In this document: positions 1-64,000 of the stretch, piece after piece
How the letters are laid out: the number at the start of each line of letters is the position of its first letter
Position numbering within the stretch: the first letter of the stretch is position 1
Position numbers and translations under genes: made by a program
From: Methanofastidiosum sp.
GTDB taxonomy: Archaea; Methanobacteriota_B; Thermococci; Methanofastidiosales; Methanofastidiosaceae
Reading direction: 5' to 3'
DNA length: 64,000 nucleotides
Assembly (NCBI GenBank): GCA_039679445.1
Contig: JBDKUY010000026.1
Location: forward strand, 28,523 to 92,522
Notes under the pieces: model-generated
The model's database searches: none
What the model was told of the DNA's origin: nothing
What the model saw: only the letters and a program-made list of their open reading frames with translations

Positions 1-911
1 AATTTTGGATTTTCTGCTTCAAATAGTATGAAATTGGCACTTGACTGAATTGGACTTATCCACTTTATCTCCTGCATTGCACCGAAAAGATATTTTCTAT
101 TTTCAATTATTTTCTTGACTGCGTCTTTCATGAAATCCTCGTGTTGAATTGCCATCTCCACTACCTTCATTGATATTAGATTTAGATTGTACGGAAGAAT
201 GACTTTACTCATAGACTCAATCAATGTTTCTGATGCGACGCAGTATCCAGTCCTAAAGCCTGCAAGCCCAAATGCTTTTGAGAATGTCTTCATGACAATC
301 AAATTATCATAATGATTTAACAGTGATAATCCGGAATGGCCAGAAAATTCAGCATATGCTTCATCAAGAATTACAAGTATTCCTGTATCCAATATAGCTT
401 CAATCTCTTCATCTGGATATGAGACTCCTGTTGGATTATTTGGGCTACAAATAACTGTCATCTTTGCACTTTTTGCTTCTGAGATTATTTTTTCAACTGG
501 GAGGGTATAATCGTTATTAAGAGGAAGTATAATGGGAATTCCTGAATATACTCTGGCTATACTTGAATAAAGTGAAAAAGTAGGCGAAGGTATCAAAACC
601 TTATCAAGCGATGAGATGAATGCTTTTCCAATTGTGTCTATAATTTCGTCGCTACCATTTCCAACAAGCACGTTCTCTTTTTCAAATCCAATGTATTCTG
701 CAATTTTTTTCCTTATATCTGAATTTGAGACTTCTGGATATCTGTTTAAAGGCATTGACAAGAGATTATCATGCAAGGCCCAAACTACCGCTTCATTTTT
801 CCATGGAAGTTCATTGGCGTGTAATCTAGTTATGATTCCATCTGATACCGAAACTTCTGATGAGTATGGCTCAAGGTTGTCTAAAAGATCCCGATCAAAT
901 TTACTCTTCAT
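1..911 (-). CDS. hisC: Histidinol-phosphate aminotransferase, partial; N-terminal about 300 aa lie in the window and the C-terminus runs off the window edge
   Basis: Reverse-strand translation from ATG at 911 gives MKSKFDRDL...NPTG...KTFSK-type class I/II aminotransferase sequence. It overlaps the hisD stop by about 11 nt. It is absent from the ORF track because no stop codon falls inside the window. Confidence 0.8.
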   Translation of the reverse strand, partial: MKSKFDRDLLDNLEPYSSEVSVSDGIITRLHANELPWKNEAVVWALHDNLLSMPLNRYPEVSNSDIRKKIAEYIGFEKENVLVGNGSDEIIDTIGKAFISSLDKVLIPSPTFSLYSSIARVYSGIPIILPLNNDYTLPVEKIISEAKSAKMTVICSPNNPTGVSYPDEEIEAILDTGILVILDEAYAEFSGHSGLSLLNHYDNLIVMKTFSKAFGLAGFRTGYCVASETLIESMSKVILPYNLNLISMKVVEMAIQHEDFMKDAVKKIIENRKYLFGAMQEIKWISPIQSSANFILFEAENPK

Positions 912-2166
912 CTTCAAACCTCACGTTCACTGCTTTTTCGTGTGCGAATAATCCTTCTGATTTAGCAAGTGTTGAAACAGTTCCCCTATAAGTCTTTAGC
1001 CCTTCCTTTGTGACATATTGGAATGTATATTTTTTTAGGAAGTCATCTACGGATAGACTTGAATAAAATCTTGCATATCCTGATGTAGGAAGTACGTGAT
1101 TTGTTCCGGAGACATAATCTCCCATAGCTTCAGGTGAATATTCTCCCAAGAATACTGAGCCGGCATTTTTAATCTTTGTAAGAAGTGAAAAGGGATCGTT
1201 TACCATTAGCTCAAGGTGTTCGGGGGCAAAGTTGTTTGAAAGATCTGTTGCCTCATCGATAGAGGATATAATAAATATCCCACCTCTTTTTAGAGATTCA
1301 TCCAATATTTCCTTTCTTGGGAGCACTTTAAGCTCTTTCTCGATTTCTCTTTGAACTTTTTCGGCCAGAGTCCTTGAAGCAGTCAATAAATATGCTGAAG
1401 CGAGCGGATCGTGCTCAGACTGGGCAAGCATGTCCAAAGCAATGAATCTTGGATTTGAATTTTCTTCAGCTATAATCATTACCTCGCTTGGCCCCGCAGG
1501 AAATTCAGTTGGTGTTTCTACAAGTTTTTTTGCCATTGCGACAAATCTATTGCCTGGCCCGACAATCTTTGAAACTTTTTTAATAGATTCTGTTCCATAC
1601 GACAAGGCCGCTATTGCCTGCGCCCCCCCAACTTTGTAAATCTCATCAACACCCGCAATATCTGATGCGACCAGTACCGCATCGTTACATCTGCCATCCT
1701 TACCAGGAGGCGTTACAACAACAATTCTTGGAACGCCACATATTTTTGGAGGTATTGCTGCCATAAGCACAGTAGATGGATACGTAGCCCTTCCGCCAGG
1801 AACATAAATTCCTGTACTCTCTAAAGGCAATATCATCTGCCCTGCAGTAATACCTTTCTTTTCAAATAAGAAGGACTGAGGAATTTCTCTCCTGTGGAAG
1901 TCTTCGATGTTCTCTGCTGACGTTTCCAATGCTTCAATTAGTTCAGTATCAACATTCTCATAGGCTTCCGCTATCTCATCCTGAGTTACCAAAAAGTCAT
2001 CTATTTTGACACCGTCAAACTTCAATGTGTATTCCCTAAGGGCTTCATCCCCTCTATTTTCTACTTCTGATAGAATTGACTTTACATAACCGTCATCTTC
2101 TAACAGGATCTTCCTCTGTTTATTCTTTTCAGATAATTCTTTTGACCCTTCATAAATTTCAATCAA
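901..2166 (-). CDS. hisD: Histidinol dehydrogenase
   Basis: The 421 aa ORF has the typical HisD blocks (GIYVPGGRATYPSTVLM, QSEHD, GDYVSGTNHVLPT). Confidence 0.92.
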   Translation of the reverse strand: MIEIYEGSKELSEKNKQRKILLEDDGYVKSILSEVENRGDEALREYTLKFDGVKIDDFLVTQDEIAEAYENVDTELIEALETSAENIEDFHRREIPQSFLFEKKGITAGQMILPLESTGIYVPGGRATYPSTVLMAAIPPKICGVPRIVVVTPPGKDGRCNDAVLVASDIAGVDEIYKVGGAQAIAALSYGTESIKKVSKIVGPGNRFVAMAKKLVETPTEFPAGPSEVMIIAEENSNPRFIALDMLAQSEHDPLASAYLLTASRTLAEKVQREIEKELKVLPRKEILDESLKRGGIFIISSIDEATDLSNNFAPEHLELMVNDPFSLLTKIKNAGSVFLGEYSPEAMGDYVSGTNHVLPTSGYARFYSSLSVDDFLKKYTFQYVTKEGLKTYRGTVSTLAKSEGLFAHEKAVNVRFEDEE

Positions 2167-3024
2167 CTAGTTCACCAACCTTTCTATAGGAGTAATAAGA
2201 ATTCCTGTTCCGCCCATCTTTTTAAGTTTTTGAATAGTTTCTGATACCTTTTTTTCATCAACCACAAAGTGTGCTGCAACAAGTGATTCTTTTGAGATTA
2301 CATCCATTACTGTTGGGCCCCCAAGACCGTGAAATTCCTTTTCAAATTCACCCAATGATTTGGTAGGAAGATTCACCATAATATACTTTTTACCCTGAGC
2401 ATCTAAGACACTTCTAATTGATGATGAAAGAAGTTCTATCTCATCTTTCTTCTTGTTAATGCTATCTTTATTTCCTATAAGCACTGCCTCGGATTCTACA
2501 ATCGTAGATATAGGTTTTAGATTATTCATCAATAATGTTGTTCCAGTGCTAACTATGTCGGATATTAAATCTGATACTCCGAGATAAGGGGCTATCTCCG
2601 TTGAGCCTGATACTTCAATCACCTTCAAATTAATGCCTTTATTTTTAAAGTATTTATCCGTGATATTTGGAAATTCGGTCACGATTTTCATCCCGTTTTT
2701 AATGTCATTTAATGAATTTATGGCTGAATTTTTAGGGGCGGCAATTGTAAGTGAGCATTTTCCAAATCCCATTTTTTGTAGAATCTCAACTTCTGCACAT
2801 CTTTCCATAATGATATCAAGCCCAGTTATCCCTATATCAACAACTTGATCTTGAACATATTCCGGTATGTCTTGAGTTCTGACAAACACGGCCTCGATAT
2901 TTTTTTCTCCAATACGTGAAAACAACTTCCTACCGCTATCCTCAAACTCATAACCTGATTTTTTTAATATGTCAAGACAGGGGTTTGATAATCTCCCCTT
3001 TTTAGGAACAGCTATCTTTAGCAT
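2167..3024 (-). CDS. hisG: ATP phosphoribosyltransferase (long form)
   Basis: The ORF shows HisG-like sequence starting MLKIAVPKKGRL. The likely true start is at 3024, preceded by GGAGGT. The ORF-track start at 3096 adds a hydrophobic N-terminal leader that is not credible. Confidence 0.88.
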   Translation of the reverse strand: MLKIAVPKKGRLSNPCLDILKKSGYEFEDSGRKLFSRIGEKNIEAVFVRTQDIPEYVQDQVVDIGITGLDIIMERCAEVEILQKMGFGKCSLTIAAPKNSAINSLNDIKNGMKIVTEFPNITDKYFKNKGINLKVIEVSGSTEIAPYLGVSDLISDIVSTGTTLLMNNLKPISTIVESEAVLIGNKDSINKKKDEIELLSSSIRSVLDAQGKKYIMVNLPTKSLGEFEKEFHGLGGPTVMDVISKESLVAAHFVVDEKKVSETIQKLKKMGGTGILITPIERLVN

Positions 3025-3231
3025 AAAAATACCTCCGCCAAAAATGGCGTAATTAATGATGATGGGCAGTAAATGACAAAATAATAGAAGAATCAAACTT
3101 AACGTTTATGTTAATTATGCCCATATAATTCACATAGCTTCCTTGAAATATCAATTTTTAAGCATTGCGGTAGATAACACAGAGATGAAAGAGAAAGTTT
3201 TAAATATACAATTAATTCGAATAAAAAAGAA

Positions 3232-3306
3232 GCGGTCATAGTGTAGTGGTTAGCACTTGAGCCTTCCAAGCTCATGACGCGGGTTCGAATCCCGCTGGCC
3301 GCACCA
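3232..3306 (+). tRNA. tRNA-Gly (anticodon UCC), CCA encoded
   Basis: Cloverleaf: 7-bp acceptor GCGGUCA/UGGCCGC, anticodon stem UGAGC/GCUCA with loop CUUCCAA, T-arm GCGGG-UUCGAAU-CCCGC, discriminator A. Confidence 0.9.
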
Positions 3307-3518
3307 ATTCTTTTTTTAAATAATTTCAATTTAGAACTTGTTTTATTAAATTGTAATTAATAGAACTAATTATTACAAATGAGAGTTAATTTAGTATTTT
3401 GGTCTTGAAATTAAGGTGGATTGGACGAGGGGGAATGTGAGGTAATATAAAATGAAATAAAAATATCGATATATAAAATAATTAAAATAAGGAAAGAAAA
3501 TAAATAAACAAATATTTT

Positions 3519-4943
3519 CTAGTTATTCTTTTCTTTGTTCTTTTTCAGTATTTCCAGTATTATTGGTATAGCGGAGCTCCTATCAGATGCCTGTCTGTAT
3601 GATATTGCCTTTTGGACATTTATCAATCCTGCACCTTGATCATACTGTCCCGCATTTGGTATTGGGCTTGCAGTTCTCATTAAGGCTTCTTTTACTTGGT
3701 AAGGTGTCCAGTTGGGGTGCCTTTGAATAATTAATGCGCATGCTCCTGCTACTATTGGGGTTGCAAAACTTGTCCCGCTGACCCCTGCTTGATAACTACT
3801 ATCCGAATAGGCGTGTGCCGTGAACATGTCTACTGCTGATGCAACAATGTCAGGCTTTGCTCTCCCATCTAATGTTGGCCCCCTTGAAGAGCAGCCCGAA
3901 GGACCGCCCACGCAGTACATCTGGTATGGGTATACGAGGGTGAATATCCAGTTGTCGTCCACAACTGTAAAAGTCCTGTCTTTTATCCCGCCTACGGTAA
4001 TTACCTTTGAAGCATCACCAGGTATATCAATAGTCTGGGGATCTGGGCCATCATTTCCTGCCGCTATGCAAACGACCAATCCAGCATCCATCATTGAGTT
4101 TGCCATCTGGCTTTGTGGATTTGAACCATCGTTTTGGCCTTCGAATCCAAAACTCATATTGACTACCCTAATGTTATATTTGTTCTTATTGTCTATGCAC
4201 CACTGCATTCCTGCCATTATCTGGGACGACGATCCGTTGCCGCTTGCATCAAATACTTTCAATGGCACTAACTTCGCACCAGGGGCTACCCCTAGATAGT
4301 TGCTTGATGTTGCCGACAACTGCCAATTTGGTGGCCACGAAGATGCAGCCATAGAATTTCCACAAATCAGCGAGGAGACTTCGGTGCCGTGACCATTGTC
4401 ATCACTTGCATTTGAATCGTTATTAACAAAATCATATTCCGCCACTACTTTGTTAGGGAATTCTTGATGTGTTTTTCTAAGCCCCGTGTCTAAAACAGCG
4501 ACCACAATGCCCGTTCCTGTATATCCTTGACTCCTAACAGGTGTGGCCTTAATAATATCATTTGCTATGTAGCCTTTAATTGTAACTTCATCTTGATTTG
4601 CGGTAGAAACACCTTCGGCCAAGGTAACAATATCATCCGCCCATATCCTTACAACATAAGGATTTGAGGCCATTGATTTTATGTCCTCTGAGCCTAATGT
4701 CATGGCCACTGAATTAATCGAAGGGTACTCATATTTCATCGGCTTTCCAGTATTTGCAATTATCTTTTTTGCAGTTCCGTCAAGATTTGTAAATTGTACG
4801 ATAACGGCTATGCTACTCTCCCCACGTTCGACCTTTTCTTTTACTTTTGGATCCATTTTGCTCCAATCTATGTCGTCCCCTAAAACTGGAACAAGGGATA
4901 ATAAGAGTAAGCTAATTATTATAATTCCTATTTTTCTTTTCAT
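3519..4943 (-). CDS. Secreted subtilisin-like serine protease (peptidase S8)
   Basis: N-terminal signal peptide (MKRKIGIIIISLLLLSLVPVLG). Catalytic triad motifs are present: VAVLDTG (Asp), HGTEV (His), GTSFATP (Ser). Confidence 0.88.
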   Translation of the reverse strand: MKRKIGIIIISLLLLSLVPVLGDDIDWSKMDPKVKEKVERGESSIAVIVQFTNLDGTAKKIIANTGKPMKYEYPSINSVAMTLGSEDIKSMASNPYVVRIWADDIVTLAEGVSTANQDEVTIKGYIANDIIKATPVRSQGYTGTGIVVAVLDTGLRKTHQEFPNKVVAEYDFVNNDSNASDDNGHGTEVSSLICGNSMAASSWPPNWQLSATSSNYLGVAPGAKLVPLKVFDASGNGSSSQIMAGMQWCIDNKNKYNIRVVNMSFGFEGQNDGSNPQSQMANSMMDAGLVVCIAAGNDGPDPQTIDIPGDASKVITVGGIKDRTFTVVDDNWIFTLVYPYQMYCVGGPSGCSSRGPTLDGRAKPDIVASAVDMFTAHAYSDSSYQAGVSGTSFATPIVAGACALIIQRHPNWTPYQVKEALMRTASPIPNAGQYDQGAGLINVQKAISYRQASDRSSAIPIILEILKKNKEKNN

Positions 4944-5042
4944 ATTCCTTCACCCCTATTGCTAATAATTAATGACAGTAATGCTTTACTAATATATAAG
5001 CGTTGCTGTTAATTTGTGGGAATTTGCACTCCACGATGCATA

Positions 5043-5258
5043 TCACTGTGACTTCTCATCATCTAGCTTAATGTTCTTATTAGAAAAATCATAATTTAAA
5101 GCTTGGCGAAATATTTGGTAGAAAACACACATCTTTTGGGCGATATCAACTCTTTCATGATAAACGGAATAGTCACCTTTTTCGATTAGTCGTACCACTA
5201 GTTCAGCATCGTCTGCTTAATCATCAACTATCAGTACTTTAAGTTGTGTCTTGCCCAT
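5043..5258 (-). pseudogene. Response-regulator receiver remnant with an in-frame TAA
   Basis: Reverse strand reads MGKTQLKVLIVDD-TAA-ADDAELVVRLIEKGDY... The TAA at 5217-5219 sits where receiver domains have the conserved Glu of the DDE motif. The remaining reading is only about 71 codons and loses receiver-like sequence after about 35 aa. An AGGAGA Shine-Dalgarno-like motif precedes the ATG at 5258. Confidence 0.6.
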
Positions 5259-5296
5259 TTACTTCTCCTTTGAATACAATATATGATTCTAAATAA

Positions 5297-6760
5297 CTAT
5301 GCTTTCTTAAATTTTAATACAAACACAGCACCGTTCGGCTTGTTGTCTTCAACTTCGATTGTTCCGCCGTATCGCTCCATGACTTTCTTCACAATATATA
5401 GTCCATGGCCCGAGCCCCTGGATCGCCGAAGCTTTCTCCTTCACCGAATATTTTGTCTTTTATATCGTCAGGTATGCTTTTTCCGTAATCTGCAATTCTC
5501 AATTCGCCGTTGTCATCAATTGATATGTCAATTCTATCAGTCTTTCCATGGACAATAGCATTCCTGATAATGTTATCTATGACAGAATATATGACCTCAT
5601 CACATAAAGCAGCGCAGTCTCCTGTGACGCTGAATTTGATATCGGGTAGTTTTTCACCACGCTTTCAGCTACACTTCTCAGTGATTTTTCAGAAAGGTCT
5701 TCATCAGAGATAAAAGCGTTTTCAAGCTCCCTCATCTGTTCTATTAGAGAAACACTCTTCTTCAGCGCTTTGGCCACCTTTAGTTTCAATCTTTGATCAT
5801 CTACTTGAATCATATCACATGCTGACATTACAACAGTCAGATCGTTTAGAATGTCATGCCTTAGAATCTTATTTAAAACTCCTAGTGCTTCGTTTAAGCT
5901 GTTTATTTTTTCTTCGGCTTTCTTTTTTTCGGTGATATCGTGCAGAACTATTAATTGACCCATAAAATGATTTTTTTTATCAAATATTTTTTTAGTGTAA
6001 TCTCGTAGAATTTATCTTCTTGAAAGACTACTCCATGGTAATCATCATCGGAAACATGGGTATTAAAAGCATCACTAAGTTCTTTCCATTTGGTTACTAT
6101 ATCTTGAAATTTTTTACCACGAATATTTGAGATTTTTACATTGAAAATAGTTTCTGCCGAATGATTAAGTTCTAAAACTTGATTGATACCTCCTAGGACT
6201 ATAACACTATCAGGGATTTCATGAAAAACTGCCGAATAGGCAGTCGGAATTATGTCCAATAGCATCTCTCTTGTAATACCACAAAATAACACTATACCTG
6301 TAATGGCAAATGAAATAGAAGTCACATCTATGGGGAATTTAACTATGCGGGAAACATAGAAGAAATTGGCAATCCATGAAATAAAAATACCTAAAAGGAA
6401 GATCATGGTTTGTTTTCTGTATATATTTTGGCAGATTCCAAGCGCATAAAATATTAATACCGTACTTAATAGTACTAAACAATAAATATAAATAAATTGT
6501 ATCCAAAACCAAGTGCCATATACCTTACCTAAAGCCAACACACCAGAAATATTTTCGATGAAGATTGATTGTTTTATAAGGTGATGATACTCATTAGTCC
6601 AAACTAAAATTATTGTGATAGCAGGTATTATCGATAATAATGCTATAGTGAAACGATTTACAAACTCTCCTTTTCCAGTATATTCTAATACAAATAGAAT
6701 TAAGAATATCGAAAAAAGTGGCCTTAGAAAGAGTTGAAAGAAACAAAACAGCTGTAACAA
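5297..6760 (-). pseudogene. Sensor histidine kinase pseudogene, paralog of the intact kinase at 11416-13107, with at least 3 frameshifts
   Basis: Three consecutive reverse-strand reading frames carry successive segments colinear with the intact paralog: the membrane region ORF 5951-6760, the HisKA H-box ORF 5577-5963 (ILRHDILNDL), then HATPase_c pieces in two further frames (IRNAIVHGKTDRIDISIDDNGELRIADYGKSIPDD, then GSGHGLYIVKKVMERYGGTIEVEDNKPNGAVFVLKFKKA). The N-terminal roughly 80 aa present in the paralog are missing or overlapped by the upstream gene. Confidence 0.8.
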
Positions 6761-7456
6761 AATGAATCAAGTTAAATGCTATGATCCACTTCACAGTTCC
6801 TTTAATGCCATAAAGAACTGTTATGGCATTCATTTTTCTGACTATATCGTTTTTTACATCAATCAAATCATTTAATCCAAGATGAGATAGGGCAAGTGGG
6901 TAAAAGAAAAGGAAAAACAATAATGCTGTATTGTCAGGAGCGCCTACACAAAGATACCCAGCGACAGGAAATATTGCGAAGTCAGTTCTTCCTAGAACTT
7001 GCGCAAACGGATATTTTTGATTTCTTTTTTTTACCTGATAAAAATACTCCATAAAGTAACAGTAGAGGTAAATTAACAAGACATAAAGGGAATTTGGATA
7101 AGGAAGTGTCAGAATCAAAGAGACAGTTATAATGAAAAATAAGAAAAACAATCTAAATGCGTTCTTTGATGTTATATCTCCAAAAGGGAGAGGCCGAGAT
7201 TTATAGGGCCCCAATAGTAAGTTAACTTATCATACTCCACATCGTTTTTGTCAATATCTCTATCAACATAATCATTTAATATCATTCCACCTTCAAAACC
7301 AAAAAGTCCTATCAAAATAGCTTTAATGACTAGCGTCCAAGAAAATCCGCCGTAGTTTTGGAATCCCAAAAATAAGCCAGAACAGAATATCAAAGGCCAA
7401 GCAAACATGAAATGGGCCCTTGTAAGATCAATGTAGGATTTGAAAGTTTGGTTCAC
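6594..7456 (-). pseudogene. UbiA-family prenyltransferase (DGGGP synthase-like) with a frameshift
   Basis: ORF 7172-7456 carries the first Asp-rich motif (NDYVDRDIDKND). A +1 frame from about 7214 carries the expected RPLPFG and the second motif DLIDVKND (ORF 6594-7214). The frame change lies near the GGGGCCC run at 7204-7212. Total length is about 300 aa, typical for the family. Confidence 0.65.
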
Positions 7457-7531
7457 TAAATCTCCTTATTTAAAGCAAAGTATATGCCAGTTTAAAATAT
7501 TAATTGTCATAAAATGGCAAATAAATAAAAA

Positions 7532-10276
7532 TTATAATTCTTTCATTCCCAATTTCGGCATTAAGTATTTTCTTAATTCATCTACTACAAATATCAATAA
7601 TGCAAACGGTATAATCAATAATACTAGCTCAGGTTCTATCGATGCAGTTCCAAGAAAAGTCTTGAAGACTGGAAGATTTGTGAAAGCTAAAATCAAAATT
7701 ATCTCACTCGCTATCCCCAAAAATACGTATTTATTTTTAAAAAAGCCCATCTTAAATATAGAATTTCTAAGGCTTCTGCAACCCATAACATTCACGATTT
7801 GACAGACAATTATGGCGATGAGGCACATTGTTGTAGCCTTTAAATACAGCGGATCCGTAAATGCTAACTGTGTTCCCCACGTCCAGCCACCTTGTTTTAA
7901 TACCCACCAGAATCCATACAATCCTGCAGCGGCTTCGATTGGCCCTATAAGTCCATATGATTTTAGTATTAATGGCACAGTTAGAAGCCTGTCTTTTCTA
8001 GAACGCGGTGGCCTTTCCATCACATCTATTTCAGCAGGCTCTGTTCCAAGCGCAATTGCTGGAAGCATATCTGTACCTAAATCTATTGCCAATATTTGAA
8101 TAACTGTAAGTGGAAGGGGAACTCTAAAGAGCACAAATACGATAAATGGAACTATTTCAGGCACATTACTAACTAAGATGTAAGAAATAAACTTCCTGAT
8201 ATTATCATAGACTGCCCTGCCCTCAAGTACCGCTTCCACTATGCTCTTAAAATTGTCATCTATTAGTATCACATCTGCAGCTTCTTTGGCCACATCTGTG
8301 CCACTTCCCATTGATATACCAATATCTGCTTCTTTTAATGCTGGAGCGTCATTTACTCCATCCCCTGTAACGGCCACAACTTCTCCCATCTGTTTTAATG
8401 CCATAACTATGTCAAGTTTATTCTTTGGGGAAGATCTTGCAAAAATAATTTCTTGATTCTTTAATATATTTTTTAATTCTTCTAGCCCCAGATTATTGAC
8501 ATCTGCTCCATCTACCACAGTAGGATTTCCACTTTCAATTATCCCTACATCTCGCCCAATGGCTTCAGCTGTTAGTTTATTATCTCCTGTTATCATTATG
8601 ACTTTAATTCCAGCACCCTTGCATTTTTTAACTGCCTCTTTGACCCCAAGCCTAGAAGGATCAATCATCCCAATCAAGCCTAAAAATACTAAATCTTTTT
8701 CTACATCTTCGGCAACATATTTTTCTTTTTCACTAACAGGTCTGTACGCAAGAGCTAAAGTTCTCAAAGCTTTCTTTTCAAAACTTTCAGCTTTGTCGTG
8801 GAGATTCTGTTTATCTTGTGGAGTTAAATCAATTTCTTTTCCGTTTATCAATATCTTGTTCGACAAAGAAATAATTGACTCTGGAGAACCTTTAACATAA
8901 GCTGTAGTTGTTTCTCCTTTGTATACTGTGCTCATCATTTTTCTATCGGATGTGAAAGGTATTTCAAAGATCCTTTCTTCTAATTGGCATGTTGTATCTG
9001 TGTCTATGATTTTCTTAGCCAAAACTAAAAGTGCACCTTCTGTCGGGTCCCCAATTAAAGAGTACTTGTCTTCATCTAAAGTTAATTTTGAATTATTACA
9101 GAAGAAGGAAGTTTTTAGAAAAGGAATTATTGGCTCAATTTCTTTTCCTTCAACTTCCTTTCCATCTATATGGAGCTTTCCTTCAGGTTTATACCCAACT
9201 CCAGAAACGTCAATCTCTTTATCGTTGACGAATATTTTCTTAACAGTCATTTCATTTTGGGTAAGAGTCCCAGTTTTATCTGTGCATATCACTGTTGTAG
9301 ACCCGAGAGTTTCAACAGAATTTAGATTCTTTATCAAGGCATTTTTCTTTGCCATTTTTTGGGCGGCTATGGACAGAGTCAAAGTAACTGTAGGAAGTAG
9401 GCCTTCTGGAACGTTAGCAACAATTATTCCTATCCCAAAAATAAAATTTGCTGTGAAGGTATTCCCTAGAGACCATCCTATTAAAAAGAATGTTATTCCT
9501 AGAAAAATTGCAATAATAGATATGTATTTTATAAAATAAGATATTTCTTTTTGTAAAGGAGTTGGATCATCTTTTATTTCTTGAGTAAGGCCTGCAATTT
9601 TTCCAAATTCTGTTCCCATACCTACGGCAAATACTATAGCTTTCCCAGAACCTGAAACTACAGTAGTTCCTGAAAACACAACGTTGCTTGACCCAAGTAT
9701 ATCCCCCTTAAACTGATCTATATTTCTTTTAAGAGACTTTGATTCCCCAGTTAAAGGCGAGTTATTGACCTTCAATTCATACTGTTCGATTAATCTTGCA
9801 TCGGCAGGTACTTTATCCCCCTCAGATAAAATAATAACATCCCCAACAACAACTTGATTTGAAGGGATTTCCTGCTCTTTATTGTCTCTTAATACTACTG
9901 CCAAAGGTGCCAATAGCTTTTTTAGTGCCTCGGCCGCTCTTTCGGCCTTATACTCTTGGTAAAAAGTAAAAAAGGCGTTGATAAAAATTACGGCGACTAA
10001 TGCAATTCCAAGATTAATGTTACCTTCTCCGGGGGCTAGATATTCGCCAATAAATGAAAGTCCGCTTGCAACCCAAAGTAAAATAGCAAAGAAATTAAAA
10101 AATTGTTTTAATAATTTAACGTACAGCGGAGTAATTCTTTTCTCTTGGATTTCGTTTGGGCCAAAGGATACAAATCTTTTTTCAACTTCATCTTTAGAAA
10201 GACCTTCTTTGGAGGATTGAAGATTTTTGATAGCTTCTTCTACCGACAGCTCATGAATATCTTTTATTTGCTCCAT
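7532..10276 (-). CDS. P2-type cation-transporting P-type ATPase (Ca2+/Na+-ATPase-like)
   Basis: 914 aa with DKTGTLT phosphorylation motif, PEGL, TGDN and GDGVNDAPAL, and 10 predicted TM segments. Confidence 0.9.
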   Translation of the reverse strand: MEQIKDIHELSVEEAIKNLQSSKEGLSKDEVEKRFVSFGPNEIQEKRITPLYVKLLKQFFNFFAILLWVASGLSFIGEYLAPGEGNINLGIALVAVIFINAFFTFYQEYKAERAAEALKKLLAPLAVVLRDNKEQEIPSNQVVVGDVIILSEGDKVPADARLIEQYELKVNNSPLTGESKSLKRNIDQFKGDILGSSNVVFSGTTVVSGSGKAIVFAVGMGTEFGKIAGLTQEIKDDPTPLQKEISYFIKYISIIAIFLGITFFLIGWSLGNTFTANFIFGIGIIVANVPEGLLPTVTLTLSIAAQKMAKKNALIKNLNSVETLGSTTVICTDKTGTLTQNEMTVKKIFVNDKEIDVSGVGYKPEGKLHIDGKEVEGKEIEPIIPFLKTSFFCNNSKLTLDEDKYSLIGDPTEGALLVLAKKIIDTDTTCQLEERIFEIPFTSDRKMMSTVYKGETTTAYVKGSPESIISLSNKILINGKEIDLTPQDKQNLHDKAESFEKKALRTLALAYRPVSEKEKYVAEDVEKDLVFLGLIGMIDPSRLGVKEAVKKCKGAGIKVIMITGDNKLTAEAIGRDVGIIESGNPTVVDGADVNNLGLEELKNILKNQEIIFARSSPKNKLDIVMALKQMGEVVAVTGDGVNDAPALKEADIGISMGSGTDVAKEAADVILIDDNFKSIVEAVLEGRAVYDNIRKFISYILVSNVPEIVPFIVFVLFRVPLPLTVIQILAIDLGTDMLPAIALGTEPAEIDVMERPPRSRKDRLLTVPLILKSYGLIGPIEAAAGLYGFWWVLKQGGWTWGTQLAFTDPLYLKATTMCLIAIIVCQIVNVMGCRSLRNSIFKMGFFKNKYVFLGIASEIILILAFTNLPVFKTFLGTASIEPELVLLIIPFALLIFVVDELRKYLMPKLGMKEL

Positions 10277-10283
10277 CTATACC

Positions 10284-11090
10284 CTACTCCCTTGACCTCC
10301 AAAATAATAGATTAGATGGTGTCCTTCTAAGTATATCTTCAACTTCATTTCCCATAAGAAACTCTTTTAGGGTGTTCTGAGGTTTGGCTTTGACAAAAAG
10401 AAGATCATAGTTTGAAGCCATTGTTTCGTCCAAAATGCCATCTGTTGCATGCTCACATTCCCTAATTATAAGGTCTGTATCGATCCCATTTTCTTTAAGT
10501 TGATTAATAAAGGGAGAATAATATTCTTGTGTTTCTGTGAAAGCTTTTTGCATCTCTGTTTTATCCAATTTTCCTCTAGGATTTTTAATGCATCTTAACA
10601 CAGATACGCTAAGATTTAATGATTTTGAAAGTGCTTCAATTAAAAATATTCTTTCTTTGGCATTATAGTCTTTTTCAGAAATTGGAACTAATAATTTTTT
10701 ATGTTGCTTTAATGGTCGGGCCTTGACTATCTTAACACCAATGACTGAAGACAAAGCATATTTCATTAGCCTTTGAGAGAAGCTACCGATGAAAAATAGA
10801 CCATTTTCCTGTCTTTTTAAGGTAGTAATAATTAAATCGAGATCTTTGTCTCTAATTATTTTGTTTAGTTCATAAAGTATGTCGCCTTTAATCTCCAATA
10901 TTTCTGCATCTAACCCATCTTCCTTTGCCATCTTTTTAATAAAGTCAATATTTTCTAAAACTCCCTTATTATTTGTATATGGCACTAAGAAGAAAGATGC
11001 GCTTGAACATTTTGAAATCAAAGTCGCATACATTGAAACTATTCTAACTTCTAGTCCTGCATCAACAATTAAAAAGATGCGTTTAAACAT
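10284..11090 (-). CDS. Universal stress protein with tandem UspA domains
   Basis: 268 aa with two alpha/beta USP-like repeats (ILVPYTNNKG..., LLVPISEKDY...). Confidence 0.55.
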   Translation of the reverse strand: MFKRIFLIVDAGLEVRIVSMYATLISKCSSASFFLVPYTNNKGVLENIDFIKKMAKEDGLDAEILEIKGDILYELNKIIRDKDLDLIITTLKRQENGLFFIGSFSQRLMKYALSSVIGVKIVKARPLKQHKKLLVPISEKDYNAKERIFLIEALSKSLNLSVSVLRCIKNPRGKLDKTEMQKAFTETQEYYSPFINQLKENGIDTDLIIRECEHATDGILDETMASNYDLLFVKAKPQNTLKEFLMGNEVEDILRRTPSNLLFWRSRE

Positions 11091-11127
11091 TAATATTAAT
11101 TAGGAAAAGTTACTTTAAATATATTTC

Positions 11128-11367
11128 TTAGTTCCTGGAATACATCATGTATGAAAATACTAAAATAATAGCAACTATGAGCCCACCAATGAAAATACTA
11201 GAGTTTAAGAACAATGAATAGACCGGATCTGAAGAATCTGTAGAAGGCAGTCGGATTGAGCCAACAAATGAAGTGAAAAGAATGTACCCAATTACCAGAA
11301 AAGGAAGAAACCTACCCCACCCAGTACTTTTTGGACGTCTTTTAGGAATCTGATCGAAATTATCCAT
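11128..11367 (-). CDS. Small hypothetical membrane protein (79 aa)
   Basis: The ORF has two hydrophobic helices and no recognisable family. Confidence 0.35.
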   Translation of the reverse strand: MDNFDQIPKRRPKSTGWGRFLPFLVIGYILFTSFVGSIRLPSTDSSDPVYSLFLNSSIFIGGLIVAIILVFSYMMYSRN

Positions 11368-11415
11368 GTTATTTAATCTGTCTACAACTTTATAAATGTT
11401 ATAGGTTTTGAAAAA

Positions 11416-13107
11416 TTAATTCCCCACACATTTTAATTTTATGATAAAAGTAGCCCCTTTTGGTTTATTGTCTTCTAATTTAATAGTGCCACCGTATCTT
11501 TCGATTGTCTTTTTAACAATATAAAGACCTAGTCCACTACCCTTACTTTCTCCAAAGCTTAAACCTTCCTCAAATACATTATCTTTTATGTCGTCTGGGA
11601 TACCCTTCCCATAATCTGTTATTCGTATTTCACATGTTTTGCTTTTTGAAGTGGTGATATCTACATCTATTCTATCTGTTTTCCCATGAATTATTGCATT
11701 CCTCATAATATTTTCAAACACAGAAAATAGTGCCTGATCTGCTAATGCAGTCGCATCACCAGTTATATTAATTGAGGAGATGTGTAAATTAGTAGATACG
11801 TCTTCCGCTATTTTTCTTACATTTATTGGAATTAATTCTCCTTTATTAAGCACAAAAGATTCAAGTTCCCTAATTCTTTCGATTAGCTCAATACTACCAT
11901 CGACTGAACGATCTAACTTACCAAGTAAGGCTTTATCTTTTTTTTCTTCATAAAGCCACAAGGAAGATTTCATGACGGCCAATTTATTTAGAAGATCATG
12001 CCTAAGTATTTTGTTAATTACTTGTAATGTTTCGTTTAGCTCTTCAATTTGTTTATTTGATTTTATTAATTTGTCTTCCATTTTTTTACGATTAGTAATA
12101 TCATGTAGTGCAATAAGATGCCCAATTAAGAAATTATTAGAATCATAAATATCTGAAACATCCATCTCATAAGTTTTTGTTCCTTTGAATAGATTAGTTT
12201 TATTGAGGTGACTTTTAGATTGTAAATTCTGGTATTCTCTATTGAGTTCAGGCCATTTGTCAGAAATTTGGTCAAATTTTTTACCACAAATACTACTACT
12301 AGTTATACCAAGAGTTTTTTCCATAGAAGGATTGATTTCTACAATTTGATTTAGTCTCCCCAAAACTATATACGAATCGTTCATATTTTTAAAAACATTC
12401 ATGTACGCTGTGGGCACTATGTCCAACAGCTGGTACTTTGTTATTCCAATTAGTAAGACTACACCCATTAAAGAAAAAGAAACCGAAGTGAAGTCTAAAG
12501 GCGAGATTATTATCCTAGATAAATGAATCAAATTTGCTGTCCAAGTTATGAATATGGCTATTATAAATGTTATTTTTTGCTTCCTATTGATGGAATTCGA
12601 TAGATTGAAGGACTGAAACAATAAAAATATTCCGAGAATAATTAAAGAATAAAAAAATATTATAAACAGCCAAAATAAGGGCCCATACACCTTACCAAAA
12701 GCTAAAACCCCGGATATTTCTATAAGAAAGATACTGCTTCTGAATAAGTGATGGTACTGATTTGTCCAGACAATTATCAGAGTAGCTAATGAAAATAAAG
12801 ACATTAAAAGAATTAAACTCTTACCAATATACTTTGATTTTCCAGAGTATTCAAAAACAAATAATATCCATGAAACTGGGAATATTGAAATAGCTATATA
12901 AGAGATATTATCCCAAAACAATTTATTTGGAAGTGACGTGCTCCCAAGATTCAATAGATCTGCCAATGCCCATACAAAGGCAGCTGTAATACAAATAGTC
13001 AAGTAACGGCTTCCAGGTGATTGTTCCCTTTTTAAAAGAATGTATATCACTATGGCTGACACTAAACAACTTAACAATAATGGTATCTGGTATACTGTAA
13101 ACTGCAT
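11416..13107 (-). CDS. Membrane-bound sensor histidine kinase (intact)
   Basis: 563 aa with about 6 N-terminal TM helices, a HisKA H-box (ILRHDLLNKL) and HATPase_c N, G1 and G2 motifs (NAIIHG, DYGKGIP, GSGLGLYIV). Confidence 0.88.
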   Translation of the reverse strand: MQFTVYQIPLLLSCLVSAIVIYILLKREQSPGSRYLTICITAAFVWALADLLNLGSTSLPNKLFWDNISYIAISIFPVSWILFVFEYSGKSKYIGKSLILLMSLFSLATLIIVWTNQYHHLFRSSIFLIEISGVLAFGKVYGPLFWLFIIFFYSLIILGIFLLFQSFNLSNSINRKQKITFIIAIFITWTANLIHLSRIIISPLDFTSVSFSLMGVVLLIGITKYQLLDIVPTAYMNVFKNMNDSYIVLGRLNQIVEINPSMEKTLGITSSSICGKKFDQISDKWPELNREYQNLQSKSHLNKTNLFKGTKTYEMDVSDIYDSNNFLIGHLIALHDITNRKKMEDKLIKSNKQIEELNETLQVINKILRHDLLNKLAVMKSSLWLYEEKKDKALLGKLDRSVDGSIELIERIRELESFVLNKGELIPINVRKIAEDVSTNLHISSINITGDATALADQALFSVFENIMRNAIIHGKTDRIDVDITTSKSKTCEIRITDYGKGIPDDIKDNVFEEGLSFGESKGSGLGLYIVKKTIERYGGTIKLEDNKPKGATFIIKLKCVGN

Positions 13108-13249
13108 ATTTAATGCCTCATCTTATTGTAAAATCAATCACAACATCCGATAAAAAATAATATTATTTTTTAAGTCTTTAGTATAATTATGATTTTACCG
13201 CAAAAATAATTGAGAAATATACAATATTTTATTGAATTGATACAAATAG

Positions 13250-13324
13250 TGCTCCGGCTGGGATTTGAACCCAGGTCTCAAGCTCGAGAAGCTCGAATGA
13301 TTGGCCGGTCTACACCACCGGAGC
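13250..13324 (-). tRNA. tRNA-Glu (anticodon CUC)
   Basis: Reverse complement GCTCCGGTGGTGTAGACCGGCCAATCATTCGAGCTTCTCGAGCTTGAGACCTGGGTTCAAATCCCAGCCGGAGCA. Acceptor GCUCCGG/CCGGAGC, anticodon stem CGAGC/GCUUG with loop UUCUCGA, T-arm CUGGG-UUCAAAU-CCCAG. It resembles archaeal tRNA-Glu. No CCA is encoded. Confidence 0.8.
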
Positions 13325-13424
13325 TTTATCAATCCATTAGCCTTATACTTAAAAAATTTACGGTATATTGTTCAAAGATAGTTTTATAAGTTTCTTAAAA
13401 ATAAACAATTTCACCGGTGGTTAG

Positions 13425-14159
13425 ATGGTTACATTGGAATATATTATTTATGCAACGTGTTTTTGCCTTATTTTTGGGGGTCTTTCTTTTAAATTTAGGG
13501 CTGTTGATCTTTCTGGATTTATTGCCGGTGTTTTTGTTGGAATTCCAATTATTATTTTTGGTGGATTTAGATTTTTTTTCATTTTAGCATTCTTTTTTAT
13601 AACTGCGTCTATAGCTACAAAATTCAAATATGAAGAAAAGAGTAGGAAGGGTGTTGCTGAGAAAAACAAAGGTACAAGAAGCTACATTAATGTATTAGGA
13701 AATGGTATTGTTGCCTCTTTTTTTGCAATTTTGTACTATGTTGGCCCTATTTACTTTAATCTAGAGAGTAATATATTCTTACTTGGTTTTCTCGGTGCCT
13801 TAGCAACTGCTGCCGCAGATACTGCTGGAGGAGAGATAGGAAGACTTTCTCATTATAAGCCGAGATTGATAACTAATTTAAAAGTTGTAGAAACTGGTTC
13901 TGACGGTGGAGTAACTCTTTTAGGGGAATTGGCCGAACTAATTGTTGCTTTTTTAATAGGAATAGTGGCATATTTTGCAGGGCTTGGGGATGCACGTATG
14001 ATATTAATTACAGGTGTCGCTGGATTCATAGGGGCAAACATTGATAGCATAATAGGCGCAACATTTGAGACGTGGTATGACTTTTTTGGAAACAATCATA
14101 CGAATATTACGGCCACCATTGCCGGAGGAATTTTGGGTTCTGTTCTACACTTTTTTTAG
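13425..14159 (+). CDS. DUF92/TMEM19-family integral membrane protein (CTP-dependent prenol kinase superfamily-like)
   Basis: 244 aa multi-TM protein with the GTRSYINVLGNG-type motif seen in TIGR00297/DUF92 proteins. Confidence 0.5.
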   Translation: MVTLEYIIYATCFCLIFGGLSFKFRAVDLSGFIAGVFVGIPIIIFGGFRFFFILAFFFITASIATKFKYEEKSRKGVAEKNKGTRSYINVLGNGIVASFFAILYYVGPIYFNLESNIFLLGFLGALATAAADTAGGEIGRLSHYKPRLITNLKVVETGSDGGVTLLGELAELIVAFLIGIVAYFAGLGDARMILITGVAGFIGANIDSIIGATFETWYDFFGNNHTNITATIAGGILGSVLHFF

Positions 14160-15103
14160 GATTTAGTCATCTTTGCCATGAAAAGACCATTGGCATTGTG
14201 GACATGTGGGAGCGATCTTTTACATAATAGTATCTCATCGGATAATTTCCTACCGAATATTTCTGTAAATCCTTTCTCAAGCGGGATGCCATTAATATCC
14301 GCATCGATTTTCAATAACTTTATATCAAAATTATCTAAAGCCCATTGCACTACAAATTCATTCTCTTCTGGCTCTAGGCTACATGTTGTATAAAGAAGAG
14401 TACCACCACTTTTTAAACTTTGAATAGCCGATTTTAGAAGTTTTTTCTGAATTTCACTTAAGAAAATTACATCGTGGGTACTCTTTAAAGATTTCCTCAA
14501 ACTATCCTTTCTCATTATGCCACTGCCCGTGCATGGAGCGTCAAGAAGAATCTTATCAGGACTATCCTTTATTTTTGTTATCTCTTCTCCGTTCAAATTA
14601 AAGACCGCAATATTCAAACATCCTAATCTAGTGATATTATTCTTAAGTGCAGAAAGCCTTCTTCTATTTATGTCAAAAGCGTATATCGCACCTTGATTTT
14701 CCATCATTGCAGATAAATGAGTTGTCTTCCCCCCAGGGGCAGCACACATGTCTATTACAAAGTCATTTTTATCAGGCGAAAGAATAGGGGAAACAATCAT
14801 TTCAGCGACACCTTGAATGTAAAAGTAACCGAGAAGATTTTCTTGAGTAGATGAAATTGAAAACTTTGATTCTTCAATAATAAAGCCAAAATCACAAATA
14901 TTTTTCAATACAAATCCATTTTCTGTTAGCCTTTCAGTTAGTTCTTCCCTGGATATCTTAATAGTATTAATTCTAATTGAATCTTTGTTCTCTGTTTCAT
15001 TGGCAGCTATGAACTCAGGTAGCTTCTCCCCAAACATTTCATTGTATCGTTTGAGATTATCAAAGCTATACCCATACTCCCTTGCTATGTCGCTTAACTT
15101 CAT
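14156..15103 (-). CDS. NOL1/NOP2/Sun-family RNA (cytosine-C5) methyltransferase
   Basis: Motifs DMCAAPGGKTTHL (SAM binding), DAPCTGSG and TCS are present. The start is probably the Met at 15103 or 15118, not the ORF-track 15181, which would overlap the divergent CYTH gene. Confidence 0.82.
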   Translation of the reverse strand: MKLSDIAREYGYSFDNLKRYNEMFGEKLPEFIAANETENKDSIRINTIKISREELTERLTENGFVLKNICDFGFIIEESKFSISSTQENLLGYFYIQGVAEMIVSPILSPDKNDFVIDMCAAPGGKTTHLSAMMENQGAIYAFDINRRRLSALKNNITRLGCLNIAVFNLNGEEITKIKDSPDKILLDAPCTGSGIMRKDSLRKSLKSTHDVIFLSEIQKKLLKSAIQSLKSGGTLLYTTCSLEPEENEFVVQWALDNFDIKLLKIDADINGIPLEKGFTEIFGRKLSDEILLCKRSLPHVHNANGLFMAKMTKS

Positions 15104-15146
15104 CAAATCAACAAACATATAAAATAGAGTTGTATTAAAATAACTT

Positions 15147-15656
15147 ATGCTTGAACTCGAGATGAAGGCTAAGATAGACAAGTATACAAGAGGGAGAATT
15201 GATCAGATCTTAAGAAAAGCAGAGTTTATTGAAGAAAAAGTCGAAGAAGATATATATTATTCTTCACCCATAAGAGATTTCAAAGAAACAGACGAGGCTT
15301 TACGGATAAGATATTCAGGTGAAAAGGCTATTTTAACATACAAAGGGCCAAAACTTGATAAGATATCTAAATCAAGAGAAGAGTTTGAGGCGTTTGTTTC
15401 CGGAGATATAGAAGAAATCCTTCAAAAACTTGGGTATAAAAAGATATTAAATGTAAGAAAAAAAAGAAAAGTATACCTCTATAAAGATTATACTGTGTCA
15501 ATTGATGATGTTGAAGATCTTGGCGAGTATATTGAAATAGAACTAAAATCAGAGAATCTTCAAGACATTAAAAGAATAGAAAATCTGTTTGAGGCCCTTT
15601 TTCTGGAAAGTGAAAGAAGGTCCTATCTTGAACTATTGCTTTTGAAAAAAAAATAA
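15147..15656 (+). CDS. CYTH-domain protein (CyaB/triphosphate tunnel metalloenzyme-like)
   Basis: 169 aa with an N-terminal ExExK signature (MLELEMKAKI) and an EIELK motif near the C-terminus, typical of CYTH. Confidence 0.7.
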   Translation: MLELEMKAKIDKYTRGRIDQILRKAEFIEEKVEEDIYYSSPIRDFKETDEALRIRYSGEKAILTYKGPKLDKISKSREEFEAFVSGDIEEILQKLGYKKILNVRKKRKVYLYKDYTVSIDDVEDLGEYIEIELKSENLQDIKRIENLFEALFLESERRSYLELLLLKKK

Positions 15657-15657
15657 A

Positions 15658-16059
15658 TTAATATATTTTAAATCCTTCTTTAGAAAGGACCTTATTTGCA
15701 AGTTCAATGTTGTCCACTTTTAGTACCAGTATCTTTTCATTGTTAATAAATCCAAAGCCGAGTGCATCTTCAATGTTGACATTATTTACTCCAAGAATTT
15801 TTGCAATTTCAGAGATTGTTGTATTATTTACGTTAACACCGACTACTTCTTGTATATTTGCAATCATTTCGTGCTTTGATAGAATTGAAGCACCTTTCTT
15901 TACATCGTCTATTATGAGTCTTACTATGCCAAAGTCACCTGCGTCCGCAATTGCAAGCCCCGATATGGAGAGCCCTTCTTTAGATAGTTCATCGATTATC
16001 TTCGAAAGTCTTTTTGGTTTGTTTTCAATGAATACTGATAGTATCTTCAAGCGTTTCAC
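15658..16059 (-). CDS. ACT-domain protein
   Basis: 133 aa with ACT-like repeats (ILSVFIENKPKRLSKIIDELSKEGLSISGLAIAD). It overlaps the upstream symporter stop by 4 nt. Confidence 0.65.
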   Translation of the reverse strand: MKRLKILSVFIENKPKRLSKIIDELSKEGLSISGLAIADAGDFGIVRLIIDDVKKGASILSKHEMIANIQEVVGVNVNNTTISEIAKILGVNNVNIEDALGFGFINNEKILVLKVDNIELANKVLSKEGFKIY

Positions 16060-17570
16060 CTTTTCTTTGTCTGGATGAATGGTCCAGTTAAAGTTTCTTT
16101 CAAAACTTTTTCGGGTGGATTCTTAGTAACAAGGCTTACAACGACCATTGTTATTACAGCTAAAACGAAGCTGTACATACTAAAGTGCATTGGTAACTTC
16201 ATTATAAACTGGTGGACAAATCCAAAGGCTATAGATGTTGAAAATCCAACGGCCATCGACGCAAGTGCTCCTTCTCTTGTGGCTCTCTTCCAGTATAGTC
16301 CTGCGAGTAAAGGCATTACAAATGTGGAAAGCATTATACCTATTCCCATCCAGATTAATAGCGCTAGAAGTTGAGGTGGTTTTACAGCAAGGTAAAGTGT
16401 TAATGCTGCGGCAACTATAACTACTGCCCTGCTAACGGCGGTGATCTTTTTATCATTGGCTTTTGGATTTATTAGATTTTTATAGATGTCCCAACTCACT
16501 GAAGTTCCTATTGTAAGCATGAGCCTGTCTGTAGTTGACATGACGGCTGATAAAACCATTACGGCAAACAAAGGCCATACAATTGAAGGCAATGCATAGT
16601 TAACTGCTGCCACAAAAGAATAATCTGCATAAGGAACGCTAATAATTCCATCTGATACCATTGTCTTTGCTCCAAATCCAACAATCTTTACTAGGTACAT
16701 TATTACAACGTATATCCCAAATGCTACAAAAGGTGCAAATTTAAAGTATTTGTCCTTTTTAACAGCAAGTACATTGTTAACGATATGTGGGGCAGATCCA
16801 AGTCCTATTGCCAGTAGGAAAAAGAACGATACTAGATATAATGGCGTCATAAATGCATAACCTGCATATGGTGGATGCATCTGTGGATAAGCAAGATTTA
16901 CCATGTTTGGATCTATAGACGCCAATACTGTGTTTATGTGTGTAAGTCCTCCAGCAGCCTTTATAACTAAGGGGGCTACTATAAGAACTCCACCTATAAT
17001 GAACGCTCCTTGAATCATATTTGTCCATGCAACTGCATATAATCCACCTAATGTTACATACATTAAAACTATTATACCTGCTATTAAAAGTGCTTCAGTA
17101 TGAGTTATACCAAAGAGCCATACAAGGATTATACTTATTGCCGTGTATTGACCAACAAGATAGATACCGCTAGTAACAACTACGGCGAGTCCTGAAAGTG
17201 CCCTCATTAGTTTTGGGCTGTAAAATCTGTGTGCAAAATAGTCTTGAACAGTCATATAACCCATTTTTTCTGAGATTTTGTGCAATTTTGTTCCGTAGAA
17301 CAATATACAGATTGCAGCAGTCAATGGGACAAATATCTGCTCCCATATGCTAGGCCATCCTGCAGTATATCCTAGTCCTGCAACTCCCAATATCGTCATA
17401 CCACTTGTTGTAGAAGCAACAATTAATATAACAAAAAACCAAAATCCTAAACTCCTTCCAGCTACTATGTAATCTTCACTACTCTTTACTTTCCTAGATG
17501 CCCATGCACCTATTGCAAGCATCGCAATAAAGTAGATTACAACTAGGGAGGTCGTCATTATTGATGCCAT
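16056..17570 (-). CDS. Sodium:solute symporter (SSS family, ActP/PutP-like)
   Basis: 504 aa with about 13 TM helices and SSS-family sequence character. Confidence 0.85.
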   Translation of the reverse strand: MASIMTTSLVVIYFIAMLAIGAWASRKVKSSEDYIVAGRSLGFWFFVILIVASTTSGMTILGVAGLGYTAGWPSIWEQIFVPLTAAICILFYGTKLHKISEKMGYMTVQDYFAHRFYSPKLMRALSGLAVVVTSGIYLVGQYTAISIILVWLFGITHTEALLIAGIIVLMYVTLGGLYAVAWTNMIQGAFIIGGVLIVAPLVIKAAGGLTHINTVLASIDPNMVNLAYPQMHPPYAGYAFMTPLYLVSFFFLLAIGLGSAPHIVNNVLAVKKDKYFKFAPFVAFGIYVVIMYLVKIVGFGAKTMVSDGIISVPYADYSFVAAVNYALPSIVWPLFAVMVLSAVMSTTDRLMLTIGTSVSWDIYKNLINPKANDKKITAVSRAVVIVAAALTLYLAVKPPQLLALLIWMGIGIMLSTFVMPLLAGLYWKRATREGALASMAVGFSTSIAFGFVHQFIMKLPMHFSMYSFVLAVITMVVVSLVTKNPPEKVLKETLTGPFIQTKKR

Positions 17571-17683
17571 TATTTATCCTCCTCCGCTTTATATTTAAAT
17601 CCCCAAAACAAAAGTAAAAGGGCTATTACTACTGGAACTATTAGAACAACATAAAATGTTGTTTCTGGCAGACCAAATATCAT
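17570..17683 (-). CDS. Small membrane protein (37 aa), symporter-associated (YjcH/DUF485 or DUF3311-like position)
   Basis: Reverse strand reads MIFGLPETTFYVVLIVPVVIALLLLFWGFKYKAEEDK, preceded by GGAGG. Its TAA overlaps the symporter ATG (TAATG). It is not in the ORF track because it is under 60 aa. Confidence 0.55.
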   Translation of the reverse strand: MIFGLPETTFYVVLIVPVVIALLLLFWGFKYKAEEDK

Positions 17684-17693
17684 TTAATTCCTC

Positions 17694-18983
17694 CTATCCT
17701 TCTAAATTTCTTTTATCGATGACTCGTTGAGCTTTACCTTGGGACCTTGGTATAGCCCCTTCTTCAACAAGCTTAACGTTTGCTTTTACTAAAAGAACGC
17801 TCTTTAGATCCTCTTCGACTTTGTCTTTAAGCTGAATCAGATCTTTCAGATTTCCTGTGAAAAGGTCCTTTGTTACCTCTATCTCAATTGTCAATTGATC
17901 TAGGGGTCCTTTTCTTTCAACAATTATGGCGTAATGACCTTTAAAGGCCGAATTTTTTAGAATTACCTCCTCAATCTGACTTGGGAAAACGTTAACACCT
18001 CTTATGATGAGCATGTCATCGCTTCTTCCATGAAGTCTTTCAATTTTTCTAAAAGGTAGGCCACAATTACATTTATCTTCGTATATTGCAGAGATATCCT
18101 TAGTACGGTATCTAAAGAGTGGCATTGCTTCCTTCCATAGAGGCGTGAATACCAGTTCTCCTCTTTCACCTTCTCCCAGAATTTCTCCAGTTTTTGGGTC
18201 GATTACTTCCATTATGAAATGATCTTCCCATACGTGAAGCCCATCCTTTTCTTTACATTCAACAGCTACACCAGGGCCACAGAGTTCAGAAATTCCATAG
18301 TTATCGTAAGCATTGATATTAAAAAGTTCTTCAATTCTCTGTCTCATGCCTTCACCCCAAGGTTCTGCCCCAAAGACTCCAATCTTTAATTTAAGATCCT
18401 TTTTAGGATCGATCCCCATTTCTTCAACTGATTCCCCAAGGTATATTGCATATGAGGGGGTGCTTGTAAAGGAGGTTGTACCAAAATCACGCATTATTTC
18501 TATCTGTTTCTTGGTGTTACCAGATCCTGTTGGGATTACAGAAACGCCAAGTCTTTCAGCACCGTAGTGAAAACCAAATCCTCCTGTAAAAAAGCCATAG
18601 TTGTAGATAATCTGCATAGAATCTTTTTTTGTTAGACCAGTCGTTGCTAAAACTCTCGCCATCAGATTGGACCACGTATCAAGATCGTTTTTTGTATAGT
18701 AAACAACTGTAGATTTCCCTGTAGTCCCTGAAGATGCGTGAAATCTTACGATGTCTTCCATTGGAACTGCCATAAGCCCAAAGGGATAGTTATCTCTAAG
18801 ATCGTTTTTTGTTGTGAATGGAAGTTTCTGAAGATCGTCGATATTTTTTATATCATCTGCTTTCAAATTACATTTTTTCAATGTATCTCTAAAAAATCGA
18901 GAGTTTTTCGAAGCGTAATCTACGCAACATCTTAGTTTTTTATTCTGATATTCTATTATCTCCTCTCTGGATTTGAACTCCAA
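17694..18983 (-). CDS. Phenylacetate-CoA ligase family adenylate-forming enzyme (PaaK / coenzyme F390 synthetase-like)
   Basis: 429 aa with an SSGTTG P-loop-like motif and PaaK-type N- and C-domains. The start is TTG at 18983. Confidence 0.85.
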   Translation of the reverse strand: MEFKSREEIIEYQNKKLRCCVDYASKNSRFFRDTLKKCNLKADDIKNIDDLQKLPFTTKNDLRDNYPFGLMAVPMEDIVRFHASSGTTGKSTVVYYTKNDLDTWSNLMARVLATTGLTKKDSMQIIYNYGFFTGGFGFHYGAERLGVSVIPTGSGNTKKQIEIMRDFGTTSFTSTPSYAIYLGESVEEMGIDPKKDLKLKIGVFGAEPWGEGMRQRIEELFNINAYDNYGISELCGPGVAVECKEKDGLHVWEDHFIMEVIDPKTGEILGEGERGELVFTPLWKEAMPLFRYRTKDISAIYEDKCNCGLPFRKIERLHGRSDDMLIIRGVNVFPSQIEEVILKNSAFKGHYAIIVERKGPLDQLTIEIEVTKDLFTGNLKDLIQLKDKVEEDLKSVLLVKANVKLVEEGAIPRSQGKAQRVIDKRNLEG

Positions 18984-19264
18984 AAAAACACCCCGTTAAA
19001 TTTCCCCACGTTGGGGATAAAATTTCACGAGGGAATTCAATAGCCATAATAATAATAGCAATAAACGGAAGAGAGAGCATTCTCAAAAAGAACATAATTA
19101 GGTTCGAATAAATTCTCCCTCATTGAATCCCTCATAGTAAAAACAGACAGGATATTTATAAGGTTTTCTAATTTTTTGAGATTTTTTTGAATACTGTTCT
19201 ATGGGCAAAGATTATTATGATAAAGTTAAGAAATCCATTTAAACATTTGATTAAATTCAAACTT

Positions 19265-19768
19265 ATGAATAAAAAAATCATACTGATAATTATTAGTTGT
19301 ATTAGTGCTGGAATTTTGACTTATTTTAATATTCCCCTACAATGGGGAAATCCAAATCTTGGAACTACTCCCGTATCTATTATCTCACTTTTTTCCCCTT
19401 TGGGCGGCGTTATTACGGCCCTTGTTAAAGGTATTAGCTCGTCAATTTACACAGGCAGGACTTATGTTGAGATGGCCGCCGGGGTAGGGGATGCCTTGAT
19501 GGCGTTAGTCACTTACTATCTTTTAAAAAAAATTGGAAAAGAGAGGGCTATAATAGTTGGACAATTCTCAAGGTACATATTTACATCGACTCTTATAGCT
19601 ATTTCTGTTTCAATTTTTAGAGATAATAATATTAGTGAAATTCCAATAATCTGGGCCGATATGTTTCCAGCTATTACTATATCTATAATTGTAAATATAG
19701 TTGCTGCAATAATAATTTTAAAGATATTTGAGGATAAAATAACTAATTATTTGTCTAACGCCCGTTGA
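19265..19768 (+). CDS. Predicted multi-TM membrane protein, possibly an ECF-transporter S-component-like protein
   Basis: Hydrophobic 5-6 TM protein. The likely start is MNKKIILIII at 19265, not the ORF-track 19187. There is weak resemblance to the ORF at 30285-30806. Confidence 0.35.
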   Translation: MNKKIILIIISCISAGILTYFNIPLQWGNPNLGTTPVSIISLFSPLGGVITALVKGISSSIYTGRTYVEMAAGVGDALMALVTYYLLKKIGKERAIIVGQFSRYIFTSTLIAISVSIFRDNNISEIPIIWADMFPAITISIIVNIVAAIIILKIFEDKITNYLSNAR

Positions 19769-19823
19769 AAAAAAAATTGAAGAATATGCTATTGCAAATT
19801 TAATAAAATAAATATAAAAATTA

Positions 19824-20222
19824 TTATTTTATTTTAATTTCAAAAGACTTCTCATCTATTGGAGGAACACTTTCCCATGGCCTAGCATAAGAGAAATTAA
19901 TATTAGTTTCTGTGTTAGATCCAATTACCTTGAATTCAAATATTTCAATTCCACCGCTTCCCATAAGTTGTGGTTCATCGGCTTTGTAAGATGAATCTAC
20001 AAGTTGGATTAGAGTTTCATCAAAATCTGCATTCCATTGGTATCCAGTAGTTGGATTGGATTTGAGGGTAATTTTGAATGTATCTCCTTTTTTCACAGTA
20101 ATGGCCCCTTGTGTATCTTCAGTATAAGTTTTTTCTTGTGCTCCAAAGAAGGCGAAATATGCAGCTATTGCAATTAGGATAATAACTATTCCTCCGATTA
20201 ATATTTTTTTGTTTTTTTCCAT
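19824..20222 (-). CDS. Chagasin-family (I42) cysteine-protease inhibitor, membrane-anchored or secreted
   Basis: 132 aa with an N-terminal TM/signal anchor, an NPTTGYQW motif, GSGGIEIFEF and RPWE motifs characteristic of chagasin/amoebiasin inhibitors. Confidence 0.8.
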   Translation of the reverse strand: MEKNKKILIGGIVIILIAIAAYFAFFGAQEKTYTEDTQGAITVKKGDTFKITLKSNPTTGYQWNADFDETLIQLVDSSYKADEPQLMGSGGIEIFEFKVIGSNTETNINFSYARPWESVPPIDEKSFEIKIK

Positions 20223-20389
20223 TTATATCACCTGTTCAACATATTCTAAATATCTTTTATATTTTTAAATATAATGATATGGTTCAATATATTTTGAAGC
20301 TAAATAAGTAAAAATTATGGATTAATTAATGACTGTAAATAAAACTAATTAATATTAAATTTATCTTTGTTTAAGGATTTTTTAGAAAA

Positions 20390-22861
20390 TTATCTTCCTA
20401 CTATGTTCTCTATCTCTTTTATTGTAGCTTTTCTCTGTTTCTCCTTTCCATAAAGGGCAAATATCTTCTCTGCTGTTTCAAGAGTTCTTATTGCAGAATC
20501 TAACCAATTGATCAAATCTGCCGAAAAAATCTTCAATCCATACTCTTTTCTAAATTCTTCACTAATCCTATGGGGGGATAATTTTGCTTTTCTTAAATCT
20601 AATAATCTTTTTCCGATCTCAATCTTTGGACAATTACAATATGGGGCATCTTTGCAACCACAAGCAAAAAATTCAGCTAAAAGATTAATCAAGACTTCTT
20701 CACCATGCCTAGATAGTGCTTCTTTTCTATTTTGGAAGTAAATTTTTTCTAGAGTTGTTCCAGAAAAAAGAGAAGATGAATCAATTTTTAGAATAGCTTG
20801 GAGTTTACTTGTGAGGTAAGTATTAGGGAATGGTAAAGTTTGAAAAATAATTTCTCTAACGTCCTCTCTATTAAATTTTTTCATGAAAAGAGCATGGGGT
20901 ATTTTAAGAAAATTTGAGGAGACAATTCTACCAAATTTAGTAATATTTGCCTTATCTGCCTTAATATCAATCAGTCCCTCCTTTCGTAAAGTATCAATAA
21001 ATACACTGTCAAAAGATGGAGCAAATCCCATTTCAAAATTTCTTTTTATTTCGCCAACAGATAAATTGGAAAATGTGGAAATAATCGATAATGTTCTTTC
21101 TAGGGATGTATCACTATCATATTGAATATCTACCTTCTCAGATTTATTATCTAAAAGATAAAAACAATGTTCTTCTTCAGAAACCTCACCGTACTTTTCT
21201 TGCGGATCTATCAAAAGGTAAGCCTTTCCTCTATCATGAAAAGACGGTCTGCCTGCTCTACCTATCATCTGCTGGAATTCAAATATCTTAAGTGGCTCTA
21301 TCCCCATGGAAAGCGTTTCGAAAGTAACTGCTGATGCTGGAAAGTCAACGCCTGCAGCAAGTGCTGCCGTAGTGACGACAGTATCAAGCTTTCCTTTCCA
21401 AAATTTATTTTCTATTTCTCTTCTCTCCTTAAAAGGAAGGCCAGAATGGTAAGCTGCCGCATTTATCCCTCTCGTTTTAAAATGTTCAGCAAGAGAATGA
21501 CAATTTTTTCTTGAATTAGAAAAAACAATTACTTGCCCTCTGTGGCCTTTTGAAGAGATTTCTGAATTTTCCTTTCTTATTAGCCTAGAGATAATATGGA
21601 GTTTTCCACCGTGACCAGTACAGAAAATAACGTGTCTTTCTAATGGGACAGGCCTCTTGTCATAACTCACAAGTTCCATTTTGAGTATATCCGAGAGTTC
21701 CTTTGGATTTCCAACAGTTGCAGATAGCCCAATAAACTGAGCCTTTGGACACAAAATATATAGTCTTGATATTAAGCTGTCTAATAGAGGGCCTCTTTCT
21801 TTGTCTTGAAGCATGTGAATTTCATCTATTACAACAGTAGAAATGCCATTAATAGTAATCCCAGACCTAAAAATCTGGTCTATGCCTTCATATGTTCCAA
21901 TTATTATGTCAGCATCTAAAGACCTGTTTATATCTTTTGGATTTTCGGCAATTCTAGATAACCCGACTCTTAAAGAAACACTGTTATTTGGATAATTCTC
22001 TCTAAAGTCCTCATACTTCTGCAAAGAAAGCGAAACTAAAGGGGATAAGTAAAGTAATTTATCTCCCTTTTTATATCTTGAAAAAAATGATAATTCTCCT
22101 ATCAATGTTTTTCCTGAAGCAGTTTCGCTCATAACGAGAAAATTATTGCCTTTGAATAGTCCCTTGTCTATTGCAATGGACTGTACCGGTGTAAGTTCAT
22201 TTATACCTCTTGAAGAAAATCTGTCTTTGAATTCGCTAGATATATCAAGGTCTGATATTTTATGAATTTTAATGCCAAGGGGAGAAGAGTCAATCCTATC
22301 GTACATCGTAATGGAAGAATCTCTTGTAGGATCAAACTTTGGATCAAAAACCATAAGCACCCTGTCAACATCAGAATATCTTTTCAGTAATTTTTCAGCA
22401 AGTTTTGTATCCTTGATCCCCTTATAGTTCAAATCTTTTGCAATTTCAGATTTTGCACATATTTCACATATTGGCTCGGAGTGATATGTGTAGGGAGTTC
22501 CTTTAGTATTGATTCTATTTTCAATCAAGCAGAACTTGCATAAAGAAATAAAATCAAATTTAGCACCATAAGATTTTAGCATGTTGATAAATAAATTCAA
22601 TATATCCTCGGTGAAGTGGTCCTTTGATATGTAAATGGTATCGCTTCTTAGAAGTTTAAGTGATTCTTTTGGCATCAAGATTGTTTCTTTATCATCTTCA
22701 ATCTTTCTAAATTTTTTAGGAACAAATCGCTCTCCATCTTGGGCAAGAACAAGAAGATATTTTGTAGTAATCTTCCCACTAAGAACTTCTAGGATTTCAA
22801 CTTCGTCTTTTTTCTTCTTGTTCCTTACGGCAATGAGCATTATAAGAAACCTTTTCCACAA
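20390..22861 (-). CDS. Ski2/Hel308-like SF2 helicase with an N-terminal zinc-ribbon extension
   Basis: Helicase motifs I SETASGKT, II DEIHML, III LSATVGN, VI QMIGRAGRP. An N-terminal roughly 200 aa region carries CxxC...CxxC. A C-terminal region carries CGCKDAPYCNCP. Confidence 0.8.
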   Translation of the reverse strand: MWKRFLIMLIAVRNKKKKDEVEILEVLSGKITTKYLLVLAQDGERFVPKKFRKIEDDKETILMPKESLKLLRSDTIYISKDHFTEDILNLFINMLKSYGAKFDFISLCKFCLIENRINTKGTPYTYHSEPICEICAKSEIAKDLNYKGIKDTKLAEKLLKRYSDVDRVLMVFDPKFDPTRDSSITMYDRIDSSPLGIKIHKISDLDISSEFKDRFSSRGINELTPVQSIAIDKGLFKGNNFLVMSETASGKTLIGELSFFSRYKKGDKLLYLSPLVSLSLQKYEDFRENYPNNSVSLRVGLSRIAENPKDINRSLDADIIIGTYEGIDQIFRSGITINGISTVVIDEIHMLQDKERGPLLDSLISRLYILCPKAQFIGLSATVGNPKELSDILKMELVSYDKRPVPLERHVIFCTGHGGKLHIISRLIRKENSEISSKGHRGQVIVFSNSRKNCHSLAEHFKTRGINAAAYHSGLPFKERREIENKFWKGKLDTVVTTAALAAGVDFPASAVTFETLSMGIEPLKIFEFQQMIGRAGRPSFHDRGKAYLLIDPQEKYGEVSEEEHCFYLLDNKSEKVDIQYDSDTSLERTLSIISTFSNLSVGEIKRNFEMGFAPSFDSVFIDTLRKEGLIDIKADKANITKFGRIVSSNFLKIPHALFMKKFNREDVREIIFQTLPFPNTYLTSKLQAILKIDSSSLFSGTTLEKIYFQNRKEALSRHGEEVLINLLAEFFACGCKDAPYCNCPKIEIGKRLLDLRKAKLSPHRISEEFRKEYGLKIFSADLINWLDSAIRTLETAEKIFALYGKEKQRKATIKEIENIVGR

Positions 22862-22902
22862 TATTTATAAAATAACCTTTTTAATATAATAAAGGTGCTC
22901 CT

Positions 22903-23322
22903 TTGAAGGTTCTTATTGCTGGTAATTTTGATGTTATCCATCCAGGACATATCTATTTCTTAACTGAGGCATCAAAATTAGGGGATGTCACCGTTGTTGT
23001 AGCCAGAGATGAAACTATAAAGAAGTTCAAGGGACGTGCCCCGATATTTAATGAGAATGAACGTAAATTGATTCTTGAAAATCTTAAGATGGTTGAAAAA
23101 GTTATACTTGGAGATCAAAAAGATTTTTTTGCTCCGGTCCTAGTGGAGAATCCGGATATTATTTTTCTGGGTCCTGACCAGTATTCCTCGTGGATCGAAG
23201 AACGTATCAGTAAAAGCGGACTTAATACAAAAATAATGAGGCTTGACAAGAGATTACCTTATAGTTCAAGTGAACTTAAGAAGAGGTTTTTAAAGGTATA
23301 CACATTAGATTCTATTAAGTGA
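22903..23322 (+). CDS. ribL: Archaeal FAD synthetase (FMN adenylyltransferase, cytidylyltransferase fold)
   Basis: 139 aa with GNFDVIHPGH (HxGH) nucleotidyltransferase motif. The start is TTG at 22903 after GGTG. Confidence 0.78.
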   Translation: MKVLIAGNFDVIHPGHIYFLTEASKLGDVTVVVARDETIKKFKGRAPIFNENERKLILENLKMVEKVILGDQKDFFAPVLVENPDIIFLGPDQYSSWIEERISKSGLNTKIMRLDKRLPYSSSELKKRFLKVYTLDSIK

Positions 23323-23356
23323 GACTTAGAAATATAATTATCACAGGATTTTTCAT

Positions 23357-24358
23357 ATGTTCAAAGAAATACCTCGTATAGATATAGACGAGATAGTGGA
23401 TAAGGCATTTAGAAATGCTAAGAAAAAAGCCCTCTCTAGTAAAAAAAATATCAATGAGATTGTTAAAGAGAAAGAATCGATTAGAGTTACGGTTGCTGGA
23501 GAAAATTTAGCAGAGTCTGTTTTCAAAGTTGTAGAGAGATACCCTTCGTTTGATAGATTACCACCATTTACAAGAGAGTTGATAGATGTAATTGTTGGCA
23601 TAGATAAATTAAGACACAATTTAGGTGCTCTTTCTTTTGCAGTGAATACAATTAACGCGGTTAAGATAGAGTATATAAAAAATATTAGAAGGGCAAAGTC
23701 CTCTCAGGATGCATCATTTCTGAGAAAACAGTGCTATGGGAGATATATCTCAATATTAAAACAAGTAGAAAAAAATCTAAAATTTTTGAATAATGCACGA
23801 GAGAAACTAAAAAATCTTCCTTCAATAAATCCTGATTTATACACGGTAGTCATTGCAGGATTTCCAAATGTAGGTAAATCTTCACTACTAAAAGCCTTAA
23901 CTAATTCTGAACCTGAAATTAATTCTTATCCATTTACAACAAAAGGAATTAATGTTTCCTCATTTACCTACAATAAAAGAAAGATCCAGGTTGTAGATAC
24001 ACCCGGGCTATTAGATAGAGAACTTAGCTATAGGAATCCAATTGAACTACAAGCTATATCTGCATTGAAGTATCTTGCAAAATTAATTTTATTTGTCTTT
24101 GATCCAACTGAATCATGCGGTTACACCATGGCAGACCAGATGAACCTATATAATGAAATATCTGAGAGTTTTGTAGGCGTTCCATTTATAAAGGTTTTAA
24201 ATAAAACAGATTTAAAAGATTGGGGTTTTAAAGACGACGTGGGGGGCATAAAAATATCTGCTCAAGAAGGGTCAAATATAGACATCTTGAAAAAAAATAT
24301 TGAAGATATACTTTTCAAGTATTTTGAAGAAGAGGTGGATTACTTTGAAAAAGATTGA
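23357..24358 (+). CDS. NOG1-family GTP-binding protein
   Basis: 333 aa with G1 GFPNVGKSS, G3 DTPG and G4 NKTD motifs, and an N-terminal NOG1-like domain. Confidence 0.85.
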   Translation: MFKEIPRIDIDEIVDKAFRNAKKKALSSKKNINEIVKEKESIRVTVAGENLAESVFKVVERYPSFDRLPPFTRELIDVIVGIDKLRHNLGALSFAVNTINAVKIEYIKNIRRAKSSQDASFLRKQCYGRYISILKQVEKNLKFLNNAREKLKNLPSINPDLYTVVIAGFPNVGKSSLLKALTNSEPEINSYPFTTKGINVSSFTYNKRKIQVVDTPGLLDRELSYRNPIELQAISALKYLAKLILFVFDPTESCGYTMADQMNLYNEISESFVGVPFIKVLNKTDLKDWGFKDDVGGIKISAQEGSNIDILKKNIEDILFKYFEEEVDYFEKD

Positions 24359-24833
24359 GCCTATAACAAAAGGACTTACTGGTTTTTTAAGAAGTTTCAA
24401 GAAGATTGTAGAGGATATTGATGAAGGAAAAGAAATTAAGAAAATAGTATTTACTGGAAATCCTTACACTTGCACCCCAATAATTGAACTATTAAGTTAT
24501 GCTATTAGAGAGATGAACAAAGAATTAATTTTTGTTCCGTCGCTTAATATTAATGACCCTTATAAGATGAATCTTTCGGATATTCATTTTGATTTTGTTA
24601 AAGGTGGAAATCCGCTTAACCCAGATTTAAATGTTATACTGGGGGGCCTTGCTATGCGAGGAGGCCCAGATGTAGGTAATGTCAATAGTTTTTTAGAAAA
24701 AATAGGCAACAAAGAAAAAAAGATTGTCGGCGTATGTTTTATGAGCGTTATTGAAAAGGCAGGTTGGTGCGAAGTTGTGCCTTTTGACTATCTGATTGAT
24801 ATACAAATGGATGGTTCATTGTACGGTAGATAA
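24337..24833 (+). CDS. Hypothetical protein (about 165 aa) immediately upstream of ycaO
   Basis: The ORF is tightly packed with ycaO (TAA, 1 nt, ATG). The probable start is TTG near 24337, because the ORF-track ATG at 24300 overlaps nog1. There are 4 Cys residues and no family recognised by eye. Confidence 0.45.
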
Positions 24834-24834
24834 A

Positions 24835-26088
24835 ATGGAACTCAAAAGCTGTAAAAAACAATACATGAAGGATACTCACAGAGCTATCCCCCCAGAAGAA
24901 ACGCTAGAAATCGTCAAAGATAAACTCGATATATGTGGAATCACTAGAGTTGCAGATATAACTGATCTGGATAGACTTGGGATCCCAGTTTTCTCCGCCG
25001 TACGGCCTGACGCATCACAGGGCTCAGTGTCAGTCTATAACGGAAAAGGCGTATCTAAAACTGAGGCGGAGGTATCTGCGATAATGGAAGGTATCGAAAG
25101 ATATTCTTCTGAAGTTAATGAAGAGATGATTTTAGATTCTTCAGAATCTGAATTGAACGGGAAAGTAAATCATTTGTCCCCTTATGAATTAGCATTGCCC
25201 GCCCAAGAGATGTATAACGAATATATAAAAATAGGGTGGGTTAAAGGTTACGATCTTATTAGGAAAGAAGAAATCTATGTGCCTGCAAATTCTGTATTTC
25301 ATCCCTATCCTCTAAAAAGAGATTACCCCCTTTTCAGAACAAACACAAATGGATTGGCTTCTGGGAATACTTTAGAGGAAGCAATTTTTCATGGTCTATG
25401 TGAAGTTATTGAAAGAGACGCATGGTCTCTTGTTGAGATGAAAAGAACTTTCCCCAAGGATCTTATAATTGAGATAAATGATCCTTTACTTGAAGATTTT
25501 CTCAATAGATTTAAGGAAAATGAAATAGAAATTGTTTTTAAAGATATTACTTCTGATGACATAAAAGTTCCAACAATACTTGCTGCAATTGATGATTTGA
25601 GATTAAAGGATCCAACTCTTATGGTAATGGGGATGGGAACTCATATCGACCCGAAAGTAGCCTTATACCGTGCGATAACTGAAGCAGCACAATCAAGATT
25701 GACCCAAATTCACGGTGCTAGAGAAGACACTCAGAAAGCAGAAATGAAAAGAAGGATAGGCTATGACCGTATCAGAAAACTAAACTGGTATTACTTAAAT
25801 AAATTTGGAGTTGAGACAAAGACTTCTGATTTCACAGCTAAAGCTTCAGATGATATCCTAGAAGACATTAATACATTATTAGATATTTTAACTAAGAATG
25901 GAATTAACAGAGCAATCGTTGTTGATCTCACAAGAAGCGAACTTGGAATACCTGTGGTAAGAGTTCTTATTCCTCAACTTGAACAGTATGGTATTGATAA
26001 CTCAAGAATTGGATCAAGAGGGCGGATGAGAGAAGTTGATAAAAATTATTATCTATTTGGGCCCAAGCCTTCCTCTAGAAGAGGCTAA
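24835..26088 (+). CDS. ycaO: YcaO-domain protein (ATP-dependent backbone thioamidation/cyclodehydratase family)
   Basis: YcaO blocks GKGVSKTEAEVSAIMEGIERYS and NGLASGNTLEEAIFHGLCEVIERDA are present. The start is MELKSCKK at 24835. Confidence 0.88.
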   Translation: MELKSCKKQYMKDTHRAIPPEETLEIVKDKLDICGITRVADITDLDRLGIPVFSAVRPDASQGSVSVYNGKGVSKTEAEVSAIMEGIERYSSEVNEEMILDSSESELNGKVNHLSPYELALPAQEMYNEYIKIGWVKGYDLIRKEEIYVPANSVFHPYPLKRDYPLFRTNTNGLASGNTLEEAIFHGLCEVIERDAWSLVEMKRTFPKDLIIEINDPLLEDFLNRFKENEIEIVFKDITSDDIKVPTILAAIDDLRLKDPTLMVMGMGTHIDPKVALYRAITEAAQSRLTQIHGAREDTQKAEMKRRIGYDRIRKLNWYYLNKFGVETKTSDFTAKASDDILEDINTLLDILTKNGINRAIVVDLTRSELGIPVVRVLIPQLEQYGIDNSRIGSRGRMREVDKNYYLFGPKPSSRRG

Positions 26089-26695
26089 ATATATTTTGTC
26101 TTCAGATAAGAAAAGGGAAGTTGTCTACGCCCCTCCAATTAAACGAGGAGATATTCCAAAGGCTGTTTCAGAAGGTTTTGATATAATTGGAATTATTGAT
26201 GGGGTTTTCTTTAGGGAAAGTGCTGTATCGCCTAGAGAGTTAATGGAAGTTCTAAAGAGTGGCGTAAAAATATATGGTGCTTCGAGTATGGGTGCTTTAC
26301 GCGCTTCAGAACTTGATAGGTATGGAATGATAGGAGTTGGAAAAATTTATCAGTGGTATCGGGGCGGAATCCTAAATTCTGATGATGAAGTCGCATTATC
26401 CTTTGATAGTGAAGAATTTATCCCAATATCAGAACCTCTTGTAAATATTAGAGAGACAATAAAAAAAGCCACTAATCAGAATATAATAAGTCCAGAAGAA
26501 TCAGAAATACTCTTCAAATCAGCAAAAAGTTTGTATTTCCCAGAAAGACGATGGAATAAGATAATTGAAAACTCAGAAAAAATATTAGGTAATAAACTTT
26601 CTAATTTTTCCCTATTTGTTAAGAGCAACAGAGTGGATATAAAGAAAGAAGATGCTATCCTTCTTCTTAAAAAGATAGATGAGGATTCGAAATAG
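26036..26695 (+). CDS. tfuA: TfuA-like protein (YcaO partner)
   Basis: MIKIIIYLGPSL...IGIIDGVFF...GASSMGALRASEL matches TfuA domain conservation. It overlaps the ycaO 3' end by 53 nt in another frame. Confidence 0.85.
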   Translation: MIKIIIYLGPSLPLEEAKYILSSDKKREVVYAPPIKRGDIPKAVSEGFDIIGIIDGVFFRESAVSPRELMEVLKSGVKIYGASSMGALRASELDRYGMIGVGKIYQWYRGGILNSDDEVALSFDSEEFIPISEPLVNIRETIKKATNQNIISPEESEILFKSAKSLYFPERRWNKIIENSEKILGNKLSNFSLFVKSNRVDIKKEDAILLLKKIDEDSK

Positions 26696-26723
26696 TTATA
26701 AGTTTCTATCTTAAAGGTTTATC

Positions 26724-27986
26724 ATGAGAAACAATAAAGATCTCTTTGATGAATCAAAAAAATATCTTTGTGGTGGGGTTAATAGTCCTGTTCGGGCCAT
26801 GAAACCGTACCCTTTTTTTACCGAAAGAGCGAAGGGTCCAATGTTATTGGATGTTGAGGGAAACAGTTATATAGATTATTGTTTAGGTTACGGCCCAATG
26901 ATGTTGGGACATAAAAATCCAGAAATCATTGATGCGGTAAAACATCAACTTGAAAAAGGAACTGATTATGGAACACCAACTGAAGATGAGATTACCTTTG
27001 CAAAGAGATTGTCCCAAATTGTGCCCAATGTAGAAAAGGTTAGGTGTGTTAGCACCGGTACTGAAGCGACAATGAGTGCTATACGGCTTGCTAGAGGTAT
27101 AACTCAACGGGATAAGATAGTAAAATTTGATGGGGGATTTCACGGCGCCCATGATGTAGTTTTGGTAAAAGCTGGATCTGGAGTAATGACTACAGCTAGC
27201 CCCGGTTCAATGGGTATACCAAAAGATTCTATAAAAAATACTATTTCTGTGCAATTTAACAACATCGAGGCTTTATCATCTATAGTTGAGAAAGGTAATG
27301 TTGCAGGAATAATAATAGAGCCAATAATTGCAAACGCAGGCTGTATTCTACCTGAAAAAGGATACCTAAAGGAAGTAAAAAGGACTGCAAAACAAAACGG
27401 AACTTTATTGATTATGGACGAAGTTATAACAGGATTTAGAGTTGGTCTAGGTGGTGCTCAGGAATACTTCAAAGTCAATGGAGACATTATAACTATAGGG
27501 AAAATTATTGGTGGAGGATTTCCACTTGCAGCGTTTGGAGGAAAAAAGAAGATAATGAATGAAGTATCTCCCGAAGGTCATGTATATAATGCAGGTACAT
27601 TCAATGGAAATCCAGTTTCTATAGCTGCAGGATTAAAGACTCTAGACATCTTAGAAAGGAAAGAGACATATCCAAAAATAAAGGATATGACCGATAAAAT
27701 CACAGACGGGATTTATGATATGACTTCAAAAATGAAAACTGCGCTATACAGTGCCCCTGGAATGTTTTGTTTATACTTCGGTGTTGACAAAGTTAAAAAT
27801 TATGAAGATGCAAAAAAATCGGATACAGAAATGTTTAAAAAATTCCACAAAGAACTATTAAAAAAAGGTGTATTCTTACCACCTTCGCAATTTGAATGTA
27901 ACTTCTTGTCAATAGACCATGATGAAGAAGTAATAGATAAAACGCTAGAAAGCATGAGTTCTGTGTTAAAGACAATTAAAAGATGA
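26724..27986 (+). CDS. hemL: Glutamate-1-semialdehyde 2,1-aminomutase
   Basis: 420 aa class-III aminotransferase with HemL signature blocks and the PLP lysine region GKIIGGG. It ends in TGA 8 nt before the hemC ATG. Confidence 0.92.
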   Translation: MRNNKDLFDESKKYLCGGVNSPVRAMKPYPFFTERAKGPMLLDVEGNSYIDYCLGYGPMMLGHKNPEIIDAVKHQLEKGTDYGTPTEDEITFAKRLSQIVPNVEKVRCVSTGTEATMSAIRLARGITQRDKIVKFDGGFHGAHDVVLVKAGSGVMTTASPGSMGIPKDSIKNTISVQFNNIEALSSIVEKGNVAGIIIEPIIANAGCILPEKGYLKEVKRTAKQNGTLLIMDEVITGFRVGLGGAQEYFKVNGDIITIGKIIGGGFPLAAFGGKKKIMNEVSPEGHVYNAGTFNGNPVSIAAGLKTLDILERKETYPKIKDMTDKITDGIYDMTSKMKTALYSAPGMFCLYFGVDKVKNYEDAKKSDTEMFKKFHKELLKKGVFLPPSQFECNFLSIDHDEEVIDKTLESMSSVLKTIKR

Positions 27987-27993
27987 GGATAAA

Positions 27994-28890
27994 ATGAAAC
28001 TTATTTGCGGTACTAGAGGCTCAAAGCTAGCTTTGACTCAAACTGATGAAGCAATTAATGATTTATGTAAAAATACTGGAATTGAAGTTGAAAAAAAAAT
28101 AATAAAAACTAAAGGAGACCAGATTCTTGACCTTCCATTGCACAAGATTGGAGGTAAAGGCCTATTCATCAAAGAAATAGATGATGCCCTTATTAACAAT
28201 CAAATTGATTTTGCCATTCATTCTCTAAAGGATTATCCAACTGATATCCTGCCAGAACTTGAAATTTGTGCCATCACTAAAAGAAGGTCCCCTTATGACG
28301 CCATAATAAGTCTTGAAGAATCTATAGAAGATCTGCCAGAAGAAGCTTTAGTTGGTACATCCTCTTTAAGGAGAAAGTCTGAAATATCAAGAATCCGCCC
28401 AGACCTAGACCTTAAAGACATACGGGGAAATTTAGACACAAGAATAAGAAAACTAAAGGAAGGCCTCTATGATGCAATTATTGTCGCAGAAGCTGGATTT
28501 TCAAGATTGTACGGAGATAAAAAAGAAATTGGAGGTTACAGATTTTCTCGAATAAGTCCAGAAACCATTATTCCTGCTCCTGGGCAAGGTGCTTTGGCTA
28601 TTGTATGCAAAAAAGATGATTCTAAAATAAAAGAAGTATTGAAAACTATTGATGACGAGAAGACAAGGATAGAAACGATGTGTGAAAGACAATTCATGAT
28701 TGATGTTGGAGGAGGGTGTAATCTTCCTGTGGGAGCCCTTTCTTTCATAAATGAAAATGAAATAGAACTCAAAGCATTCGTGGGGGATTTGGAAGGGGCT
28801 AAATCTGTCAGGGGCGAAATAAAAGGAAAGAAGGAAGATTATATAAGGATAGCTAAAGAGCTTGCTAAGAGAGTAAATATTAGAGAGTGA
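27994..28890 (+). CDS. hemC: Porphobilinogen deaminase (hydroxymethylbilane synthase)
   Basis: 298 aa with the GTRGSKLALTQT N-terminus and a cofactor-binding Cys region. Confidence 0.92.
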   Translation: MKLICGTRGSKLALTQTDEAINDLCKNTGIEVEKKIIKTKGDQILDLPLHKIGGKGLFIKEIDDALINNQIDFAIHSLKDYPTDILPELEICAITKRRSPYDAIISLEESIEDLPEEALVGTSSLRRKSEISRIRPDLDLKDIRGNLDTRIRKLKEGLYDAIIVAEAGFSRLYGDKKEIGGYRFSRISPETIIPAPGQGALAIVCKKDDSKIKEVLKTIDDEKTRIETMCERQFMIDVGGGCNLPVGALSFINENEIELKAFVGDLEGAKSVRGEIKGKKEDYIRIAKELAKRVNIRE

Positions 28891-28894
28891 TCTT

Positions 28895-30316
28895 TTGGTT
28901 GTATATATAGTAGGTGCAGGCCCAGGCGATCCAAAGTTAATCACAGTAAAAGCACTTGAAATGATAAAAAAAGCTGATGTTATCCTATATGATAAACTTG
29001 TAAGTAAAGATTTACTTTCATACTCCAAGAAGGAGTGCATAAAAATATATGTTGGAAAAAAATCTGAAGGGTCCAGCCAATCTCAAGAAGATATAAATAA
29101 AGAACTATGTGATTATGGGGAAAAATACGATATTGTTGTTAGGCTTAAAGGTGGAGACCCATATATATTTGGTAGAGGTGCAGAGGAAGCGATGTACCTC
29201 TACGAGCGAGGTATACCCTTTGAAGTTATCCCCGGTATTTCATCAACTGTATCATGTCCCATGTATTCAGGAATCCCCCTTTCTTATAGGGAATCGAATT
29301 CAGCGTTTGCGTTTTTAACTGGTCATGAGGCCGAAGATAAATCATTTAGCATAAACTGGGACAAACTTCCAGACACCCTAGTAATAGTAATGGGTATAAA
29401 AAACAGAGCTGCAATAGCTCAAAATCTAATTAAAGCTGGATTCGATCCAAAAACACCAGTGGCCATAATTAAAAATGGAACAACTTTACTTCAAGAAACA
29501 ACAGTGTGTGACCTAAGTACTTTAGGAGAAACCCCTGCCGAGCCACCTTCTGTCATATTTGTAGGCAAAAATGTGTTATTTAGAGATAAACTTGACTTCT
29601 TTGAAAAGAAATTACTTTTGATAAAAGGAAAAGAGATATTCGTCTCCAGAGAAAATGGGGAAGAATTAGAGATTATGAAAAAAATGGGTGCACACATCTT
29701 TGCCTATTCTCTTATTGATATAATTAATATTGAGTTTAAGATTCCCAGATTATCAGATTATGATGTCATCGTCCTTACAAGTGCAACAGGTGTTGATAGG
29801 CTCGAAGGTACTGAGTTACCAGAGGATAAAGAATACTACACAATAGGGCCAAAAACTGAAGAAAAGTTAATTCAAAAGGGAATATATCCCAGAAGACCTG
29901 AAAAATACAATTCAAAAGAACTAGCAAAATTTATGATATCTGAATTTAAGGAAAGAAAAAAGATTTTGACTTTGAGATCACAAGAAGCTCCAGGATACTT
30001 AGAGGAACAATTAATGGAATTTCACGATGTTACAAGGGTTGACGTCTATAAAGTCAAAATGAGGGATGACATACCAGAAAAAAAGAATTTTGACATAGCA
30101 TTCATTTCAAGCTCTTCAAATGCAACAGCCTTTAAAAAGAAAGGATTAAAAGCAGAAACTATTGTCTCAATTGGACCTGAAACTAGTAACGCCCTCACCA
30201 AAAAGGGGATTAATCCGACAATCGAAGCTGATACCCATACTCTTTCAGGCATGCTCGAGGCCTTATTGGACTATCTAATCAGATGTGATAATTTTGACAA
30301 GAATAAAAGATCCTAA
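28895..30316 (+). CDS. cobA/hemD: Bifunctional uroporphyrinogen-III C-methyltransferase / uroporphyrinogen-III synthase
   Basis: The N-terminal half has SUMT motifs (VYIVGAGPGDPKLITVKA, VVRLKGGDPYIFGRG). The C-terminal half is HemD-like. The start is TTG at 28895. Confidence 0.85.
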   Translation: MVVYIVGAGPGDPKLITVKALEMIKKADVILYDKLVSKDLLSYSKKECIKIYVGKKSEGSSQSQEDINKELCDYGEKYDIVVRLKGGDPYIFGRGAEEAMYLYERGIPFEVIPGISSTVSCPMYSGIPLSYRESNSAFAFLTGHEAEDKSFSINWDKLPDTLVIVMGIKNRAAIAQNLIKAGFDPKTPVAIIKNGTTLLQETTVCDLSTLGETPAEPPSVIFVGKNVLFRDKLDFFEKKLLLIKGKEIFVSRENGEELEIMKKMGAHIFAYSLIDIINIEFKIPRLSDYDVIVLTSATGVDRLEGTELPEDKEYYTIGPKTEEKLIQKGIYPRRPEKYNSKELAKFMISEFKERKKILTLRSQEAPGYLEEQLMEFHDVTRVDVYKVKMRDDIPEKKNFDIAFISSSSNATAFKKKGLKAETIVSIGPETSNALTKKGINPTIEADTHTLSGMLEALLDYLIRCDNFDKNKRS

Positions 30317-30806
30317 AAATATAGGAATAGTTGCAGTATTTTCTGCACTTGCATTTGTTGCTACTAGGTTTCTCCAGATCCCAATACTCCAAACAGGAGG
30401 ATATCTTAACTTTGGCGAGGCCATAATATATATTGCCGCTATCTTCTTTGGACCTGCTGTCGGAGGACTCGTCGGTGCTATTGGACCAGCTCTTGCCGAT
30501 ATTACATCCCCATATGCTGCCTTTGCTCCTTTTACATTTATCATAAAAGGTATTGAAGGATTTATAGTAGGCAAAATAGCGTCTAGTGATAAGAATAAAG
30601 TTACTAAAATCATAGGGGTAGTGGCTGGTGGGGGGATAATGGTTATTAGCTATTTTATCGTTGAGATATTAATATTTTTGATACCGCCCCCAGTTGCACT
30701 TATAGAGGTACCATTTAATGTGCTCCAGTTCATAGTCGGTGGAACAATAGCCATAATTATAACTGATAGGCTCAAAAAAAGTGTAGATAGGATAATGTAC
30801 AGATAG
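30285..30806 (+). CDS. ECF-transporter S-component-like membrane protein
   Basis: 173 aa and 5-6 TM, rich in Gly/Ala/Pro, resembling vitamin-type S components. GTG start at 30285 overlaps the cobA/hemD stop. The substrate is unknown. Confidence 0.45.
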   Translation: MIILTRIKDPKNIGIVAVFSALAFVATRFLQIPILQTGGYLNFGEAIIYIAAIFFGPAVGGLVGAIGPALADITSPYAAFAPFTFIIKGIEGFIVGKIASSDKNKVTKIIGVVAGGGIMVISYFIVEILIFLIPPPVALIEVPFNVLQFIVGGTIAIIITDRLKKSVDRIMYR

Positions 30807-30807
30807 T

Positions 30808-31374
30808 ATGAAAGACAAATCTAAGTATCTTAAAGATTTAAAGAAAGTAATTGAACAAGGTGAAGTAGACTTTAGGATAATTGATACACTAAACATCCTA
30901 AACTCTAAAGAGAACTATTATACCACTTCAAGTTGTGCTGGCAGGATAATACTTATTGAAATTGAAGAGATAGGCGGTAAGAAAGAATCTAACTTTATCT
31001 TTAAGAGTCATGAAAAGGTAGATTATAAAGATATCTGGAGAGCTATAAATCAATACAGTGGAAGCAAAATGCTTTTTTTAATAGTCAACTCACCTATAAT
31101 TCATGTTGTTTGCAGAAATCTAGAATCTGCCAAAAAATTGATTTATATTTCAAAAGAGTCAGGATTTAAATATTCATCAATTTTCTCGTTGGGAGAAAAG
31201 ATAATTGTAGAGATAAGATCAACAGAAAAAATGGATGCTCCAGTTGTAAAAAACGGCAAGATTTATCCTAGCGAAGAATACGTAACATTCCTAGTTGAAA
31301 TAGGAAATCAACTACTCGATAGAATCAGAAAGAAGATAGAAAAGCTTAATGAAAATCTAAGAAATATAGAATAG
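30808..31374 (+). CDS. Taw3/TYW3-like tRNA wyosine-derivative methyltransferase
   Basis: 188 aa with the YTTSSCAGRI motif, corresponding to the SSCSGR signature of TYW3/Taw3. Confidence 0.6.
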   Translation: MKDKSKYLKDLKKVIEQGEVDFRIIDTLNILNSKENYYTTSSCAGRIILIEIEEIGGKKESNFIFKSHEKVDYKDIWRAINQYSGSKMLFLIVNSPIIHVVCRNLESAKKLIYISKESGFKYSSIFSLGEKIIVEIRSTEKMDAPVVKNGKIYPSEEYVTFLVEIGNQLLDRIRKKIEKLNENLRNIE

Positions 31375-31389
31375 AAAATAATAAAATAT

Positions 31390-31701
31390 TTATTTTTTAT
31401 TTGTCTTTTTCTTTAGAGGTATATCAAAGTTCATGTCTTTTAGTGTGTCTGTTTTTACAATGGCTTTTACTTTTTCAAGCCCAGAGGTTAGTGATTCATC
31501 AATCTTCAGCCTGTAGACGATAATACCGAGCTGTTCATAACTTTTAACAATGTCTTCATTGTATACTGGGATATCAATTTTAATAGGTTCATCTGTTGGG
31601 TTACCAACGATTATGTCCCTATATCCTAGTTTTGCGACATTTTCTACAATATAGCCACCCATGTTCTGGACATCTTTTGGGAAAAGAATAAATTTAGCCA
31701 T
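31390..31701 (-). CDS. Small hydrophilic hypothetical protein at the 3' end of the hydrogenase operon (EhbP-like position)
   Basis: About 103 aa from MAKFILFPKD. The start is tightly juxtaposed to the NuoH-like gene stop at 31704. The ORF-track start at 31845 would overlap that gene. Confidence 0.4.
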   Translation of the reverse strand: MAKFILFPKDVQNMGGYIVENVAKLGYRDIIVGNPTDEPIKIDIPVYNEDIVKSYEQLGIIVYRLKIDESLTSGLEKVKAIVKTDTLKDMNFDIPLKKKTNKK

Positions 31702-31703
31702 TT

Positions 31704-32759
31704 TTACATCACCGCCAATAGAGATAATACAATTGTAAGGAATCCAAGTGCTGTGAATCCCATTGAAACTGGGTAGATTTGCTTGAAAGTAAATATAGGT
31801 GAGAATGCAGATACTATCGAGAATAGTATTGGCATTATCAAACAAAGTAAGCAGTGTACTAATAGTAAAGGTAAATTAAGTGTCGGTGGAAGCCCTATGA
31901 ACAAAGTTATGAAAACGCTTGAGAGTACAAATAGTATTGATTCTCTCATTAAGTAGTATCCCCCTCTTGCCCAAGCTGCATACTCTAATGATGGTCCCTC
32001 GATTACATCTGATTTAGCTTTTTCAATGCTGAATGGATATTCGTTTAGTAACATAATGTACCCAATGAAGTAAACAAATCCGGCTAACATTCCAGGGAAT
32101 GTAAATAGGATTGGCTTTAGACTCAATATTTTATTAAGGTACATTAAATCAATCAATCCACCTGGATAGATGAATGAAGCATCAAATCCTTGGAATTGAA
32201 CTATGTCGGAGAAATTAATTGATTTTGCTAGAACTACGGGTACGAACATTGCAAGATATAGTGGAAATGATCCCACAGTAATCATCTTAAATGCCCTTAT
32301 CACGCTCTGTTGCTCAAAGAATCTTCTATATTCCCCTTTCATGACTGCACCTTTAATCTGGTCTGCATACGGCATTGAAACAGATAGAATAGATCTTGAA
32401 AAGCTACCAATAGCCATAAACAAAAACTCTATTACTTTTAGTAAACCAACTACCGCTACAACTGTTCCTAGCGCATTTACGCCCCACCAGTCTGGTGTTG
32501 TAAAGAGGGCAGCAAAAAACATCACAAATATTCCAATTATAGGTAGACTGTGGAATAATCTTGGCATTGGTGAATTTGGTTTAATCTTTTCTTTATAGAA
32601 GAACTTAAGAATTGCCCAGAAACCAGGTGTAAGCATAGGTGGCCCTATCCTCTGCTGTATCCTAGCCTGAACTTTCCTTTCAAGACCGGGTATAACGAAT
32701 CCAGTAATTAATGCTGCCAATGGAATAAGTATCGTTGCAAGTATAAGTTCAATCATCAT
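31704..32759 (-). CDS. Energy-converting hydrogenase integral membrane subunit, NuoH/HyfC/EhbO/MbhM-like
   Basis: 351 aa with about 8 TM helices and NuoH-family character. It overlaps the large-subunit stop by 4 nt. Confidence 0.75.
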   Translation of the reverse strand: MMIELILATILIPLAALITGFVIPGLERKVQARIQQRIGPPMLTPGFWAILKFFYKEKIKPNSPMPRLFHSLPIIGIFVMFFAALFTTPDWWGVNALGTVVAVVGLLKVIEFLFMAIGSFSRSILSVSMPYADQIKGAVMKGEYRRFFEQQSVIRAFKMITVGSFPLYLAMFVPVVLAKSINFSDIVQFQGFDASFIYPGGLIDLMYLNKILSLKPILFTFPGMLAGFVYFIGYIMLLNEYPFSIEKAKSDVIEGPSLEYAAWARGGYYLMRESILFVLSSVFITLFIGLPPTLNLPLLLVHCLLCLIMPILFSIVSAFSPIFTFKQIYPVSMGFTALGFLTIVLSLLAVM

Positions 32760-33946
32760 AGACCCCTCCTAATTAGGCTCTTTACATCCTCTTCTGTGAA
32801 AATCCTCTCCTTCCCATTTTCAACAACTATGGCCCTGTTAGTACAGGCCAAACATGGGTCACAGCTTGCCATTGTAAGCATACCATCTGTTAATTGATCC
32901 CCGATGCATGCAACTTCCATTGATGCTAAAGCTGTAAGAGTTGGAGTTCTGTTTTGGTAGCTTCTTATCCTTCCAGTTTCATCAAGAGAAAGAGAATCAT
33001 AAATTTCCCCCCTTGGGGCTTCTATATATGAAGTTGAAAATTTCATTTCCTTCAATTCGAAACTTCTGTTTGATACTGGTCCAGAAGGTAAGGATTCAAG
33101 TGCCTGTTTAATAATCTTAACAGATTCAATTGATTCAAGAGCCCTAGCGACAACTCTGTCTTTGTTATCTCCATCATCTAAGACTATAACATTGAAATCA
33201 AATTTCTTATATTCCTTCATTTTCTTTCTAAGATCGACGCCCCATCCACTTGCTCTACCAGTTGGTCCTGGTGCTGCAAATTTCTGGGCTTCTTCTTTAG
33301 TTAATACTCCGCTTCCTTTTACCCTTGACATAATCATTGAATCATTAATGATCCTATTTGCATAATCGCCTATTTTAACATCTAATTTAGACAACCTAGT
33401 CTTTAATTCAGACATTCTGTAATCATCAATATCACATCTTGGCCTGACCCCACCGAGTATAGGAACTGCATAGTGAACTCTATTACCCGAAATTATGTAT
33501 AGAAGATCCATTATATCTTCCCTCAAGGTAAAAGCCCTCATACACATTGTCTCGTGGCCCAATACTTCAGTTGCATGTGCCAAGTAAATCAAGTGGCTAT
33601 GAAGTCTTTCAAGTTCAGCCATTATGACTCTTATATAATCTGCTCTTTCTGGAACATTAATCCTAAGACCTCTTTCAACAGCCCTTGTACCATTCCAAAG
33701 ATGTATGTGTGAACATATACCGCAAATTCTTTCAGTAATAATAAGGCCTTTATGAACAGGCATCCCTTCCATAATTCTTTCAATACCTTTATGGTAAGGA
33801 TCAAGAGTAAGTTCACAATCAACAATTACTTCGTCCTCTACAAAGAATCTTGCCCTATAAGGTTCAAGCATTCCAGGATGCACAAGACCTATTGGAATTT
33901 CAACTTCTGCCTTTTCTTTTCTAGCTTTTTCCCCCACTCTTATCAC
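32756..33946 (-). CDS. Group 4 [NiFe] hydrogenase large subunit (NuoD-like)
   Basis: N-terminal Ni-binding RICGICSHIH motif and C-terminal DPCLACTNR motif. It is 396 aa with no NuoC fusion. Confidence 0.85.
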   Translation of the reverse strand: MIRVGEKARKEKAEVEIPIGLVHPGMLEPYRARFFVEDEVIVDCELTLDPYHKGIERIMEGMPVHKGLIITERICGICSHIHLWNGTRAVERGLRINVPERADYIRVIMAELERLHSHLIYLAHATEVLGHETMCMRAFTLREDIMDLLYIISGNRVHYAVPILGGVRPRCDIDDYRMSELKTRLSKLDVKIGDYANRIINDSMIMSRVKGSGVLTKEEAQKFAAPGPTGRASGWGVDLRKKMKEYKKFDFNVIVLDDGDNKDRVVARALESIESVKIIKQALESLPSGPVSNRSFELKEMKFSTSYIEAPRGEIYDSLSLDETGRIRSYQNRTPTLTALASMEVACIGDQLTDGMLTMASCDPCLACTNRAIVVENGKERIFTEEDVKSLIRRGL

Positions 33947-34386
33947 CTCTCCAATAATAAAGGTATACCTGCTGCAATACCTGCGATGATATCTTCGGGT
34001 CTAGGAGGGCATCCCGGAATATACGCATCAACGGGTATTACCTCATCTACTCTGCAAACTACTTCGTCACTGTCCCCAAGTTCTCCACCAAAATCTTTGA
34101 ATATACCACATCTAACTCCGCATGAGCCAACTGCAGCAACTATTTTTGGTTCAGGAATTGCCTCATAAATTTTCTTTAAAGGTTCTATTGTTCTTCTTAA
34201 AACAGGCCCTGTAACAGCTAGTACATCTGCTTCCCTTGGATTCCAAGTTAGTATGACTTTGTACTGCTCAAGATCATATCTCGGTGACCATGCAACATTT
34301 GCAACTTCAATATCGCATCCATTACACCCGCCTGTGTAAAACAACATGACATGAATTGCGTTTTTTCTAGAAAGTTTTTTTAACAT
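33943..34386 (-). CDS. [NiFe] hydrogenase small subunit (NuoB-like, proximal 4Fe-4S)
   Basis: 147 aa with GGCNGCDIE, GSCGVRCG and GCPPRP motifs. Confidence 0.85.
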   Translation of the reverse strand: MLKKLSRKNAIHVMLFYTGGCNGCDIEVANVAWSPRYDLEQYKVILTWNPREADVLAVTGPVLRRTIEPLKKIYEAIPEPKIVAAVGSCGVRCGIFKDFGGELGDSDEVVCRVDEVIPVDAYIPGCPPRPEDIIAGIAAGIPLLLER

Positions 34387-34388
34387 TT

Positions 34389-34874
34389 TTACACCTCTTC
34401 AAAATACTTTGAGGAGTCCTTAGCCATTATATCAATGATTTCTTTTATCTGAGCTTCTTTGAGTTTTATTGGTTCTTTTAAGAGCTTAGCAGGGTCGGCT
34501 TTAAATTCTCCAACTTCTCTTGGATGAATTGCCCCAGGCTTTCCGTAGAATGCATAAATTGGACAGTTATCGTGGCACCAAAAACAGTAAAGGCATTTTA
34601 AGGGATCGTATTTTGGAGTCTGTGTCTTTGTGTACCCTTTTACTATTTCAACTGGTTTCTCTAGAGGCACCATTTCTATTGCTTCTACTGGACAGATATT
34701 AGCACATCCCCCACACCCGATGCATGATTCATCGTTAACAGCTTCGGGATATTTCACCTTGCCTTGAAGTATTGAATTTCTGATATCTTTACTTGTTACT
34801 CTATCAGCAGCAAAAAGTATTCTAAGGATATTTACATAAATACCCCTAAGAAATATTAAAAAAATACTTTTCAT
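34389..34874 (-). CDS. 2[4Fe-4S] ferredoxin subunit (NuoI-like)
   Basis: CIGCGGCANICP and CLYCFWCHDNCP motifs. Confidence 0.75.
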   Translation of the reverse strand: MKSIFLIFLRGIYVNILRILFAADRVTSKDIRNSILQGKVKYPEAVNDESCIGCGGCANICPVEAIEMVPLEKPVEIVKGYTKTQTPKYDPLKCLYCFWCHDNCPIYAFYGKPGAIHPREVGEFKADPAKLLKEPIKLKEAQIKEIIDIMAKDSSKYFEEV

Positions 34875-35854
34875 TATTTAGACCTCCCGTTAATAGTTCT
34901 GTCTTCAAAATCTGTCTGTACATTAATTGCATAAGCTGGACAAATATTATCACATGCACCACATCTAATGCATTTTTTCATATCAAAGACAAGTTTTTTG
35001 GACTTGACAGATATTGCGTCAGATGGACAAATTTTAACACACTGCTCACACATTATACATAAATCATCATTGTAGGTAAGTGTTCCACCTTTGATTTCTT
35101 TGTGATATCTTGTCTTTCTTGGAAGACATTGGACGGGACAATATGCACCACAGTTTTCACACATTACGCATTTTTCAAGATTTACTCTAAATCCGTTCAA
35201 ATCGACCTCAATGCACTTAGTTGGACAGACTTCTTTGCAGATACCACATTGGATACATCCTTCGTGTTCTCCTTGCCACTCTCTGTAGTTTAACTTAATT
35301 GCATCTTTTTTACAAGCTGTTGTACAAATTCCACAAAGGATACAGTGACCAGTGAACATCTTCTCTCTTTCACTTGTCATAATTTTTGTTGGACAAGCTT
35401 TAACACAAAGATTACAATTGATACATGTTACTGTATCAAATCTTATTCTTCCTCCTTCCCACTTTAAAGCATCTGTTGGACAGGCATCCACACATAGTCC
35501 ACATTGATTACAATAATAGAGTTTCCTTTTTGAGTTGCCCTTAATTATCTTAGGTCTGTGATTTTCAATGACAATTGCATTATTAATACATTTTCTAACA
35601 CAAGTGTAACAAGAAACACATTTTCCATAATCGATGAAGGAATTTTTTATTGCGCCTACTGGACAAACATCCATACACACATCACAATGAGTGCAAACCC
35701 CAGGAGTTGCTTCATATTTTATTGCGTTTGCAGGGCAGTAGTAAGTACATCGGCCTCCTTTATCGCATCTATTTTCATCTATGGCTATGCTTAAGAGCTT
35801 GGCTTTTCCTTTAGTCTGAACTGGACCTCCGTCCCTATCTTTTTGCTTTGGCAT
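34874..35854 (-). CDS. Polyferredoxin, about 10 [4Fe-4S] clusters
   Basis: 326 aa with about 10 CxxCxxCxxxC(P) motifs, as in methanogen Eha/Ehb or Mvh polyferredoxins. Confidence 0.8.
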   Translation of the reverse strand: MPKQKDRDGGPVQTKGKAKLLSIAIDENRCDKGGRCTYYCPANAIKYEATPGVCTHCDVCMDVCPVGAIKNSFIDYGKCVSCYTCVRKCINNAIVIENHRPKIIKGNSKRKLYYCNQCGLCVDACPTDALKWEGGRIRFDTVTCINCNLCVKACPTKIMTSEREKMFTGHCILCGICTTACKKDAIKLNYREWQGEHEGCIQCGICKEVCPTKCIEVDLNGFRVNLEKCVMCENCGAYCPVQCLPRKTRYHKEIKGGTLTYNDDLCIMCEQCVKICPSDAISVKSKKLVFDMKKCIRCGACDNICPAYAINVQTDFEDRTINGRSK

Positions 35855-36243
35855 TATCTCTTCACCTCTTCGATTGTCATTGACTCAAGATTAAACCTAA
35901 GCTTTCCTTCGGCATTGACTCTGGCGCCCATTGGACAAACGTCTCTGCAAACATTGCACATTGCACATATGCCCTCTGGAACTTTCTTATTCTTGTACTT
36001 GACCATCTTTATAACGCTGACAGGGCAGTTCTTTTCACATATGGAGCATCCAATGCATTTTTCTTTGTCTACGATATACCCTCCATATCTATTTTTGAAT
36101 ATAGCATCGACAGGACATACTTCCATGCATTTGCCACATGTGACACAACTGAAAGCTTTGTCATTAATTATTCTAGTACTCTTCGTAGGGCATGCTTCTA
36201 CGCACTTCTTAGCTAGATTACATTTATCAGTGGCAATGTACAT
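35854..36243 (-). CDS. Ferredoxin with 3-4 [4Fe-4S] motifs
   Basis: 129 aa with four CxxCxxCxxxCP-type motifs. Confidence 0.7.
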   Translation of the reverse strand: MYIATDKCNLAKKCVEACPTKSTRIINDKAFSCVTCGKCMEVCPVDAIFKNRYGGYIVDKEKCIGCSICEKNCPVSVIKMVKYKNKKVPEGICAMCNVCRDVCPMGARVNAEGKLRFNLESMTIEEVKR

Positions 36244-36244
36244 C

Positions 36245-36523
36245 TTATTGCCTCCTTATGACCATTGCAATGAAGACTCCGAGCACAGTTGAAAAGAATG
36301 CTTCTGAGAATCTGATTATATGTCCAAATAATGTCCATTGATAATCTGGATATGTGCCCAATGCTGCTGCAATCAGTATAGATACTATCAAAATTACAGG
36401 ATACTTCGCCTTGCTTATCTCTTCAGAGTTGACTTTGTATCCAATTATAATTCCATAAATAAGACCAAATAATATTGGCCCCCATTGATTTGCAAGTCCA
36501 AGTGCTGCAACTTCGCTACTCAT
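36245..36523 (-). CDS. Small hydrogenase-operon membrane protein (92 aa)
   Basis: Two to three TM helices, within an operon with Mrp-like subunits. Confidence 0.4.
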   Translation of the reverse strand: MSSEVAALGLANQWGPILFGLIYGIIIGYKVNSEEISKAKYPVILIVSILIAAALGTYPDYQWTLFGHIIRFSEAFFSTVLGVFIAMVIRRQ

Positions 36524-37313
36524 CTTTCTTCGCCCCCATTAAGAACATGGCTATTAGCGAAAGACCTGCCAACACGTTTAATCCTACACCTATGTTCAAG
36601 TACGGAAGTACTCCTGGGTGTGTTGGATCGGGGTAATCAAGAAAATTATCCCATCCAAATGCTCCAACATGTATTATATCATATGGATCAACACCTGTAT
36701 TGTATAGGTAGTAACCTGTTCCGTAATAATATGTAGTAAAGACAAGCCCAACCACTCCTGTTAGTAAGAATATCAATGCCCCGATAGTTGATAGATTTAC
36801 AAGATATTTATGGGTAAATCTTAGAGGTGTTTTCTTAAGGCCATAAATAACAACAGTTAGGAAGTATCCAGTAGCTATTACTGCTCCACCTGGGAAACCT
36901 CCACCAGGCGAAATATGTCCACCGAGGACAATTGTAACACCAAAGGCTACAAGGAATATTGCTAATGGGAAGGCCATCAATCTTTGAATAACTGTAGATT
37001 TATCTGTCATTTCAGGAGTTTCTTTTTTCGTGTATCCTTTTAATGAACCCCACCCAAATACAACTGTTGTTGTTATTACGGCAGTAATCAGGATGAAAGT
37101 TTCTCCTAATGTATCGTATCCTCTAAAGTCAAACAGTATAACTGTAATAACATTAGGTGCAATATTACCACTGTACAAATTGTATAGGTAACTCATTCCA
37201 GGTACCAAATAATCGCTAAACTGGTAAAGTGTTCTCAGGATAACAAATGAAGCTATCACTAAAGATACCCCTGCGATTATATTTCTACCCTGCTGATAGT
37301 TACTTGTTTTCAC
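36516..37313 (-). CDS. MrpB/MnhB-like antiporter-module subunit
   Basis: 265 aa with the ILFDFRGYDTLGE motif characteristic of the MnhB domain. Confidence 0.7.
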   Translation of the reverse strand: MKTSNYQQGRNIIAGVSLVIASFVILRTLYQFSDYLVPGMSYLYNLYSGNIAPNVITVILFDFRGYDTLGETFILITAVITTTVVFGWGSLKGYTKKETPEMTDKSTVIQRLMAFPLAIFLVAFGVTIVLGGHISPGGGFPGGAVIATGYFLTVVIYGLKKTPLRFTHKYLVNLSTIGALIFLLTGVVGLVFTTYYYGTGYYLYNTGVDPYDIIHVGAFGWDNFLDYPDPTHPGVLPYLNIGVGLNVLAGLSLIAMFLMGAKKDE

Positions 37314-37625
37314 TTAAATCCCTCCTAAGAATATGACAAATAGAAGTGCAAGTGTTAGAGCCACATAGAACGACGATAAGTTTATGGAATCAGTATTTTC
37401 TTTCTCTACTTTGAACACGGTAGGCACTGTAAATAGAATTCCTCCAAGGATAATAAGTGCGCCAAATCCCAATATTGTTGAATTGGCCGTTCGTAATACT
37501 AGTATTGCTCCTATTAGAAGGAATGATAGCATTAGAAATTCTGATGTAAGGGCACTTCCTATACCCATTCCTTGTCCTTTATCTTTCATCTTTTCATGGA
37601 ATATTTCGTATACTTTCTCTAACAA
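37314..37625 (-). CDS. Small membrane subunit of the hydrogenase antiporter module (103 aa)
   Basis: Two to three TM helices in operon context. Confidence 0.4.
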   Translation of the reverse strand: MLEKVYEIFHEKMKDKGQGMGIGSALTSEFLMLSFLLIGAILVLRTANSTILGFGALIILGGILFTVPTVFKVEKENTDSINLSSFYVALTLALLFVIFLGGI

Positions 37626-37628
37626 TTA

Positions 37629-39098
37629 TCACACCCCCAAGGAAACAACAAAATTGTATATCGGATCGTAGATGATATTTGGGAACAATCCTATTGCAAG
37701 ACATGTTAGTATCAATATCACTATAATTGTCTTGAACATAGTTCCACGCACTTCGGTATTGACTTCTACTTTTGGCCCTGGTTTCATGAATATCATGAAG
37801 AATGCTTTTATAACCGCAACAAATGTTGCTACGCTCAATAATATTACAAGTACTCCAAGTTCAGGAACTCCTGCTTGAGTTGCGGCTTGGATTAATCTCC
37901 ATTCACTTTGATAGGAATTAAATGGTGGGACTCCCGATATAGCCAGAGTTGCCAATAACATTACAAATCCTACTAAAGGAACAACCTGTAATCCATCTCC
38001 AAGTTCATCAAGTTTTGTTGTTTTGAATTTATCGTAAACAAAGCTTGCAATGAAGAATAGTATTGCCATGCTTAATACATCATTAATTGCATGGAAAATA
38101 CCTGCTGCAATACCAAAGGAAGTACCTATTCCAAAACCTACCGCTACAAGTCCCGCTTGGGATACAGCTACAAACGACAAAAGCTTTCTAAGTTCTACCT
38201 GTTGTAAAGCCATTACAGAACCTAAGACAACGGTAAATATTGCTAATCACAACATTACAGATTTTAGAAGATCAAAGCCAGTGAAAACTCTGAATAGGAT
38301 TATAGCCATTGCAACAAGAACAAACTTAGACTGAACTTGTAATAATGCAGATATTTCCGGTTTTGCATTTTCGTACATATTACATTTAATTATATGAAAT
38401 GGAAAAAGACCTGATTCATAGAGCCAACCCAATGTTAGCAATGCCACAGCAGATAACGCAATTGGATTTAACTGCCCACCGGCTTTTATGGCGTTGGATA
38501 GATCTGTTATATTCAAAAGTCCGTATACCCCCAAGAGAAGAGCAATTCCTAATAGAATTGAAGCTCCGGAGATTGTTCCAAAAATCATATATTTAAATCC
38601 TGCTTTGAATGATTTAGTATCTTGGACTGCTATTACAAGTGCGACTTGCGCAACTACTAAGATTTCTGTGAAAACGAAGAAGTTGAATATATCATCTGCC
38701 AACATTATTGCACTAGTTGAAGCCAGACTGATGAAAATCATGGCGATATATACCCCCGAAATCATCTTTTTATTGAGTACAGTCAGAACAGTAAAACCAG
38801 TAATTATGGTAAGAACTACCATTAGTATTTTCTGCACAGGCCCATAAGAGTATACTATTCCCATGTATACATCAGGTATTAACAACTTAGATATTTCGGG
38901 AAAACTGCCTGTTCGAAGATGGCCGCTGAACAAATGCACCCCATACAGAGTTACAAGTGGTACAAAGACAAAGATAATCAACGATACTATAGAGATAAAC
39001 TTTACAGATTTATCTTTTTGATGCAGAAAGTTTACTAATATCGCCATTATAAGCGGGAGTACAACCATCAATGGGATCAAAGTACTATTGTTTAACAT
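37629..39098 (-). CDS. NuoL/NuoN/MrpD-like proton/cation-translocating subunit (EhbF/MbhH-like) with a single in-frame TGA at 38247-38249
   Basis: ORFs 38247-39098 and 37629-38213 are in the same frame (start-to-stop offset of 36 nt) and are separated only by one TGA plus 11 sense codons. The N-terminal part has NuoL-family blocks FVFTEILVVAQVALVIA, KAGFKYMIFGTISGA and GLFPFH. The C-terminal part has LRKLLSFVAVSQAG and GVPPFNSYQSEW. The combined 490 codons match family length. Confidence 0.75.
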
Positions 39099-39503
39099 TT
39101 ATTCTTCCCCCTCAAACATTTTTTGAACGCTAAGAGTATGATATTTGTTATATAACACAACTGCAAGTGCCAGCATTACTGAGAGTGTAGATGCTCCAAT
39201 AACAATGTTTGTAAGAACTAATGCAAATGGCAACGAGTATGAAGCGTTGCTTGCAAATTCACCAAATTCTAGTAAATGAGAATAATTTGATGGTGTCGCA
39301 GAAGCGTGAAAGTGATGCATTACCTCAGGAATAAATCCTCCAGGCCTATAACCAATGGTAATCAAAACAAGATTTACTCCATCACCAATCAAGTTAGCAC
39401 CAATTATTTTTTTCAGGATGTTGTCCATCATTAATAGTGCCCATAGCCCTGTTACAATCAGTATGCCTGCTGTAAGGAAAGAAGCTACCTGAAATGGTTC
39501 CAT
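39099..39503 (-). CDS. MrpC/NuoK-like small membrane subunit
   Basis: 134 aa and 3 TM with NuoK-like character (ANLIGDGVNLVLIT). Confidence 0.5.
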   Translation of the reverse strand: MEPFQVASFLTAGILIVTGLWALLMMDNILKKIIGANLIGDGVNLVLITIGYRPGGFIPEVMHHFHASATPSNYSHLLEFGEFASNASYSLPFALVLTNIVIGASTLSVMLALAVVLYNKYHTLSVQKMFEGEE

Positions 39504-39746
39504 TTATTCATCCCTCCCCTGTGTCGTTTTGTAGAGTGCTACTATGAAAAGACCGGGAAGTAGTGCTGCACCTAAAATTGCTTGTACCGCAGCAACGTCT
39601 GTAGCAAGTAAGAAATGGAATATTGCTGCCAACGAAAAACTTTCAAAAGTTAAAATAATAATACTCTTGTAAAGATTTTCCTGTATTATCGCCATTAAAG
39701 CGGACAAAGCTACTGCAAATAACAATATATAATCAAACATTATCAT
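39504..39746 (-). CDS. Small membrane subunit (80 aa, MbhD/MrpB-N-like)
   Basis: Two TM helices in operon context. Confidence 0.4.
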   Translation of the reverse strand: MIMFDYILLFAVALSALMAIIQENLYKSIIILTFESFSLAAIFHFLLATDVAAVQAILGAALLPGLFIVALYKTTQGRDE

Positions 39747-40020
39747 CAGCCTCCGTTAAATCTGCCCAAGATATAGAATGGACTGCTAAAGGCATTAGGA
39801 AAAAATGAGCTAAAGCAGCTAAAATTGCAACTGGATTTCCAAGGAAAATAATAACAAGTATGCATACGACATCCATTACACCTAAAATATGAAGTCTTGC
39901 ATATACTATGTTCTTCCTCTGTCCAAATCTGAAAAGACCTAAAGCAACACCTATAAGACCCATTCCCGCTATTAAATAGAAATAAGGAAGTAGTAGTTCC
40001 ATATATGAATATACGTTCAT
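39733..40020 (-). CDS. MrpG/MnhG-like subunit
   Basis: 95 aa with a YARLHILG motif, corresponding to the MnhG RLHAAGK region. Confidence 0.55.
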   Translation of the reverse strand: MNVYSYMELLLPYFYLIAGMGLIGVALGLFRFGQRKNIVYARLHILGVMDVVCILVIIFLGNPVAILAALAHFFLMPLAVHSISWADLTEADDNV

Positions 40021-40349
40021 TCTGCAATCCCCCCTCTAAAGAATCTAGAAATTATCAATGTTCCTACTGGACCGAGTAGAAGTAAATAAATTGCTATATC
40101 AGAAAAATAAGGAATCCCATACATTTTTCCTACAATCATGAAACCCGTCGCAACACCAATTTCGGCAGCACTCGCACCAGCTAGGGAATTACATACCCCC
40201 CTAAAAGTAGTTACTCTGAGACCAGAAATAATAGCAACGCTGAGTCCTATCAGCATCACGTAAACATAATAGTCTTTAAGTTGGAGATAATGACCGACTA
40301 CCAAGATTACAGCTAAAATCAGCACCAATAAAATATTATTTTTGTTCAT
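40017..40349 (-). CDS. MrpF/MnhF-like subunit
   Basis: 110 aa and 3 TM, in the position after MrpE. Confidence 0.45.
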   Translation of the reverse strand: MNKNNILLVLILAVILVVGHYLQLKDYYVYVMLIGLSVAIISGLRVTTFRGVCNSLAGASAAEIGVATGFMIVGKMYGIPYFSDIAIYLLLLGPVGTLIISRFFRGGIAE

Positions 40350-40667
40350 TTAATCCTCCACCATCTTTTTTATCCATCCCTCAAAAGGAATAACATCTTT
40401 TTGAGTTCTTGGAGAAATAACAGCTACAAGTAATTTCTGCTTTTCTGGAAAGACATCAATAGTCAATGTCCCAGGTGTCAAAGTAATACTGTTTGCAAGA
40501 ATTGTCATAGAAACAGGTCTCTTGAGAACTGTATCGATTTCCATAACTACCGGATCTATTTTCCCATCAACACATTGAATAAAAACGTCTCTTGCAGAAA
40601 CAACGATGTAATATACTAAACCTATAAAATAGACAATACCCCAAAATGGTCTTAGAGCTTTACTCAT
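40350..40667 (-). CDS. MrpE/MnhE-like subunit; first gene of the hydrogenase operon
   Basis: 105 aa with an ITLTPGTLTIDV motif typical of MnhE. Confidence 0.6.
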   Translation of the reverse strand: MSKALRPFWGIVYFIGLVYYIVVSARDVFIQCVDGKIDPVVMEIDTVLKRPVSMTILANSITLTPGTLTIDVFPEKQKLLVAVISPRTQKDVIPFEGWIKKMVED

Positions 40668-40699
40668 TTTTTACACCTTCGGAATTTGAGTAAAAGGTT

Positions 40700-40730
40700 T
40701 ATTTATAGTTTATAAATGTTTCGTCAATCG
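40700..40730 (-). promoter_or_regulatory. Candidate archaeal TATA-box region for the hydrogenase operon
   Basis: TTTATAAACTATAAATAAAC on the coding strand lies about 30-60 nt upstream of the MrpE-like ATG at 40667. Confidence 0.3.
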
Positions 40731-40785
40731 TTAATCAGCGATTTTAATTCTAAAAAATTTCTTGATAATTAAACATATGACTAAT

Positions 40786-40805
40786 AAAAACCTTTAAATA
40801 TAGCC
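40786..40805 (+). promoter_or_regulatory. Candidate TATA box for leuS
   Basis: TTTAAATATA lies about 30 nt upstream of the leuS ATG. Confidence 0.3.
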
Positions 40806-40830
40806 TAAAAACGTGTTTTAAATAAGGTAG

Positions 40831-43662
40831 ATGGTTCTCTTGGAAATCGAAGAAAAATGGCAGAAGAAATGGGAAGAAGCCAGAATTTTTTATTCTGATC
40901 CCAAAAACATGAAAAAATTTTTTGTAAACTTTCCTTACCCATATGTTAATGGATTCATGCACTTGGGCCATTCGTTTTCCCTTATGAGGGCCGAAGTTTT
41001 TGCAAGATATAAGAGAATGTGTGGATACAACACCCTCTTTCCTTTTGGATTTCATGCAACTGGAACACCAATAGTTGCAGCTGCTGAGAGGGTCAGAGAC
41101 GGAGAGAAATTACAGATTGAGATATTAGAAAAGATGGGAGTTCCAAAAGAGCTAATTCCAAAATTTTCCGAACCAGAATTTTGGGTCAGGTATTTTCCAG
41201 AGGAATCAATTAAAGATCTAAAACTCCTAGGTTTATGTATTGATTGGAGAAGAAGTTTCATAACAACTTCGCTAAATCCCTATTATGATAAATTCATCAG
41301 ATGGCAGTTCAACAAATTAAAGGAAAAAAACTTTGTTGTTAAAGGTGAACACCCGGTAACTTGGTGCCCAAAATGTAACAATCCCATAGGGGATCATGCA
41401 AGACTTGAGGGCGAGGGTATTACCCCTGAAGAAATAATCTTACTTAAATTCAAATTTAATGGAAAGATACTGCCTGCAGCCACATATAGAGTGGAAACTG
41501 TTTTTGGTGTAACCAATATGTGGATGAATCCAGACTTCAAATATATAGAGGTTGAAGTTGACGATGAGACCTGGATAATATCACCGATTGCAGCTGAGAA
41601 ATTAATTAATCAAAAACACAACATCAAGATTATTAGAGAATTAGAAACAAAAGAATTGATTGGAAAATCTTGTGAAAACCCTCTGACAGGAGACAAGATC
41701 CCAATTCTTCCTGCAACTTTTGTGTCACCTGAGATAGGCACTGGAGTTGTCATGTCTGTTCCATCACACGCCCCGTATGATTATATGGCATTGAAGGACA
41801 TACAATCAAATCCATCAAAATATGGCGTTTCAGAATCTATTGTCAAAAACATAACTCCAATCTCACTGATAACTGTAGAGAATTTTGGCAAGAATCCTGC
41901 AATAGAAATATCTGAAAAGATGGGGATCACTTCTCAAGAAGATGTCGATAAACTTGAAGAAGCAACTAATATTATTTACAAGAAAGAGTTCCACCAGGGC
42001 ATATTAAACGAGAGAACTGGGAAATATAAAGGAATTAAAGTTTCTGATGTCAAAAAAATTATTGTTACTGATTTTATTAATGATGGCATTGCAGCATTGT
42101 TTTATGAGCTCCCTGGGAAGGTCGTGTGCAGATGCCTTACGCAAGGTGTTGTGAAGATAGTATCTGACCAGTGGTTTTTAGCATATGGAAATCCAGAATG
42201 GAAAGATCTAGCAAAGAAATGTCTAGCACAGATGAATATTTATCCCGAGAAGGCCAGAAAACAGTTTGAGTATGTTCTTGACTGGTTAAAGGATTGGGCG
42301 TGCACAAGGGAGTTTGGACTAGGGACAAAACTTCCATGGGATGAAAAATGGGTAATTGAGTCACTTTCTGATTCTACCATCTATATGGCTTACTATGTTT
42401 TAGCAAAATACTTTGAAGATCCATCCTACAAAATTGACCCAAAAAAACTTGATGATTATTTCTTTGATTATATTTATTTGAAACGTGGCAACCTAGATGA
42501 AGTTTCAGCTAAAAGCGGACTGTCAAAAGAATTAGTTTCAGATATGAAGAAAGAGTTTGAATACTGGTATCCTTTTGAATTTAGGAATAGTGGAAAGGAC
42601 TTAATTCAGAATCATCTTTCTTTTTGTATATTCAATCACGCTGCCATATTCCCTGAAGAGCTGTGGCCCAAAGGATTTGGAGTAAATGGTTGGGTGCTCG
42701 TAGACGGAGAAAAGATGAGTAAATCCAAAGGTAACTTCTATACAATCAAACAGATTGTGAAAATGTATGGCGCTGATGCAGCAAGGATTACCCTAATGAA
42801 TGGTGGAGAAGGCCTTGACGATCCCAACTGGGACAGTGAATTTGCAAGAACTATTACAGACAAATTGAAGAATTGGCAGGATTTCTGCGTTGAAAATTAT
42901 GGAAAAGGCAGAACTGAAAAGTTGTACATAGACAGGTGGTTCTTATCTGTTTTAGATAAAGCGATAAAAGAAACAACTGAAGCCATGAATGATTCCAATT
43001 TTAGGACAGCTCTTTCAAAAGGATTCTTTGACCTCCAAAGAGACCTCAAGTGGTACCTAAAGAGATGTCTTAACTCCCCAAACAAAGAGGTTATTTCTGA
43101 AGTCATAAAAACTCAAACACTGATATTGACACCCTTTACACCCCATATCTGTGAAGAGATTTGGGAAAAACTAGGATTTGAGCCATTTATATCAAATTAC
43201 CCCTGGCCCGAATACAAGAAAGAAATGATTGACAAAATTTCAGAAGAGAGTGAGTACTACATTGAAGAAGTTGTAAATGACATAAGGGAGATAACAAATG
43301 TCCTATCAAGAGGAGAACAGAAGATCCTAGATAGGATTGACATATTCACTGCAGAAAACTGGAAGTGGGATCTTATAGAAGTCATAAAAACAAAAGACAA
43401 TATGGGCGAAGCAATTAAAACCGCGATGGTAAATGAAGATTTCAGAAAAAACGGAAAAGACGTAAATCTCATAATCCAAAGGTGCTTTAAGAACAGATAC
43501 TTCCCAGAAAGGTTTGATGAAAAAGAAGTACTTAACGAAGCAATGGCATTTCTAAAGGAAGAGTTCAAAACAGAAATTAACATAGACCCTCAAGAAGACC
43601 CAGGAAACGATAGGAAAAAGGCACTGCCTAGAAAGCCTGGAATACATATCTATTTTAAATAA
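40831..43662 (+). CDS. leuS: Leucyl-tRNA synthetase (archaeal/eukaryal type)
   Basis: 943 aa with HMGH-like (PYVNGFMHLGH) and KMSKS motifs and a CP1 editing domain. Confidence 0.93.
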   Translation: MVLLEIEEKWQKKWEEARIFYSDPKNMKKFFVNFPYPYVNGFMHLGHSFSLMRAEVFARYKRMCGYNTLFPFGFHATGTPIVAAAERVRDGEKLQIEILEKMGVPKELIPKFSEPEFWVRYFPEESIKDLKLLGLCIDWRRSFITTSLNPYYDKFIRWQFNKLKEKNFVVKGEHPVTWCPKCNNPIGDHARLEGEGITPEEIILLKFKFNGKILPAATYRVETVFGVTNMWMNPDFKYIEVEVDDETWIISPIAAEKLINQKHNIKIIRELETKELIGKSCENPLTGDKIPILPATFVSPEIGTGVVMSVPSHAPYDYMALKDIQSNPSKYGVSESIVKNITPISLITVENFGKNPAIEISEKMGITSQEDVDKLEEATNIIYKKEFHQGILNERTGKYKGIKVSDVKKIIVTDFINDGIAALFYELPGKVVCRCLTQGVVKIVSDQWFLAYGNPEWKDLAKKCLAQMNIYPEKARKQFEYVLDWLKDWACTREFGLGTKLPWDEKWVIESLSDSTIYMAYYVLAKYFEDPSYKIDPKKLDDYFFDYIYLKRGNLDEVSAKSGLSKELVSDMKKEFEYWYPFEFRNSGKDLIQNHLSFCIFNHAAIFPEELWPKGFGVNGWVLVDGEKMSKSKGNFYTIKQIVKMYGADAARITLMNGGEGLDDPNWDSEFARTITDKLKNWQDFCVENYGKGRTEKLYIDRWFLSVLDKAIKETTEAMNDSNFRTALSKGFFDLQRDLKWYLKRCLNSPNKEVISEVIKTQTLILTPFTPHICEEIWEKLGFEPFISNYPWPEYKKEMIDKISEESEYYIEEVVNDIREITNVLSRGEQKILDRIDIFTAENWKWDLIEVIKTKDNMGEAIKTAMVNEDFRKNGKDVNLIIQRCFKNRYFPERFDEKEVLNEAMAFLKEEFKTEINIDPQEDPGNDRKKALPRKPGIHIYFK

Positions 43663-43704
43663 TTCTTTTAATTTAACTAACAGAAATCAATTTATACTGG
43701 TATA

Positions 43705-44319
43705 GTGTTTGACATACCAAGAGGGGAGTCTATGCTAGGAACACTAATACAGCTTGTAATTTTGTTTTTTGTAGTTATTGATCCTCTTGCAAGTTTCTTT
43801 GTTTTTTATGCTACTTCCTCGACGATGGTTCCAAAGGAAAGGCAAAAGACAGGCATCCTTGCTATACTAATTGCTGTTTTACTGTGTTTTTTGGTACTTA
43901 TTTTAGGCCAGCAATTATTGGAACTATTTAGCACAACTCTTGACGAATTCAGAATAGCTGGGGGAATAGTACTAACAATCCTTGGAATAAAGATGGTCCT
44001 TGGCGAACCTCTGATAAATACCCATGAAAAAAAAGAGAACTCAGCTAGAGCTTTGGCCTCTATTATTGCAACGCCCTTAATCACAGGGCCTGCCACAATA
44101 TTTACAATAATCCTAGCAAGTAGCGACTATGGAAAAGTTCTAACAGGTCTTGCTGTAGGGATTGTTCTGCTAATAACAGTTTTATTATTCCTTATGTCAA
44201 ATAAGGTAAAAAAAATATTGGGCGATACAGCAACTCAGGTTGCTACAACTATTCTTGGCCTTGTTACACTCTCTTGGGGTGTAAAGTTCATAATTCTCGG
44301 TATAAAGAATATATTCTAA
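43705..44319 (+). CDS. MarC-family (UPF0056) integral membrane protein
   Basis: About 6 TM with a VIDPLAS motif. The start is possibly the Met at 43735. Confidence 0.7.
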   Translation: MFDIPRGESMLGTLIQLVILFFVVIDPLASFFVFYATSSTMVPKERQKTGILAILIAVLLCFLVLILGQQLLELFSTTLDEFRIAGGIVLTILGIKMVLGEPLINTHEKKENSARALASIIATPLITGPATIFTIILASSDYGKVLTGLAVGIVLLITVLLFLMSNKVKKILGDTATQVATTILGLVTLSWGVKFIILGIKNIF

Positions 44320-44350
44320 ACTATATATTAGCCCAAATTCTCGACTTAAA

Positions 44351-45607
44351 CTAAAGAATAATTGTTGCAACCAGAATCAAAATACTTACACTTGCAATGT
44401 CCATTACGCTTGTAAGTAAAGGTATTACCACATTATCAGGGTCAATATTTGTTCTTATTGAGAAATATGTAAGATAGTATGAAGTTAGCATTGCAGCAAA
44501 TGAAGATATAATGGCTACAAATATGGATAATTTAAGAATTACAAAGAAAGCCATCTGAGGTATATCAAGTAGTGTTGACATCACAAAAGCAATTATGGCA
44601 AGTAATGGGAATAGAATTATTGTAATTGCAAATGTATTGAAGAATTCCTTCAATATTTTTAACTTAGGTAGGAAAGTTATTTCTGCCTGACCTAAGTGAA
44701 AGCTTGTAGAAATTCTAGCCGATAGAATACTCCCAATGTTTCCATTCTCTGCATTAAAAAGAGGAGACAATACAAGCAATAAAGGAAAAATACCTATGAA
44801 CTCTAAGTTCTTGTCAAGAAGTGAACCTGCAAGGGTACTCAAAAATGCGCATATGGCCAGAAATCCCATTGATTCTTTCAATATTTTTTTTGCATAATAA
44901 CTATTCCTTACAGAAAATAATGAGAACATAATTATAATGGCACTAATTGCAAGGCTAGAGAATAACATGAATCCTTTGCTTAAAGAGAAAGATAGTATCC
45001 CAATTGCGAAAAGGGAGGCTACGTTTAAGATGTCCCCAATGGACGCAATCAGCGGAGATGATACATTGTCAGGATCAAGACCTTTTTTAAAAGAGAAAAT
45101 AGATACTAATAGAGTAGTTAAAATAAGACCAATTGCAGCAACAAGGGACGCAAATAATGAAATAAAAAACAGATGGACAAAACCTATCGTTTGATTACCA
45201 ATGAGAAATCCTCCGAGCATTGCAAAAAAAGCGATTACAGTGGCCATAACTACAGTCTGTATAAGGGAAGAATACACGTTTTCTGTTATTAATTTTGAAC
45301 CTCTTAGACTAGGAGTTATTTCACCGGTGTGGAGACCTGTTGAAATCCTTGATCCCATTGAAGCATAGATATTACCTCTCATGTCAATTGTAGCTGGAAG
45401 CATGGTCAATATTCCAGGCAATAAAATCAAGAAACCAATCATTTTCGTGAGATAAATTCCTGCAAAAATATCGGCAAATGCACAGATTATAAGTGCAAAC
45501 ATGCTTTGTTTAATTATTGTATAAAAATCAGAAAGATCCAGTTTCGGGGGCCATGCTACAAATCTCTTTGGAGAAACCTTTACTGGAAAGGTCTTTTTCT
45601 TTTTCAA
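44351..45607 (-). CDS. Divalent-cation transporter with tandem MgtE-type TM modules (SLC41-like), lacking cytosolic MgtE domains
   Basis: Two repeats, each with MgtE-like motifs (MRGNIYASMGSRISTGL and NGNIGSILSARISTSF). Confidence 0.6.
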   Translation of the reverse strand: MKKKKTFPVKVSPKRFVAWPPKLDLSDFYTIIKQSMFALIICAFADIFAGIYLTKMIGFLILLPGILTMLPATIDMRGNIYASMGSRISTGLHTGEITPSLRGSKLITENVYSSLIQTVVMATVIAFFAMLGGFLIGNQTIGFVHLFFISLFASLVAAIGLILTTLLVSIFSFKKGLDPDNVSSPLIASIGDILNVASLFAIGILSFSLSKGFMLFSSLAISAIIIMFSLFSVRNSYYAKKILKESMGFLAICAFLSTLAGSLLDKNLEFIGIFPLLLVLSPLFNAENGNIGSILSARISTSFHLGQAEITFLPKLKILKEFFNTFAITIILFPLLAIIAFVMSTLLDIPQMAFFVILKLSIFVAIISSFAAMLTSYYLTYFSIRTNIDPDNVVIPLLTSVMDIASVSILILVATIIL

Positions 45608-45775
45608 CTACATGCACTCCCCTTTTAAATGCCAATTTATGGATCAGAGATCCTCTTCGCCACAACCGATGACCCAATAAATCGTCTTCTTCCATTTTTC
45701 ATCACTTAATTATAGCCTACATATTTTTAAAATACTTAAAAAGATTTCTGTAAAAATTTCTTTTAAGTATACCTT

Positions 45776-46156
45776 TTGAGTATAAGAATAAGGTTTATAA
45801 ATTTAGGCCGTGATTATAATTTAATGAAGAGAATAAGGCCTTTTATCAAGAACAGCACTAAAGTTAGAGTTCTGACAAGATATCTAAATAACAACAGAGA
45901 AGTAAAGGAATACATGGAGAGAGTTAATCCTGTTTTTTATGAGATTTCGTTTCTTGACTGCTATGTTGAAAAAAGCATAAGCGAAGAGGTCAAAAAAACC
46001 TTGGAAGCATACGAAGGCCTTGAAATAACAACTGATGAAATCAAGGACAACAAATATACATTTTACATAGATAGCAAAGAAGGCGAGCCAATTATCTGGA
46101 TGAAAAATGAAGATCAGAAGATTAGGTTCTCCAAGATACCTGTAGAGTTATCATAG
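45776..46156 (+). CDS. Hypothetical protein
   Basis: 126 aa hydrophilic ORF, possibly starting at the Met at 45827. It precedes the MBL hydrolase gene by 10 nt. Confidence 0.4.
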   Translation: MSIRIRFINLGRDYNLMKRIRPFIKNSTKVRVLTRYLNNNREVKEYMERVNPVFYEISFLDCYVEKSISEEVKKTLEAYEGLEITTDEIKDNKYTFYIDSKEGEPIIWMKNEDQKIRFSKIPVELS

Positions 46157-46166
46157 ATGATATAAG

Positions 46167-46928
46167 ATGAATTCAAAGTTTTTAGGATCCGTAAGGTTAC
46201 ATGCACCTTACCACCCTTCTATAGTCATTAAACTTGACAAAATAGAGTTCAGAGTAGATAGTCCATGCGGGGCAAAAAACGAGAACAAGGTATATCTTTT
46301 AACGCATTTTCACTTTGACCATGTTAGATCATGCATGGCGGGTGGTGCAGACTTTCTAAGCCTTTCTGAAAATCCAATAAAAATCTATGCGCCTTACGAT
46401 GACAGAAAAGAGTATGGTGAAAATGAGAATGTCTTTGATATTCATTCTAAGATGATTAACTTCCACTCTAAAGGAAGAAGAAAACTTGTTCCAATTCAGG
46501 AAAATGAGAATCTTCGATTTAATGGAACTACTATTGTCCCTGTCCCCTTGAAGCATACGGTGCCTAACTTTGGTTATTATATCAATAATCCAGAAACAAG
46601 TATCCTCGTCACAGGTGACTGGGAAGGGTCAAATTACAAGAACAGGCAAAAGATAATTTCTTTGGCACCAAGAGTATTGGTCACAGAGTGCAGATATTTT
46701 TTTGAAGAGGAAATAGAGATTGCTGAGGAAAGAATGCATGCTCATGTTGAAGATGTTCTTGATCTAAAAGAAGAATTAGATAATACGATGATTGTCTTGA
46801 CTCACGTCTCCCATAGATACCGCGACCTAGAAAATATTGTCAAATTAACAAAAGAAAAGGACTTGATTCTAGCAAAGAACATATCGTTTAACAACACCGG
46901 TTACCGTATCAGGGAACGATTCAAATAA
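46167..46928 (+). CDS. MBL-fold metallo-hydrolase
   Basis: 253 aa with an LLTHFHFDH (HxHxDH) motif. Confidence 0.75.
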   Translation: MNSKFLGSVRLHAPYHPSIVIKLDKIEFRVDSPCGAKNENKVYLLTHFHFDHVRSCMAGGADFLSLSENPIKIYAPYDDRKEYGENENVFDIHSKMINFHSKGRRKLVPIQENENLRFNGTTIVPVPLKHTVPNFGYYINNPETSILVTGDWEGSNYKNRQKIISLAPRVLVTECRYFFEEEIEIAEERMHAHVEDVLDLKEELDNTMIVLTHVSHRYRDLENIVKLTKEKDLILAKNISFNNTGYRIRERFK

Positions 46929-47010
46929 TTAGTATAATCTATAAAGAATATTTATTTTTCTAGATATTTGATAACAGTAAAATTTAAATAAAGTTAATTG
47001 AATAGATAAT

Positions 47011-47297
47011 GTTGCACAGGTCGAAACTTCGCTGGTAACAAAGTCTTTCATTCCTTGCATCTGGGCCGCTTAGGCGGATTTGAGTGTCACGCTCCACCCG
47101 CATACAAGGCTCTTGGACAAGGGTATTTCCGGGATGGCTAAGTCTTATCGGAAAATGTTTGAGTCACACTTGAACTTACCCGGTCCATGACATTGAAAAA
47201 ATGTCTCTATCGGACACCGAAAGGCAATAGCCGCTTCGAGAAGTCGAAGCATCCGGCTATGAAAGACCTACTCCTCCGAAGCGACAAACTGTGCATC
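47011..47297 (+). ncRNA. Structured non-coding RNA candidate (about 285 nt), possibly reduced RNase P RNA, or SRP RNA; identity unresolved
   Basis: About 50% GC over a roughly 290-nt stretch, against AT-rich surroundings (33 of 60 G+C in the line 47041-47100). There is no ORF. A terminal helix pairs 47013-47031 (TGCACAG-GTCG-CTTCG) with 47277-47295 (CGAAG-CGAC-CTGTGCA). A long-range 9-bp helix pairs GTCTTTCAT (47043-47051) with ATGAAAGAC (47259-47267). There are several internal hairpins, including one with a GAAG tetraloop. The strand assignment is tentative. Confidence 0.5.
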
Positions 47298-47572
47298 TTT
47301 TTCTTTTTGAATTAAAGTTTTGATTATTATCGTAATATATAGATATTTAGTAAAATCATTCAGTTTAACTTAATAAACTATGATTGCTATTTTATTATAA
47401 ATCCTTGGAAGTAAATCTCATTTTCAAGGGAGTTACTATTTTTTAGGGCCAGAAATAAGATTTCCATAGGAGTATATTTTCGAGAAAAGACAATCAAAAA
47501 TATCACTATTTCCAAAGATTTATAACTTTAAATCCTTAATAACAGTTAAAATAAAAATATTCTAAGGGATGT

Positions 47573-49435
47573 TTGGGGATGTTTTATTTTAGGTGTGTGG
47601 TGTGTATAATATTTGTTTCGTTAGTTTTTATTTCTGGAATACAACCACTCCAATCGCAAGAGGAAAATGTCATAAGAGTTGGAATCTATGAGGATAAACC
47701 ACTTATTTTTATAGATGAACAGGACAACGTGAAAGGAGTTTATGCAGATATATTGAATTACATTGTAGAAAAAGAAGGCTGGACTATACAATATCGTTAT
47801 GGAAGTTTGGATGATTGCTTAACTTGGATAAAAAATAAAGAAATAGATGTGCTTGTGGCAGTCACATCATCTCCAGAAAGAGGAGAAATTGCTGAGTTTT
47901 CAAAGGAAAGTGTTTTTTCCAACTGGGGAGAAGTTTATTGTAGAAATAATCTAGAAGTAGATTCCTTTCTAGATTTCGAAGGTTTGAGAGTTGCAGTTGT
48001 TAAGAAGGATATTTACTATATTGGGCCTAACGGAATAAAAAATTTGATGGAGCGATTTGGGATAAACTGTTTTTTTGTAGAGGTCGATAATTATTCGGAA
48101 GTTATTGAAGCCTTAGAAAGTGACAAAGCGGATGTAGGAATTGTTACTAGGCTATACGAAACAGAGATAGTAAGTACTCCAAAAATTAAATCGACTTCAA
48201 TTGTTTTTAATCCAATAAAACTTCTATTTGCATTTCCAAAAGGCAATCCGAATAATGCCTATCTAATAGAAACTATTGATTCGGAACTAAAAAAGTTAAA
48301 GAGCGATCCAAACTCGATATATTATTCAAGCATAAACAACTATTTGGGCGGGGAAATAGGTAAAGTGGTAGTTGAAGTTTTTCCATATTGGGCAAAAGAT
48401 GTTTTTCTCATTGTACTTGGAAGTGTTATTCTATTGTCAATAGGCGGTTTGATTTTAAAATGGCAGGTAAAGGGAAAATCCCAGGAAATATGTAAAAGTG
48501 AAGATAAGTTCAGAAGTTACGTGGAAAACGCTCCTGAAGGCATATTCATAGTAGATGAAAAAGGAAAGTATGTTGATGTTAACGACGCTGCTTGCGAAAC
48601 GACTGGATACACTAGAGAAGAACTTCTTAAAATGAATTTAATTGATCTAATACCTCTTGATGATAGAGAAAATGCAGCAAAGTCATTTGCAAGTGTCATA
48701 GAGAAGGGCAAAAATTCTGCTGAAACTTCCTTTATTAAAAAAGGGGGCGAAAAAAGATACTGGATAGTCAACGCCGTAAAATTATCAGACGGCAGATTTT
48801 TAGGATTTACTAAAGATATTACCGAGAGAAAAAATGCCGAACTTGATTTAATACAAAATGAAAAGAAATACCGCACACTGTTTGAAGACTCAATAAATCC
48901 GATATGGACGACAAGTTATGATGGCACTATCCTTGATACAAATCAAGCAGCGGCGGAGCTTCTTGGATATTCCAAAGAAGAATTGATTGGGTCAAGTGTA
49001 TATGGGCTTTATGTCGACCCTGACATGAGGAAACAATTAATAGCGGAGATAAAAGAGAAAGGATTTGCCAAGGATTTCTTGGCCCACTGGAAGACAAAGG
49101 ATGGACGGCAGGTAGACCTTTTATTTAACTTCACCTTATGGAAAGACAACGAAGGTAATGTTGTGGGATATAGGGGAATAGCACATGACATGACTCTCCA
49201 TTATAGATCTGAAAAGCAACTAGATGAAAACTTAGAATACTTTGCCCACCTAATAGATCACATAAGAAATCCTTTGGCAATTCTCAGCGCTTTCGTACAG
49301 ATAAAAGTCGACGATGAAAAAACAAAGGAAGTAGTCATAAGGCAGGTGAATAGAATTGAAGAGCTATTGAAGCAGTTGGACCAAGGATGGATGGATACAG
49401 AGGATACTAGAAAGTTTCTTAAGAGACATATGTAA
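47573..49435 (+). CDS. Sensor protein: periplasmic solute-binding (SBP3-like) domain, TM, two PAS domains and a HisKA-like phosphoacceptor, with no HATPase_c domain
   Basis: 620 aa with a signal/TM N-terminus and SBP-like sequence. There are two PAS regions. The C-terminal H-box is LIDHIRNPLAIL, followed by only about 50 aa before the stop. Downstream is an AT-rich intergenic region. Confidence 0.75.
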   Translation: MGMFYFRCVVCIIFVSLVFISGIQPLQSQEENVIRVGIYEDKPLIFIDEQDNVKGVYADILNYIVEKEGWTIQYRYGSLDDCLTWIKNKEIDVLVAVTSSPERGEIAEFSKESVFSNWGEVYCRNNLEVDSFLDFEGLRVAVVKKDIYYIGPNGIKNLMERFGINCFFVEVDNYSEVIEALESDKADVGIVTRLYETEIVSTPKIKSTSIVFNPIKLLFAFPKGNPNNAYLIETIDSELKKLKSDPNSIYYSSINNYLGGEIGKVVVEVFPYWAKDVFLIVLGSVILLSIGGLILKWQVKGKSQEICKSEDKFRSYVENAPEGIFIVDEKGKYVDVNDAACETTGYTREELLKMNLIDLIPLDDRENAAKSFASVIEKGKNSAETSFIKKGGEKRYWIVNAVKLSDGRFLGFTKDITERKNAELDLIQNEKKYRTLFEDSINPIWTTSYDGTILDTNQAAAELLGYSKEELIGSSVYGLYVDPDMRKQLIAEIKEKGFAKDFLAHWKTKDGRQVDLLFNFTLWKDNEGNVVGYRGIAHDMTLHYRSEKQLDENLEYFAHLIDHIRNPLAILSAFVQIKVDDEKTKEVVIRQVNRIEELLKQLDQGWMDTEDTRKFLKRHM

Positions 49436-49605
49436 ATAAATTAAAATATCTTTCAACTTTCGTAGTATTGATCGATTTATATGGAATCTCGCCCTTTATT
49501 TTTTGATCATTGTTCTAAGGGCATTTGCATCAAATCTTTTTTTATATATTCAAGGATATTATAAAAAAGAGAGAGAAAGTCCTTATCTAACATTAACATG
49601 AGCCT

Positions 49606-49647
49606 TGTAATATAAGATAAGTTTTCTAGTTTGAGCTTATATTACAA
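49606..49647. promoter_or_regulatory. 12-bp perfect inverted repeat (TTGTAATATAAG, 18 nt, CTTATATTACAA), candidate operator
   Basis: Arms at 49606-49617 and 49636-49647, about 80 nt upstream of the permease gene pair. Confidence 0.4.
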
Positions 49648-49726
49648 CGGCTTATAAACTTAGTAAAATTATTAATCAGGATTTTCATACAATTACCTTT
49701 AAGAAAGGTAATATTATCCTAAGCGT

Positions 49727-50209
49727 ATGTTTCCAAATATTATACTACTATGGATTGCTGGAGCAATTATAGTTTTAATATCCTATTATTTTGATAAGGA
49801 AAAAACAAGGCAAGGAGTTAAAAAAGGGGTAAAAATCTTCAAGGGCCTGCTCTCACCATTTGTTAACATTATGATACTGGCAAGCTTCATTTTGGTAGTA
49901 GTTCCGCCTGAGATGATAGAGCGTTATCTTGGCGGCGAATCAGGATTCTTTGGGATAACTCTCTCTGCAATTATAGGTTCGATTACATTGATCCCTGCGT
50001 TTATAGTATACCCCCTAGCTTCAGAACTATTAGAGAGGGGGGCTTCTTACATGGTGATTGCAACCTTTATTACAACGCTTCTCATGGTAGGCGTTGTCAC
50101 ATATCCTCTAGAGAGCAAATATTTTGGAAAAAAAGTTGCTCTTGTTAGAAATGTACTCAATTTCTTTGCAGCCATTCTTATTGGATTACTAATAGGGGTG
50201 ATAATGTGA
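49727..50209 (+). CDS. Permease half-transporter A (predicted-permease/DUF318-like)
   Basis: 160 aa and 4 TM with a YLGGESGFFGITLSAIIGS motif. Its stop overlaps the next start (ATGTGA context). Confidence 0.55.
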   Translation: MFPNIILLWIAGAIIVLISYYFDKEKTRQGVKKGVKIFKGLLSPFVNIMILASFILVVVPPEMIERYLGGESGFFGITLSAIIGSITLIPAFIVYPLASELLERGASYMVIATFITTLLMVGVVTYPLESKYFGKKVALVRNVLNFFAAILIGLLIGVIM

Positions 50210-50739
50210 ATAATAAGTATCTGAAAGAATATGGGTTCATTTTAGTTTTCATTATTTTTGGGCTAGTGTCTTACTTCTATAGCTTTACATTTGGAGTCAA
50301 AGCTTCAAAAACATTCTTGAACATGTTCATAGAGATGATTTCTTTTATCCCTATAGTATTCATCCTAGTAGGACTACTGGATGCGTGGATACCTAAAAAG
50401 AAATTTGAAAAGTATATGGGGCCTGAATCTGGATTAAAAGGAACTTTGCTTTCAGTAATATTCTCAATGTTTCAGGCCGGCCCGCTTTATGGTGCATTTC
50501 CAATAGTATATATCCTTTACAAAAAGGGCGCTTCAATAAAAAACATATTCATATTTCTTGGGTGCTTCTCATCTCTCAAGATACCAATGCTAACAATTGA
50601 GACCGGTTATCTTGGATTAGAATTTACCCTTGCAAGGACAGCAATTACCGTGCCATTGTTCATAGCAATCGGCTACTTAATGGATTATTATCTAAAAGGT
50701 AAAGATTTCAAGATTACTGACCCTACAGAAGCCCAATAA
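50206..50739 (+). CDS. Permease half-transporter B (homologous to A)
   Basis: 177 aa and 4-5 TM with a YMGPESGLKGTLLSVIFS motif paralogous to protein A. Confidence 0.55.
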   Translation: MNNKYLKEYGFILVFIIFGLVSYFYSFTFGVKASKTFLNMFIEMISFIPIVFILVGLLDAWIPKKKFEKYMGPESGLKGTLLSVIFSMFQAGPLYGAFPIVYILYKKGASIKNIFIFLGCFSSLKIPMLTIETGYLGLEFTLARTAITVPLFIAIGYLMDYYLKGKDFKITDPTEAQ

Positions 50740-50745
50740 AAACGT

Positions 50746-51837
50746 ATGTTTTTTAAAGGATTAGAAAAAATTAGAGCTATGAAGCTAATCTTATCTTTTT
50801 TTGTTTTTGCTATACTTACCTTTTCAAGTCTTTTTCCGTTATCCTCCGGAGACTCTGTTTTGTATGCTTTAGATGAGGGATATGTAGTCAAAGATCTCTC
50901 GTTTGATGTAAATATAGATAGTTTTTATCTTGCAGGAGAGATAAAAGGTAGCGATAATTCATTTATAATTAAGTCTAAAGATGGACAGTTTTTAAGAGAA
51001 CAAGCAATTGAAAACTTTAAAATCTATAAAATTCTAAATGATAAGTATTCCAACACTTATTTATTAGGGGCTTCTGGAGATGGAAATAGCACTCTTGTAA
51101 AGCTTACATCAAGTCTCAGCAAAAGATGGGAAGTGAAAATAAAATTCTCGGATATGGACGCTTTATCATCTTTTACAGTAAACGATAATCAAGAAGTTAC
51201 TATTCTAGGGTATTCTACATACAAAAGAGATTCGGATACTTTTATTATAAAGGTGGACCGTAACGGAAAAGTCATTGCAGAGAAAATATTGGATATTGGC
51301 CCATTTGAAAGGCCTTATCAAATCCAAGAGAGCGATGAAGGTGATTTTTATATTACCGGCGAATCAAAAGACAAGAACTATGATATGTTCGTGTGCAAAC
51401 TTACCAAAGACTTTGAAATTCTTTGGGTTGACTATTTTGACAATGGAAACTGGGAAGATGGCGGTCTTTCTCTTGAGTTAAATAGTGAAGATGTCATCGC
51501 CACCGGTTATTCTGGAAAAGAAGGATGGTATGTTTTTGATACTGTTTTCTTAAAGTATTCCAAAGAGGGTAATGTGAGCACATTTGCCCGAAAGAGTTTT
51601 TCGGGGGGGAGTGACTGGATTAGGCAATTTAAAAGAAACGGTGATTACTATTATGTCTTTTTGTGGGACATACTTACTGGGAAAGAATACACACTAAAGC
51701 TTGACTACTACTTTGACATATTGACAAAAAATGAAATTGCGAAAGAAGAAACCCCACTCAAGATAATTAATATACGCGATAAAACTTACTTAGTATTTTT
51801 AAGACAAAATACAGTCTATATAAGGGATTTAGGATAG
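50746..51837 (+). CDS. Hypothetical secreted or membrane-anchored protein
   Basis: 363 aa with an N-terminal signal/anchor (MKLILSFFVFAILTFSSLF), rich in Tyr/Asp/Gly, possibly with beta-rich repeats. Confidence 0.45.
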   Translation: MFFKGLEKIRAMKLILSFFVFAILTFSSLFPLSSGDSVLYALDEGYVVKDLSFDVNIDSFYLAGEIKGSDNSFIIKSKDGQFLREQAIENFKIYKILNDKYSNTYLLGASGDGNSTLVKLTSSLSKRWEVKIKFSDMDALSSFTVNDNQEVTILGYSTYKRDSDTFIIKVDRNGKVIAEKILDIGPFERPYQIQESDEGDFYITGESKDKNYDMFVCKLTKDFEILWVDYFDNGNWEDGGLSLELNSEDVIATGYSGKEGWYVFDTVFLKYSKEGNVSTFARKSFSGGSDWIRQFKRNGDYYYVFLWDILTGKEYTLKLDYYFDILTKNEIAKEETPLKIINIRDKTYLVFLRQNTVYIRDLG

Positions 51838-51838
51838 C

Positions 51839-52234
51839 TTATTGAATTTCTTCTTCATTTGCAATGTGGTAAACTGTCCTAAGAGGGATTTTTAGACTTT
51901 TGGATATCTCTTTTACTGGAACACCTAGCTCATACATTTTTTTTAATTTGCTGACTGTTTCGTCGTCGTACTTGTTTGGCCTCCCGGCACCTTCTCCAAA
52001 AGGTACAAGAAGCACCCCGACACGCTCCAATGCTTTTTTGACCCTAATTGATGTCAGGGAATAGAGACTTTTTGGGCATAGGATATATTTTACATTAGGC
52101 GCATGCTCTAAGACTTCAACCATAATGTCAACTGATGGCCTCATATTGATGTAAATTTTTTCATCGTTGTTAGAAAGATCAATTCTTAATTTTTTTATAA
52201 GGTCTCTTTTATTTTTTGCGATTATCTTTTTCAA
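51839..52234 (-). CDS. Small protein with a C-terminal helix-turn-helix (putative regulator)
   Basis: 131 aa. The C-terminal segment ETVSKLKKMYELGVPVKEISKSLKIPLRTVYHI is HTH-like. It overlaps the upstream gene by 4 nt. Confidence 0.45.
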   Translation of the reverse strand: MKKIIAKNKRDLIKKLRIDLSNNDEKIYINMRPSVDIMVEVLEHAPNVKYILCPKSLYSLTSIRVKKALERVGVLLVPFGEGAGRPNKYDDETVSKLKKMYELGVPVKEISKSLKIPLRTVYHIANEEEIQ

Positions 52235-53388
52235 TCTTGAGCCCCCTTAAGTTCTTGTAAAAATTTCTTTGTTATATCTTTTTTTTCACCACTCTTGACT
52301 ACCCTTTCAAGAAGATGCTTGCTCTCTTTAGGTATTACCCCATAATTCTCCGCCCTTATCAAAGCAGAGTCAAATTCATTGTTATCTATCGAGAAAAATA
52401 GTAAGGTCTTGTCATAATCTTCTGACACCAAATAATATGAAATTGCGGCAACTAAGCTGTTCTTTTCTTTTAGGTTCATATCTTTCAGTGTGCTCATCAT
52501 CCCTTCTTTCAATAGTACAGTCTTATAGAATCTTCCTAACAGTGCCTCGTTTGGTTCCGGGTCAATTGTCGGAAACGGGCCCCCATATATTTTTCGTTCC
52601 ATATATGTTTTTTTCAGATAGAAAAGTGCTATATCCTCACATATTGCATCGACCCCAAAAGGTGCATAAGCTATTGATAGGACTTTTCTTATGTGTTTAT
52701 CATATATCGGAGGCCTGCCCAGATCAATAGTCTCATCGTAAAAATCACGTTTATATTGAGGATTTTCTTTTTTGAAAGGGGAATACTCTTTTGGACCCCC
52801 CATCATCCCGTATTCCTGGGGGATTCTCTTTTTAGAAGATGACTTGCTCTTTGATTTATCCCCAAGCATGTCCATTATCTTCCTGTAATTCTCTCGCTCC
52901 TCCTTATTTAAGGAAAAAAGAGTCTTCATGTACTCCCCAGAAAAAGAAAGGTATTTCATTATGCCTAATCTATAGACACCATCTGGACTAAAAATAAATT
53001 TTCCTTCTCCGCCTTCCTCGGTAAACTTCAGGGCTTCGTGCCCGGCATATATTATCCCCTCTTTTTCAAATCCCATAGCATCTATCAACTGGCCTATGGC
53101 AACTCTGTGTGCTGCAATAGCGTGCTGGATATTGTCAAAACAGATTTTTTTTTCCATTGCCCTTTTTCTGAAATAAGGATCCTGTGCATCCTTGATGCCT
53201 TTAATAACAAAATAAGGATTTTGATACCCCAAGAACTCTATCTTTCGCCTAATCGAGATTAATTCTTCATAATCTCTTTTTAGTTTTAGATACGTATCAA
53301 GAAAGTAGTCACTATCCTTCAATTTATCAGGGTTTACACTATACTTTAACGTATCAAGATAACTAGAAATCCTTGATATCAGACTCAT
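52231..53388 (-). CDS. Hypothetical protein (385 aa), unknown family
   Basis: Hydrophilic, with a Lys/Ser-rich internal linker. It is co-operonic with the HTH gene. Confidence 0.45.
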   Translation of the reverse strand: MSLISRISSYLDTLKYSVNPDKLKDSDYFLDTYLKLKRDYEELISIRRKIEFLGYQNPYFVIKGIKDAQDPYFRKRAMEKKICFDNIQHAIAAHRVAIGQLIDAMGFEKEGIIYAGHEALKFTEEGGEGKFIFSPDGVYRLGIMKYLSFSGEYMKTLFSLNKEERENYRKIMDMLGDKSKSKSSSKKRIPQEYGMMGGPKEYSPFKKENPQYKRDFYDETIDLGRPPIYDKHIRKVLSIAYAPFGVDAICEDIALFYLKKTYMERKIYGGPFPTIDPEPNEALLGRFYKTVLLKEGMMSTLKDMNLKEKNSLVAAISYYLVSEDYDKTLLFFSIDNNEFDSALIRAENYGVIPKESKHLLERVVKSGEKKDITKKFLQELKGAQD

Positions 53389-53496
53389 TTGTTTCGCCGG
53401 GATTTAATGTAATTGCAATAATCTTATAAGTCTATCCTTGAAAAAATTTTGCAAAATAAAAACTAAAATAAAATAATAAAAATAAAAAATATATAA

Positions 53497-54357
53497 TTAA
53501 GTAAGGTCTTTGTATACTTTATAGTCAAGCTTTAAAGTTTCAGGCGAATCCCGATTCCAAAACACGAAATAATAGTATCCTTTTTCTGGCGCAGTCCATT
53601 TTAATTGCTCATAGCTTCGTTCTCTATCGTTTGTCGAATCAACGTAGATCTTACCAACATAGTCAAAGGGGGATTTGGCCCAACTTGTAAATCCAGTACC
53701 GTCAAGTACGTACATTTTAATAAATCGATTTCTGTATTCATTCTGTTGAACACTATAGTAAATATTGATTGTTTCTCCTTTTTGCATGTATGTCACGCAA
53801 GAACCGTATTTCTCTCTACCAAAAGATAGCCCAGTACCTTTACATATGACATAATCGATATCTTCTAATTTGTCCCCGGAAACTATTGTTCCACTATAAT
53901 AAAATTCTCTAGGGAGATCTGTTGTATTGACAAATACTAAATAGTAAGTTCCGTCTTCTGGAAAAGTGTATTCAAACTCTGATTTAGTGCCTGAGTAAAA
54001 TTTCAAGTAATTATTTGGTTTTTGTAATTCTTTAGTACCATAAACGTTAACCCAATTATGCTGTATGTCAGTCATTATATACAAGTCTAAATTTTTATTA
54101 TCTGTGGATTCAAAAGAGATATCTACTTTAGTTCCTTTAGTAACGGGAATTCTATTCCACATGTAACTATTGGCCTTCACAGTATATTTTTCGTTGAAAA
54201 GAACTTCTCCTGTGCCGGAAGATTGAGAGTCTGAAGTTGTTTGTGTTTGTTGTTGGGTATTTGTTTGTTGTTGATTTGAGCCAGGTGTTGCACACATGGC
54301 TACAACTGCTACTAATACAATCAATCCAAAAATAATGAATGTTTTTTTCATCGCCAT
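53497..54357 (-). CDS. Secreted hypothetical protein with a Gln/Thr-rich linker
   Basis: Signal peptide plus QQQTNTQQQTQTTSDSQSS low-complexity stalk plus a roughly 230 aa Tyr-rich domain. Confidence 0.5.
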   Translation of the reverse strand: MAMKKTFIIFGLIVLVAVVAMCATPGSNQQQTNTQQQTQTTSDSQSSGTGEVLFNEKYTVKANSYMWNRIPVTKGTKVDISFESTDNKNLDLYIMTDIQHNWVNVYGTKELQKPNNYLKFYSGTKSEFEYTFPEDGTYYLVFVNTTDLPREFYYSGTIVSGDKLEDIDYVICKGTGLSFGREKYGSCVTYMQKGETINIYYSVQQNEYRNRFIKMYVLDGTGFTSWAKSPFDYVGKIYVDSTNDRERSYEQLKWTAPEKGYYYFVFWNRDSPETLKLDYKVYKDLT

Positions 54358-54392
54358 TACTAATAATTTAAAGTTTAAATAATTATTGTTTC

Positions 54393-55115
54393 TTAATAGC
54401 TATACAGTCTCTGGAAAGGTCTTGAGTTTAATGGGCTTAGTTTTACAAATGAATTTAGATCATATTTCTCTTTAGAGTTCATATCTGTGGAGTACTCGTT
54501 TAGAACGTTTGTTAAGAAATTAATGTCCCATTCATCAAGTGGGGATACTGAAACGCCCTTTCCAAGATTATATTCATCAACATTTCCCCTAATGTATATG
54601 GCCCCTCCGTGCATCCCGACTCCAATGTAATTACTTTCAAGTTTAGTTTTGTTTTTACACAAAACAACTATGATGCCTGAAGCCATATATTCTCCAAGAA
54701 AATCACCGGCATCTTCTCCTATTACTATGACGGGGATCTTCTCTCCAAATGCCTTCATATGAATTCCGCATCTATATCCAACTTTTCCCTTGACAAATAT
54801 CTTTCCGCCCCTCATAGCATAGCCTAAGATATCCCCTGCATCACCATGAACAACTATCTTACCATTGTTCATTGTATTTCCGACACAGTCTTGTATGTTG
54901 GAATTGACAAATATGTTTGGGCCATCCATCATGCCCCCGAGATCATTTCCTGGCACTCCATTTATTATTGCCCTTATCCCATTCTTTACTCCGGCAAATA
55001 GATACCCCTGACCATTTATATTATTCATTACTACTTCTTTTTCACCATCTTCTATTGCCTTACGTATGGACTTGTTTATCTCGGTATAGTTGAGCCCTTT
55101 GCAATTTAGAATCAT
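54393..55115 (-). CDS. Glutamate synthase GXGXG-domain subunit (archaeal GltB domain 3)
   Basis: 240 aa with repeated G-x-G-x-G beta-helix motifs (HGDAGDILGYAMRGGKIFVKG). Confidence 0.75.
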   Translation of the reverse strand: MILNCKGLNYTEINKSIRKAIEDGEKEVVMNNINGQGYLFAGVKNGIRAIINGVPGNDLGGMMDGPNIFVNSNIQDCVGNTMNNGKIVVHGDAGDILGYAMRGGKIFVKGKVGYRCGIHMKAFGEKIPVIVIGEDAGDFLGEYMASGIIVVLCKNKTKLESNYIGVGMHGGAIYIRGNVDEYNLGKGVSVSPLDEWDINFLTNVLNEYSTDMNSKEKYDLNSFVKLSPLNSRPFQRLYSY

Positions 55116-56368
55116 TTAATCTCCTCGGTGTAGGATTTTACGATGACTTCCCTCATATCGCGAGGGAGGACATAAAAATTAATTTTGTTGTTTAATAATT
55201 CTTCTTTTACAGTAGAAACGTCTAAGTTACTTCTGATAATATTGTTTAAGATACCTGCACGATCTATATCTCCAAGAAGTGCTGCGCCGATTAGTTTTTC
55301 ACCCCTAATCACAAGTTTTCTATAAACTTTCTTTTCAGAATCAAATAAAGACATTACTTCATCTTTTTCAGTAGGCGATAATAGCCCCATTGTTATCATC
55401 TGGACATCAAATATTTTAAGAGAATTCATAGGGTAAACTGTTTCAATCTTGGAATCGCCACTGGACATGTTGATTCCTGCGCAATATCCTCCGCTGTATG
55501 CATTTGGAAGAATAGGTATATTGCAATAGGCATCTTCAATAGAATTATACATTTCAGTTACATCCCCTGCTGCAAAGACATCGTCTATGTTAGTTCTCAT
55601 ATGGTCATCAACTTTTATACCTTGATTGATTGAAAGTTCTGTTTTTTCAAATGGAGACACTTCAGGTTTTACACCTTTGCAAGAGACTATTGCATCACAT
55701 GTTATGGTTTCCTTGTCAAGTTTAAGTTCAATTTTTGAATCTATTTCCTTGGCTCCAATTATTTTTCTTGAAAGCAATAAATTGACTCCTTTTTCTAAAA
55801 TCTCATTATTAAGGATTTCAGAAATCTTTTCATCACCAAGAGAACTTAATACCCCTTTGGAGCTTACTATAAGGGTCACTTCTTTCCCCATCTTATGCAG
55901 ATACTCGGATAACTTGACCCCGATTAGCCCCCCTCCAAGAACGGCAATCTTCTCTTTATTAACAAGAGATTGTTTGAGTTTCAGTGCCTCATCAATATTT
56001 GTGAAAGAATAGATCTCCCCATCAAATCCTTTAAGTTTTGGTACATTTGCTTTAGCGCCTGTTGCGATGAGTAATTTATCATATTTTATATTTTCATCTT
56101 CTAATATCAATAGTTTTTTGTTAAAGTCAACTGATTTTAGGGTCTTCCCTAGAATAGTTGATACATTATTATTAATGTAAAATTCATCATTCCTATAATA
56201 TATGCTCTTTACGTTTTCTTGGTTTAACATTTTGTATAGTTGAGGTTTTGAATAAGATATGCAATTTTCTTTAGAAATTAATATTATTTCACTTTTCTTA
56301 TCGTTACTCCTTATACCTTCAATAGCCCCAACTGCGGCCGCACCATTTCCAATAATAACATATTTCAT
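55112..56368 (-). CDS. FAD/NAD(P)-binding pyridine nucleotide-disulfide oxidoreductase-family protein
   Basis: 418 aa with GNGAAAVGA and GGGLIGVKLSE dinucleotide-binding motifs. Confidence 0.75.
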   Translation of the reverse strand: MKYVIIGNGAAAVGAIEGIRSNDKKSEIILISKENCISYSKPQLYKMLNQENVKSIYYRNDEFYINNNVSTILGKTLKSVDFNKKLLILEDENIKYDKLLIATGAKANVPKLKGFDGEIYSFTNIDEALKLKQSLVNKEKIAVLGGGLIGVKLSEYLHKMGKEVTLIVSSKGVLSSLGDEKISEILNNEILEKGVNLLLSRKIIGAKEIDSKIELKLDKETITCDAIVSCKGVKPEVSPFEKTELSINQGIKVDDHMRTNIDDVFAAGDVTEMYNSIEDAYCNIPILPNAYSGGYCAGINMSSGDSKIETVYPMNSLKIFDVQMITMGLLSPTEKDEVMSLFDSEKKVYRKLVIRGEKLIGAALLGDIDRAGILNNIIRSNLDVSTVKEELLNNKINFYVLPRDMREVIVKSYTEEIK

Positions 56369-56803
56369 CTAATCAGCCTCGTATATCAGTGCTTTGTTAG
56401 GGCAATTAAGAACGCATATAGGTACTTCCTCACCATGACAATGATCGCATTTGAACGCCTTTTCATCCCCTCTCTTTATAGTGCCAAAGGGACATACCAT
56501 AACGCACATCCAGCAACCAACACATCTTTCATTATCTATTATAACTGTTCCATCCTCGATTTTTATTGCCCCCATTGAACATGCTTTGATGCATAGAGGA
56601 TCCTTGCAATTCATACACACAATTGATCCACATACGTGTTCCTTTTGCTCAAATACCATCCTTGAGGGTTCTTTTTCCTTTTCATATTTATATGCCAAAA
56701 GAATATCCCCTGACTTAGAGTGCTTAACATTACAGTGTACTTCACATAATCTGCACCCGATGCAGAAATCTTCATTACATATTATTCTTCTTTTCATGCT
56801 CAC
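56369..56803 (-). CDS. 4Fe-4S ferredoxin-domain protein
   Basis: 144 aa with multiple CxxCxxC(x)nCP motifs. Confidence 0.7.
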   Translation of the reverse strand: MSMKRRIICNEDFCIGCRLCEVHCNVKHSKSGDILLAYKYEKEKEPSRMVFEQKEHVCGSIVCMNCKDPLCIKACSMGAIKIEDGTVIIDNERCVGCWMCVMVCPFGTIKRGDEKAFKCDHCHGEEVPICVLNCPNKALIYEAD

Positions 56804-58317
56804 ATCCCCGCATGCTCAATGCCTAGTATCTTAGATTCCAATTCTGTAAGTCCAACTCCCCTCAATCTAAGCCTGTTTCCTCTAAGAGCTTCTATTGCAT
56901 TTATCCCCATGCTTCCAAGAATTTCTTTTATTTCGAGGTTCCAGCTATTGACAAGATTTGTCAATTTCTCAGACCCTATTTCGGGATTTAATCTTCTTGT
57001 TAAAACTGGATCTTGAGTTGTAAGACCCCAGTTACATTTTCCCTTGTAGCATTTCTGACACAATGTACATCCCATCGCAATTAATGCTGCAGTTGCAATG
57101 TATACTGCATCTGCCCCCAAAGCCATTGCTTTGACAGCGTCTGCGCTTGATCTTATCCCACCTGCGGCGACTATTGAAACTTCATTTCGGATACTTTCAT
57201 CTCTTAATCTTTGGTCTATAACTGCAAGCGCAACTTCAATAGGAATGCCTGTGTTGTCTCGAATAACAGAAGGTGCGGCACCTGTACCTCCCCTAAATCC
57301 ATCAATAACAATGACATCTGCGCCTGCTCTAACAATTCCAGATGCAATAGCGGCAGAATTATGAACGGCTGCTATTTTTACAAAAACAGGTTTTTCATAA
57401 TTAGTTGCTTCCTTAATAAGAGAAATTAGTTGTTTTAGATCTTCAATGGAATATATATCGTGGTGTGGTGCAGGCGATATTGCGTCTGTACCTGAAGGAA
57501 TCATTCTTGTTTCGGATATTTCTACTGTGACTTTTTCTCCAGGGAGATGCCCACCAATTCCTGGTTTTGCCCCTTGGCCAATTTTAATTTCAATTGCTGC
57601 ACAAGCAGCAAGGTAATCTGTATCGACTCCAAATCTTCCAGAAGCTACCTGACCGATAGTGTTTTTGCCATATTTGTACAGTTTTTTATGAAGCCCCCCT
57701 TCCCCAGTGTTATAAAATGTACCGAGTCTAGAGGCTGCAGATGCTAGAGATTCACACACATTGAGACTGATAGAGCCATAAGACATCGCGGAAAACATGA
57801 TTGGAGTTTCAAGTTTTATCTGAGGTGCCAACTTAGTCTCAAGAGATATTTCCTCATTTTCCTCCTTAAGTAAAATTCTGTCAGGTTTCTTACCCAAATA
57901 TGTCCTTAATTCCATCGGTTCCCTTAGAGGGTCTATTGGAGGATTTGTAACTTGCGAAGCATCGAGTAGCATTCTGTCCCAGTAAGAAACGTAAGCCTTG
58001 TCGTTACCACTACCAGTAAGGGTCATGCCCCCAGTTTCAGCCTGTTTTTTTATACTATTAATAGTGTATGAGCTCCAATGAAAATTATCTTTGTAAAGAG
58101 CTTTATTTTTAGATATAGTCAAAGCATCTGTTGGACACATCATTTCACACCGATGACATCCAACACACTTGTCATTGTAAATACGGATTAAATCAAAATC
58201 CTCAAAGTACTTGAAAACCTCTTCAGAACACTGCCTTACACAGACCTTGCATTTGATGCATCTATCTTCATTTTTATCTACAATAAATTCAGGGATAACG
58301 CTAGACATATTTACCAT
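56800..58317 (-). CDS. Glutamate synthase FMN-binding domain subunit (archaeal GltB domain 2) with an N-terminal 2[4Fe-4S] ferredoxin
   Basis: 505 aa with N-terminal CIKCKVCVRQC / CVGCHRCEMMCP and a GltS FMN-domain-like core (GEGGLH, GAKPGIGGHLPG). Confidence 0.8.
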   Translation of the reverse strand: MVNMSSVIPEFIVDKNEDRCIKCKVCVRQCSEEVFKYFEDFDLIRIYNDKCVGCHRCEMMCPTDALTISKNKALYKDNFHWSSYTINSIKKQAETGGMTLTGSGNDKAYVSYWDRMLLDASQVTNPPIDPLREPMELRTYLGKKPDRILLKEENEEISLETKLAPQIKLETPIMFSAMSYGSISLNVCESLASAASRLGTFYNTGEGGLHKKLYKYGKNTIGQVASGRFGVDTDYLAACAAIEIKIGQGAKPGIGGHLPGEKVTVEISETRMIPSGTDAISPAPHHDIYSIEDLKQLISLIKEATNYEKPVFVKIAAVHNSAAIASGIVRAGADVIVIDGFRGGTGAAPSVIRDNTGIPIEVALAVIDQRLRDESIRNEVSIVAAGGIRSSADAVKAMALGADAVYIATAALIAMGCTLCQKCYKGKCNWGLTTQDPVLTRRLNPEIGSEKLTNLVNSWNLEIKEILGSMGINAIEALRGNRLRLRGVGLTELESKILGIEHAGM

Positions 58318-59383
58318 CCAACAAAGCTATTGCAGGCTCTCCACCTTTTGGCCTGTAAACTGAATCAAGATCAGGACAAATTTTCCTTACTGCGCATTCT
58401 TCACTTGACATGTAGACTGTATTTTCATTTTTTCCTACAAGAAGTGGCCTAAGTTTTAATCTATCCCCAAGACCCATTATTCCATTCTCAAATCCTAGAA
58501 TAACAGAAAATGGTCCTGTGAGTAGCGCCCCGGCATAGGTCATTCTCAATGCTTTTAACAACTCTCTCTTTTTTTCTTCCATTCTGTCTATATCTACCCA
58601 CATTGGGCTTGCAAGAATCTTTGATGCTAGCGACAGAGTAAGATTATTCTTTCTAACTAAAAAATCAAAAAGATAAGTTATTACTTCAGTATCTGTTACA
58701 AGATTGCATCTGTAACCGTACATCTCAAGATACCTTCTGTTAGTATCATAAGAAGATATTTCACCGTTATGAACTATAGTCCAGTCAAGCAATCCAAAAG
58801 GGTGCGCTCCACCCCACCATCCAGGAGTATTAGTGGGGAATCTTCCGTGCGCTGTCCATATATAACCCTTGTAATCTTCAAGACGGTAGAATCTACTGAT
58901 GTCTTCGGGGTACCCCACGCCTTTGAATACCCCCATATTTTTTCCGCTTGAAATTACATATGCGCCTTCAATGTTATTATTGATATCCATTACAGCCTTG
59001 AAAGTCTCTTCTCTTTCGGAATCTTTGGACAAGATATTCCTATTTTTAACAAAATATCGCCACAATAATGGCTTATTAGGAAGATTAATAGAATTATCAG
59101 TTCTAATCTTTTCATCGTATTCAATTAGAAAGTGTTTATTAATTAATTCTTCAGTTTCCTCTTTTGCCTTAACAGAATCAAAAAATAAATGAAATGCATA
59201 ATCATCAGGATAGTCTGGGTATATCCCATATCCAGAAAACCCCCCGCCTAGGCCATTTGCCCTATCATGGAGAACAGAAATTGCTTCAGTAATGACACTG
59301 CCATTGACCTTTTCTCCGTCAGTATTGATTAATCCGAATATAGAACAGCCTGAAATATCCTTTTCTCTCGGAAATTTGTTCAT
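58301..59383 (-). CDS. Class II glutamine amidotransferase domain subunit (archaeal GltB domain 1)
   Basis: 360 aa with an N-terminal Cys nucleophile context (GCSIFGL) and Ntn-type GATase character. Confidence 0.75.
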   Translation of the reverse strand: MNKFPREKDISGCSIFGLINTDGEKVNGSVITEAISVLHDRANGLGGGFSGYGIYPDYPDDYAFHLFFDSVKAKEETEELINKHFLIEYDEKIRTDNSINLPNKPLLWRYFVKNRNILSKDSEREETFKAVMDINNNIEGAYVISSGKNMGVFKGVGYPEDISRFYRLEDYKGYIWTAHGRFPTNTPGWWGGAHPFGLLDWTIVHNGEISSYDTNRRYLEMYGYRCNLVTDTEVITYLFDFLVRKNNLTLSLASKILASPMWVDIDRMEEKKRELLKALRMTYAGALLTGPFSVILGFENGIMGLGDRLKLRPLLVGKNENTVYMSSEECAVRKICPDLDSVYRPKGGEPAIALLDGKYV

Positions 59384-59497
59384 AATAAAAGCTTAAAAGA
59401 AAATATATATATTAATTTCTATTGATAACTGGCCATTTTAAGCCAAAAAATAAATAAAGTATACCTATTAAGGACATATTATTAAGATAAGCTTATA

Positions 59498-61171
59498 CTA
59501 CATTAGCCCTTTTATGTTCCCTTTGTCATCAATATCCATTTTTACAGCTGCCGGTGATCTTGAAAGACCAGGCATTAGGGTAATATTACCGCAAATTATA
59601 ACAATATAGCCAGCCCCACTTGCAAGTTCAACATCTGTTACTTCAAGATCAAAAGGAGGTGGAACCCCAATTAGATTCTTGTCATCAGATAAAGACAGTT
59701 GAGTTTTAGCGATGCATACTGGCAGATTTCCATATCCAAGTTTTTTATATAATTCAATTTTTTTCTTGGGTTTTGTTTCAAATATTACACGTTTTGCACC
59801 GTAGATTTTTTTAGCAATTATCTCTACCTTTTTTTCAATATCGTCAGTTAGTTCGTAAAGTGGCTTGAAATTATTCTTTTGCTTTGACAATTCCAATACT
59901 ATATTTGCAAGTTCTATTCCACCATTGCCCCCTTCTGAAAACATTTTGGATAAAGTCACGGGCACTTCCTTCTTTGCACAAAGTGACTTTATCATTTCAA
60001 TTTCCTGATCTCTGTCAAAATTAAACTTATTAATTGATACAACTACTGGAATTCCAAATAATTTGAGATTGTCAATATGTTTTTCAACATTTTTTAGGCC
60101 TTTTAAGAACGCTTCTTCATCGTGATAGGTAATAATATCCTTTAATCCGCCATGGTACTTTATTGCCTTGCATGTGACGACTAATACTACTGCAGAAGGG
60201 GAAAAATTACCTTTTCTTGAAACGATGTTAAGGAATTTTTCTGCACCTAAGTCTGCACCGAATCCAGCTTCAATTATGACAAAATCAGCCAATTTAAGGG
60301 CGATATTGGTCGCAATTATCGAATTTGTACCAATTGATATATTGGCAAAAGGCCCACCGTGTATAATTGCAGGTGTGTGCTCAATTGTCTGAACAAGGTT
60401 TGGTTTAAGTGCTTCTTTTAATATTGCTGCCAGTGCACCTTCAACTTTTAATTTTCCCGCATTTATGGGATTGCCTTTTCTGTCAAACGCAATGGTAATG
60501 TTAGAGAGTCTTTCTTTAAGGTCTGATATATCCTTTGAAAGGCACACAATTGACATTATTTCTGATGCTGCAGTAATAATAAATTTAGATTCACGGGGTA
60601 TACCATTTCCAGAACCCCCAAGACCAATAACGATATTTCTTAAGGCTCTGTCATTCATATCGATGGCCCTAGGCCACACAATATTATTAATATCAATGTC
60701 AAGTTCATTACCCATCAAGATATGTGTATCGAGCATGGCCGCCAGAAGATTATGTGCAGCTTGGACTGCATGAATATCGCCTGTGAAATGTAAGTTAATA
60801 TCCTCCATTGGAAGGACTTGTGAACGCCCACCGCCTGTGGCCCCCCCTTTTACACCAAACACAGGGCCCATCGAAGGCTCTCTTAGAGTAATCATTGTTT
60901 TTTTTCCAAGAATTGATAGAGCTTGGCCCAATCCTATAGTGGTAAGTGTCTTCCCTTCACCATAAGGTGTTGGATTCATCGCAGTTACTAAAATTAAATT
61001 ACCCTTAGTATTTTTTTCATTAGACTCCAAGATTGACAAATCTATTTTTGCTTTGTGCTTCCCAAACAATTCAAGATATTTCTCACTAATCCCTGCTTTT
61101 TCGGCGATTTTTTCTATGGGCCAGATATGTGCTTTGTTTTCTATGTCGATGTCACTTTCCATCTTAACCAT
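59498..61171 (-). CDS. fhs: Formate-tetrahydrofolate ligase
   Basis: 557 aa with a PTPYGEGKTLTTIGL P-loop-like FTHFS signature and conserved blocks throughout. Confidence 0.92.
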   Translation of the reverse strand: MVKMESDIDIENKAHIWPIEKIAEKAGISEKYLELFGKHKAKIDLSILESNEKNTKGNLILVTAMNPTPYGEGKTLTTIGLGQALSILGKKTMITLREPSMGPVFGVKGGATGGGRSQVLPMEDINLHFTGDIHAVQAAHNLLAAMLDTHILMGNELDIDINNIVWPRAIDMNDRALRNIVIGLGGSGNGIPRESKFIITAASEIMSIVCLSKDISDLKERLSNITIAFDRKGNPINAGKLKVEGALAAILKEALKPNLVQTIEHTPAIIHGGPFANISIGTNSIIATNIALKLADFVIIEAGFGADLGAEKFLNIVSRKGNFSPSAVVLVVTCKAIKYHGGLKDIITYHDEEAFLKGLKNVEKHIDNLKLFGIPVVVSINKFNFDRDQEIEMIKSLCAKKEVPVTLSKMFSEGGNGGIELANIVLELSKQKNNFKPLYELTDDIEKKVEIIAKKIYGAKRVIFETKPKKKIELYKKLGYGNLPVCIAKTQLSLSDDKNLIGVPPPFDLEVTDVELASGAGYIVIICGNITLMPGLSRSPAAVKMDIDDKGNIKGLM

Positions 61172-61225
61172 CTTGATTTCAAATTCAATTGTAAATCTTT
61201 TTAAAAAGTTTTCGTTATTTAGTTT

Positions 61226-61789
61226 ATGCTTTCTAAGTCCGAGCTAAGAGCCAGAATAAAAGAAGAAATGGCGAACCTGGATTATGCTAAAAAGGGCATT
61301 ATGGATGAAAAAATAAGAAAGACTATCTATAGTCTCAAGGAATACCGTTTGGCAAACACTATTTTCACTTATGTTTCAAAGGATAAAGAAGTAGATACAA
61401 TTGATCTGATCACTCATTCAATGACTCTTGGAAAGGCGGTCTGTGTTCCTTTGACGAAAAAAAATGATAATTCTCTTGAAATACGAGAAATTGAAGACTT
61501 GAGGGATCTAAAAATCGGAAACTTCGATATTCTTGAACCAAATGGGAACACTAAAAGTACCAATCCTGAAGGAATTGAATTATTTTTTATTCCAGGCCTT
61601 GCCTTTGGGGCCGGGTGCGAGAGGCTCGGGAGAGGCGGAGGTTATTTTGACAGGTTCCTAATGAGCTCTAAAGGTCTTAAAGTCGGTCTTGCTTATGAAT
61701 TTCAGATTTTTGATTCATTGCCTGTTCAAAAACATGATATCAAAATGGACATGATTATTACTAATAAAAGAATCATCAGCCGCGTTTAA
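61226..61789 (+). CDS. 5-formyltetrahydrofolate cyclo-ligase
   Basis: 187 aa with PGLAFGAGCERLGRGGGYFDRFL, a typical 5-FCL C-terminal motif. Confidence 0.85.
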   Translation: MLSKSELRARIKEEMANLDYAKKGIMDEKIRKTIYSLKEYRLANTIFTYVSKDKEVDTIDLITHSMTLGKAVCVPLTKKNDNSLEIREIEDLRDLKIGNFDILEPNGNTKSTNPEGIELFFIPGLAFGAGCERLGRGGGYFDRFLMSSKGLKVGLAYEFQIFDSLPVQKHDIKMDMIITNKRIISRV

Positions 61790-62897
61790 TAGAATAAATA
61801 AGAATTATTGCCGGAAAGAGGATCATTGAAGCGAAGGGATTTATTGCGAAAAATGATGCAAGAGCGGGAAGACTTGAACCTGTTATTGTAGAAAGGTCTT
61901 GGCTTAGTGAAAACGTAGAGAATAATGTCCCTCTCTTTGTAACTTCTATTACCTCACACAGGAAAGAATAACACCAAACATCAATGAATGCCCCGGCCAA
62001 TCCAATAAGACCTGAAGATATAAAGAATAAGACAATATTGTTGGAAAAAACTAATAACGTAATCCCGGCTATATGGATTAATGCACCCCATTTAATCCAC
62101 ATTCTTTTACTTTCAATCTTTGCATAACGCCCTATAAGAATCTCAGAAAGCCCAAAAACAAGTGATTCAAATGCAACAATCAATGAAACTATGGACCCGG
62201 CCATTCCAAGTTTTCCTATGGCAAATCTTACAAAGAATATCAAAAATGCTGTGAACACTGCTATATCAAATGTCTTGTATACTAAAGGATCTAATACTTT
62301 TTTCAGTGTCTGAATTGAGGGGTAGCTCTTTTCCCTTAATTCAAATTTGAATTCCTTCATGAAGAATACATAAATTACTGTTATAGATAATCCGATTAAA
62401 AATAATGAATAGAAAGCTCCTTTTAATCCCAGTATATCGACAAATATTCCGGGAAGCAAAAGACCAAAAACCCATCCCAATCCAGTAACTCCTCCAAAAA
62501 TACTGACTTTTCTCTCAGGTTTTTGTGTTATAGGCCTAAGCGAGAAAATTATCACAACAGTCAAGAAGGTAGCAAGAGAAACTGCAACTAATACTTGAAG
62601 TAGCGCCAGATACAGAAGATTATTAGTAAAAGAAATGAGAAAAGCGGATACTGAGGATAGTGTCAAAGCAACTAGCAATAAGTACCTCTCGCCGATTCTG
62701 TCCGATAGAGCGCCGATTAAAGGTTTAAGAAAAAATGAAACACCATCGCCGATAACAAATAATAATGCGTAGGGCAGTAAAGATATCCCTAGAGTGGTAA
62801 AATATATACTAAAAAGAACCATTGTGAATCCATGAAAAAATGATTTATAGAATCCCAAAATTGAGCCAAAAAATAATCGCTTAGTTTCAACTGCCAA
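61776..62897 (-). CDS. MFS-family transporter
   Basis: 373 aa and about 11-12 TM with an MFS-like loop motif (GALSDRIGERY). Confidence 0.7.
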   Translation of the reverse strand: MAVETKRLFFGSILGFYKSFFHGFTMVLFSIYFTTLGISLLPYALLFVIGDGVSFFLKPLIGALSDRIGERYLLLVALTLSSVSAFLISFTNNLLYLALLQVLVAVSLATFLTVVIIFSLRPITQKPERKVSIFGGVTGLGWVFGLLLPGIFVDILGLKGAFYSLFLIGLSITVIYVFFMKEFKFELREKSYPSIQTLKKVLDPLVYKTFDIAVFTAFLIFFVRFAIGKLGMAGSIVSLIVAFESLVFGLSEILIGRYAKIESKRMWIKWGALIHIAGITLLVFSNNIVLFFISSGLIGLAGAFIDVWCYSFLCEVIEVTKRGTLFSTFSLSQDLSTITGSSLPALASFFAINPFASMILFPAIILIYSIKRG

Positions 62898-64000
62898 GTA
62901 ATTTCCTTCCTTTCAATATGTATCCAGCTATGTATATGGACCCAGTGATGAGTAATTTTTCATCTTTTTTAAGGTTTGACAAACAATAATCAAAAGCTTT
63001 GAGTGGATCGTCAAAAGAACTAATATCGTTGAAATACTTCCTTGCTTTTTCTTCAAGAATATTAATATTTGCACATCTCGGAGGAATTGTTGTCAAAACT
63101 ATTCTTTTTGAAATTTTGGAAAATTCTTTTAAAATCCCATCAATATCCTTATCTACAGATATTCCAACAAGCAAAAGTGTTTTTGAATCTGTAAATAAAC
63201 TGTTATAAGTTTCTGAAAGAGATTTTGCACCGGCTGTATTGTGTGCGACGTCAACTAAAATCATTGGATTTCTTCTCAATACCTGGAAGCGCCCTGGCCA
63301 AATAGATTTTTCAAGACCTTTCCTGATGGAATCTTCGTTTAGTTCAAATCCACAGGAAGACATAGATTCCGCCAAATTAATTGCACATGCCGCATTTGCT
63401 ATTTGATGCCTTCCAATCATCCTGATATTTACATATTTGAAGAAATTATCACTAGAGCGGTAATCAAAAACAGAGCCCTCAAAGCTAATTTTTTTCTCAA
63501 TTGCTTCAAAATCCCTATTAAATAATTTTAATGAAGCGCCTTTCTCTATGCAGATTTTTTCTAACAAAGGTGCCAATTCTAAATCAATACAAGAAGACAC
63601 TAATGATCCTTTTTTTATTATTCCCGCTTTTTCAATTAGTATCTCTTCTTTACTGTGGCCCAATATTTCCTGGTGATCAAGTGAGATATTTGTTATTGCA
63701 ACGGATTTACCGTTTAGTATATTGGTCGCATCCAGCCTCCCCCCAAGGCCAACTTCAGAAACTATAACATCAACTTTTTTCTCAGCAAAATAGATGATAG
63801 AAACGGCAGTTAGAACTTCAAAAAAAGTTGGACTTCCGATGTCCATCAATTTTTCTGCTTCTTCACAATATGATTTTAATTCTGAAAGGATTCTATCAAA
63901 ATCTTTTGAAGAAATATTTTTATCGCCAATTTTTATCCGCTCGTATATATCAATCAGATGGGGGGATATGTAAGATCCCACTTTGTAGTTGGATTGAGAA
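62887..64000 (-). CDS. folC: Folylpolyglutamate synthase / dihydrofolate synthase (Mur ligase family), N-terminus beyond the window
   Basis: TSPHL-like GSYISPHLIDIYERI block and the Mur-ligase GLGGRLDATN and HQEILG regions. The reading frame stays open to the window edge. Confidence 0.8.
   Translation of the reverse strand, partial: SQSNYKVGSYISPHLIDIYERIKIGDKNISSKDFDRILSELKSYCEEAEKLMDIGSPTFFEVLTAVSIIYFAEKKVDVIVSEVGLGGRLDATNILNGKSVAITNISLDHQEILGHSKEEILIEKAGIIKKGSLVSSCIDLELAPLLEKICIEKGASLKLFNRDFEAIEKKISFEGSVFDYRSSDNFFKYVNIRMIGRHQIANAACAINLAESMSSCGFELNEDSIRKGLEKSIWPGRFQVLRRNPMILVDVAHNTAGAKSLSETYNSLFTDSKTLLLVGISVDKDIDGILKEFSKISKRIVLTTIPPRCANINILEEKARKYFNDISSFDDPLKAFDYCLSNLKKDEKLLITGSIYIAGYILKGRKLLGS

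Follow-up and report, generated by a model that had tools for sequence, protein, structure and literature searches.

Ordinary unitary pseudogenes of prokaryotes arise by deletion and by the accumulation of frameshifts. The HisKA_7TM sensor histidine kinases combine an N-terminal seven-transmembrane (7TM) domain (PF16927) with PAS, DHp and HATPase_c (PF02518) domains, and proteins of 559–563 aa with this architecture include P0002, P0003, P0011 and the product of 11416-13107 in the window (the entire 64,000-nt stretch of DNA analyzed here). A literature search on histidine kinases of Methanofastidiosa returned nothing relevant. Positions 5297-6718 of the window (minus strand) follow the same domain order, and the remnant encoded there and the 559–563-aa proteins are both recognizable by VWTN.YHH, an RHD H-box, an N box and a G2 box, with 47–61% identity between them. 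Unlike those proteins, the remnant is devoid of a start and of its first 75 codons, contains three frameshifts and has the G1 glycine changed to serine. On sequence grounds, we regard it as the relic of a Candidatus Methanofastidiosum membrane sensor histidine kinase, very probably a non-functional unitary pseudogene.

With the intact 563-aa kinase as the tblastn query against window positions 4900-7600, four colinear minus-strand matches were obtained (joint E value of 2e-97), covering query residues 75-315 (45% identity), 320-455 (41%), 447-534 (50%) and 523-559 (73%). The initial annotation had described colinear, frameshift-broken kinase pieces 4.7 kb from an intact kinase and had named non-colinear pieces as a ground for refutation; the alignment bears out that description, as all pieces occur in order. 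The motif pairs it quoted for remnant and neighbor are likewise all present in the translations (VWTNEYHH and VWTNQYHH, NKILRHDILNDL and NKILRHDLLNKL, IRNAIVHGKTDRIDI and MRNAIIHGKTDRIDV, and GSGHGLYIVKK and GSGLGLYIVKK). The features of the two kinase loci are listed below, with L001 (also L095) denoting ENA contig ERZ25039527 contig_109270.

5297..6718, minus strand: whole kinase remnant, pieces of a HisKA_7TM/HATPase_c sensor histidine kinase
5987..6718, minus strand: segment 1, 3′ three-quarters of HisKA_7TM and PAS-like module 1, 95% nucleotide identity to L001 10225-11031
5647..5986, minus strand: segment 2, the last part of PAS1, the S-box and DHp, whose H-box NKILRHDILNDL has its His codon at 5856-5858
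5424..5646, minus strand: segment 3, N box (IRNAIVHGKTDRIDI) and G1 box, DYGKS where the family has DYGKG
5297..5423, minus strand: segment 4, G2 box (GSGHGL, not GSGLGL) through the TAG stop
11416..13107, minus strand: intact 563-aa HisKA_7TM/HATPase_c kinase, same strand as the remnant and 4.7 kb apart

Each of the three frameshifts is a net change of −1 nt, which returns segment 4 to the frame of segment 1; the remnant thus occupies four segments but three frames, rather than the at least four frames counted initially. Its 5′ limit also had to be revised from 6760, as kinase homology begins at 6716-6718 and bases 6719-6760 are out-of-frame UbiA sequence. Repair with one N at each frameshift site gave a reading of 474 codons that ends in TAG with zero internal stops, and homologs of this repaired 474-aa reading came almost entirely from Candidatus Methanofastidiosum and Methanofastidiosa metagenome-assembled genomes (MAGs).

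Measured against a working kinase, the remnant is deficient in several respects. Its Pfam match to HisKA_7TM (PF16927) is limited to profile positions 61-224 of 224, versus positions 2-224 plus HATPase_c in the intact neighbor, so the N-terminal 7TM domain is incomplete by Pfam coverage, in line with homology to L001 that starts only at codon ~76. There is no single ORF with its own start, the coding sequence being dispersed over four segments in three frames, and the sole upstream start is a TTG inside the out-of-frame UbiA sequence. The phospho-acceptor histidine of the H-box NKILRHDILNDL (codon 5856-5858) and the N box are present; the G1 and G2 boxes are altered and frameshift 3 splits the domain that contains them. 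When 119 kinase cores were aligned, two residues of the remnant deviated from columns conserved at ≥95%, namely the second glycine of G1 (DYGKS where at least 95% of the 118 relatives have G) and the leucine of G2 (GSGHGL where at least 95% have L). No such departures were seen in the intact neighbor or in P0043, yet 18 of the 119 cores show two or more, so the motif changes lend only mild support. The remnant would be unable to encode a protein belonging to the HisKA_7TM kinases. No product made from it is predicted to work as a kinase, because the first 75 codons are absent and the DHp domain with its histidine is in a different frame from the ATP-binding domain.

The nearest relatives of the remnant are two adjacent ORFs on the single contig L001/L095. 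P0019 (741 aa, 7TM and PAS modules) shares 89.5% amino acid and 95% nucleotide identity with the sensor half of the remnant, and P0043 (299 aa, DHp and HATPase_c) shares 78.6% and 83%, respectively, with its kinase core. By position and sequence, the remnant corresponds to a predicted larger 7TM-PAS(x5)-DHp-HATPase_c gene of ~1,040 codons in L001; there, as in the window, the kinase slot is flanked by the P-type ATPase/UbiA genes on one side and by tRNA-Gly/hisG on the other. Gene order on L001/L095 is 7TM kinase (559 aa), 79-aa ORF, Usp, P-type ATPase, UbiA#1, UbiA#2, SBP-PAS kinase, response regulator, RR-PAS kinase, MazE, the 7TM-PAS ORF (741 aa) and the HATPase ORF (299 aa), tRNA-Gly, hisG and hisD. 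Window and L001 were aligned by blastn in four blocks:

Window 9497-6713, L001 1-2789, 89% identity
Window 6716-5911, L001 10225-11031, 95% identity
Window 5939-5293, L001 12511-13168, 83% identity
Window 3459-1, L001 13180-16631, 93% identity

Homology at the 3′ end of the kinase continues through the stop codon. The initial annotation had proposed a search of related genomes for an intact ortholog at this locus; a counterpart was found there in L001, but two +1 insertions ~108 nt apart in its PAS module 5 (L001 12200-12330; ‘CCAcGAA’ and ‘CAGaGGA’) break this copy, too, into the ORFs of 741 and 299 aa. The split may represent independent decay or a long-read error, and the contig names hint at a long-read assembly. 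A gene for a type I restriction R subunit is broken into several ORFs in L011, a further contig from this sample. No demonstrably intact ortholog of the remnant was found, the L001 copy carrying its two insertions, and a scan of metagenome contigs with the repaired protein gave a best identity of 52% and no intact ortholog, with known near-identical contigs missed as well. The L001 7TM-5xPAS kinase differs from the remnant in retaining its 5′ end and the 7.4 kb of genes upstream and in having four PAS modules more; it has two +1 insertions of its own and none of the three deletions of the remnant.

The comparison with L001 defines the following lesions of the remnant and of the sequences on either side:

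6713..6716, minus strand: junction of a ~7.4-kb deletion with TTTT microhomology, joining the UbiA#1 3′ region (L001 2789) to kinase codon ~76 (L001 10225)
5987..5993, minus strand: frameshift 1, an A7 run versus A8 in L001, the only lesion in a long homopolymer
5911..5939, minus strand: S-box junction (HDITEKKKAEEK), PAS module 1 joined straight to DHp, PAS modules 2-5 absent
5646..5647, minus strand: frameshift 2, one T lost (AACTA-CCCGAT versus L001 AACTATCCCGAT), no homopolymer
5423..5424, minus strand: frameshift 3, one A lost (GGCG-ATCC versus L001 GGCGAAACA)
6714..7456, minus strand: UbiA prenyltransferase pseudogene, 1-nt deletion at 7206-7208 (C3 versus C4 in L001), last ~50 codons lost
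5043..5258, minus strand: possible response-regulator remnant (MGKTQLKVLIVDD, stop, ADDAELVVRLIEKGDY...; stop, ADDAELV...), in-frame TAA at 5217-5219

At the 6713-6716 junction, ~7,435 bp of L001 sequence are absent. From the kinase, this deletion takes away the first 75 codons (the first ~60 of 224 HisKA_7TM positions) with the start codon and the sequence upstream, and the UbiA#1 3′ end, UbiA#2, MazE and three further genes of two-component systems are lost with them; the loss of ~50 codons from the UbiA 3′ end and the loss of the kinase 5′ end are one shared event. At the S-box junction, 1,508 nt of L001 are absent, and because that L001 stretch holds two extra bases, the gap amounts to 1,506 nt, or exactly 502 codons in frame. 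One further 9-nt in-frame indel separates remnant and L001. Small indels do break the reading frame, as first reported, but the most destructive lesion is the ~7.4-kb deletion, and both this deletion and the absent 502-codon PAS block were missing from the original list.

Over ~40 residues, the sequence at 5043-5258 resembles the start of a receiver domain, and similarity is lost thereafter; its sole support, a match to a small receiver hidden Markov model (HMM) built for this analysis, scored 12 bits. It had no Response_reg match in Pfam, no homolog in an index of 5.8 billion proteins, no tblastn match in any compared locus and, by blastp-short, none among the L001 regulators; we tentatively assign it as a response-regulator relic. 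Other ORF pairs that overlap on one strand of the 64-kb window were checked, and each proved to consist of distinct intact genes, among them those for NOG1, DUF2124, YcaO, TfuA, EhbP, an ECF S component, a methylase/HemD fusion and an NADH-dehydrogenase-like subunit. Broken genes are thus limited to 5043-7456 (2.4 kb), with none seen in the remaining ~61 kb. Elsewhere in the window, genes for a NOG1-type GTPase, DUF2124, YcaO and TfuA stand in a row at 23357-26695 (plus strand), all apparently intact, and EhbP and the NADH-dehydrogenase-like subunit at 31390-32759 (minus strand) look like energy-converting hydrogenase subunits, also apparently intact.

The interval between UbiA and tRNA-Gly differs among the compared genomes. 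M. methylothiophilum U1lsi0528_Bin055 (L006) and UBA9950 contig_31432 (L007) both have the order ATPase-UbiA#1-UbiA#2-tRNA-Gly-hisG, with both UbiA genes full length and the kinase cluster absent. The interval is thus empty in these two, holds a five-gene signaling cluster in L001 and contains the kinase relic, the response-regulator-like scrap and a subtilisin gene in the window. Three features mark out this part of the window:

3519-4943, minus strand: intact 474-aa subtilisin (Peptidase_S8) between the relic and tRNA-Gly, with a hydrophobic N terminus like a signal peptide
3232-3306, plus strand: tRNA-Gly(TCC), bordering the variable segment
13249-13324, minus strand: tRNA-Glu(CTC), just upstream of the intact kinase

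The subtilisin gene belongs to the strain-variable segment, as it is absent from that position in L001, L006 and L007. Rfam detected only the two tRNAs as RNA families in the window. An att-like repeat of a tRNA-Gly fragment was found in none of the window, L001, L006 and L007, which gave chance 7–10-mers only, and no integrase was present among the called genes at the compared loci. With neither an integrase nor a directly repeated tRNA 3′ end, a tRNA-integrated mobile island was rejected. The MAG UBA9950 contains two hisG loci (L004, L007; DUKX01000057.1, DUKX01000243.1) that are 99% and 89% identical to that of the window; given these two different loci, the bin mixes two Methanofastidiosum strains or species.

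Divergence across the region is uneven. Using the Nei–Gojobori method on the window versus the L001 genome, dS was 0.25–0.33 for the ATPase, Usp, HisG and HisD genes (omega of 0.06–0.10), 0.10 for the kinase sensor half (omega of 0.34), 0.53 for the kinase core (omega of 0.17) and 0.95 for UbiA#1 (omega of 0.08), the last being three to four times the dS of the flanking core genes. The omega values of the remnant, 0.34 and 0.17, are only mildly raised and well below 1, in a small sample (35 and 91 differences) in which the L001 copy may be decaying too. The very uneven dS argues for a mosaic, recombinant history of the region, and that of the remnant would include recombination or gene conversion. 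A second mosaic is seen in P0002 (L095 5842-7521), which is the positional ortholog, in the L001 genome, of the intact kinase of the window. Its sensor half matches the remnant type at 72.5% amino acid identity and the neighbor in the window at only 41%, whereas its core half has 72.6% identity to the neighbor and 50.5% to the remnant. The type switches at the S-box, as at the PAS gap of the remnant, which suggests module exchange between the remnant locus and the neighbor locus.

Several other readings of the remnant were weighed. That the gene is intact in the organism, with the frameshifts and junctions being homopolymer miscalls or a mis-join, might be entertained for a sequence from a metagenome-assembled genome in which one of the four single-base lesions (three in the kinase, one in UbiA) falls in an A7 run. 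Such an artifact is hardly conceivable, as eight further assemblies, drawn from several projects and sequencing runs, are 99.8–100% identical to the window and gap-free over 5043-7456, and each reproduces every lesion it covers. These comprise two JGI metagenomes (L002 and L003; 3300002220 and 3300000558), two ENA assemblies (L096 and L100; ERZ922796 and ERZ922797) of SRR636559 and SRR636597 from a hydrocarbon metagenome project, Logan SRR636569 (L097), ENA ERZ27315067 (L098) and Logan SRR15035648 (L094 and L099). All lesions are spanned by L002 and L098, the single gap of the latter being intergenic (~3324). Several of the assemblies differ from the window by SNPs (for example, T/C at 5602), which identifies them as separate reconstructions of slightly different strains. 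Agreement among the eight independent assemblies excludes sequencing error, the check for which had been called for on raw reads and was here run on assemblies; in addition, the other three single-base lesions lie outside runs of five or more bases and all lesions are concentrated in the 2.4 kb of an otherwise unbroken window. The fragments could instead still function as a split or truncated sensor, made by separate translation or programmed frameshifting from the 269-aa ORF at 5951-6760 and the 128-aa DHp ORF at 5577-5963. These ORFs are long and have been deposited at NCBI as separate proteins (MEN6378828.1 and MEN6378827.1), the correct frames have as yet no nonsense codon and dN/dS is below 1. 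We nonetheless find a split sensor very unlikely. The first 75 codons, encoding the first ~60 of 224 HisKA_7TM positions, are lost and the 269-aa ORF starts at the TTG within out-of-frame UbiA sequence. The ATP-binding domain is cut in two with its G1 glycine replaced, the three frameshifts have the same direction in unrelated contexts unlike programmed slippery sites, and the flanking UbiA gene and response-regulator-like sequence are broken too. The evidence favors a genuine, population-fixed pseudogene in what appears to be a decaying, strain-variable stretch.

The origin of this pseudogene was initially seen as a recent duplication of the neighboring kinase 11416-13107, later broken by indels. 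The two share family, domain order, strand and similar conserved motifs at a distance of 4.7 kb, but recent duplication is extremely improbable. Identity to the neighbor, described as high, is 47.4% in amino acids over 485 columns, 56.2% in nucleotides and 36% at third positions, and pS is 0.78, where a recent duplicate would show unsaturated synonymous sites and high nucleotide identity. The saturated synonymous sites and large divergence refute recent duplication. More than 30 database kinases are nearer to the remnant than the neighbor is (amino acid identities of 89.5% for P0019, 78.6% for P0043, 61% for P0002 and 54–59% for the 559-aa family, against 47.4% for the neighbor), and the sensor half is 95% identical in nucleotides to another gene at the orthologous position in L001. 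Of the first account, the pseudogene and its shared family with the neighbor stand and the recent duplication falls; the neighbor is an old paralog and not the source. The neighbor itself is maintained, as had been stated, being 100% identical in several assemblies and having a 76%-identical ortholog in M. methylothiophilum. A different proposal concerns the PAS array. The short 7TM-PAS1-DHp-CA form could be ancestral, with L001 having gained four PAS modules and the core of the window deriving from a different allele or paralog, a scheme that we consider possible but lean against. The 559–563-aa family has exactly the short architecture, the remnant core shows roughly the same similarity to P0043 (79%), P0049 (82%) and P0044 (80%), the core dS of 0.53 is five times the sensor-half dS of 0.10, and L001 11417-11797 is 77% identical in amino acids to a PAS module of P0049 from the same genome. 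Against this, the in-frame gap with S-box-repeat ends fits either direction and L001 homology at the 3′ end extends through the stop codon; moreover, the scheme concerns one step only and leaves the pseudogene verdict unaffected. P0049 and P0015, the closest kinase cores, were also considered as an explanation for the origin of the core half and set aside, since their gene context is unrelated to the remnant locus.

The lesions can be ordered into a plausible course of inactivation of the unitary pseudogene. In the lineage of the window, a ~7.4-kb deletion at 4-nt microhomology would have fused a truncated UbiA to kinase codon ~76; the junction is attributed to a deletion in this lineage because both cut genes exist full length elsewhere (in L001, and for UbiA#1 and UbiA#2 also in L006 and L007). 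This deletion by itself would have killed the kinase gene, and the frameshifts and the G1 and G2 motif changes would then have built up neutrally. Inactivation was probably fairly recent, with most of the divergence gained under constraint, given the lack of nonsense codons in 474 codons and a dN/dS versus L001 below 1. In its truncating microhomology deletion, excess of small deletions over insertions, decaying neighbors and strain-variable surroundings, the remnant resembles ordinary unitary pseudogenes of prokaryotes, its only oddity being the exactly in-frame loss or gain of the PAS array at S-box repeats. It is an ordinary dead gene and leaves current understanding unchallenged.

The main use of these results is in annotation. 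In the public record, which places these ORFs on a 104-kb Methanofastidiosum sp. contig, the 7TM fragment of the remnant is a 252-aa ‘histidine kinase N-terminal 7TM domain-containing protein’ (MEN6378828.1), the DHp fragment is a 128-aa ‘hypothetical protein’ (MEN6378827.1) and the intact neighbor is MEN6378834.1. The first two entries ought to be merged into a single pseudogene, with the same treatment for the UbiA fragments next to them. Biologically, the gain is modest: strains of this uncultured methyl-reducing methanogen lineage vary in what lies between UbiA and tRNA-Gly/hisG. As a minor lead, S-box-mediated module shuffling of sensor kinases appears to have taken place at the remnant interval. 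The in-frame 502-codon gap ending in S-boxes, the P0002 mosaic and the five-fold dS contrast between the two halves raise the idea, which we put forward tentatively as falling short of an even chance, that the conserved S-box closing each PAS module may act as a recombination joint through which Methanofastidiosum kinases swap or drop whole sensor modules. If this were true generally, the remnant would be a by-product of an active module-shuffling region and not of simple decay.

Follow-up and report, generated by a model that had tools for sequence, protein, structure and literature searches.

A YcaO-TfuA gene pair of the McrA-glycine thioamidation type in a dense gene run of Methanofastidiosum

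Gene content and organization of the locus

The window, which is the whole analyzed stretch of 64 kb of DNA from a Methanofastidiosum sp., contains the gene ycaO (24835..26088, + strand; 417 amino acids, ATG start) coding for an ATP-dependent McrA-glycine thioamidation enzyme, also called methanogenesis marker protein 1. It is followed on the + strand by tfuA (26036..26695), which encodes the TfuA partner of 219 amino acids and starts with TTG. The two genes overlap by 53 nt (26036..26088). A gene encoding a DUF2124 family protein of 162 amino acids, likewise with a TTG start, is located upstream of ycaO (24345..24833, + strand), and its TAA stop codon (24831-24833) is separated by a single base from the ATG of ycaO at 24835. 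Downstream of tfuA lie the + strand genes hemL (26724-27986; Pfam Aminotran_3), hemC (27994-28890; Porphobil_deam(+C)) and a cobA/hemD fusion (28895-30316; TP_methylase and HEM4), which are involved in the early steps of tetrapyrrole biosynthesis toward precursors of sirohydrochlorin, F430, and cobamide.

The first-pass annotation had already named YcaO, TfuA, hemL, hemC, and cobA/hemD, all of which were confirmed by Pfam, and the 53-nt overlap as well as the TAA-N-ATG coupling it had described are both present in the ORFs. It had let the upstream gene begin at position 24337, giving 165 amino acids, but this position is out of frame. The TTG at 24345 was assigned instead, since six related contigs, whose genes were called independently, and 15 of 15 close homologues agree on this start. 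For TfuA, the TTG start was chosen because the NF033432 profile aligns from residue 3 and the TfuA domain protein of PDB 6XP8 from residue 4, and it is required for the conserved N-terminal strand 'IIIYLGPSL'.

Further + strand genes were identified with Pfam on both sides. Upstream, these are a cytidylyltransferase-like gene (22903-23322) and the gene of a NOG1-type GTPase (23357-24358), which overlaps the DUF2124 gene by 14 nt. Downstream, a riboflavin-type ECF S component (30285-30806) ends 1 nt before the gene of the tRNA wybutosine methyltransferase TYW3 (30808-31374). Thus, ten + strand genes are packed between 22903 and 31374 with every intergenic gap being at most 34 nt, and the same order of ten genes is found in the original MAGs of Ca. 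Methanofastidiosum methylothiophilum (GCA_001587695.1 and GCA_001587655.1). Because the whole run, including the genes for NOG1 and TYW3, is packed in this way, the 1-nt coupling between the DUF2124 gene and ycaO is uninformative.

Finally, an operon of an Ehb-type energy-converting [NiFe] hydrogenase was detected by Pfam on the - strand (31390..40349), 7 kb away. It comprises EhbP, an NADHdh-like protein, the large and small subunits, polyferredoxins, MnhB/MbhE and antiporter-like subunits, and its genes recur on two further contigs with an identical hemL (L001 and L002). The presence of this operon indicates that the source organism is a methanogen.

Family assignment, source lineage, and substrate

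YcaO scores 460.9 bits against the equivalog TIGR03266 ('YcaO-related McrA-glycine thioamidation protein'; cut-off 365), with residues 14-395 aligning to positions 1-375 of the 376 profile positions. The match to Pfam PF02624 (312.7 bits) covers the full profile (1-325 of 325), which indicates a complete ATP/Mg-binding domain. Both of its motifs, EGIERYS and EVIERDAW, were found, with their glutamate and arginine residues being invariant across the YcaO alignment A3. The nearest matches outside the genus are named McrA-glycine thioamidation proteins with 52-57% identity over the full length, and their hosts are Methanothrix, ANME-2, Methanosarcinales, and Methanomassiliicoccales. Among solved structures, the closest relatives are MJ1094 (6PE3/6PEU, 241.9 bits) and the YcaO of 6CI7/6CIB (138.8 bits), aligned over residues ~10-406; we take these to be the thioamide-forming enzymes of Methanocaldococcus jannaschii and Methanopyrus kandleri. 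TfuA reaches 284.8 bits against the equivalog NF033432 ('TfuA-related McrA-glycine thioamidation protein'; cut-off 235.2), 149.2 bits against Pfam PF07812 and 183.6 bits against PDB 6XP8. Both proteins are therefore members of the McrA-glycine thioamidation families at equivalog level.

The source lineage is established by identity. Four window proteins exactly match NCBI entries with consecutive numbers, MEN6378846-49, which come from a Methanofastidiosum sp. MAG and bear the same names already. They are the DUF2124 protein (MEN6378846.1, 'DUF2124 family protein [Methanofastidiosum sp.]'), YcaO (MEN6378847.1), TfuA (MEN6378848.1, 'TfuA-related McrA-glycine thioamidation protein') and HemL (MEN6378849.1, glutamate-1-semialdehyde 2,1-aminomutase).

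Methanofastidiosa are methyl-reducing methanogens. Their mcr genes are present and expressed (PMC7302380), their MCR forms a separate phylogenetic cluster (PMC5943407), and they are described as MCR-containing methanogens (PMC7302380; PMC5943407). At least one other MCR modification gene, mm10, is lacking (PMC5943407). Within the window, no MCR family was detected by Pfam scans of the likely-gene ORFs of at least 110 amino acids, not counting those antisense to a larger gene that contains them and a small number of further ones (e.g., 616-951 and 56369-56803), and queries with McrA and McrG using phmmer had no match among all 546 window ORFs. This agrees with the earlier observation that mcr genes do not occur within the 64 kb. 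Likewise, no mcr genes were found in the ~10 kb past each window end, on contigs sharing identical proteins.

The first-pass annotation correctly stated that YcaO-TfuA installs backbone thioamides and that the archaeal target is the thioglycine of McrA, but regarded the target at this locus as unknown. That view finds no support, as both equivalog cut-offs are passed in a Methanofastidiosum MAG, a lineage with known MCR (PMC7302380; PMC5943407). The first-pass annotation had itself named mcrABG elsewhere in the genome as the finding that would make this the ordinary pair, and at the level of the lineage the literature reports mcr. This YcaO is encoded by all methanogen and ANME genomes, tfuA as a rule overlaps ycaO, mcr lies nearby only occasionally, and in methanogens ycaO-tfuA and mcr are normally located apart (PMC5589413). 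The puzzle of the missing substrate dissolves, because the pair belongs to the McrA clade, the lineage bears MCR and mcr is usually unlinked. We infer that this organism possesses mcrA and a thioglycine in McrA.

Neighboring genes and alternative readings

The surroundings of ycaO were surveyed on genome contigs scanned with the YcaO alignment and those of the DUF2124 gene on metagenome contigs scanned with a narrower alignment (A4). At the ycaO loci of other lineages, tfuA is located directly 3' of ycaO in 75 of 80 cases, and neither hemC nor cobA/hemD occurs at any of the 80. Eight Methanoregula-type loci show just a weak match to a class-III aminotransferase (56-119 bits), 2.9-5.8 kb off and on the opposite strand. 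A conserved linkage between ycaO-tfuA and tetrapyrrole genes was therefore rejected, and their proximity in the window is a lineage-specific arrangement.

These counts bear on the possibility that ycaO-tfuA and hemL-hemC-cobA/hemD form a unit provisioning MCR, in which McrA maturation would be co-expressed with the synthesis of the tetrapyrrole precursor of F430. F430 derives from sirohydrochlorin, and both products end up serving MCR; moreover, the genes lie on the same strand with gaps of 4-28 nt and in an order that is constant across the genus. However, the hem genes also serve cobamide synthesis, and the genes for NOG1, the ECF S component and TYW3 are unrelated members of the same run. 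Together with the absence of hemC and cobA/hemD from the loci of other lineages, this makes such a unit unlikely.

The protein encoded upstream of ycaO, which had previously been described as belonging to an unrecognised family, was classified by HMM as DUF2124 (PF09897) with 132.4 bits (cut-off 27). Its AF2 model is a globular alpha/beta structure with a pLDDT of 93.7 and replaced a first model that was built from the shallow alignment A1 (pLDDT 67.8). The model matches PDB 2R47 (MTH_862) with a TM score of 0.88-0.93, an rmsd of 1.5 Å and 29% identity, and the profile match to 2R47 has an E-value of 4.7e-44. A similarity to the phosphoribosyltransferase fold is weak (TM about 0.4, rmsd 8-10 Å) and was set aside with regard to function. 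A role as substrate or precursor was also rejected, as this is a well-folded protein of 162 amino acids that occurs without an adjacent YcaO in other lineages. Cys43 is invariant in DUF2124 and, in the AF2 model, lies between the first beta-strand and the helix 44-53, just ahead of the latter. The diverse DUF2124 alignment A2 has no stretch conserved enough for scanning genomes. The family is small, with 97 clusters at 50% identity among 1.84 billion representatives, and its members were seen only in methanogens, the named ones belonging to Methanofastidiosum, Methanofollis, Methanoregula, and Methanothermobacter. No paper on DUF2124 turned up in a search of the literature.

The reciprocal surveys found no conserved linkage of this family to the thioamidation genes. 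No DUF2124 gene is located within 10 kb of ycaO at any of 80 ycaO-tfuA loci of other methanogens and ANME, and neither ycaO nor tfuA was detected at the 87 DUF2124 loci outside Methanofastidiosum (0 of 80 metagenomic and 0 of 7 further loci). Elsewhere the commonest DUF2124 neighbor is frhB (34 of 80 loci), and at three loci (L092, L093, and L164) the gene lies 1.4-2.5 kb from an mcr operon. From these contexts it is conceivable, if very improbable, that DUF2124 is an accessory factor for the maturation of methanogen metalloenzymes or of MCR, which was recruited into the ycaO-tfuA operon of Methanofastidiosum, for example as a sulfur relay via Cys43. Its recurrent adjacency to frhADGB in Methanomicrobiales, and its occasional adjacency to mcr there, would then reflect the same role.

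The first-pass annotation had raised the possibility that the upstream protein is a third component of the system. As a conserved component it is ruled out, since the co-occurrence check places DUF2124 beside ycaO-tfuA in Methanofastidiosum only. A component specific to this genus, such as a cysteine-persulfide relay or a chaperone presenting McrA to YcaO-TfuA, would fit the 1-nt TAA-N-ATG coupling, which is kept across all Methanofastidiosum contigs that were examined, even where DUF2124 identity falls to 64%, as well as the restriction of this small family to methanogens, the invariant Cys43 and the three loci near mcr. Against this stand the zero counts in both surveys, the usual association with frhB and the general packing of the run, in which NOG1 and DUF2124 overlap and the ECF S component directly precedes TYW3. 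In addition, the same protein database gave 7242 matches for YcaO (E <= 1e-20) and 51 for the DUF2124 profile (E <= 1e-3) in searches that are unequal in threshold and word-index sensitivity; this suggests, at the level of sequence matches, that most thioglycine-containing methanogens may lack DUF2124. A genus-specific third component is thus considered very improbable.

The YcaO of E. coli modifies the ribosomal protein uL16. That the pair of the window acts on another substrate, either a RiPP precursor or a further protein such as a ribosomal protein, is the least probable reading: in its favor, the window lacks mcr, a second class of proteins is thioamidated by YcaO enzymes (PMC13063428) and YcaO-TfuA homologues also occur in non-methanogenic archaea (PMC5589413), but both proteins score above the McrA-clade cut-offs, the uS12/EcYcaO-type model yields just 29.7 bits (cut-off 700), the gaps between 22903 and 31374 leave no space for a precursor gene, and the remaining ORFs of at least 50 amino acids near ycaO-tfuA, among which no precursor peptide was found, are all antisense or overlapping, with neighbors being housekeeping genes.

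The locus therefore very probably represents the ordinary McrA-thioglycine YcaO-TfuA pair of Methanofastidiosum, with DUF2124 and the hem genes outside the thioamidation system. Weighing against it are the absence of mcr from the window and from the ~10 kb past its ends, the divergent MCR of Methanofastidiosa with its missing mm10 (PMC5943407), and, as regards DUF2124, the genus-wide 1-nt coupling. The pair would turn one backbone amide of a conserved McrA glycine into a thioamide, forming thioglycine. This is in line with M. acetivorans, in which the thioamide of McrA Gly465 is lost upon deletion of ycaO-tfuA (PMC5589413). By analogy to the characterized family, a sulfide equivalent would attack the glycine carbonyl, which YcaO would activate with ATP to an O-phosphorylated hemiorthoamide, and TfuA would deliver the sulfide by hydrolyzing a thiocarboxylated ThiS-like carrier protein, the hydrolase function being given for TfuA in a summary contained in PMC13063428. 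The substrate gene mcrA is presumably located elsewhere in the genome, as for most methanogens, and DUF2124 and hemL-hemC-cobA/hemD would be neighbors in this genus only, within a dense run of ten otherwise unrelated genes.

Comparison with known systems

The ycaO-tfuA locus is already known and correctly annotated, and its function is a well-characterized housekeeping function of methanogens. It adds neither a new target nor a new component to thioamidation. Its residual value lies in the orphan family DUF2124, which gains two context clues, the coupling to ycaO in Methanofastidiosum and the recurrent frh neighborhood at Methanomicrobiales-type loci, and these could steer its functional assignment.

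In Actinobacteria, the YcaO-TfuA RiPP clusters for thioviridamide and other thioamitides contain an adjacent precursor peptide gene and tailoring genes. The enzyme pair and the backbone-thioamide chemistry are common to these clusters and the window, but the latter offers no space for a precursor gene and its YcaO and TfuA belong to the methanogen clade. With regard to DUF2124, MTH_862 of Methanothermobacter thermautotrophicus (2R47, a structural-genomics structure) shares the Pfam family and the fold, whereas the coupling to ycaO is confined to Methanofastidiosum. MJ1094 and the YcaO of 6CI7/6CIB are full-length sequence homologues of the window YcaO, which has a TfuA partner, while tfuA is absent from Methanocaldococcus and Methanopyrus (PMC5589413).

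The genetically proven locus for McrA Gly465 is that of M. acetivorans (MA0165/MA0164; Nayak et al., 2017, PMC5589413), which encodes the same two families. The window pair differs in that its host is an uncultured methyl-reducing Methanofastidiosum with a divergent MCR, and that its genes overlap by 53 nt with a TTG start instead of by stop and start codon. Both hosts are methanogens, and in both tfuA is located immediately 3' of ycaO and overlaps it, with no linkage of the pair to mcr.

Organization of the gene run around ycaO

On the plus strand, ORF calls and Pfam matches delimit a run of ten co-directional genes (22903-31374) coding for a cytidylyltransferase-like protein (22903-23322), a NOG1-type GTPase (23357-24358), a DUF2124 protein (24345-24833), YcaO (24835-26088), TfuA (26036-26695), HemL (26724-27986), HemC (27994-28890), a CobA/HemD fusion (28895-30316), an ECF S component (30285-30806) and TYW3 (30808-31374). 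The distances between them are, in this order, 34, -14, 1, -53, 28, 7, 4, -32, and 1 nt. The trio DUF2124-ycaO-tfuA and its arrangement as described in the first-pass annotation are real: the TAA-N-ATG junction ahead of ycaO and the 53-nt overlap of ycaO and tfuA are seen in the sequence, and the hem genes are present 3′ of the pair.

The start first proposed for the upstream gene, 24337, is out of frame. Its start is the TTG at 24345, giving 162 amino acids; six related contigs have the gene called from the same point, and all 15 close homologues begin there as well. The product, previously listed as of an unrecognised family, belongs to Pfam DUF2124 (132 bits). Among 1.84 billion representatives, this small family accounts for 97 clusters (50% identity, E <= 1e-3), and its named members are all from methanogens (Methanofastidiosum, Methanofollis, Methanoregula/Methanoregulaceae, and Methanothermobacter). 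The AlphaFold model, built on a 37-sequence alignment, is confident (pLDDT 93.7) and fits PDB 2R47 (MTH_862, "protein of unknown function") with a TM of 0.88-0.93. Residues G38, C43, and G101 are invariant.

Source lineage and further features of the window

Homologues of the DUF2124 protein with 64-94% identity carry the name Candidatus Methanofastidiosum. DUF2124, YcaO, TfuA, and HemL are identical to MEN6378846-49, four entries in a row at NCBI from a 104,208-bp contig of a Methanofastidiosum sp. MAG, named by PGAP as "DUF2124 family protein", "YcaO-related McrA-glycine thioamidation protein", "TfuA-related McrA-glycine thioamidation protein" and "glutamate-1-semialdehyde 2,1-aminomutase", respectively. 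The gene order is also that of the original Ca. Methanofastidiosum methylothiophilum MAGs (GCA_001587695.1 and GCA_001587655.1). Methanofastidiosa are described as H2-dependent methyl-reducing methanogens that have Ehb, Hdr/Mvh, and mcr genes, the last of these expressed (PMC7302380), and their MCR forms a separate phylogenetic cluster of its own (PMC5943407).

An operon for an Ehb-type energy-converting hydrogenase lies on the minus strand (31390-40349). The gene for one of its antiporter-like subunits (Proton_antipo_M/NADHdeh_related, 37629-39098, minus) contains an in-frame TGA at 38247-38249 (...SVML*LAIF...), which could stem from faulty sequencing or assembly, mark a pseudogene or be a recoded codon; two related contigs (L001 and L002) carry one intact gene of 488-489 amino acids. 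On the minus strand (5577-7214), a HisKA_7TM histidine kinase is present as overlapping pieces, one at 5951-6760 that covers only profile positions 61-224 and a HisKA-like one at 5577-5963; together with an incomplete UbiA prenyltransferase ORF (6594-7214), they suggest frameshifts or mis-assembly. An intact HisKA_7TM kinase of 563 amino acids is located at 11416-13107. A split archaeal-type glutamate synthase (54393-59383, minus) consists of separate GATase_2, Glu_synthase+Fer4, and GXGXG genes, with a small Fer4 protein and an oxidoreductase of the Pyr_redox_2/Rubredoxin_C type encoded in between. The tetrahydrofolate C1 cluster (59498-63981; 10551-15045 on the related contig L175) encodes formate-THF ligase, 5-formyl-THF cyclo-ligase, and a folylpolyglutamate-synthase-like Mur ligase, and is followed by FolD and SHMT on related contigs.

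Neighborhood of ycaO and DUF2124 in other lineages

Co-localization was tested from both sides. A YcaO alignment scanned against the species genomes of GTDB yielded 80 loci from Methanothrix, Methanomicrobiales, Methanomassiliicoccales, ANME-1, ANME-2, and others, with tfuA immediately 3′ of ycaO in 75. A scan of metagenome contigs with a DUF2124 alignment yielded 80 DUF2124 loci (27 of them flanked by 3 kb or more on both sides), and seven more were examined singly.

It is possible that the hem genes and ycaO-tfuA form a loose grouping for MCR, uniting F430 precursor synthesis with McrA maturation, but the comparative evidence gives this no support. Neither hemC nor cobA/hemD occurs in any of the 80 ycaO loci. 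The sole "hemL" matches come from eight Methanoregula-type loci; they score weakly (56-119 bits), are paralogues of the class-III aminotransferase type and lie on the other strand at a distance of 2.9-5.8 kb. The hem surroundings, like the DUF2124 neighbor, are thus lineage-specific.

DUF2124 was found within ±10 kb of ycaO in none of the 80 loci, and neither ycaO nor tfuA in any of the 87 DUF2124 loci, so that its adjacency to ycaO is specific to Methanofastidiosum. This speaks against the upstream gene as a third component, and a lineage-specific accessory role is very improbable. Compared with the 14 nt that DUF2124 shares with the NOG1 gene, or the single nucleotide separating the ECF S component from TYW3, the 1-nt coupling to ycaO carries no additional weight. 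The DUF2124 product is a compact globular alpha/beta protein and does not resemble a precursor peptide.

Outside Methanofastidiosum, in the metagenome loci (L094-L173) and in L087-L090, DUF2124 is a repeated neighbor of the F420-reducing hydrogenase operon frhADGB. The two are arranged in no fewer than three ways: convergent at a distance of 60-600 bp, co-directional with DUF2124 0.2-2.3 kb 3′ of frhB, or convergent at 5-7 kb. Of the 80 metagenome loci, 34 have frhB no more than 10 kb away, and 26 no more than 2.5 kb away. This neighborhood could reflect inherited synteny or a functional link. Only three other-lineage loci have mcrA nearby, at 1.4-2.5 kb: a Methanoregulaceae MAG and two metagenome/ENA contigs (L092, 1819-3504 and 6001-6504; L093, arranged alike; L164, 9965-13596). 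A metallo-beta-lactamase-fold gene is close to DUF2124 in these three and adjoins it in L152 and L169.

Assignment of the YcaO-TfuA pair

YcaO matches TIGR03266 with 460.9 bits (equivalog cut-off 365) and TfuA matches NF033432 with 284.8 bits (cut-off 235.2), both models being defined as McrA-glycine thioamidation proteins; the E. coli-type YcaO model reaches only 29.7 bits (cut-off 700). The best homologues outside the genus, full-length at 52-57% identity, are McrA-glycine thioamidation proteins of Methanothrix, ANME-2, Methanosarcinales, and Methanomassiliicoccales. McrA-type pairs (~50-55% identity to this YcaO) were also found in MAGs labeled Bathyarchaeia, Archaeoglobales, Nitrososphaeria, and Nitrososphaerota; presumably these either belong to members that bear MCR/ACR or sit on contigs placed in the wrong bin.

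These equivalog-level matches, the methanogen lineage and the literature on mcr lend no support to the earlier view that the target is unknown. The locus very probably encodes the ordinary, previously annotated pair by which a methanogen forms the McrA thioglycine, with no conserved third partner, and the uncultured source organism would carry mcrA and the thioglycine. As first reported, scans of the window found no mcr genes; none occur within ~10 kb past either end on contigs sharing identical proteins. This absence from 64 kb is expected rather than anomalous, because the mcr operon is only occasionally near ycaO-tfuA (PMC5589413).

Relatives with solved structures are MJ1094 (6PE3/6PEU), the YcaO of 6CI7/6CIB and the TfuA 6XP8. 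As summarised in PMC13063428, TfuA is understood as a hydrolase of a thiocarboxylated ThiS-like carrier, delivering sulfide equivalents. This YcaO is encoded in all methanogen and ANME genomes, where tfuA normally overlaps ycaO, and deletion of ycaO-tfuA in M. acetivorans leads to loss of the Gly465 thioamide (PMC5589413).

Follow-up and report, generated by a model that had tools for sequence, protein, structure and literature searches.

A premature TGA in ehbF of a Candidatus Methanofastidiosum genome is probably a local assembly or sequencing error

In the window, the 64,000-nt stretch of Candidatus Methanofastidiosum DNA analysed here, the ehbF gene of energy-converting hydrogenase B (Ehb) is broken by an in-frame TGA at codon 284. 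This TGA belongs to a patch of four base differences within 39 nt, which is private to one assembly and has the appearance of sequence unfiltered by selection. Comparison with independent assemblies suggests that the ehbF TGA is probably a local assembly or sequencing error in a single metagenome-assembled genome (MAG), and we infer that the patch arose in silico or during sequencing, not in the cell. The TGA would thus be one of four erroneous bases in 38244-38282 and would not be a biological signal.

The ehbF gene, which encodes an antiporter subunit similar to MrpD, NuoN and MbhH, occupies 37629-39098 on the minus strand and consists of 489 codons and a stop codon. Translation of the minus strand gives 490 codons with a single internal stop (38247-38249) and no frameshift, and the terminal TGA is immediately followed by TAA. 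The N-terminal ORF (38250-39098, or 38247-39098 including the TGA) encodes 283 aa and contains the GLFPFH and QSK blocks, and the C-terminal ORF (37629-38213) encodes 194 aa and begins at an internal ATG (38211-38213). Eleven sense codons separate the internal TGA from this ATG. A sequence-only reading of the same DNA had described two ORFs in one frame, parted by a single TGA plus 11 sense codons and free of frameshifts, and both the translation and the ORF list agree with that description.

The two ORFs are halves of one EhbF gene, as they match consecutive stretches of single family profiles. In the NCBIfam profile NF004920 (energy conserving hydrogenase EhbF; 478 positions), the N-terminal fragment matches positions 2-265 (E 7.5e-80) and the C-terminal fragment matches positions 283-476 (E 3.6e-58); in Pfam PF00361 (294 positions), the corresponding matches are 1-135 and 164-291. 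A search with the joined protein shows that full-length EhbF relatives are 488-489 aa long, and retrieves 489-aa Candidatus Methanofastidiosum proteins with 89-90% amino-acid identity, several of which are named EhbF and all of which carry PF00361 and PF10125. Among solved structures, MbhH of Pyrococcus furiosus is the closest by sequence (6cfw_H; E 1.5e-43, residues 6-480), and other MrpD/NuoN chains come next. The earlier assignment to the EhbF/MbhH type is borne out by these matches, as is the view that the combined 490 codons have the length of a full-length subunit of this type.

All 35 columns that are invariant among 25 sequences, including E145, K169, H235 and Q314, are kept in the window ehbF. 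An uninterrupted frame of about 490 codons is present in all 14 full-length relatives examined and absent from the window copy, owing to the TGA at codon 284. Nothing but the interrupted frame sets the gene apart from other members of the EhbF/MbhH/MrpD/NuoN family, and its ehb operon is likewise ordinary. With helices and five-helix repeats placed as in the antiporter-like fold, the N-terminal ORF would span TM1-8, and the C-terminal ORF would lack the first half of TM9. A fragile count of protein accessions (37 genes against 36 numbers between two accessions in MEN6378822-MEN6378886) would fit ehbF having no protein record, as in a pseudogene annotation.

The ehb operon extends over 31390-40667 on the minus strand and comprises 17 genes, from an MNHE-like gene to Ehbp, as identified by gene calls and Pfam matches on the identical DNA of other assemblies. 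It encodes MNHE-, MrpF-, EhaC-, MbhD- and NuoK-like proteins, EhbF, MJ1308-like and MbhE/MnhB-like proteins, a 92-aa protein, three ferredoxin-type proteins, the NiFe small and large subunits, a NuoH-like protein and Ehbp; the Pfam families found are PF00374/PF00346, PF01058, PF00146, PF00420 and those of Fer4 proteins. ehbF lies between the NuoK-like (PF00420) and MJ1308-like genes, upstream of the polyferredoxins and the NiFe subunits. With its large and small subunits, NuoH-like protein, polyferredoxins and Mrp-like small subunits, this is the context of an energy-converting [NiFe] hydrogenase operon. Outside the ehbF patch, the operon is base-for-base the same as in an assembly in which every gene is called intact, in agreement with the earlier statement that the remaining operon is undamaged. 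Ehb has been proposed to build an ion gradient for ATP synthesis in Candidatus Methanofastidiosa (PMC6019823).

Other ehb genes are called as broken or shortened in other assemblies of related strains. In one (ENA ERZ27257465; contig L101, 5772-6752), the 326-aa polyferredoxin is called as 129 aa plus 161 aa, and in another (contig L090, 4426-4698) the 129-aa ferredoxin is called as 90 aa. The window is thus not the only case of assembly-specific lesions in the ehb operon.

The residue expected at codon 284 is glycine. In an alignment of 25 homologues, all close relatives have Gly in this column (LLKSVML-G-FAIFTVV) and distant ones have Ala, Val, Tyr, Leu or Phe; Cys and Trp never occur there. 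At the DNA level, all relatives, from 83% to 99.7% nucleotide identity, have GGA TTT where the window has TGA TTA. Inferring the residue from homologues had been suggested as a check in the sequence-only reading, and the answer is Gly encoded by GGA.

The comparison contigs were independent assemblies with identical neighbouring proteins, including the Logan assembly of run SRR15035648. Three contigs of this run cover about 53.5 kb of the window with seven mismatches and no gaps: SRR15035648_21243 (window 22844-47387; 24,544 nt) has four mismatches, SRR15035648_12196 (5836-18785; 12,950 nt) has one and SRR15035648_19176 (47361-63388; 16,028 nt) has two. Four of the seven fall inside 39 nt of ehbF, and by our own estimate the chance of such a cluster, if seven differences were placed randomly, is about 5e-8. 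SRR15035648_21243 is otherwise identical to the window, and contigs L090, L093 and L094 of other samples show the same four differences.

On the plus strand, the window has T at 38244, A at 38249, T at 38272 and T at 38282, where the other assemblies have A, C, G and A, respectively. These differences change codon 285 from TTT (Phe) to TTA (Leu), codon 284 from GGA (Gly) to TGA (stop), codon 276 from GCT (Ala) to GAT (Asp) and codon 273 from TCT (Ser) to ACT (Thr). Contigs from JGI 3300010353, JGI 3300002220 and ENA ERZ27315067 differ from the window ehbF at these four sites alone, and a 98.4% strain (ERZ922796), a 96.7% strain and relatives at 92.5% and 83% all have the non-window base at each of the four. 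The variant bases are thus found in no relative from 83% to 99.7% identity. In the other assemblies compared, gene calling yields an undamaged ehbF of 489 aa; the gene-position collection holds no record of the 283-aa truncated product, and its one record of a 194-aa product is a gene cut by a contig end (L001).

The four changes are also unlike natural variation in ehbF, as all are transversions and all are non-synonymous. Differences from the 92.5% relatives comprise 95 synonymous and 11 non-synonymous changes, or 69 transitions and 37 transversions, and those from the 98.4% strain comprise 17 synonymous and two non-synonymous changes; overall, natural variation is about 90% synonymous and about 65% transitions. 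This suggests that the patch has not been filtered by selection, and is either an artefact or extremely recent. On this sequence comparison, the patch appears to be one unselected event. Of the seven mismatches with SRR15035648, the three outside the patch are two synonymous transitions, one of which is common to a JGI contig, and one Gln/His change at a site that varies naturally among relatives (Q/H/L/Y).

Sites that vary naturally among close strains lie near the patch (38217, 38274, 38280 and 38304), and contigs of other assemblies break close to it, at 38215 (start of L001) and 38300 (end of L095). In the Logan assembly of the sister run SRR15035647, the ehbF region is present in short contigs, such as L001 (window 36609-38215) and L097 (window 38902-39976), which are mosaics of window-like and ERZ922796-like alleles. 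These mosaics point to several co-occurring strains, or to recombination among them.

Several lines of evidence favour an error in the assembly or the reads. The TGA stands among four private transversions in 39 nt, and the surrounding sequence is identical to that of independent assemblies. Real mutation seldom produces four substitutions at once, whereas a faulty read end or a mistaken path in an assembly graph typically does, and the nearby strain-variable sites and contig breaks suggest a spot where assemblers err. In addition, purifying selection on ehbF is strong, and a fixed null allele would be costly because of the role proposed for Ehb in generating the ion gradient for ATP synthesis (PMC6019823). 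The source of the patch might be, for instance, the low-quality end of a read, or an assembly graph followed wrongly at a point where co-occurring strains differ. The real ehbF would then be an intact 489-aa gene with Ser273, Ala276, Gly284 (GGA) and Phe285, matching the other assemblies of the clone. Some observations count against an artefact: the assembly is clean over 53.5 kb, the remaining three differences lie at naturally varying sites, and four consensus substitution errors are unusual in well-covered short-read data. Multi-nucleotide mutation clusters are also real events, produced for example by error-prone translesion synthesis, and are rich in transversions.

Other origins of the patch were considered and rejected. 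A template switch at a quasi-palindrome, or gene conversion, would require a donor, but even the best inverted and direct partners within 4 kb agree at only about 20 of 49 positions, the chance level for the AT-rich DNA of this region, and there is no second copy of the patch 50-mer within the window. Import by recombination from a divergent strain is contradicted by the absence of all four bases from relatives at any distance, and a generally error-prone assembly by the lack of indels in 53.5 kb and the ordinary character of the other three differences. The patch is a single isolated anomaly in an otherwise clean assembly.

The main alternative is that the cluster is a real and very recent mutation, in which a single episode of error-prone repair or replication in one Methanofastidiosum population produced the four transversions and left ehbF as a fresh pseudogene in an otherwise intact operon. 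This is possible but rather doubtful. The deposited sequence does carry the TGA, in an assembly that is otherwise accurate, without indels over 53.5 kb and with natural-looking differences elsewhere; a pattern that is entirely non-synonymous and entirely transversional suits new, unselected mutations as well as it suits errors; and the genome contains at least one reproducibly disrupted gene, at 6594-7456 (see below). Against this, no further assembly of this clone or species has the lesion, four simultaneous changes are seldom seen among real mutations, and no donor sequence or inverted repeat accounts for them. Purifying selection on ehbF is strong, and a null allele in the majority of a population is unexpected in the proposed energy-conserving ion pump of the lineage (PMC6019823). 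Were the stop real, translation would give a 283-aa product that breaks off just past the TM8 block and lacks the second five-helix repeat, and function would most likely be lost. One population would then carry a newly arisen null allele of what is proposed to be its sole ion-pumping hydrogenase, which would be a modest curiosity of population genetics and would imply no new mechanism.

The disrupted gene at 6594-7456 (minus strand) encodes a UbiA-family prenyltransferase and is present as two overlapping ORFs in different frames: a 94-aa ORF (7172-7456) matching positions 8-50 of PF01040 and a 206-aa ORF (6594-7214) matching positions 55-228. The same DNA is found in three independent assemblies, and the frameshift is thus real in the lineage; it represents a pseudogene or, conceivably, a programmed shift. 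The region 5577-6760 (minus strand) contains an ORF that matches only positions 61-224 of HisKA_7TM, followed by a 128-aa ORF in another frame with weak HisKA/SpoOB matches. These look like remnants of a histidine kinase gene, a full-length paralogue of which (563 aa; HisKA_7TM plus HATPase_c) is located at 11416-13107. Together with the UbiA frameshift, these putative remnants suggest a small patch of gene decay.

This recurrence further favours an error in ehbF, as the UbiA frameshift of the same window is seen in three independent assemblies and the ehbF stop is not. A pseudogene of the lineage would be seen again in independent assemblies or samples, and the ehbF lesion is not.

Functional explanations, by a split gene or by recoding, taken together are very unlikely. 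That the TGA is real and Ehb works all the same, either as two polypeptides broken at the five-helix repeat boundary or through UGA read-through, is given hardly any weight; if true, it would be a natural demonstration that an ion-translocating subunit of the MrpD/NuoN type tolerates splitting or recoding. In the split form, for which we see scarcely a chance, residues 1-283 and residues 296-489 would come together again in the membrane, the second polypeptide arising through re-initiation at an ATG 33 nt past the stop. The stop does fall near the repeat boundary, as the alignment with MbhH, with helices placed as in the antiporter-like fold, puts it between the TM8 block (QSKF...), which it closely follows, and the TM10 block (LRKLLSF...), and the downstream in-frame ATG has a weak AGGT 6 nt upstream of it. 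This AGGT, however, is part of the conserved Leu-Gly codons of all intact genes, and re-initiation at Met296 would drop 12 residues, comprising the first half of TM9. Moreover, the gene is undivided at codon 284 in all relatives, and the break is private to one assembly and accompanied by three other amino-acid changes.

The least probable explanation of all is recoding, in which selenocysteine (Sec) insertion, reassignment of UGA to Gly or Trp, or efficient programmed read-through would yield full-length EhbF. The reading frame is intact on either side of the TGA, and the Gly of the relatives coincides with the meaning of UGA in genetic code 25. The aligned residue, however, is Gly encoded by GGA in relatives and never Cys or Sec, and strains that are 99.7% identical lack the TGA. 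In an archaeal selenoprotein gene, the UGA would be conserved among orthologues of Sec-using relatives and would align with Cys or Sec of homologues; here, the column holds Gly in close relatives and Ala, Val, Tyr, Leu or Phe in distant ones, and the TGA is absent even from contigs that are 99.7-100% identical elsewhere. Of the 67 long ORFs in the window, 19 also end in TGA, among them hemL (26724-27986), several overlapping ehb genes and ehbF itself, confirming the previous statement that TGA is a genuine stop here, although the gap between the hemL stop and hemC (starting at 27994) is 7 nt and not the 8 nt given before. A reassigned stop (code 25 for Gly, code 4 for Trp) would be unused as a terminator and in frame in many genes, and no other TGA-split gene was seen in the window.

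Searches of the window for tRNA-Sec and SECIS-like RNA gave no support either. ARAGORN and an Rfam scan at gathering thresholds detect tRNA-Gly and tRNA-Glu only, and no tRNA-Sec, in the 64-kb window; the RNA fold around the TGA is no better than that of shuffled sequence (z = -1.04); and an Rfam scan of 30300-41000 with E values up to 5, in a database that may hold no archaeal SECIS model, returned one chance intron-like match. A survey of Sec use that included Candidatus Methanofastidiosa genomes places archaeal Sec only in class I methanogens, Asgard archaea and AK8/W8A-19, and Methanofastidiosa are not among the users (PMC5424206). The behaviour of TGA as an ordinary stop, the tRNA, Rfam and folding results, this survey, the Gly at the position and the lack of the TGA in near-identical strains together effectively exclude Sec, reassigned UGA and programmed read-through. 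Among the three explanations offered in the sequence-only reading, nonsense mutation and assembly error thus survive, with the error favoured by the private 39-nt cluster of transversions, and recoding by Sec or read-through does not.

YcaO (407 aa) and TfuA (219 aa) genes adjoin each other upstream of hemL-hemC on the plus strand (window about 24.8-26.7 kb; 2022-3852 of SRR15035648_21243). In methanogens, YcaO and TfuA as a pair are linked with the thioamide modification of methyl-coenzyme M reductase. At 49727-50739 (plus strand), two neighbouring ORFs of 160 aa and 177 aa, whose stop and start overlap by 4 nt, both match the ArsP_1 permease family (PF03773); the same two-ORF layout is found in several independent assemblies, and the pair is probably a naturally two-part permease.

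The main consequence is for annotation quality: ehbF is best treated as an intact gene whose product has S273, A276, G284 and F285. Its stop should not serve as evidence for selenocysteine, stop recoding or lost energy conservation in Candidatus Methanofastidiosum. Comparison with near-identical contigs of independent assemblies offers a useful test for 'internal stop' calls in MAGs, in which clustered, private and unselected substitutions indicate an artefact.

Among known systems, EhbF of Candidatus Methanofastidiosum, Methanococcus and Methanobacteriales (NF004920; PF00361, PF10125) has the same length (489 aa) and the same operon position as the window gene; these other copies are all uninterrupted, whereas the window copy has the internal TGA and three private amino-acid changes within 13 codons. 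P. furiosus MbhH (PDB 6CFW chain H), MrpD and NuoN have the invariant E145, K169 and H235 in common with the window EhbF, but identity to them is only about 27-30%, and the accessory subunits of Ehb differ. The UGA-Sec genes of Methanococcales and Methanopyrus (such as VhuD, VhuU, FruA and HdrA) likewise belong to the hydrogen metabolism of methanogens and have an in-frame TGA at which gene callers would split them; unlike in these genes, the aligned residue in the window ehbF is Gly, the TGA is not conserved even in near-identical strains, and the lineage is not known for Sec use. The lesion also resembles 'internal stop' pseudogene calls in MAGs that result from local consensus errors, which are similarly confined to a single assembly, clustered, unselected and located at a strain-variable spot in an essential conserved gene. 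The window differs from such cases in that the error is deduced from comparison of assemblies rather than seen in reads, and in that the rest of its assembly is very clean.

Follow-up and report, generated by a model that had tools for sequence, protein, structure and literature searches.

A conserved structured RNA gene of Methanofastidiosum with a bulge-helix-bulge closing stem and a predicted 262-nt circular product

Introduction

A question raised by this contig of Methanofastidiosum sp., an uncultured methanogen of the order Methanofastidiosales, is what is encoded by a GC-rich island that lies in AT-rich intergenic DNA. The window, meaning the whole 64,000-nt stretch that was analysed, has a GC content of 35.5%. 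The island (47011-47297, 287 nt) reaches 49.1%, with 33 of the 60 nucleotides in 47041-47100 being G or C, compared with 13% in the 82 nt upstream and 23% in the 275 nt downstream. An earlier, sequence-only reading had described it as an ORF-free, GC-rich, structured RNA closed end to end, and had suggested archaeal SRP RNA or RNase P RNA, perhaps in a reduced or divergent version, with an unclassified RNA as the fallback.

The description of the island is borne out by our analysis. The plus strand holds no ORF longer than 37 codons, also when it is read around the circle proposed below, and its minimum free energy is -106.6 kcal/mol (z = -5.25), a value that 0 of 200 dinucleotide shuffles could match; the fold of the minus strand has a z of -3.94. 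Substitutions among the homologues show no 3-periodicity, and on these two grounds, the missing ORF and the missing periodicity, a coding RNA or a rolling-circle ORF was rejected.

Gene limits and transcription

The RNA is present in 11/11 Methanofastidiosum species genomes and on 15 metagenome contigs. The 38 copies comprise 22 distinct sequences, whose mean column identity is 94%. Comparison of these copies delimits the gene by the following elements:

46963-46992, plus strand: promoter block ATATTTGATAAYAGWAAAWTTTAAATAAA, nearly invariant in 7 divergent copies
46983-46990, plus strand: TATA box TTTAAATA, preceded by an A-rich, BRE-like stretch
47011-47308, plus strand: predicted primary transcript, from a start at ~47011-47014 to the oligo-T, its ends placed by conservation
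47298-47308, plus strand: oligo-T stop TTTTTCTTTTT, a T-run 3' of the outer helix in 22/22 sequences, at which similarity stops

The first helix base is found 30 nt downstream of the start of the TATA box, which is the TATA-to-start distance of archaeal promoters, and oligo-T is a termination signal of archaeal RNA polymerase. The 15-20 nt that separate the promoter block from the RNA vary among the 7 divergent copies, while in all copies conservation starts at ~47009 and stops at the T-run. Judged by these signals, the locus is a separately transcribed RNA gene on the plus strand with its own putative promoter and oligo-T stop. The plus strand is assigned because the geometry of the closing stem, the promoter and the T-run all agree, and also because G-U pairs alternate with A-U or G-C (alignment columns 56/103 and 154/166), which on the minus strand would be A.C mismatches.

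The closing stem as a bulge-helix-bulge site

The terminal helix is formed by 47013-47031 and 47277-47295 and consists of 7+4+5 Watson-Crick pairs with two AAA bulges. The sequence-only reading had described the helix and both bulges accurately but had not recognised in them a bulge-helix-bulge (BHB) splicing-endonuclease site, although this is the most informative feature of the locus. The parts of the stem are:

47013-47019, plus strand: outer helix h, 5' strand UGCACAG, seven Watson-Crick pairs with 47289-47295
47020-47023, plus strand: central 4-bp helix H, 5' strand GUCG, paired with CGAC at 47282-47285
47024-47026, plus strand: 5' bulge AAA, predicted EndA cleavage site, invariant in 22 sequences
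47027-47031, plus strand: inner helix h', 5' strand CUUCG, paired with CGAAG at 47277-47281
47277-47295, plus strand: 3' side, made of CGAAG (47277-47281), CGAC (47282-47285), AAA (47286-47288) and CUGUGCA (47289-47295)

The rule for the side of the bulges is derived from the geometry of the pre-tRNA 37/38 intron and places each bulge 3' of its central-helix strand. Both 3-nt bulges of the stem lie in this way, on opposite strands, and are invariant save for one AUA; the motif is strand-specific, since the reverse complement of the stem has the wrong BHB geometry. The hBHBh' motif has been defined as a central 4-bp helix with two 3-nt bulges and flanking helices (PMC7714728). By its geometry, the closing stem is a canonical motif of this type, with flanking helices of 7 bp and 5 bp, where at least 2 bp are required of h and h'. 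A two-strand cofold of leader and trailer results in exactly the hBHBh' structure at -17.8 kcal/mol and is more stable than the validated BHB substrates of Haloferax, which range from -9.6 to -14.2 kcal/mol (PMC7714728). When both strands of the 64 kb were scanned with a strict BHB pattern, the closing stem was the sole match and 12 block shuffles gave 0 matches; a looser scan (G-U allowed, 5+4+4 bp) was useless, with ~330 chance matches per shuffle. The loci analysed contain no tRNA whose intron could serve as an internal control for the BHB geometry.

The stem is also conserved. The outer helix has a mean pair probability of 0.96 over the 22 sequences, among which one G-C pair has become G-U and one pair is mismatched. 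The central helix is kept at exactly 4 bp in 22/22, one of its pairs being G-C in 19 and G-U in 3, and the last pair of the inner helix forms a compensatory series (G-C in 16, G-U in 5, A-U in 1).

One may ask whether such a stem merely resembles a BHB and is left unprocessed, or is cut without ligation, so that the product would be a linear structured small RNA, either the ~290-nt transcript or a linear 262-mer. Structured RNAs often have a long, bulged closing stem, this one is almost invariant, with only three of its 16 pairs varying, and cleavage and circle are both deduced from sequence alone. Yet the match to hBHBh' is exact in the 4 bp, the 3+3 nt bulges, their sides and the strong flanks, it is unique in the window at the strict setting, and its stability exceeds that of proven substrates. 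The euryarchaeal splicing endonuclease strictly needs hBHBh' and also cuts non-tRNA substrates (PMC7714728). Because EndA recognises the BHB regardless of the RNA body, precursors of rRNA, mRNA and SRP RNA being cut, an exposed canonical BHB is not expected to escape cleavage, and we consider a linear RNA unlikely.

Predicted excision and circularisation

The two BHB bulges delimit one product:

47026-47287, plus strand: predicted excised RNA, 262 nt, circular, placed by the BHB bulges 262 nt apart

Based on the motif, the RNA is probably excised and joined into a circle of 262 nt. Transcription from the BRE/TATA promoter would begin at ~47011-47014 and stop at the oligo-T (47298-47308), as conservation and spacing suggest. 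The leader and the trailer, whose pairing is seen in the sequence and conserved, would then form the canonical hBHBh', and the tRNA splicing endonuclease EndA may cut both AAA bulges. The released 47026-47287 would be ligated by RtcB into a covalent circle, as the cases of tRNA introns, pre-rRNAs and the SRP RNA of Thermoproteus suggest, leaving a leader-trailer by-product of ~30 nt that would be ligated or degraded. In the resulting circle, a stem that contains a 9-bp helix and the invariant internal loop UAACAAA/CUACU would lead to a multi-arm junction. The sequence of the circle is the same wherever each bulge is cut, because both bulges are AAA and cleavage is symmetric. In the circular fold the same helices are retained, at -86.7 kcal/mol. 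The predicted back-splice junction reads CCTCCGAAGCGACAA joined to ACTTCGCTGGTAACA and the predicted leader-trailer junction GTTGCACAGGTCGAA joined to ACTGTGCATCTTTTT; a search for the junction 16-mer AGCGACAAACTTCGCT found no copy in 651 kb of genomic DNA or in IMG/VR.

The mRNA that is known as a substrate of the archaeal splicing endonuclease is, we presume, that of cbf5. Beyond tRNA and rRNA we found three such substrates described, namely one SRP RNA, one mRNA (cited in PMC7714728) and one 5' UTR. The geometry of the present stem (4-bp helix, two 3-nt bulges, flanking helices) is identical to that of archaeal tRNA introns and of the 16S/23S pre-rRNA stems, in which the excised part is circularised, as is predicted here, and some excised tRNA introns are functional, for example the box C/D sRNA in the tRNA-Trp intron. 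In those cases, however, the flanks (tRNA exons) or the body (rRNA) are known RNAs, whereas here the flanks are a leader and a trailer of just ~14 nt apiece, around a body that fits no known family. The 5' UTR example is the BHB intron of Haloferax volcanii HVO_1309 (Schwarz et al., 2020, PMC7714728), a non-tRNA, non-rRNA substrate that was found by motif and circRNA-seq and that the splicing endonuclease cleaved in vitro; it is a 47-nt piece of an mRNA leader, whereas the RNA described here is large, conserved and structured and has a gene to itself.

Among stand-alone genes, we found a single comparable case in the literature, the permuted SRP RNA of Thermoproteus (T. tenax and T. uzoniensis), for which circularisation of a stand-alone ncRNA at a BHB was shown experimentally (Plagens et al., 2015, PMC4731332). 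In each of the two cases a stand-alone ncRNA gene has a TATA promoter of its own and a short leader and trailer that form a BHB, release of a circle of ~260-310 nt by splicing endonuclease and RtcB is proposed, and standard annotation missed the gene. The Thermoproteus RNA is nevertheless recognisable by its helix-8 and helix-6 motifs, its binding of SRP19 and SRP54 was shown, its gene is circularly permuted, and its BHB, which may be of a relaxed type, is the substrate of a heterotetrameric crenarchaeal enzyme. The Methanofastidiosum RNA, by comparison, has a strictly canonical BHB, a euryarchaeal host, no SRP motif and no sign of permutation of any known RNA, and it is known from its sequence only.

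Fold of the RNA body

Inside the closing stem, a conserved internal loop and a long-range helix lead into a junction with several arms:

47034-47035 with 47273-47274, plus strand: GG/CC pairs that flank the UAACAAA/CUACU internal loop
47036-47042, plus strand: internal-loop strand UAACAAA, facing CUACU at 47268-47272, invariant in 22 sequences
47043-47051, plus strand: 5' strand of the 9-bp long-range helix, GUCUUUCAU, paired with 47259-47267 (AUGAAAGAC)
47063-47112, plus strand: arm II, three stacked helices (GGGCC/GGCUC, GCGG/CCGC and GAGU/GCUC) with internal loops between them
47114-47187, plus strand: arm III, a stem of UGGAC/GUCCA and GGGU/ACCC followed by two hairpins
47189-47205, plus strand: arm IV, hairpin GACAUU-GAAAAA-AUGUC, mean pair probability 0.97
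47206-47232, plus strand: junction with the invariant ACCGAAAG, which may form local mini-hairpins, pair with 47136-47151 in a long-range helix or take part in a pseudoknot
47233-47250, plus strand: arm V, hairpin GCUUCGA-GAAG-UCGAAGC, with a GNAR-type tetraloop at 47240-47243

The 9-bp helix and the GAAG-capped hairpin had been pointed out from the sequence, and we find both in place. The former has a mean pair probability of 0.91 and is invariant, so that covariation is silent on it either way; the latter has a mean pair probability of 0.95 and a both-side change of C-G to U-A in one homologue (L030). In arm II, with mean pair probabilities of 0.74-0.82, a G-U pair becomes A-U in 7 sequences and a G-C pair changes on both sides to U-A in 3. 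Within the RNA, variability is highest in the second hairpin of arm III (47157-47175), where 6/8 of the pairs change yet stay paired, one of them by a both-side change.

Over the 22 distinct homologues, standard pairs fill 98.9% of the pair cells, and sliding the partners by 1-3 columns lowers this to 32-46%. The substitutions leave the pairing intact. Both-side changes occur in four pairs, one of which is in the inner BHB helix, a value reached by 5/500 shuffles; all homologues come from one genus with 94% mean column identity, so the power of covariation is low and the shuffle controls are inflated by relatedness. A scan of metagenomes added copies of the same genus only, so deep covariation was not gained.

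The interior is harder to model, and the single-sequence minimum free energy fold, the RNAalifold model and a pseudoknot model disagree. The first hairpin of arm III competes with an alternative long-range pairing, and the folds preferred by divergent sequences beat either consensus by 13-22 kcal/mol. At 47224, an A/G polymorphism (12 versus 10 sequences) suits a long-range partner U and disrupts the local GGC/GCC hairpin. A pseudoknot between the loop 47136-47146 and the junction 47221-47232 is compatible with the polymorphisms and can be suggested tentatively, its complementarity being at the level of chance (148/500 shuffles). Taken together, the core formed by the internal loop, the 9-bp helix and the multi-arm junction is supported, and the interior pairing at 47126-47258 is ambiguous.

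Comparison with SRP RNA and RNase P RNA

Another question is whether the RNA is a disguised member of a known family. When all 4227 families of Rfam 15 were searched on both strands, nothing reached the gathering score, and a search of a 521-nt region with lax filters, again on both strands, gave nothing at E<=10. By the same covariance-model search, E. coli rnpB as a positive control scored 319.7 bits, and, with local alignment to the covariance models, a circularly permuted gene would still have scored through its intact sub-domains. Of the identities that had been offered, both RNase P RNA and archaeal SRP RNA, also as reduced or divergent versions, are thus not supported, there being no Rfam match and, in any rotation, neither the SRP54-binding motif nor the CR-I/CR-V blocks. 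The fallback of an unclassified RNA holds.

An SRP RNA that is permuted or divergent, as in Thermoproteus, would have a precedent in a BHB-processed circular RNA that escaped annotation. The present RNA shares with archaeal SRP (7S) RNA (RF01857) a similar size, paired termini and one GNAR-tetraloop hairpin, the 7-bp GAAG hairpin at 47233-47250, which could be helix 6; a GNAR tetraloop is not SRP-specific, and helix 6 also has one. But RF01857 and the other SRP models gave no match, not even a local one, at E<=10, and the helix-8 SRP54 motif (AGG..GNAR..AGCA as a strict pattern), the near-universal anchor of Plagens et al., is absent from all rotations of the excised sequence. The sole relaxed helix-8 match, GAAG UCGA AGCA, lies in a perfectly Watson-Crick-paired hairpin that lacks the symmetric loop. 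Ligation would restore a 7-nt loop, CGACAAA, and not a GNAR tetraloop, and the fold is a multi-arm junction without the rod-like helix 5. An SRP RNA, circularly permuted or not, was rejected on the grounds of the missing covariance-model match and the missing helix-8 motif in any rotation, and such an identity is extremely improbable.

More likenesses can be listed for an RNase P RNA that is highly divergent and possibly reduced. The size of 262 nt is close to that of type M RNase P RNAs, and archaeal RNase P RNA is frequently circularised. Like the archaeal RNA (RF00373, RF02357), the present one has an end-to-end closing stem, a multi-domain fold, which in the RNAalifold model is nested loosely like P4-P5-S-domain, and an A-rich joiner followed by AAAGUC (47040) at the start of a long-range helix. 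No canonical SRP or RNase P RNA was found elsewhere in the ~440 kb of this lineage that were scanned; the absence of the latter would suit the RNase P identity, but this is a small part of the genome and hence uninformative.

Against this, the archaeal, type T, bacterial and nuclear models (RF00373, RF02357, RF00010, RF00011 and RF00009) had no match at E<=10 on either strand of the 521-nt region. Both motifs named in the sequence-only reading, AAAGUC and CCGGCUAU (47253), do occur, but their reading as CR-I and CR-V fails, as there is no ACANAA...GGYU partner in any rotation; a simpler explanation of CCGGCUAU is that it forms one strand of a helix, either local or alternative. In a test for P4, which combined CR-I (GNGGAAAGUCC) with CR-V (ACANAA..GGCUUA), only AAAGUC was present, and the 13-15-mer blocks were absent even with 3 mismatches. 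None of the invariant RF00010 blocks was found (0/9, including CR-II, CR-III and CR-IV), a consensus that is of bacterial type A and not archaeal. Similarity to E. coli rnpB and to the RF00010 consensus is at the level of chance, with a Smith-Waterman score of 21 that was reached by 33/300 shuffles. A resemblance of CUCCACCCG...CAAGGC to the 3' strands of E. coli P11/P7/P5 was considered and rejected as insignificant, the shared string being located in different helices of the two RNAs. The universal CR-I/CR-V P4 core and the other conserved blocks of archaeal RNase P RNA are thus missing here. Thermococcales, the sister lineage according to GTDB placement, have an ordinary type A RNase P RNA, and for this reason a loss of the universal core in one genus is implausible. 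For lack of a covariance-model match, of CR-V in any rotation, of all nine blocks and of more than chance similarity, RNase P RNA was rejected, circular permutation included, and even a much diverged form of it is highly improbable.

Conservation, distribution and neighbouring genes

The RNA occupies the same place in all genomes, 3' of a gene for an MBL-fold protein:

46167-46928, plus strand: MBL-fold protein, 253 aa, immediately 5' of the RNA in every genome
45824-46156, plus strand: ORFan, 110 aa, in an operon with the MBL gene, with the same genus restriction as the RNA

The RNA is conserved at least as well as the flanking coding DNA, with identities of 83-95% (an underestimate, as padding limits them to ~96%) compared with 76-95% for the MBL gene, and in the next 100 nt downstream of the RNA identity drops to 15-63%. 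Beside the MBL orthologue, other Methanofastidiosia and Theionarchaea showed neither this RNA nor an analogous BHB element. A Theionarchaeal RNA at the same position was considered as a reduced homologue and rejected, as its covariance model R1 does not match the Methanofastidiosum RNA; a viral or mobile origin was likewise rejected, as IMG/VR holds no copies.

This distribution bears on two other explanations. The locus could be a domesticated or orphan archaeal intron, that is, a BHB-bounded element in a minimal host transcript that yields a stable circle with little or no function. Formally its layout is exon-BHB-intron-BHB-exon with tiny exons, and archaeal rRNA and tRNA introns do accumulate as stable circles. 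The element is, however, single-copy and fixed at one genomic position in 11/11 species, has its own conserved promoter, is under purifying selection in its loops as well as its helices, and has neither a homing-endonuclease ORF nor copies in viral contigs, all of which make an idle intron decidedly unlikely. The second explanation is a cis-acting element that would serve either the MBL gene, as its 3' UTR or terminator, or the downstream gene, as a leader or riboswitch. The RNA does always lie 83 nt past the MBL stop codon, but a conserved promoter lies between the two and the RNA has a T-run of its own, and the downstream gene varies by species (PAS sensor, ArsP, DUF1699, PNPOx or a hypothetical protein) and is sometimes convergent, so that a cis role is scarcely credible.

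We therefore favour, as the probable explanation, a stand-alone ncRNA gene whose product is excised at a BHB as a 262-nt circle and stands outside the known families. Since nearly every nucleotide is conserved, loops and junctions included, our guess is that it acts in trans as a protein-bound structural RNA whose circular form guards against exonucleases. A further possibility, to which we would give somewhat less than even chances, is that the gene is dedicated to a structured RNA of a new class, large and circular, which the tRNA-splicing machinery would make from a promoter-driven precursor. This RNA would be unrelated to tRNA, rRNA, SRP RNA or RNase P RNA and would form a lineage-specific RNP core or a ribozyme. 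If so, it would be the first stand-alone, non-permuted archaeal ncRNA family that is circular by design, and archaea would manufacture circular functional RNAs from dedicated genes via the tRNA-splicing machinery, beyond repairing permuted ones. It would also add a large unclassified RNA to a little-known lineage of methanogens often found in anaerobic digesters, and, as it is missed by current covariance-model libraries, it supplies a new RNA family.

The MBL-fold protein has a Pfam match to PF12706 and a PDB match to PhnP (3g1p, E = 2e-9), and the PhnP and RNase Z models match it far below their cut-offs; it is distantly related to both. The 110-aa ORFan has no match in Pfam or NCBIfam, is found in only 8 clusters that are all at least 86% identical, and has an AlphaFold model with a mean pLDDT of 50, which is unusable. 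It is genus-restricted, and one may speculate that it is a candidate partner of the RNA.

Elsewhere in the window, the 1.7 kb at 39099-40830 that contain no long ORFs are an ordinary minus-strand operon of small membrane proteins.

Genomic neighbourhood and limits of the RNA gene

The structured RNA at 47011-47297 (+) is encoded by a gene of its own on the + strand. It has 49% GC, against 13% in the 82 nt upstream, 23% in the 275 nt downstream and a mean of 35.5% for the window; the count of 33 G+C in the 60 nt of 47041-47100 is exact. Its neighbours also include an archaeal-type LeuRS, a MarC-family protein and an MgtE transporter.

Genes and signals beside the RNA
45824-46156, +, 110-aa protein (ORFan), in an operon with the next gene (10-nt gap)
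46167-46928, +, 253-aa metallo-beta-lactamase-fold (MBL) protein, distant kin of PhnP and RNase Z
46963-46992, +, promoter block ATATTTGATAAYAGWAAAWTTTAAATAAA
47573-49435, +, PAS/HisKA sensor with periplasmic-binding domain, downstream of the RNA

When divergent copies are aligned with their flanks, the promoter block is nearly invariant, with its TATA box starting 30 nt ahead of the first helix, and it is followed by a variable spacer, by unbroken conservation from about 47009 to the T-run at 47298-47308, and by loss of similarity beyond. Identity to the window is 83-95% for the RNA (underestimates, owing to padding), 76-95% for the MBL gene and 15-63% for the next 100 nt. The region is free of ORFs, as had been noticed by eye: the longest + strand frame has 37 codons, circle included, and no codon phase holds an excess of the variable columns. 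The + strand folds at -106.6 kcal/mol (z = -5.25, equalled by 0 of 200 shuffles), the - strand with z = -3.94. Among homologues G-U pairs interchange with A-U or G-C, which would give A.C mismatches if read on the opposite strand.

About 100 nt past the T-run, within the non-conserved spacer, an 11-bp AT-rich hairpin with a T-rich tail (47402-47430, +) is the sole terminator-like match of a consensus scan of 46800-47700; it is not kept in relatives and is thus probably incidental.

In each of the 12 contigs first compared, the RNA follows the MBL gene directly on its 3' side, and the GTDB set has it at the same place in all 11 of its species-level Methanofastidiosum genomes (a contig end cuts one copy). 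A pattern scan found it in 15 additional metagenome contigs, for a total of 38 copies and 22 distinct sequences. Viral contigs gave no copy, and neither did the surroundings of the MBL orthologue in Theionarchaea and in other Methanofastidiosia. MBL orthologues are 79-98% identical in MAGs named Methanofastidiosum or 'uncultured Thermococci', and the next relatives, at ~40% identity, belong to Theionarchaea and other Methanofastidiosia.

The gene 3' of the RNA varies by species (the window compared with the relatives' loci L001, L005, L008 and L010); in other species it is an ArsP permease pair (49727-50739 in this window), DUF1699, a PNPOx-like protein or a hypothetical protein. This indicates that rearrangement breakpoints recur just 3' of the RNA terminator, and that the conserved unit consists of the ORFan, the MBL gene and the RNA.

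Fold of the RNA

The sequence-only reading had every helix coordinate right. The ensemble-robust core, on which pairing was tested, comprises the following.

Robust helices and loops, + strand
closing stem and the two G-C pairs
internal loop UAACAAA opposite CUACU, invariant
9-bp helix, invariant
47063-47112, arm II
arm III base and its variable hairpin (hairpin at 47157-47175)
47189-47205, hairpin IV
47233-47250, GAAG hairpin V

The homologous sequences keep the pairing of this model: standard pairs fill 98.9% of 1911 pair cells, against 32-46% with partners slid. Two-sided changes occur in 4 pairs (of 500 shuffles, 5 reach that many): an inner stem pair (G-C, G-U, A-U), one arm II pair (G-C to U-A in 3 sequences), one pair of the variable hairpin and one of the GAAG hairpin (C-G to U-A). 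The mean column identity of 94% (22 distinct sequences) limits statistical power, but the changes that are present preserve pairing.

For about 47126-47151 and 47206-47258 the single-sequence MFE gives local hairpins, whereas RNAalifold favours a long-range helix (47136-47151 with 47217-47232) plus a CCGG/CCGG pairing. The divergent sequences fit neither model: folded individually, they reach MFEs 13-22 kcal/mol better. At 47224 the sequences vary between A and G, which favours the long-range partner and disrupts one local hairpin; the complementarity of this tentative pairing itself is at chance level.

The bulge-helix-bulge motif and the predicted circle

By its sequence, the closing stem is a canonical bulge-helix-bulge (BHB) motif. 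Its 5' strand reads outer UGCACAG, central GUCG, bulge AAA and inner CUUCG, and its 3' strand inner CGAAG, central CGAC, bulge AAA and outer CUGUGCA. In both strands the bulge sits on the 3' side of the central segment, which by our own derivation is presumably the arrangement of pre-tRNA 37/38 introns; on the reverse complement the geometry is wrong. The hBHBh' form is defined as a 4-bp helix between two 3-nt bulges with flanking helices (PMC7714728; PMC4731332).

A strict scan (7+4+5 Watson-Crick pairs, spacing 40-700 nt, both strands) picks out this site alone in the 64-kb window; 12 block shuffles give no match. Stringency matters, since a looser scan (5+4+4) gives 5 matches with 3.5 expected. 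The two strands cofold to exactly the motif at -17.8 kcal/mol, and validated Haloferax substrates are less stable (-9.6 to -14.2 kcal/mol; PMC7714728). The motif is intact in 22 of 22 sequences, with one compensatory series.

The splicing endonuclease of Haloferax, also a euryarchaeon, strictly requires hBHBh' (PMC7714728). Other substrates of such enzymes are rRNA precursors, the precursor of an SRP RNA and an mRNA leader; what is cut out becomes circular, presumably through RtcB (PMC7714728; PMC4731332). From the canonical motif, this specificity and these products we infer that 47026-47287 would be excised and ligated into a 262-nt circle. Because both bulges are AAA and the cuts symmetric, its sequence would be unaffected by where exactly the cuts fall. 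In the predicted circle the stem is capped by a 7-nt loop, CGACAAA, and the remaining fold is unchanged.

Comparison with known RNAs

RNase P or archaeal SRP RNA had been suggested from size and closing helix, and the searches do not support this. Rfam 15 finds two tRNAs and nothing else in the window, no match at E<=10 in the isolated RNA region with lax filters, and none at gathering score in ~380 kb of related loci. Circular permutation disrupts one helix at most, so a permuted SRP or RNase P RNA would still score in Infernal local alignment through its intact sub-domains. On the doubled circle the SRP54-binding helix-8 motif is absent, as it had been by eye, and AAAGUC, earlier likened to the conserved RNase P region CR-I, has no CR-V partner.

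The RNAalifold nesting loosely resembles RNase P and a similar string is present in bacterial RNase P, and for these reasons the RNA was compared with E. coli rnpB and the RF00010 alignment. The best local alignment, CTCCACCCG..CAAGGC, has a score reached by 33 of 300 shuffles, and the string lies in different helices of the two RNAs. None of 9 invariant blocks is present, RF00010 being a bacterial consensus and the host archaeal.

The nearest known parallel is the Thermoproteus SRP RNA, likewise a stand-alone gene with a TATA box and a leader-trailer BHB (PMC4731332). It undergoes endonuclease cleavage and yields a circular product, whereas for the Methanofastidiosum RNA both are predicted from sequence. 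Unlike it, the Methanofastidiosum RNA is not an SRP RNA, carries no sign of permutation, and has a strictly canonical BHB and a euryarchaeal host. Literature searches found no description of such an RNA, which would join the known BHB-dependent circular RNAs with a new, unclassified cargo.

Possible function

The RNA forms a separate, conserved unit: it has promoter and terminator signals, its fold of several helices is conserved, and so is its canonical BHB. Transcription would run between limits set by the promoter and the T-run, EndA would cleave in the BHB bulges, and RtcB would join the ends into a circular RNA.

Loops and junctions vary no more than the helices do, although neighbouring genes differ by up to 24% (DNA) across the same species. 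Such constraint resembles that of RNAs with dense tertiary and protein contacts and looks unlike that on a simple antisense regulator. This leads us to guess, speculatively, at a structural RNA that acts in trans, is bound by protein and gains stability from being circular.

The ORFan may be a candidate protein partner, an equally speculative suggestion. It has no match in Pfam or NCBIfam, and its homologues form only 8 clusters, all of them from Methanofastidiosum and with identities of 86% or more; the RNA beside it has an equally narrow taxonomic range (one genus). Its AlphaFold model (mean pLDDT 50) is unusable.

A second RNA beside the MBL orthologue

Six Theionarchaea-level loci have, 3' of the MBL orthologue and in its orientation, a promoter-like element and then another conserved RNA, distinct from the first.

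Theionarchaea-level RNA, + strand of each locus
L017:5893-6012
L020:5894-6013
L022:5949-6068
L040:6872-6991
L042:6873-6990
L043:6873-6990

A terminator-like hairpin precedes the conserved promoter-like element GAACCGAAA..TTTATATA and an RNA of ~112 nt. This RNA is closed by the stem GGSYCUGU/RCAGRSCC and contains a GGAG/CUCC helix as well as a 4-way junction in which GAAA caps two hairpins. It lacks a BHB. Rfam gives it no match (the best, at E = 0.2, is spurious), and the Methanofastidiosum RNA is not hit by its covariance model, with no detectable homology between the two. Compensatory changes are seen in 12 of 34 pairs (n=6 sequences). The RNA looks like another, likewise unclassified, family in the position that the Methanofastidiosum RNA occupies.
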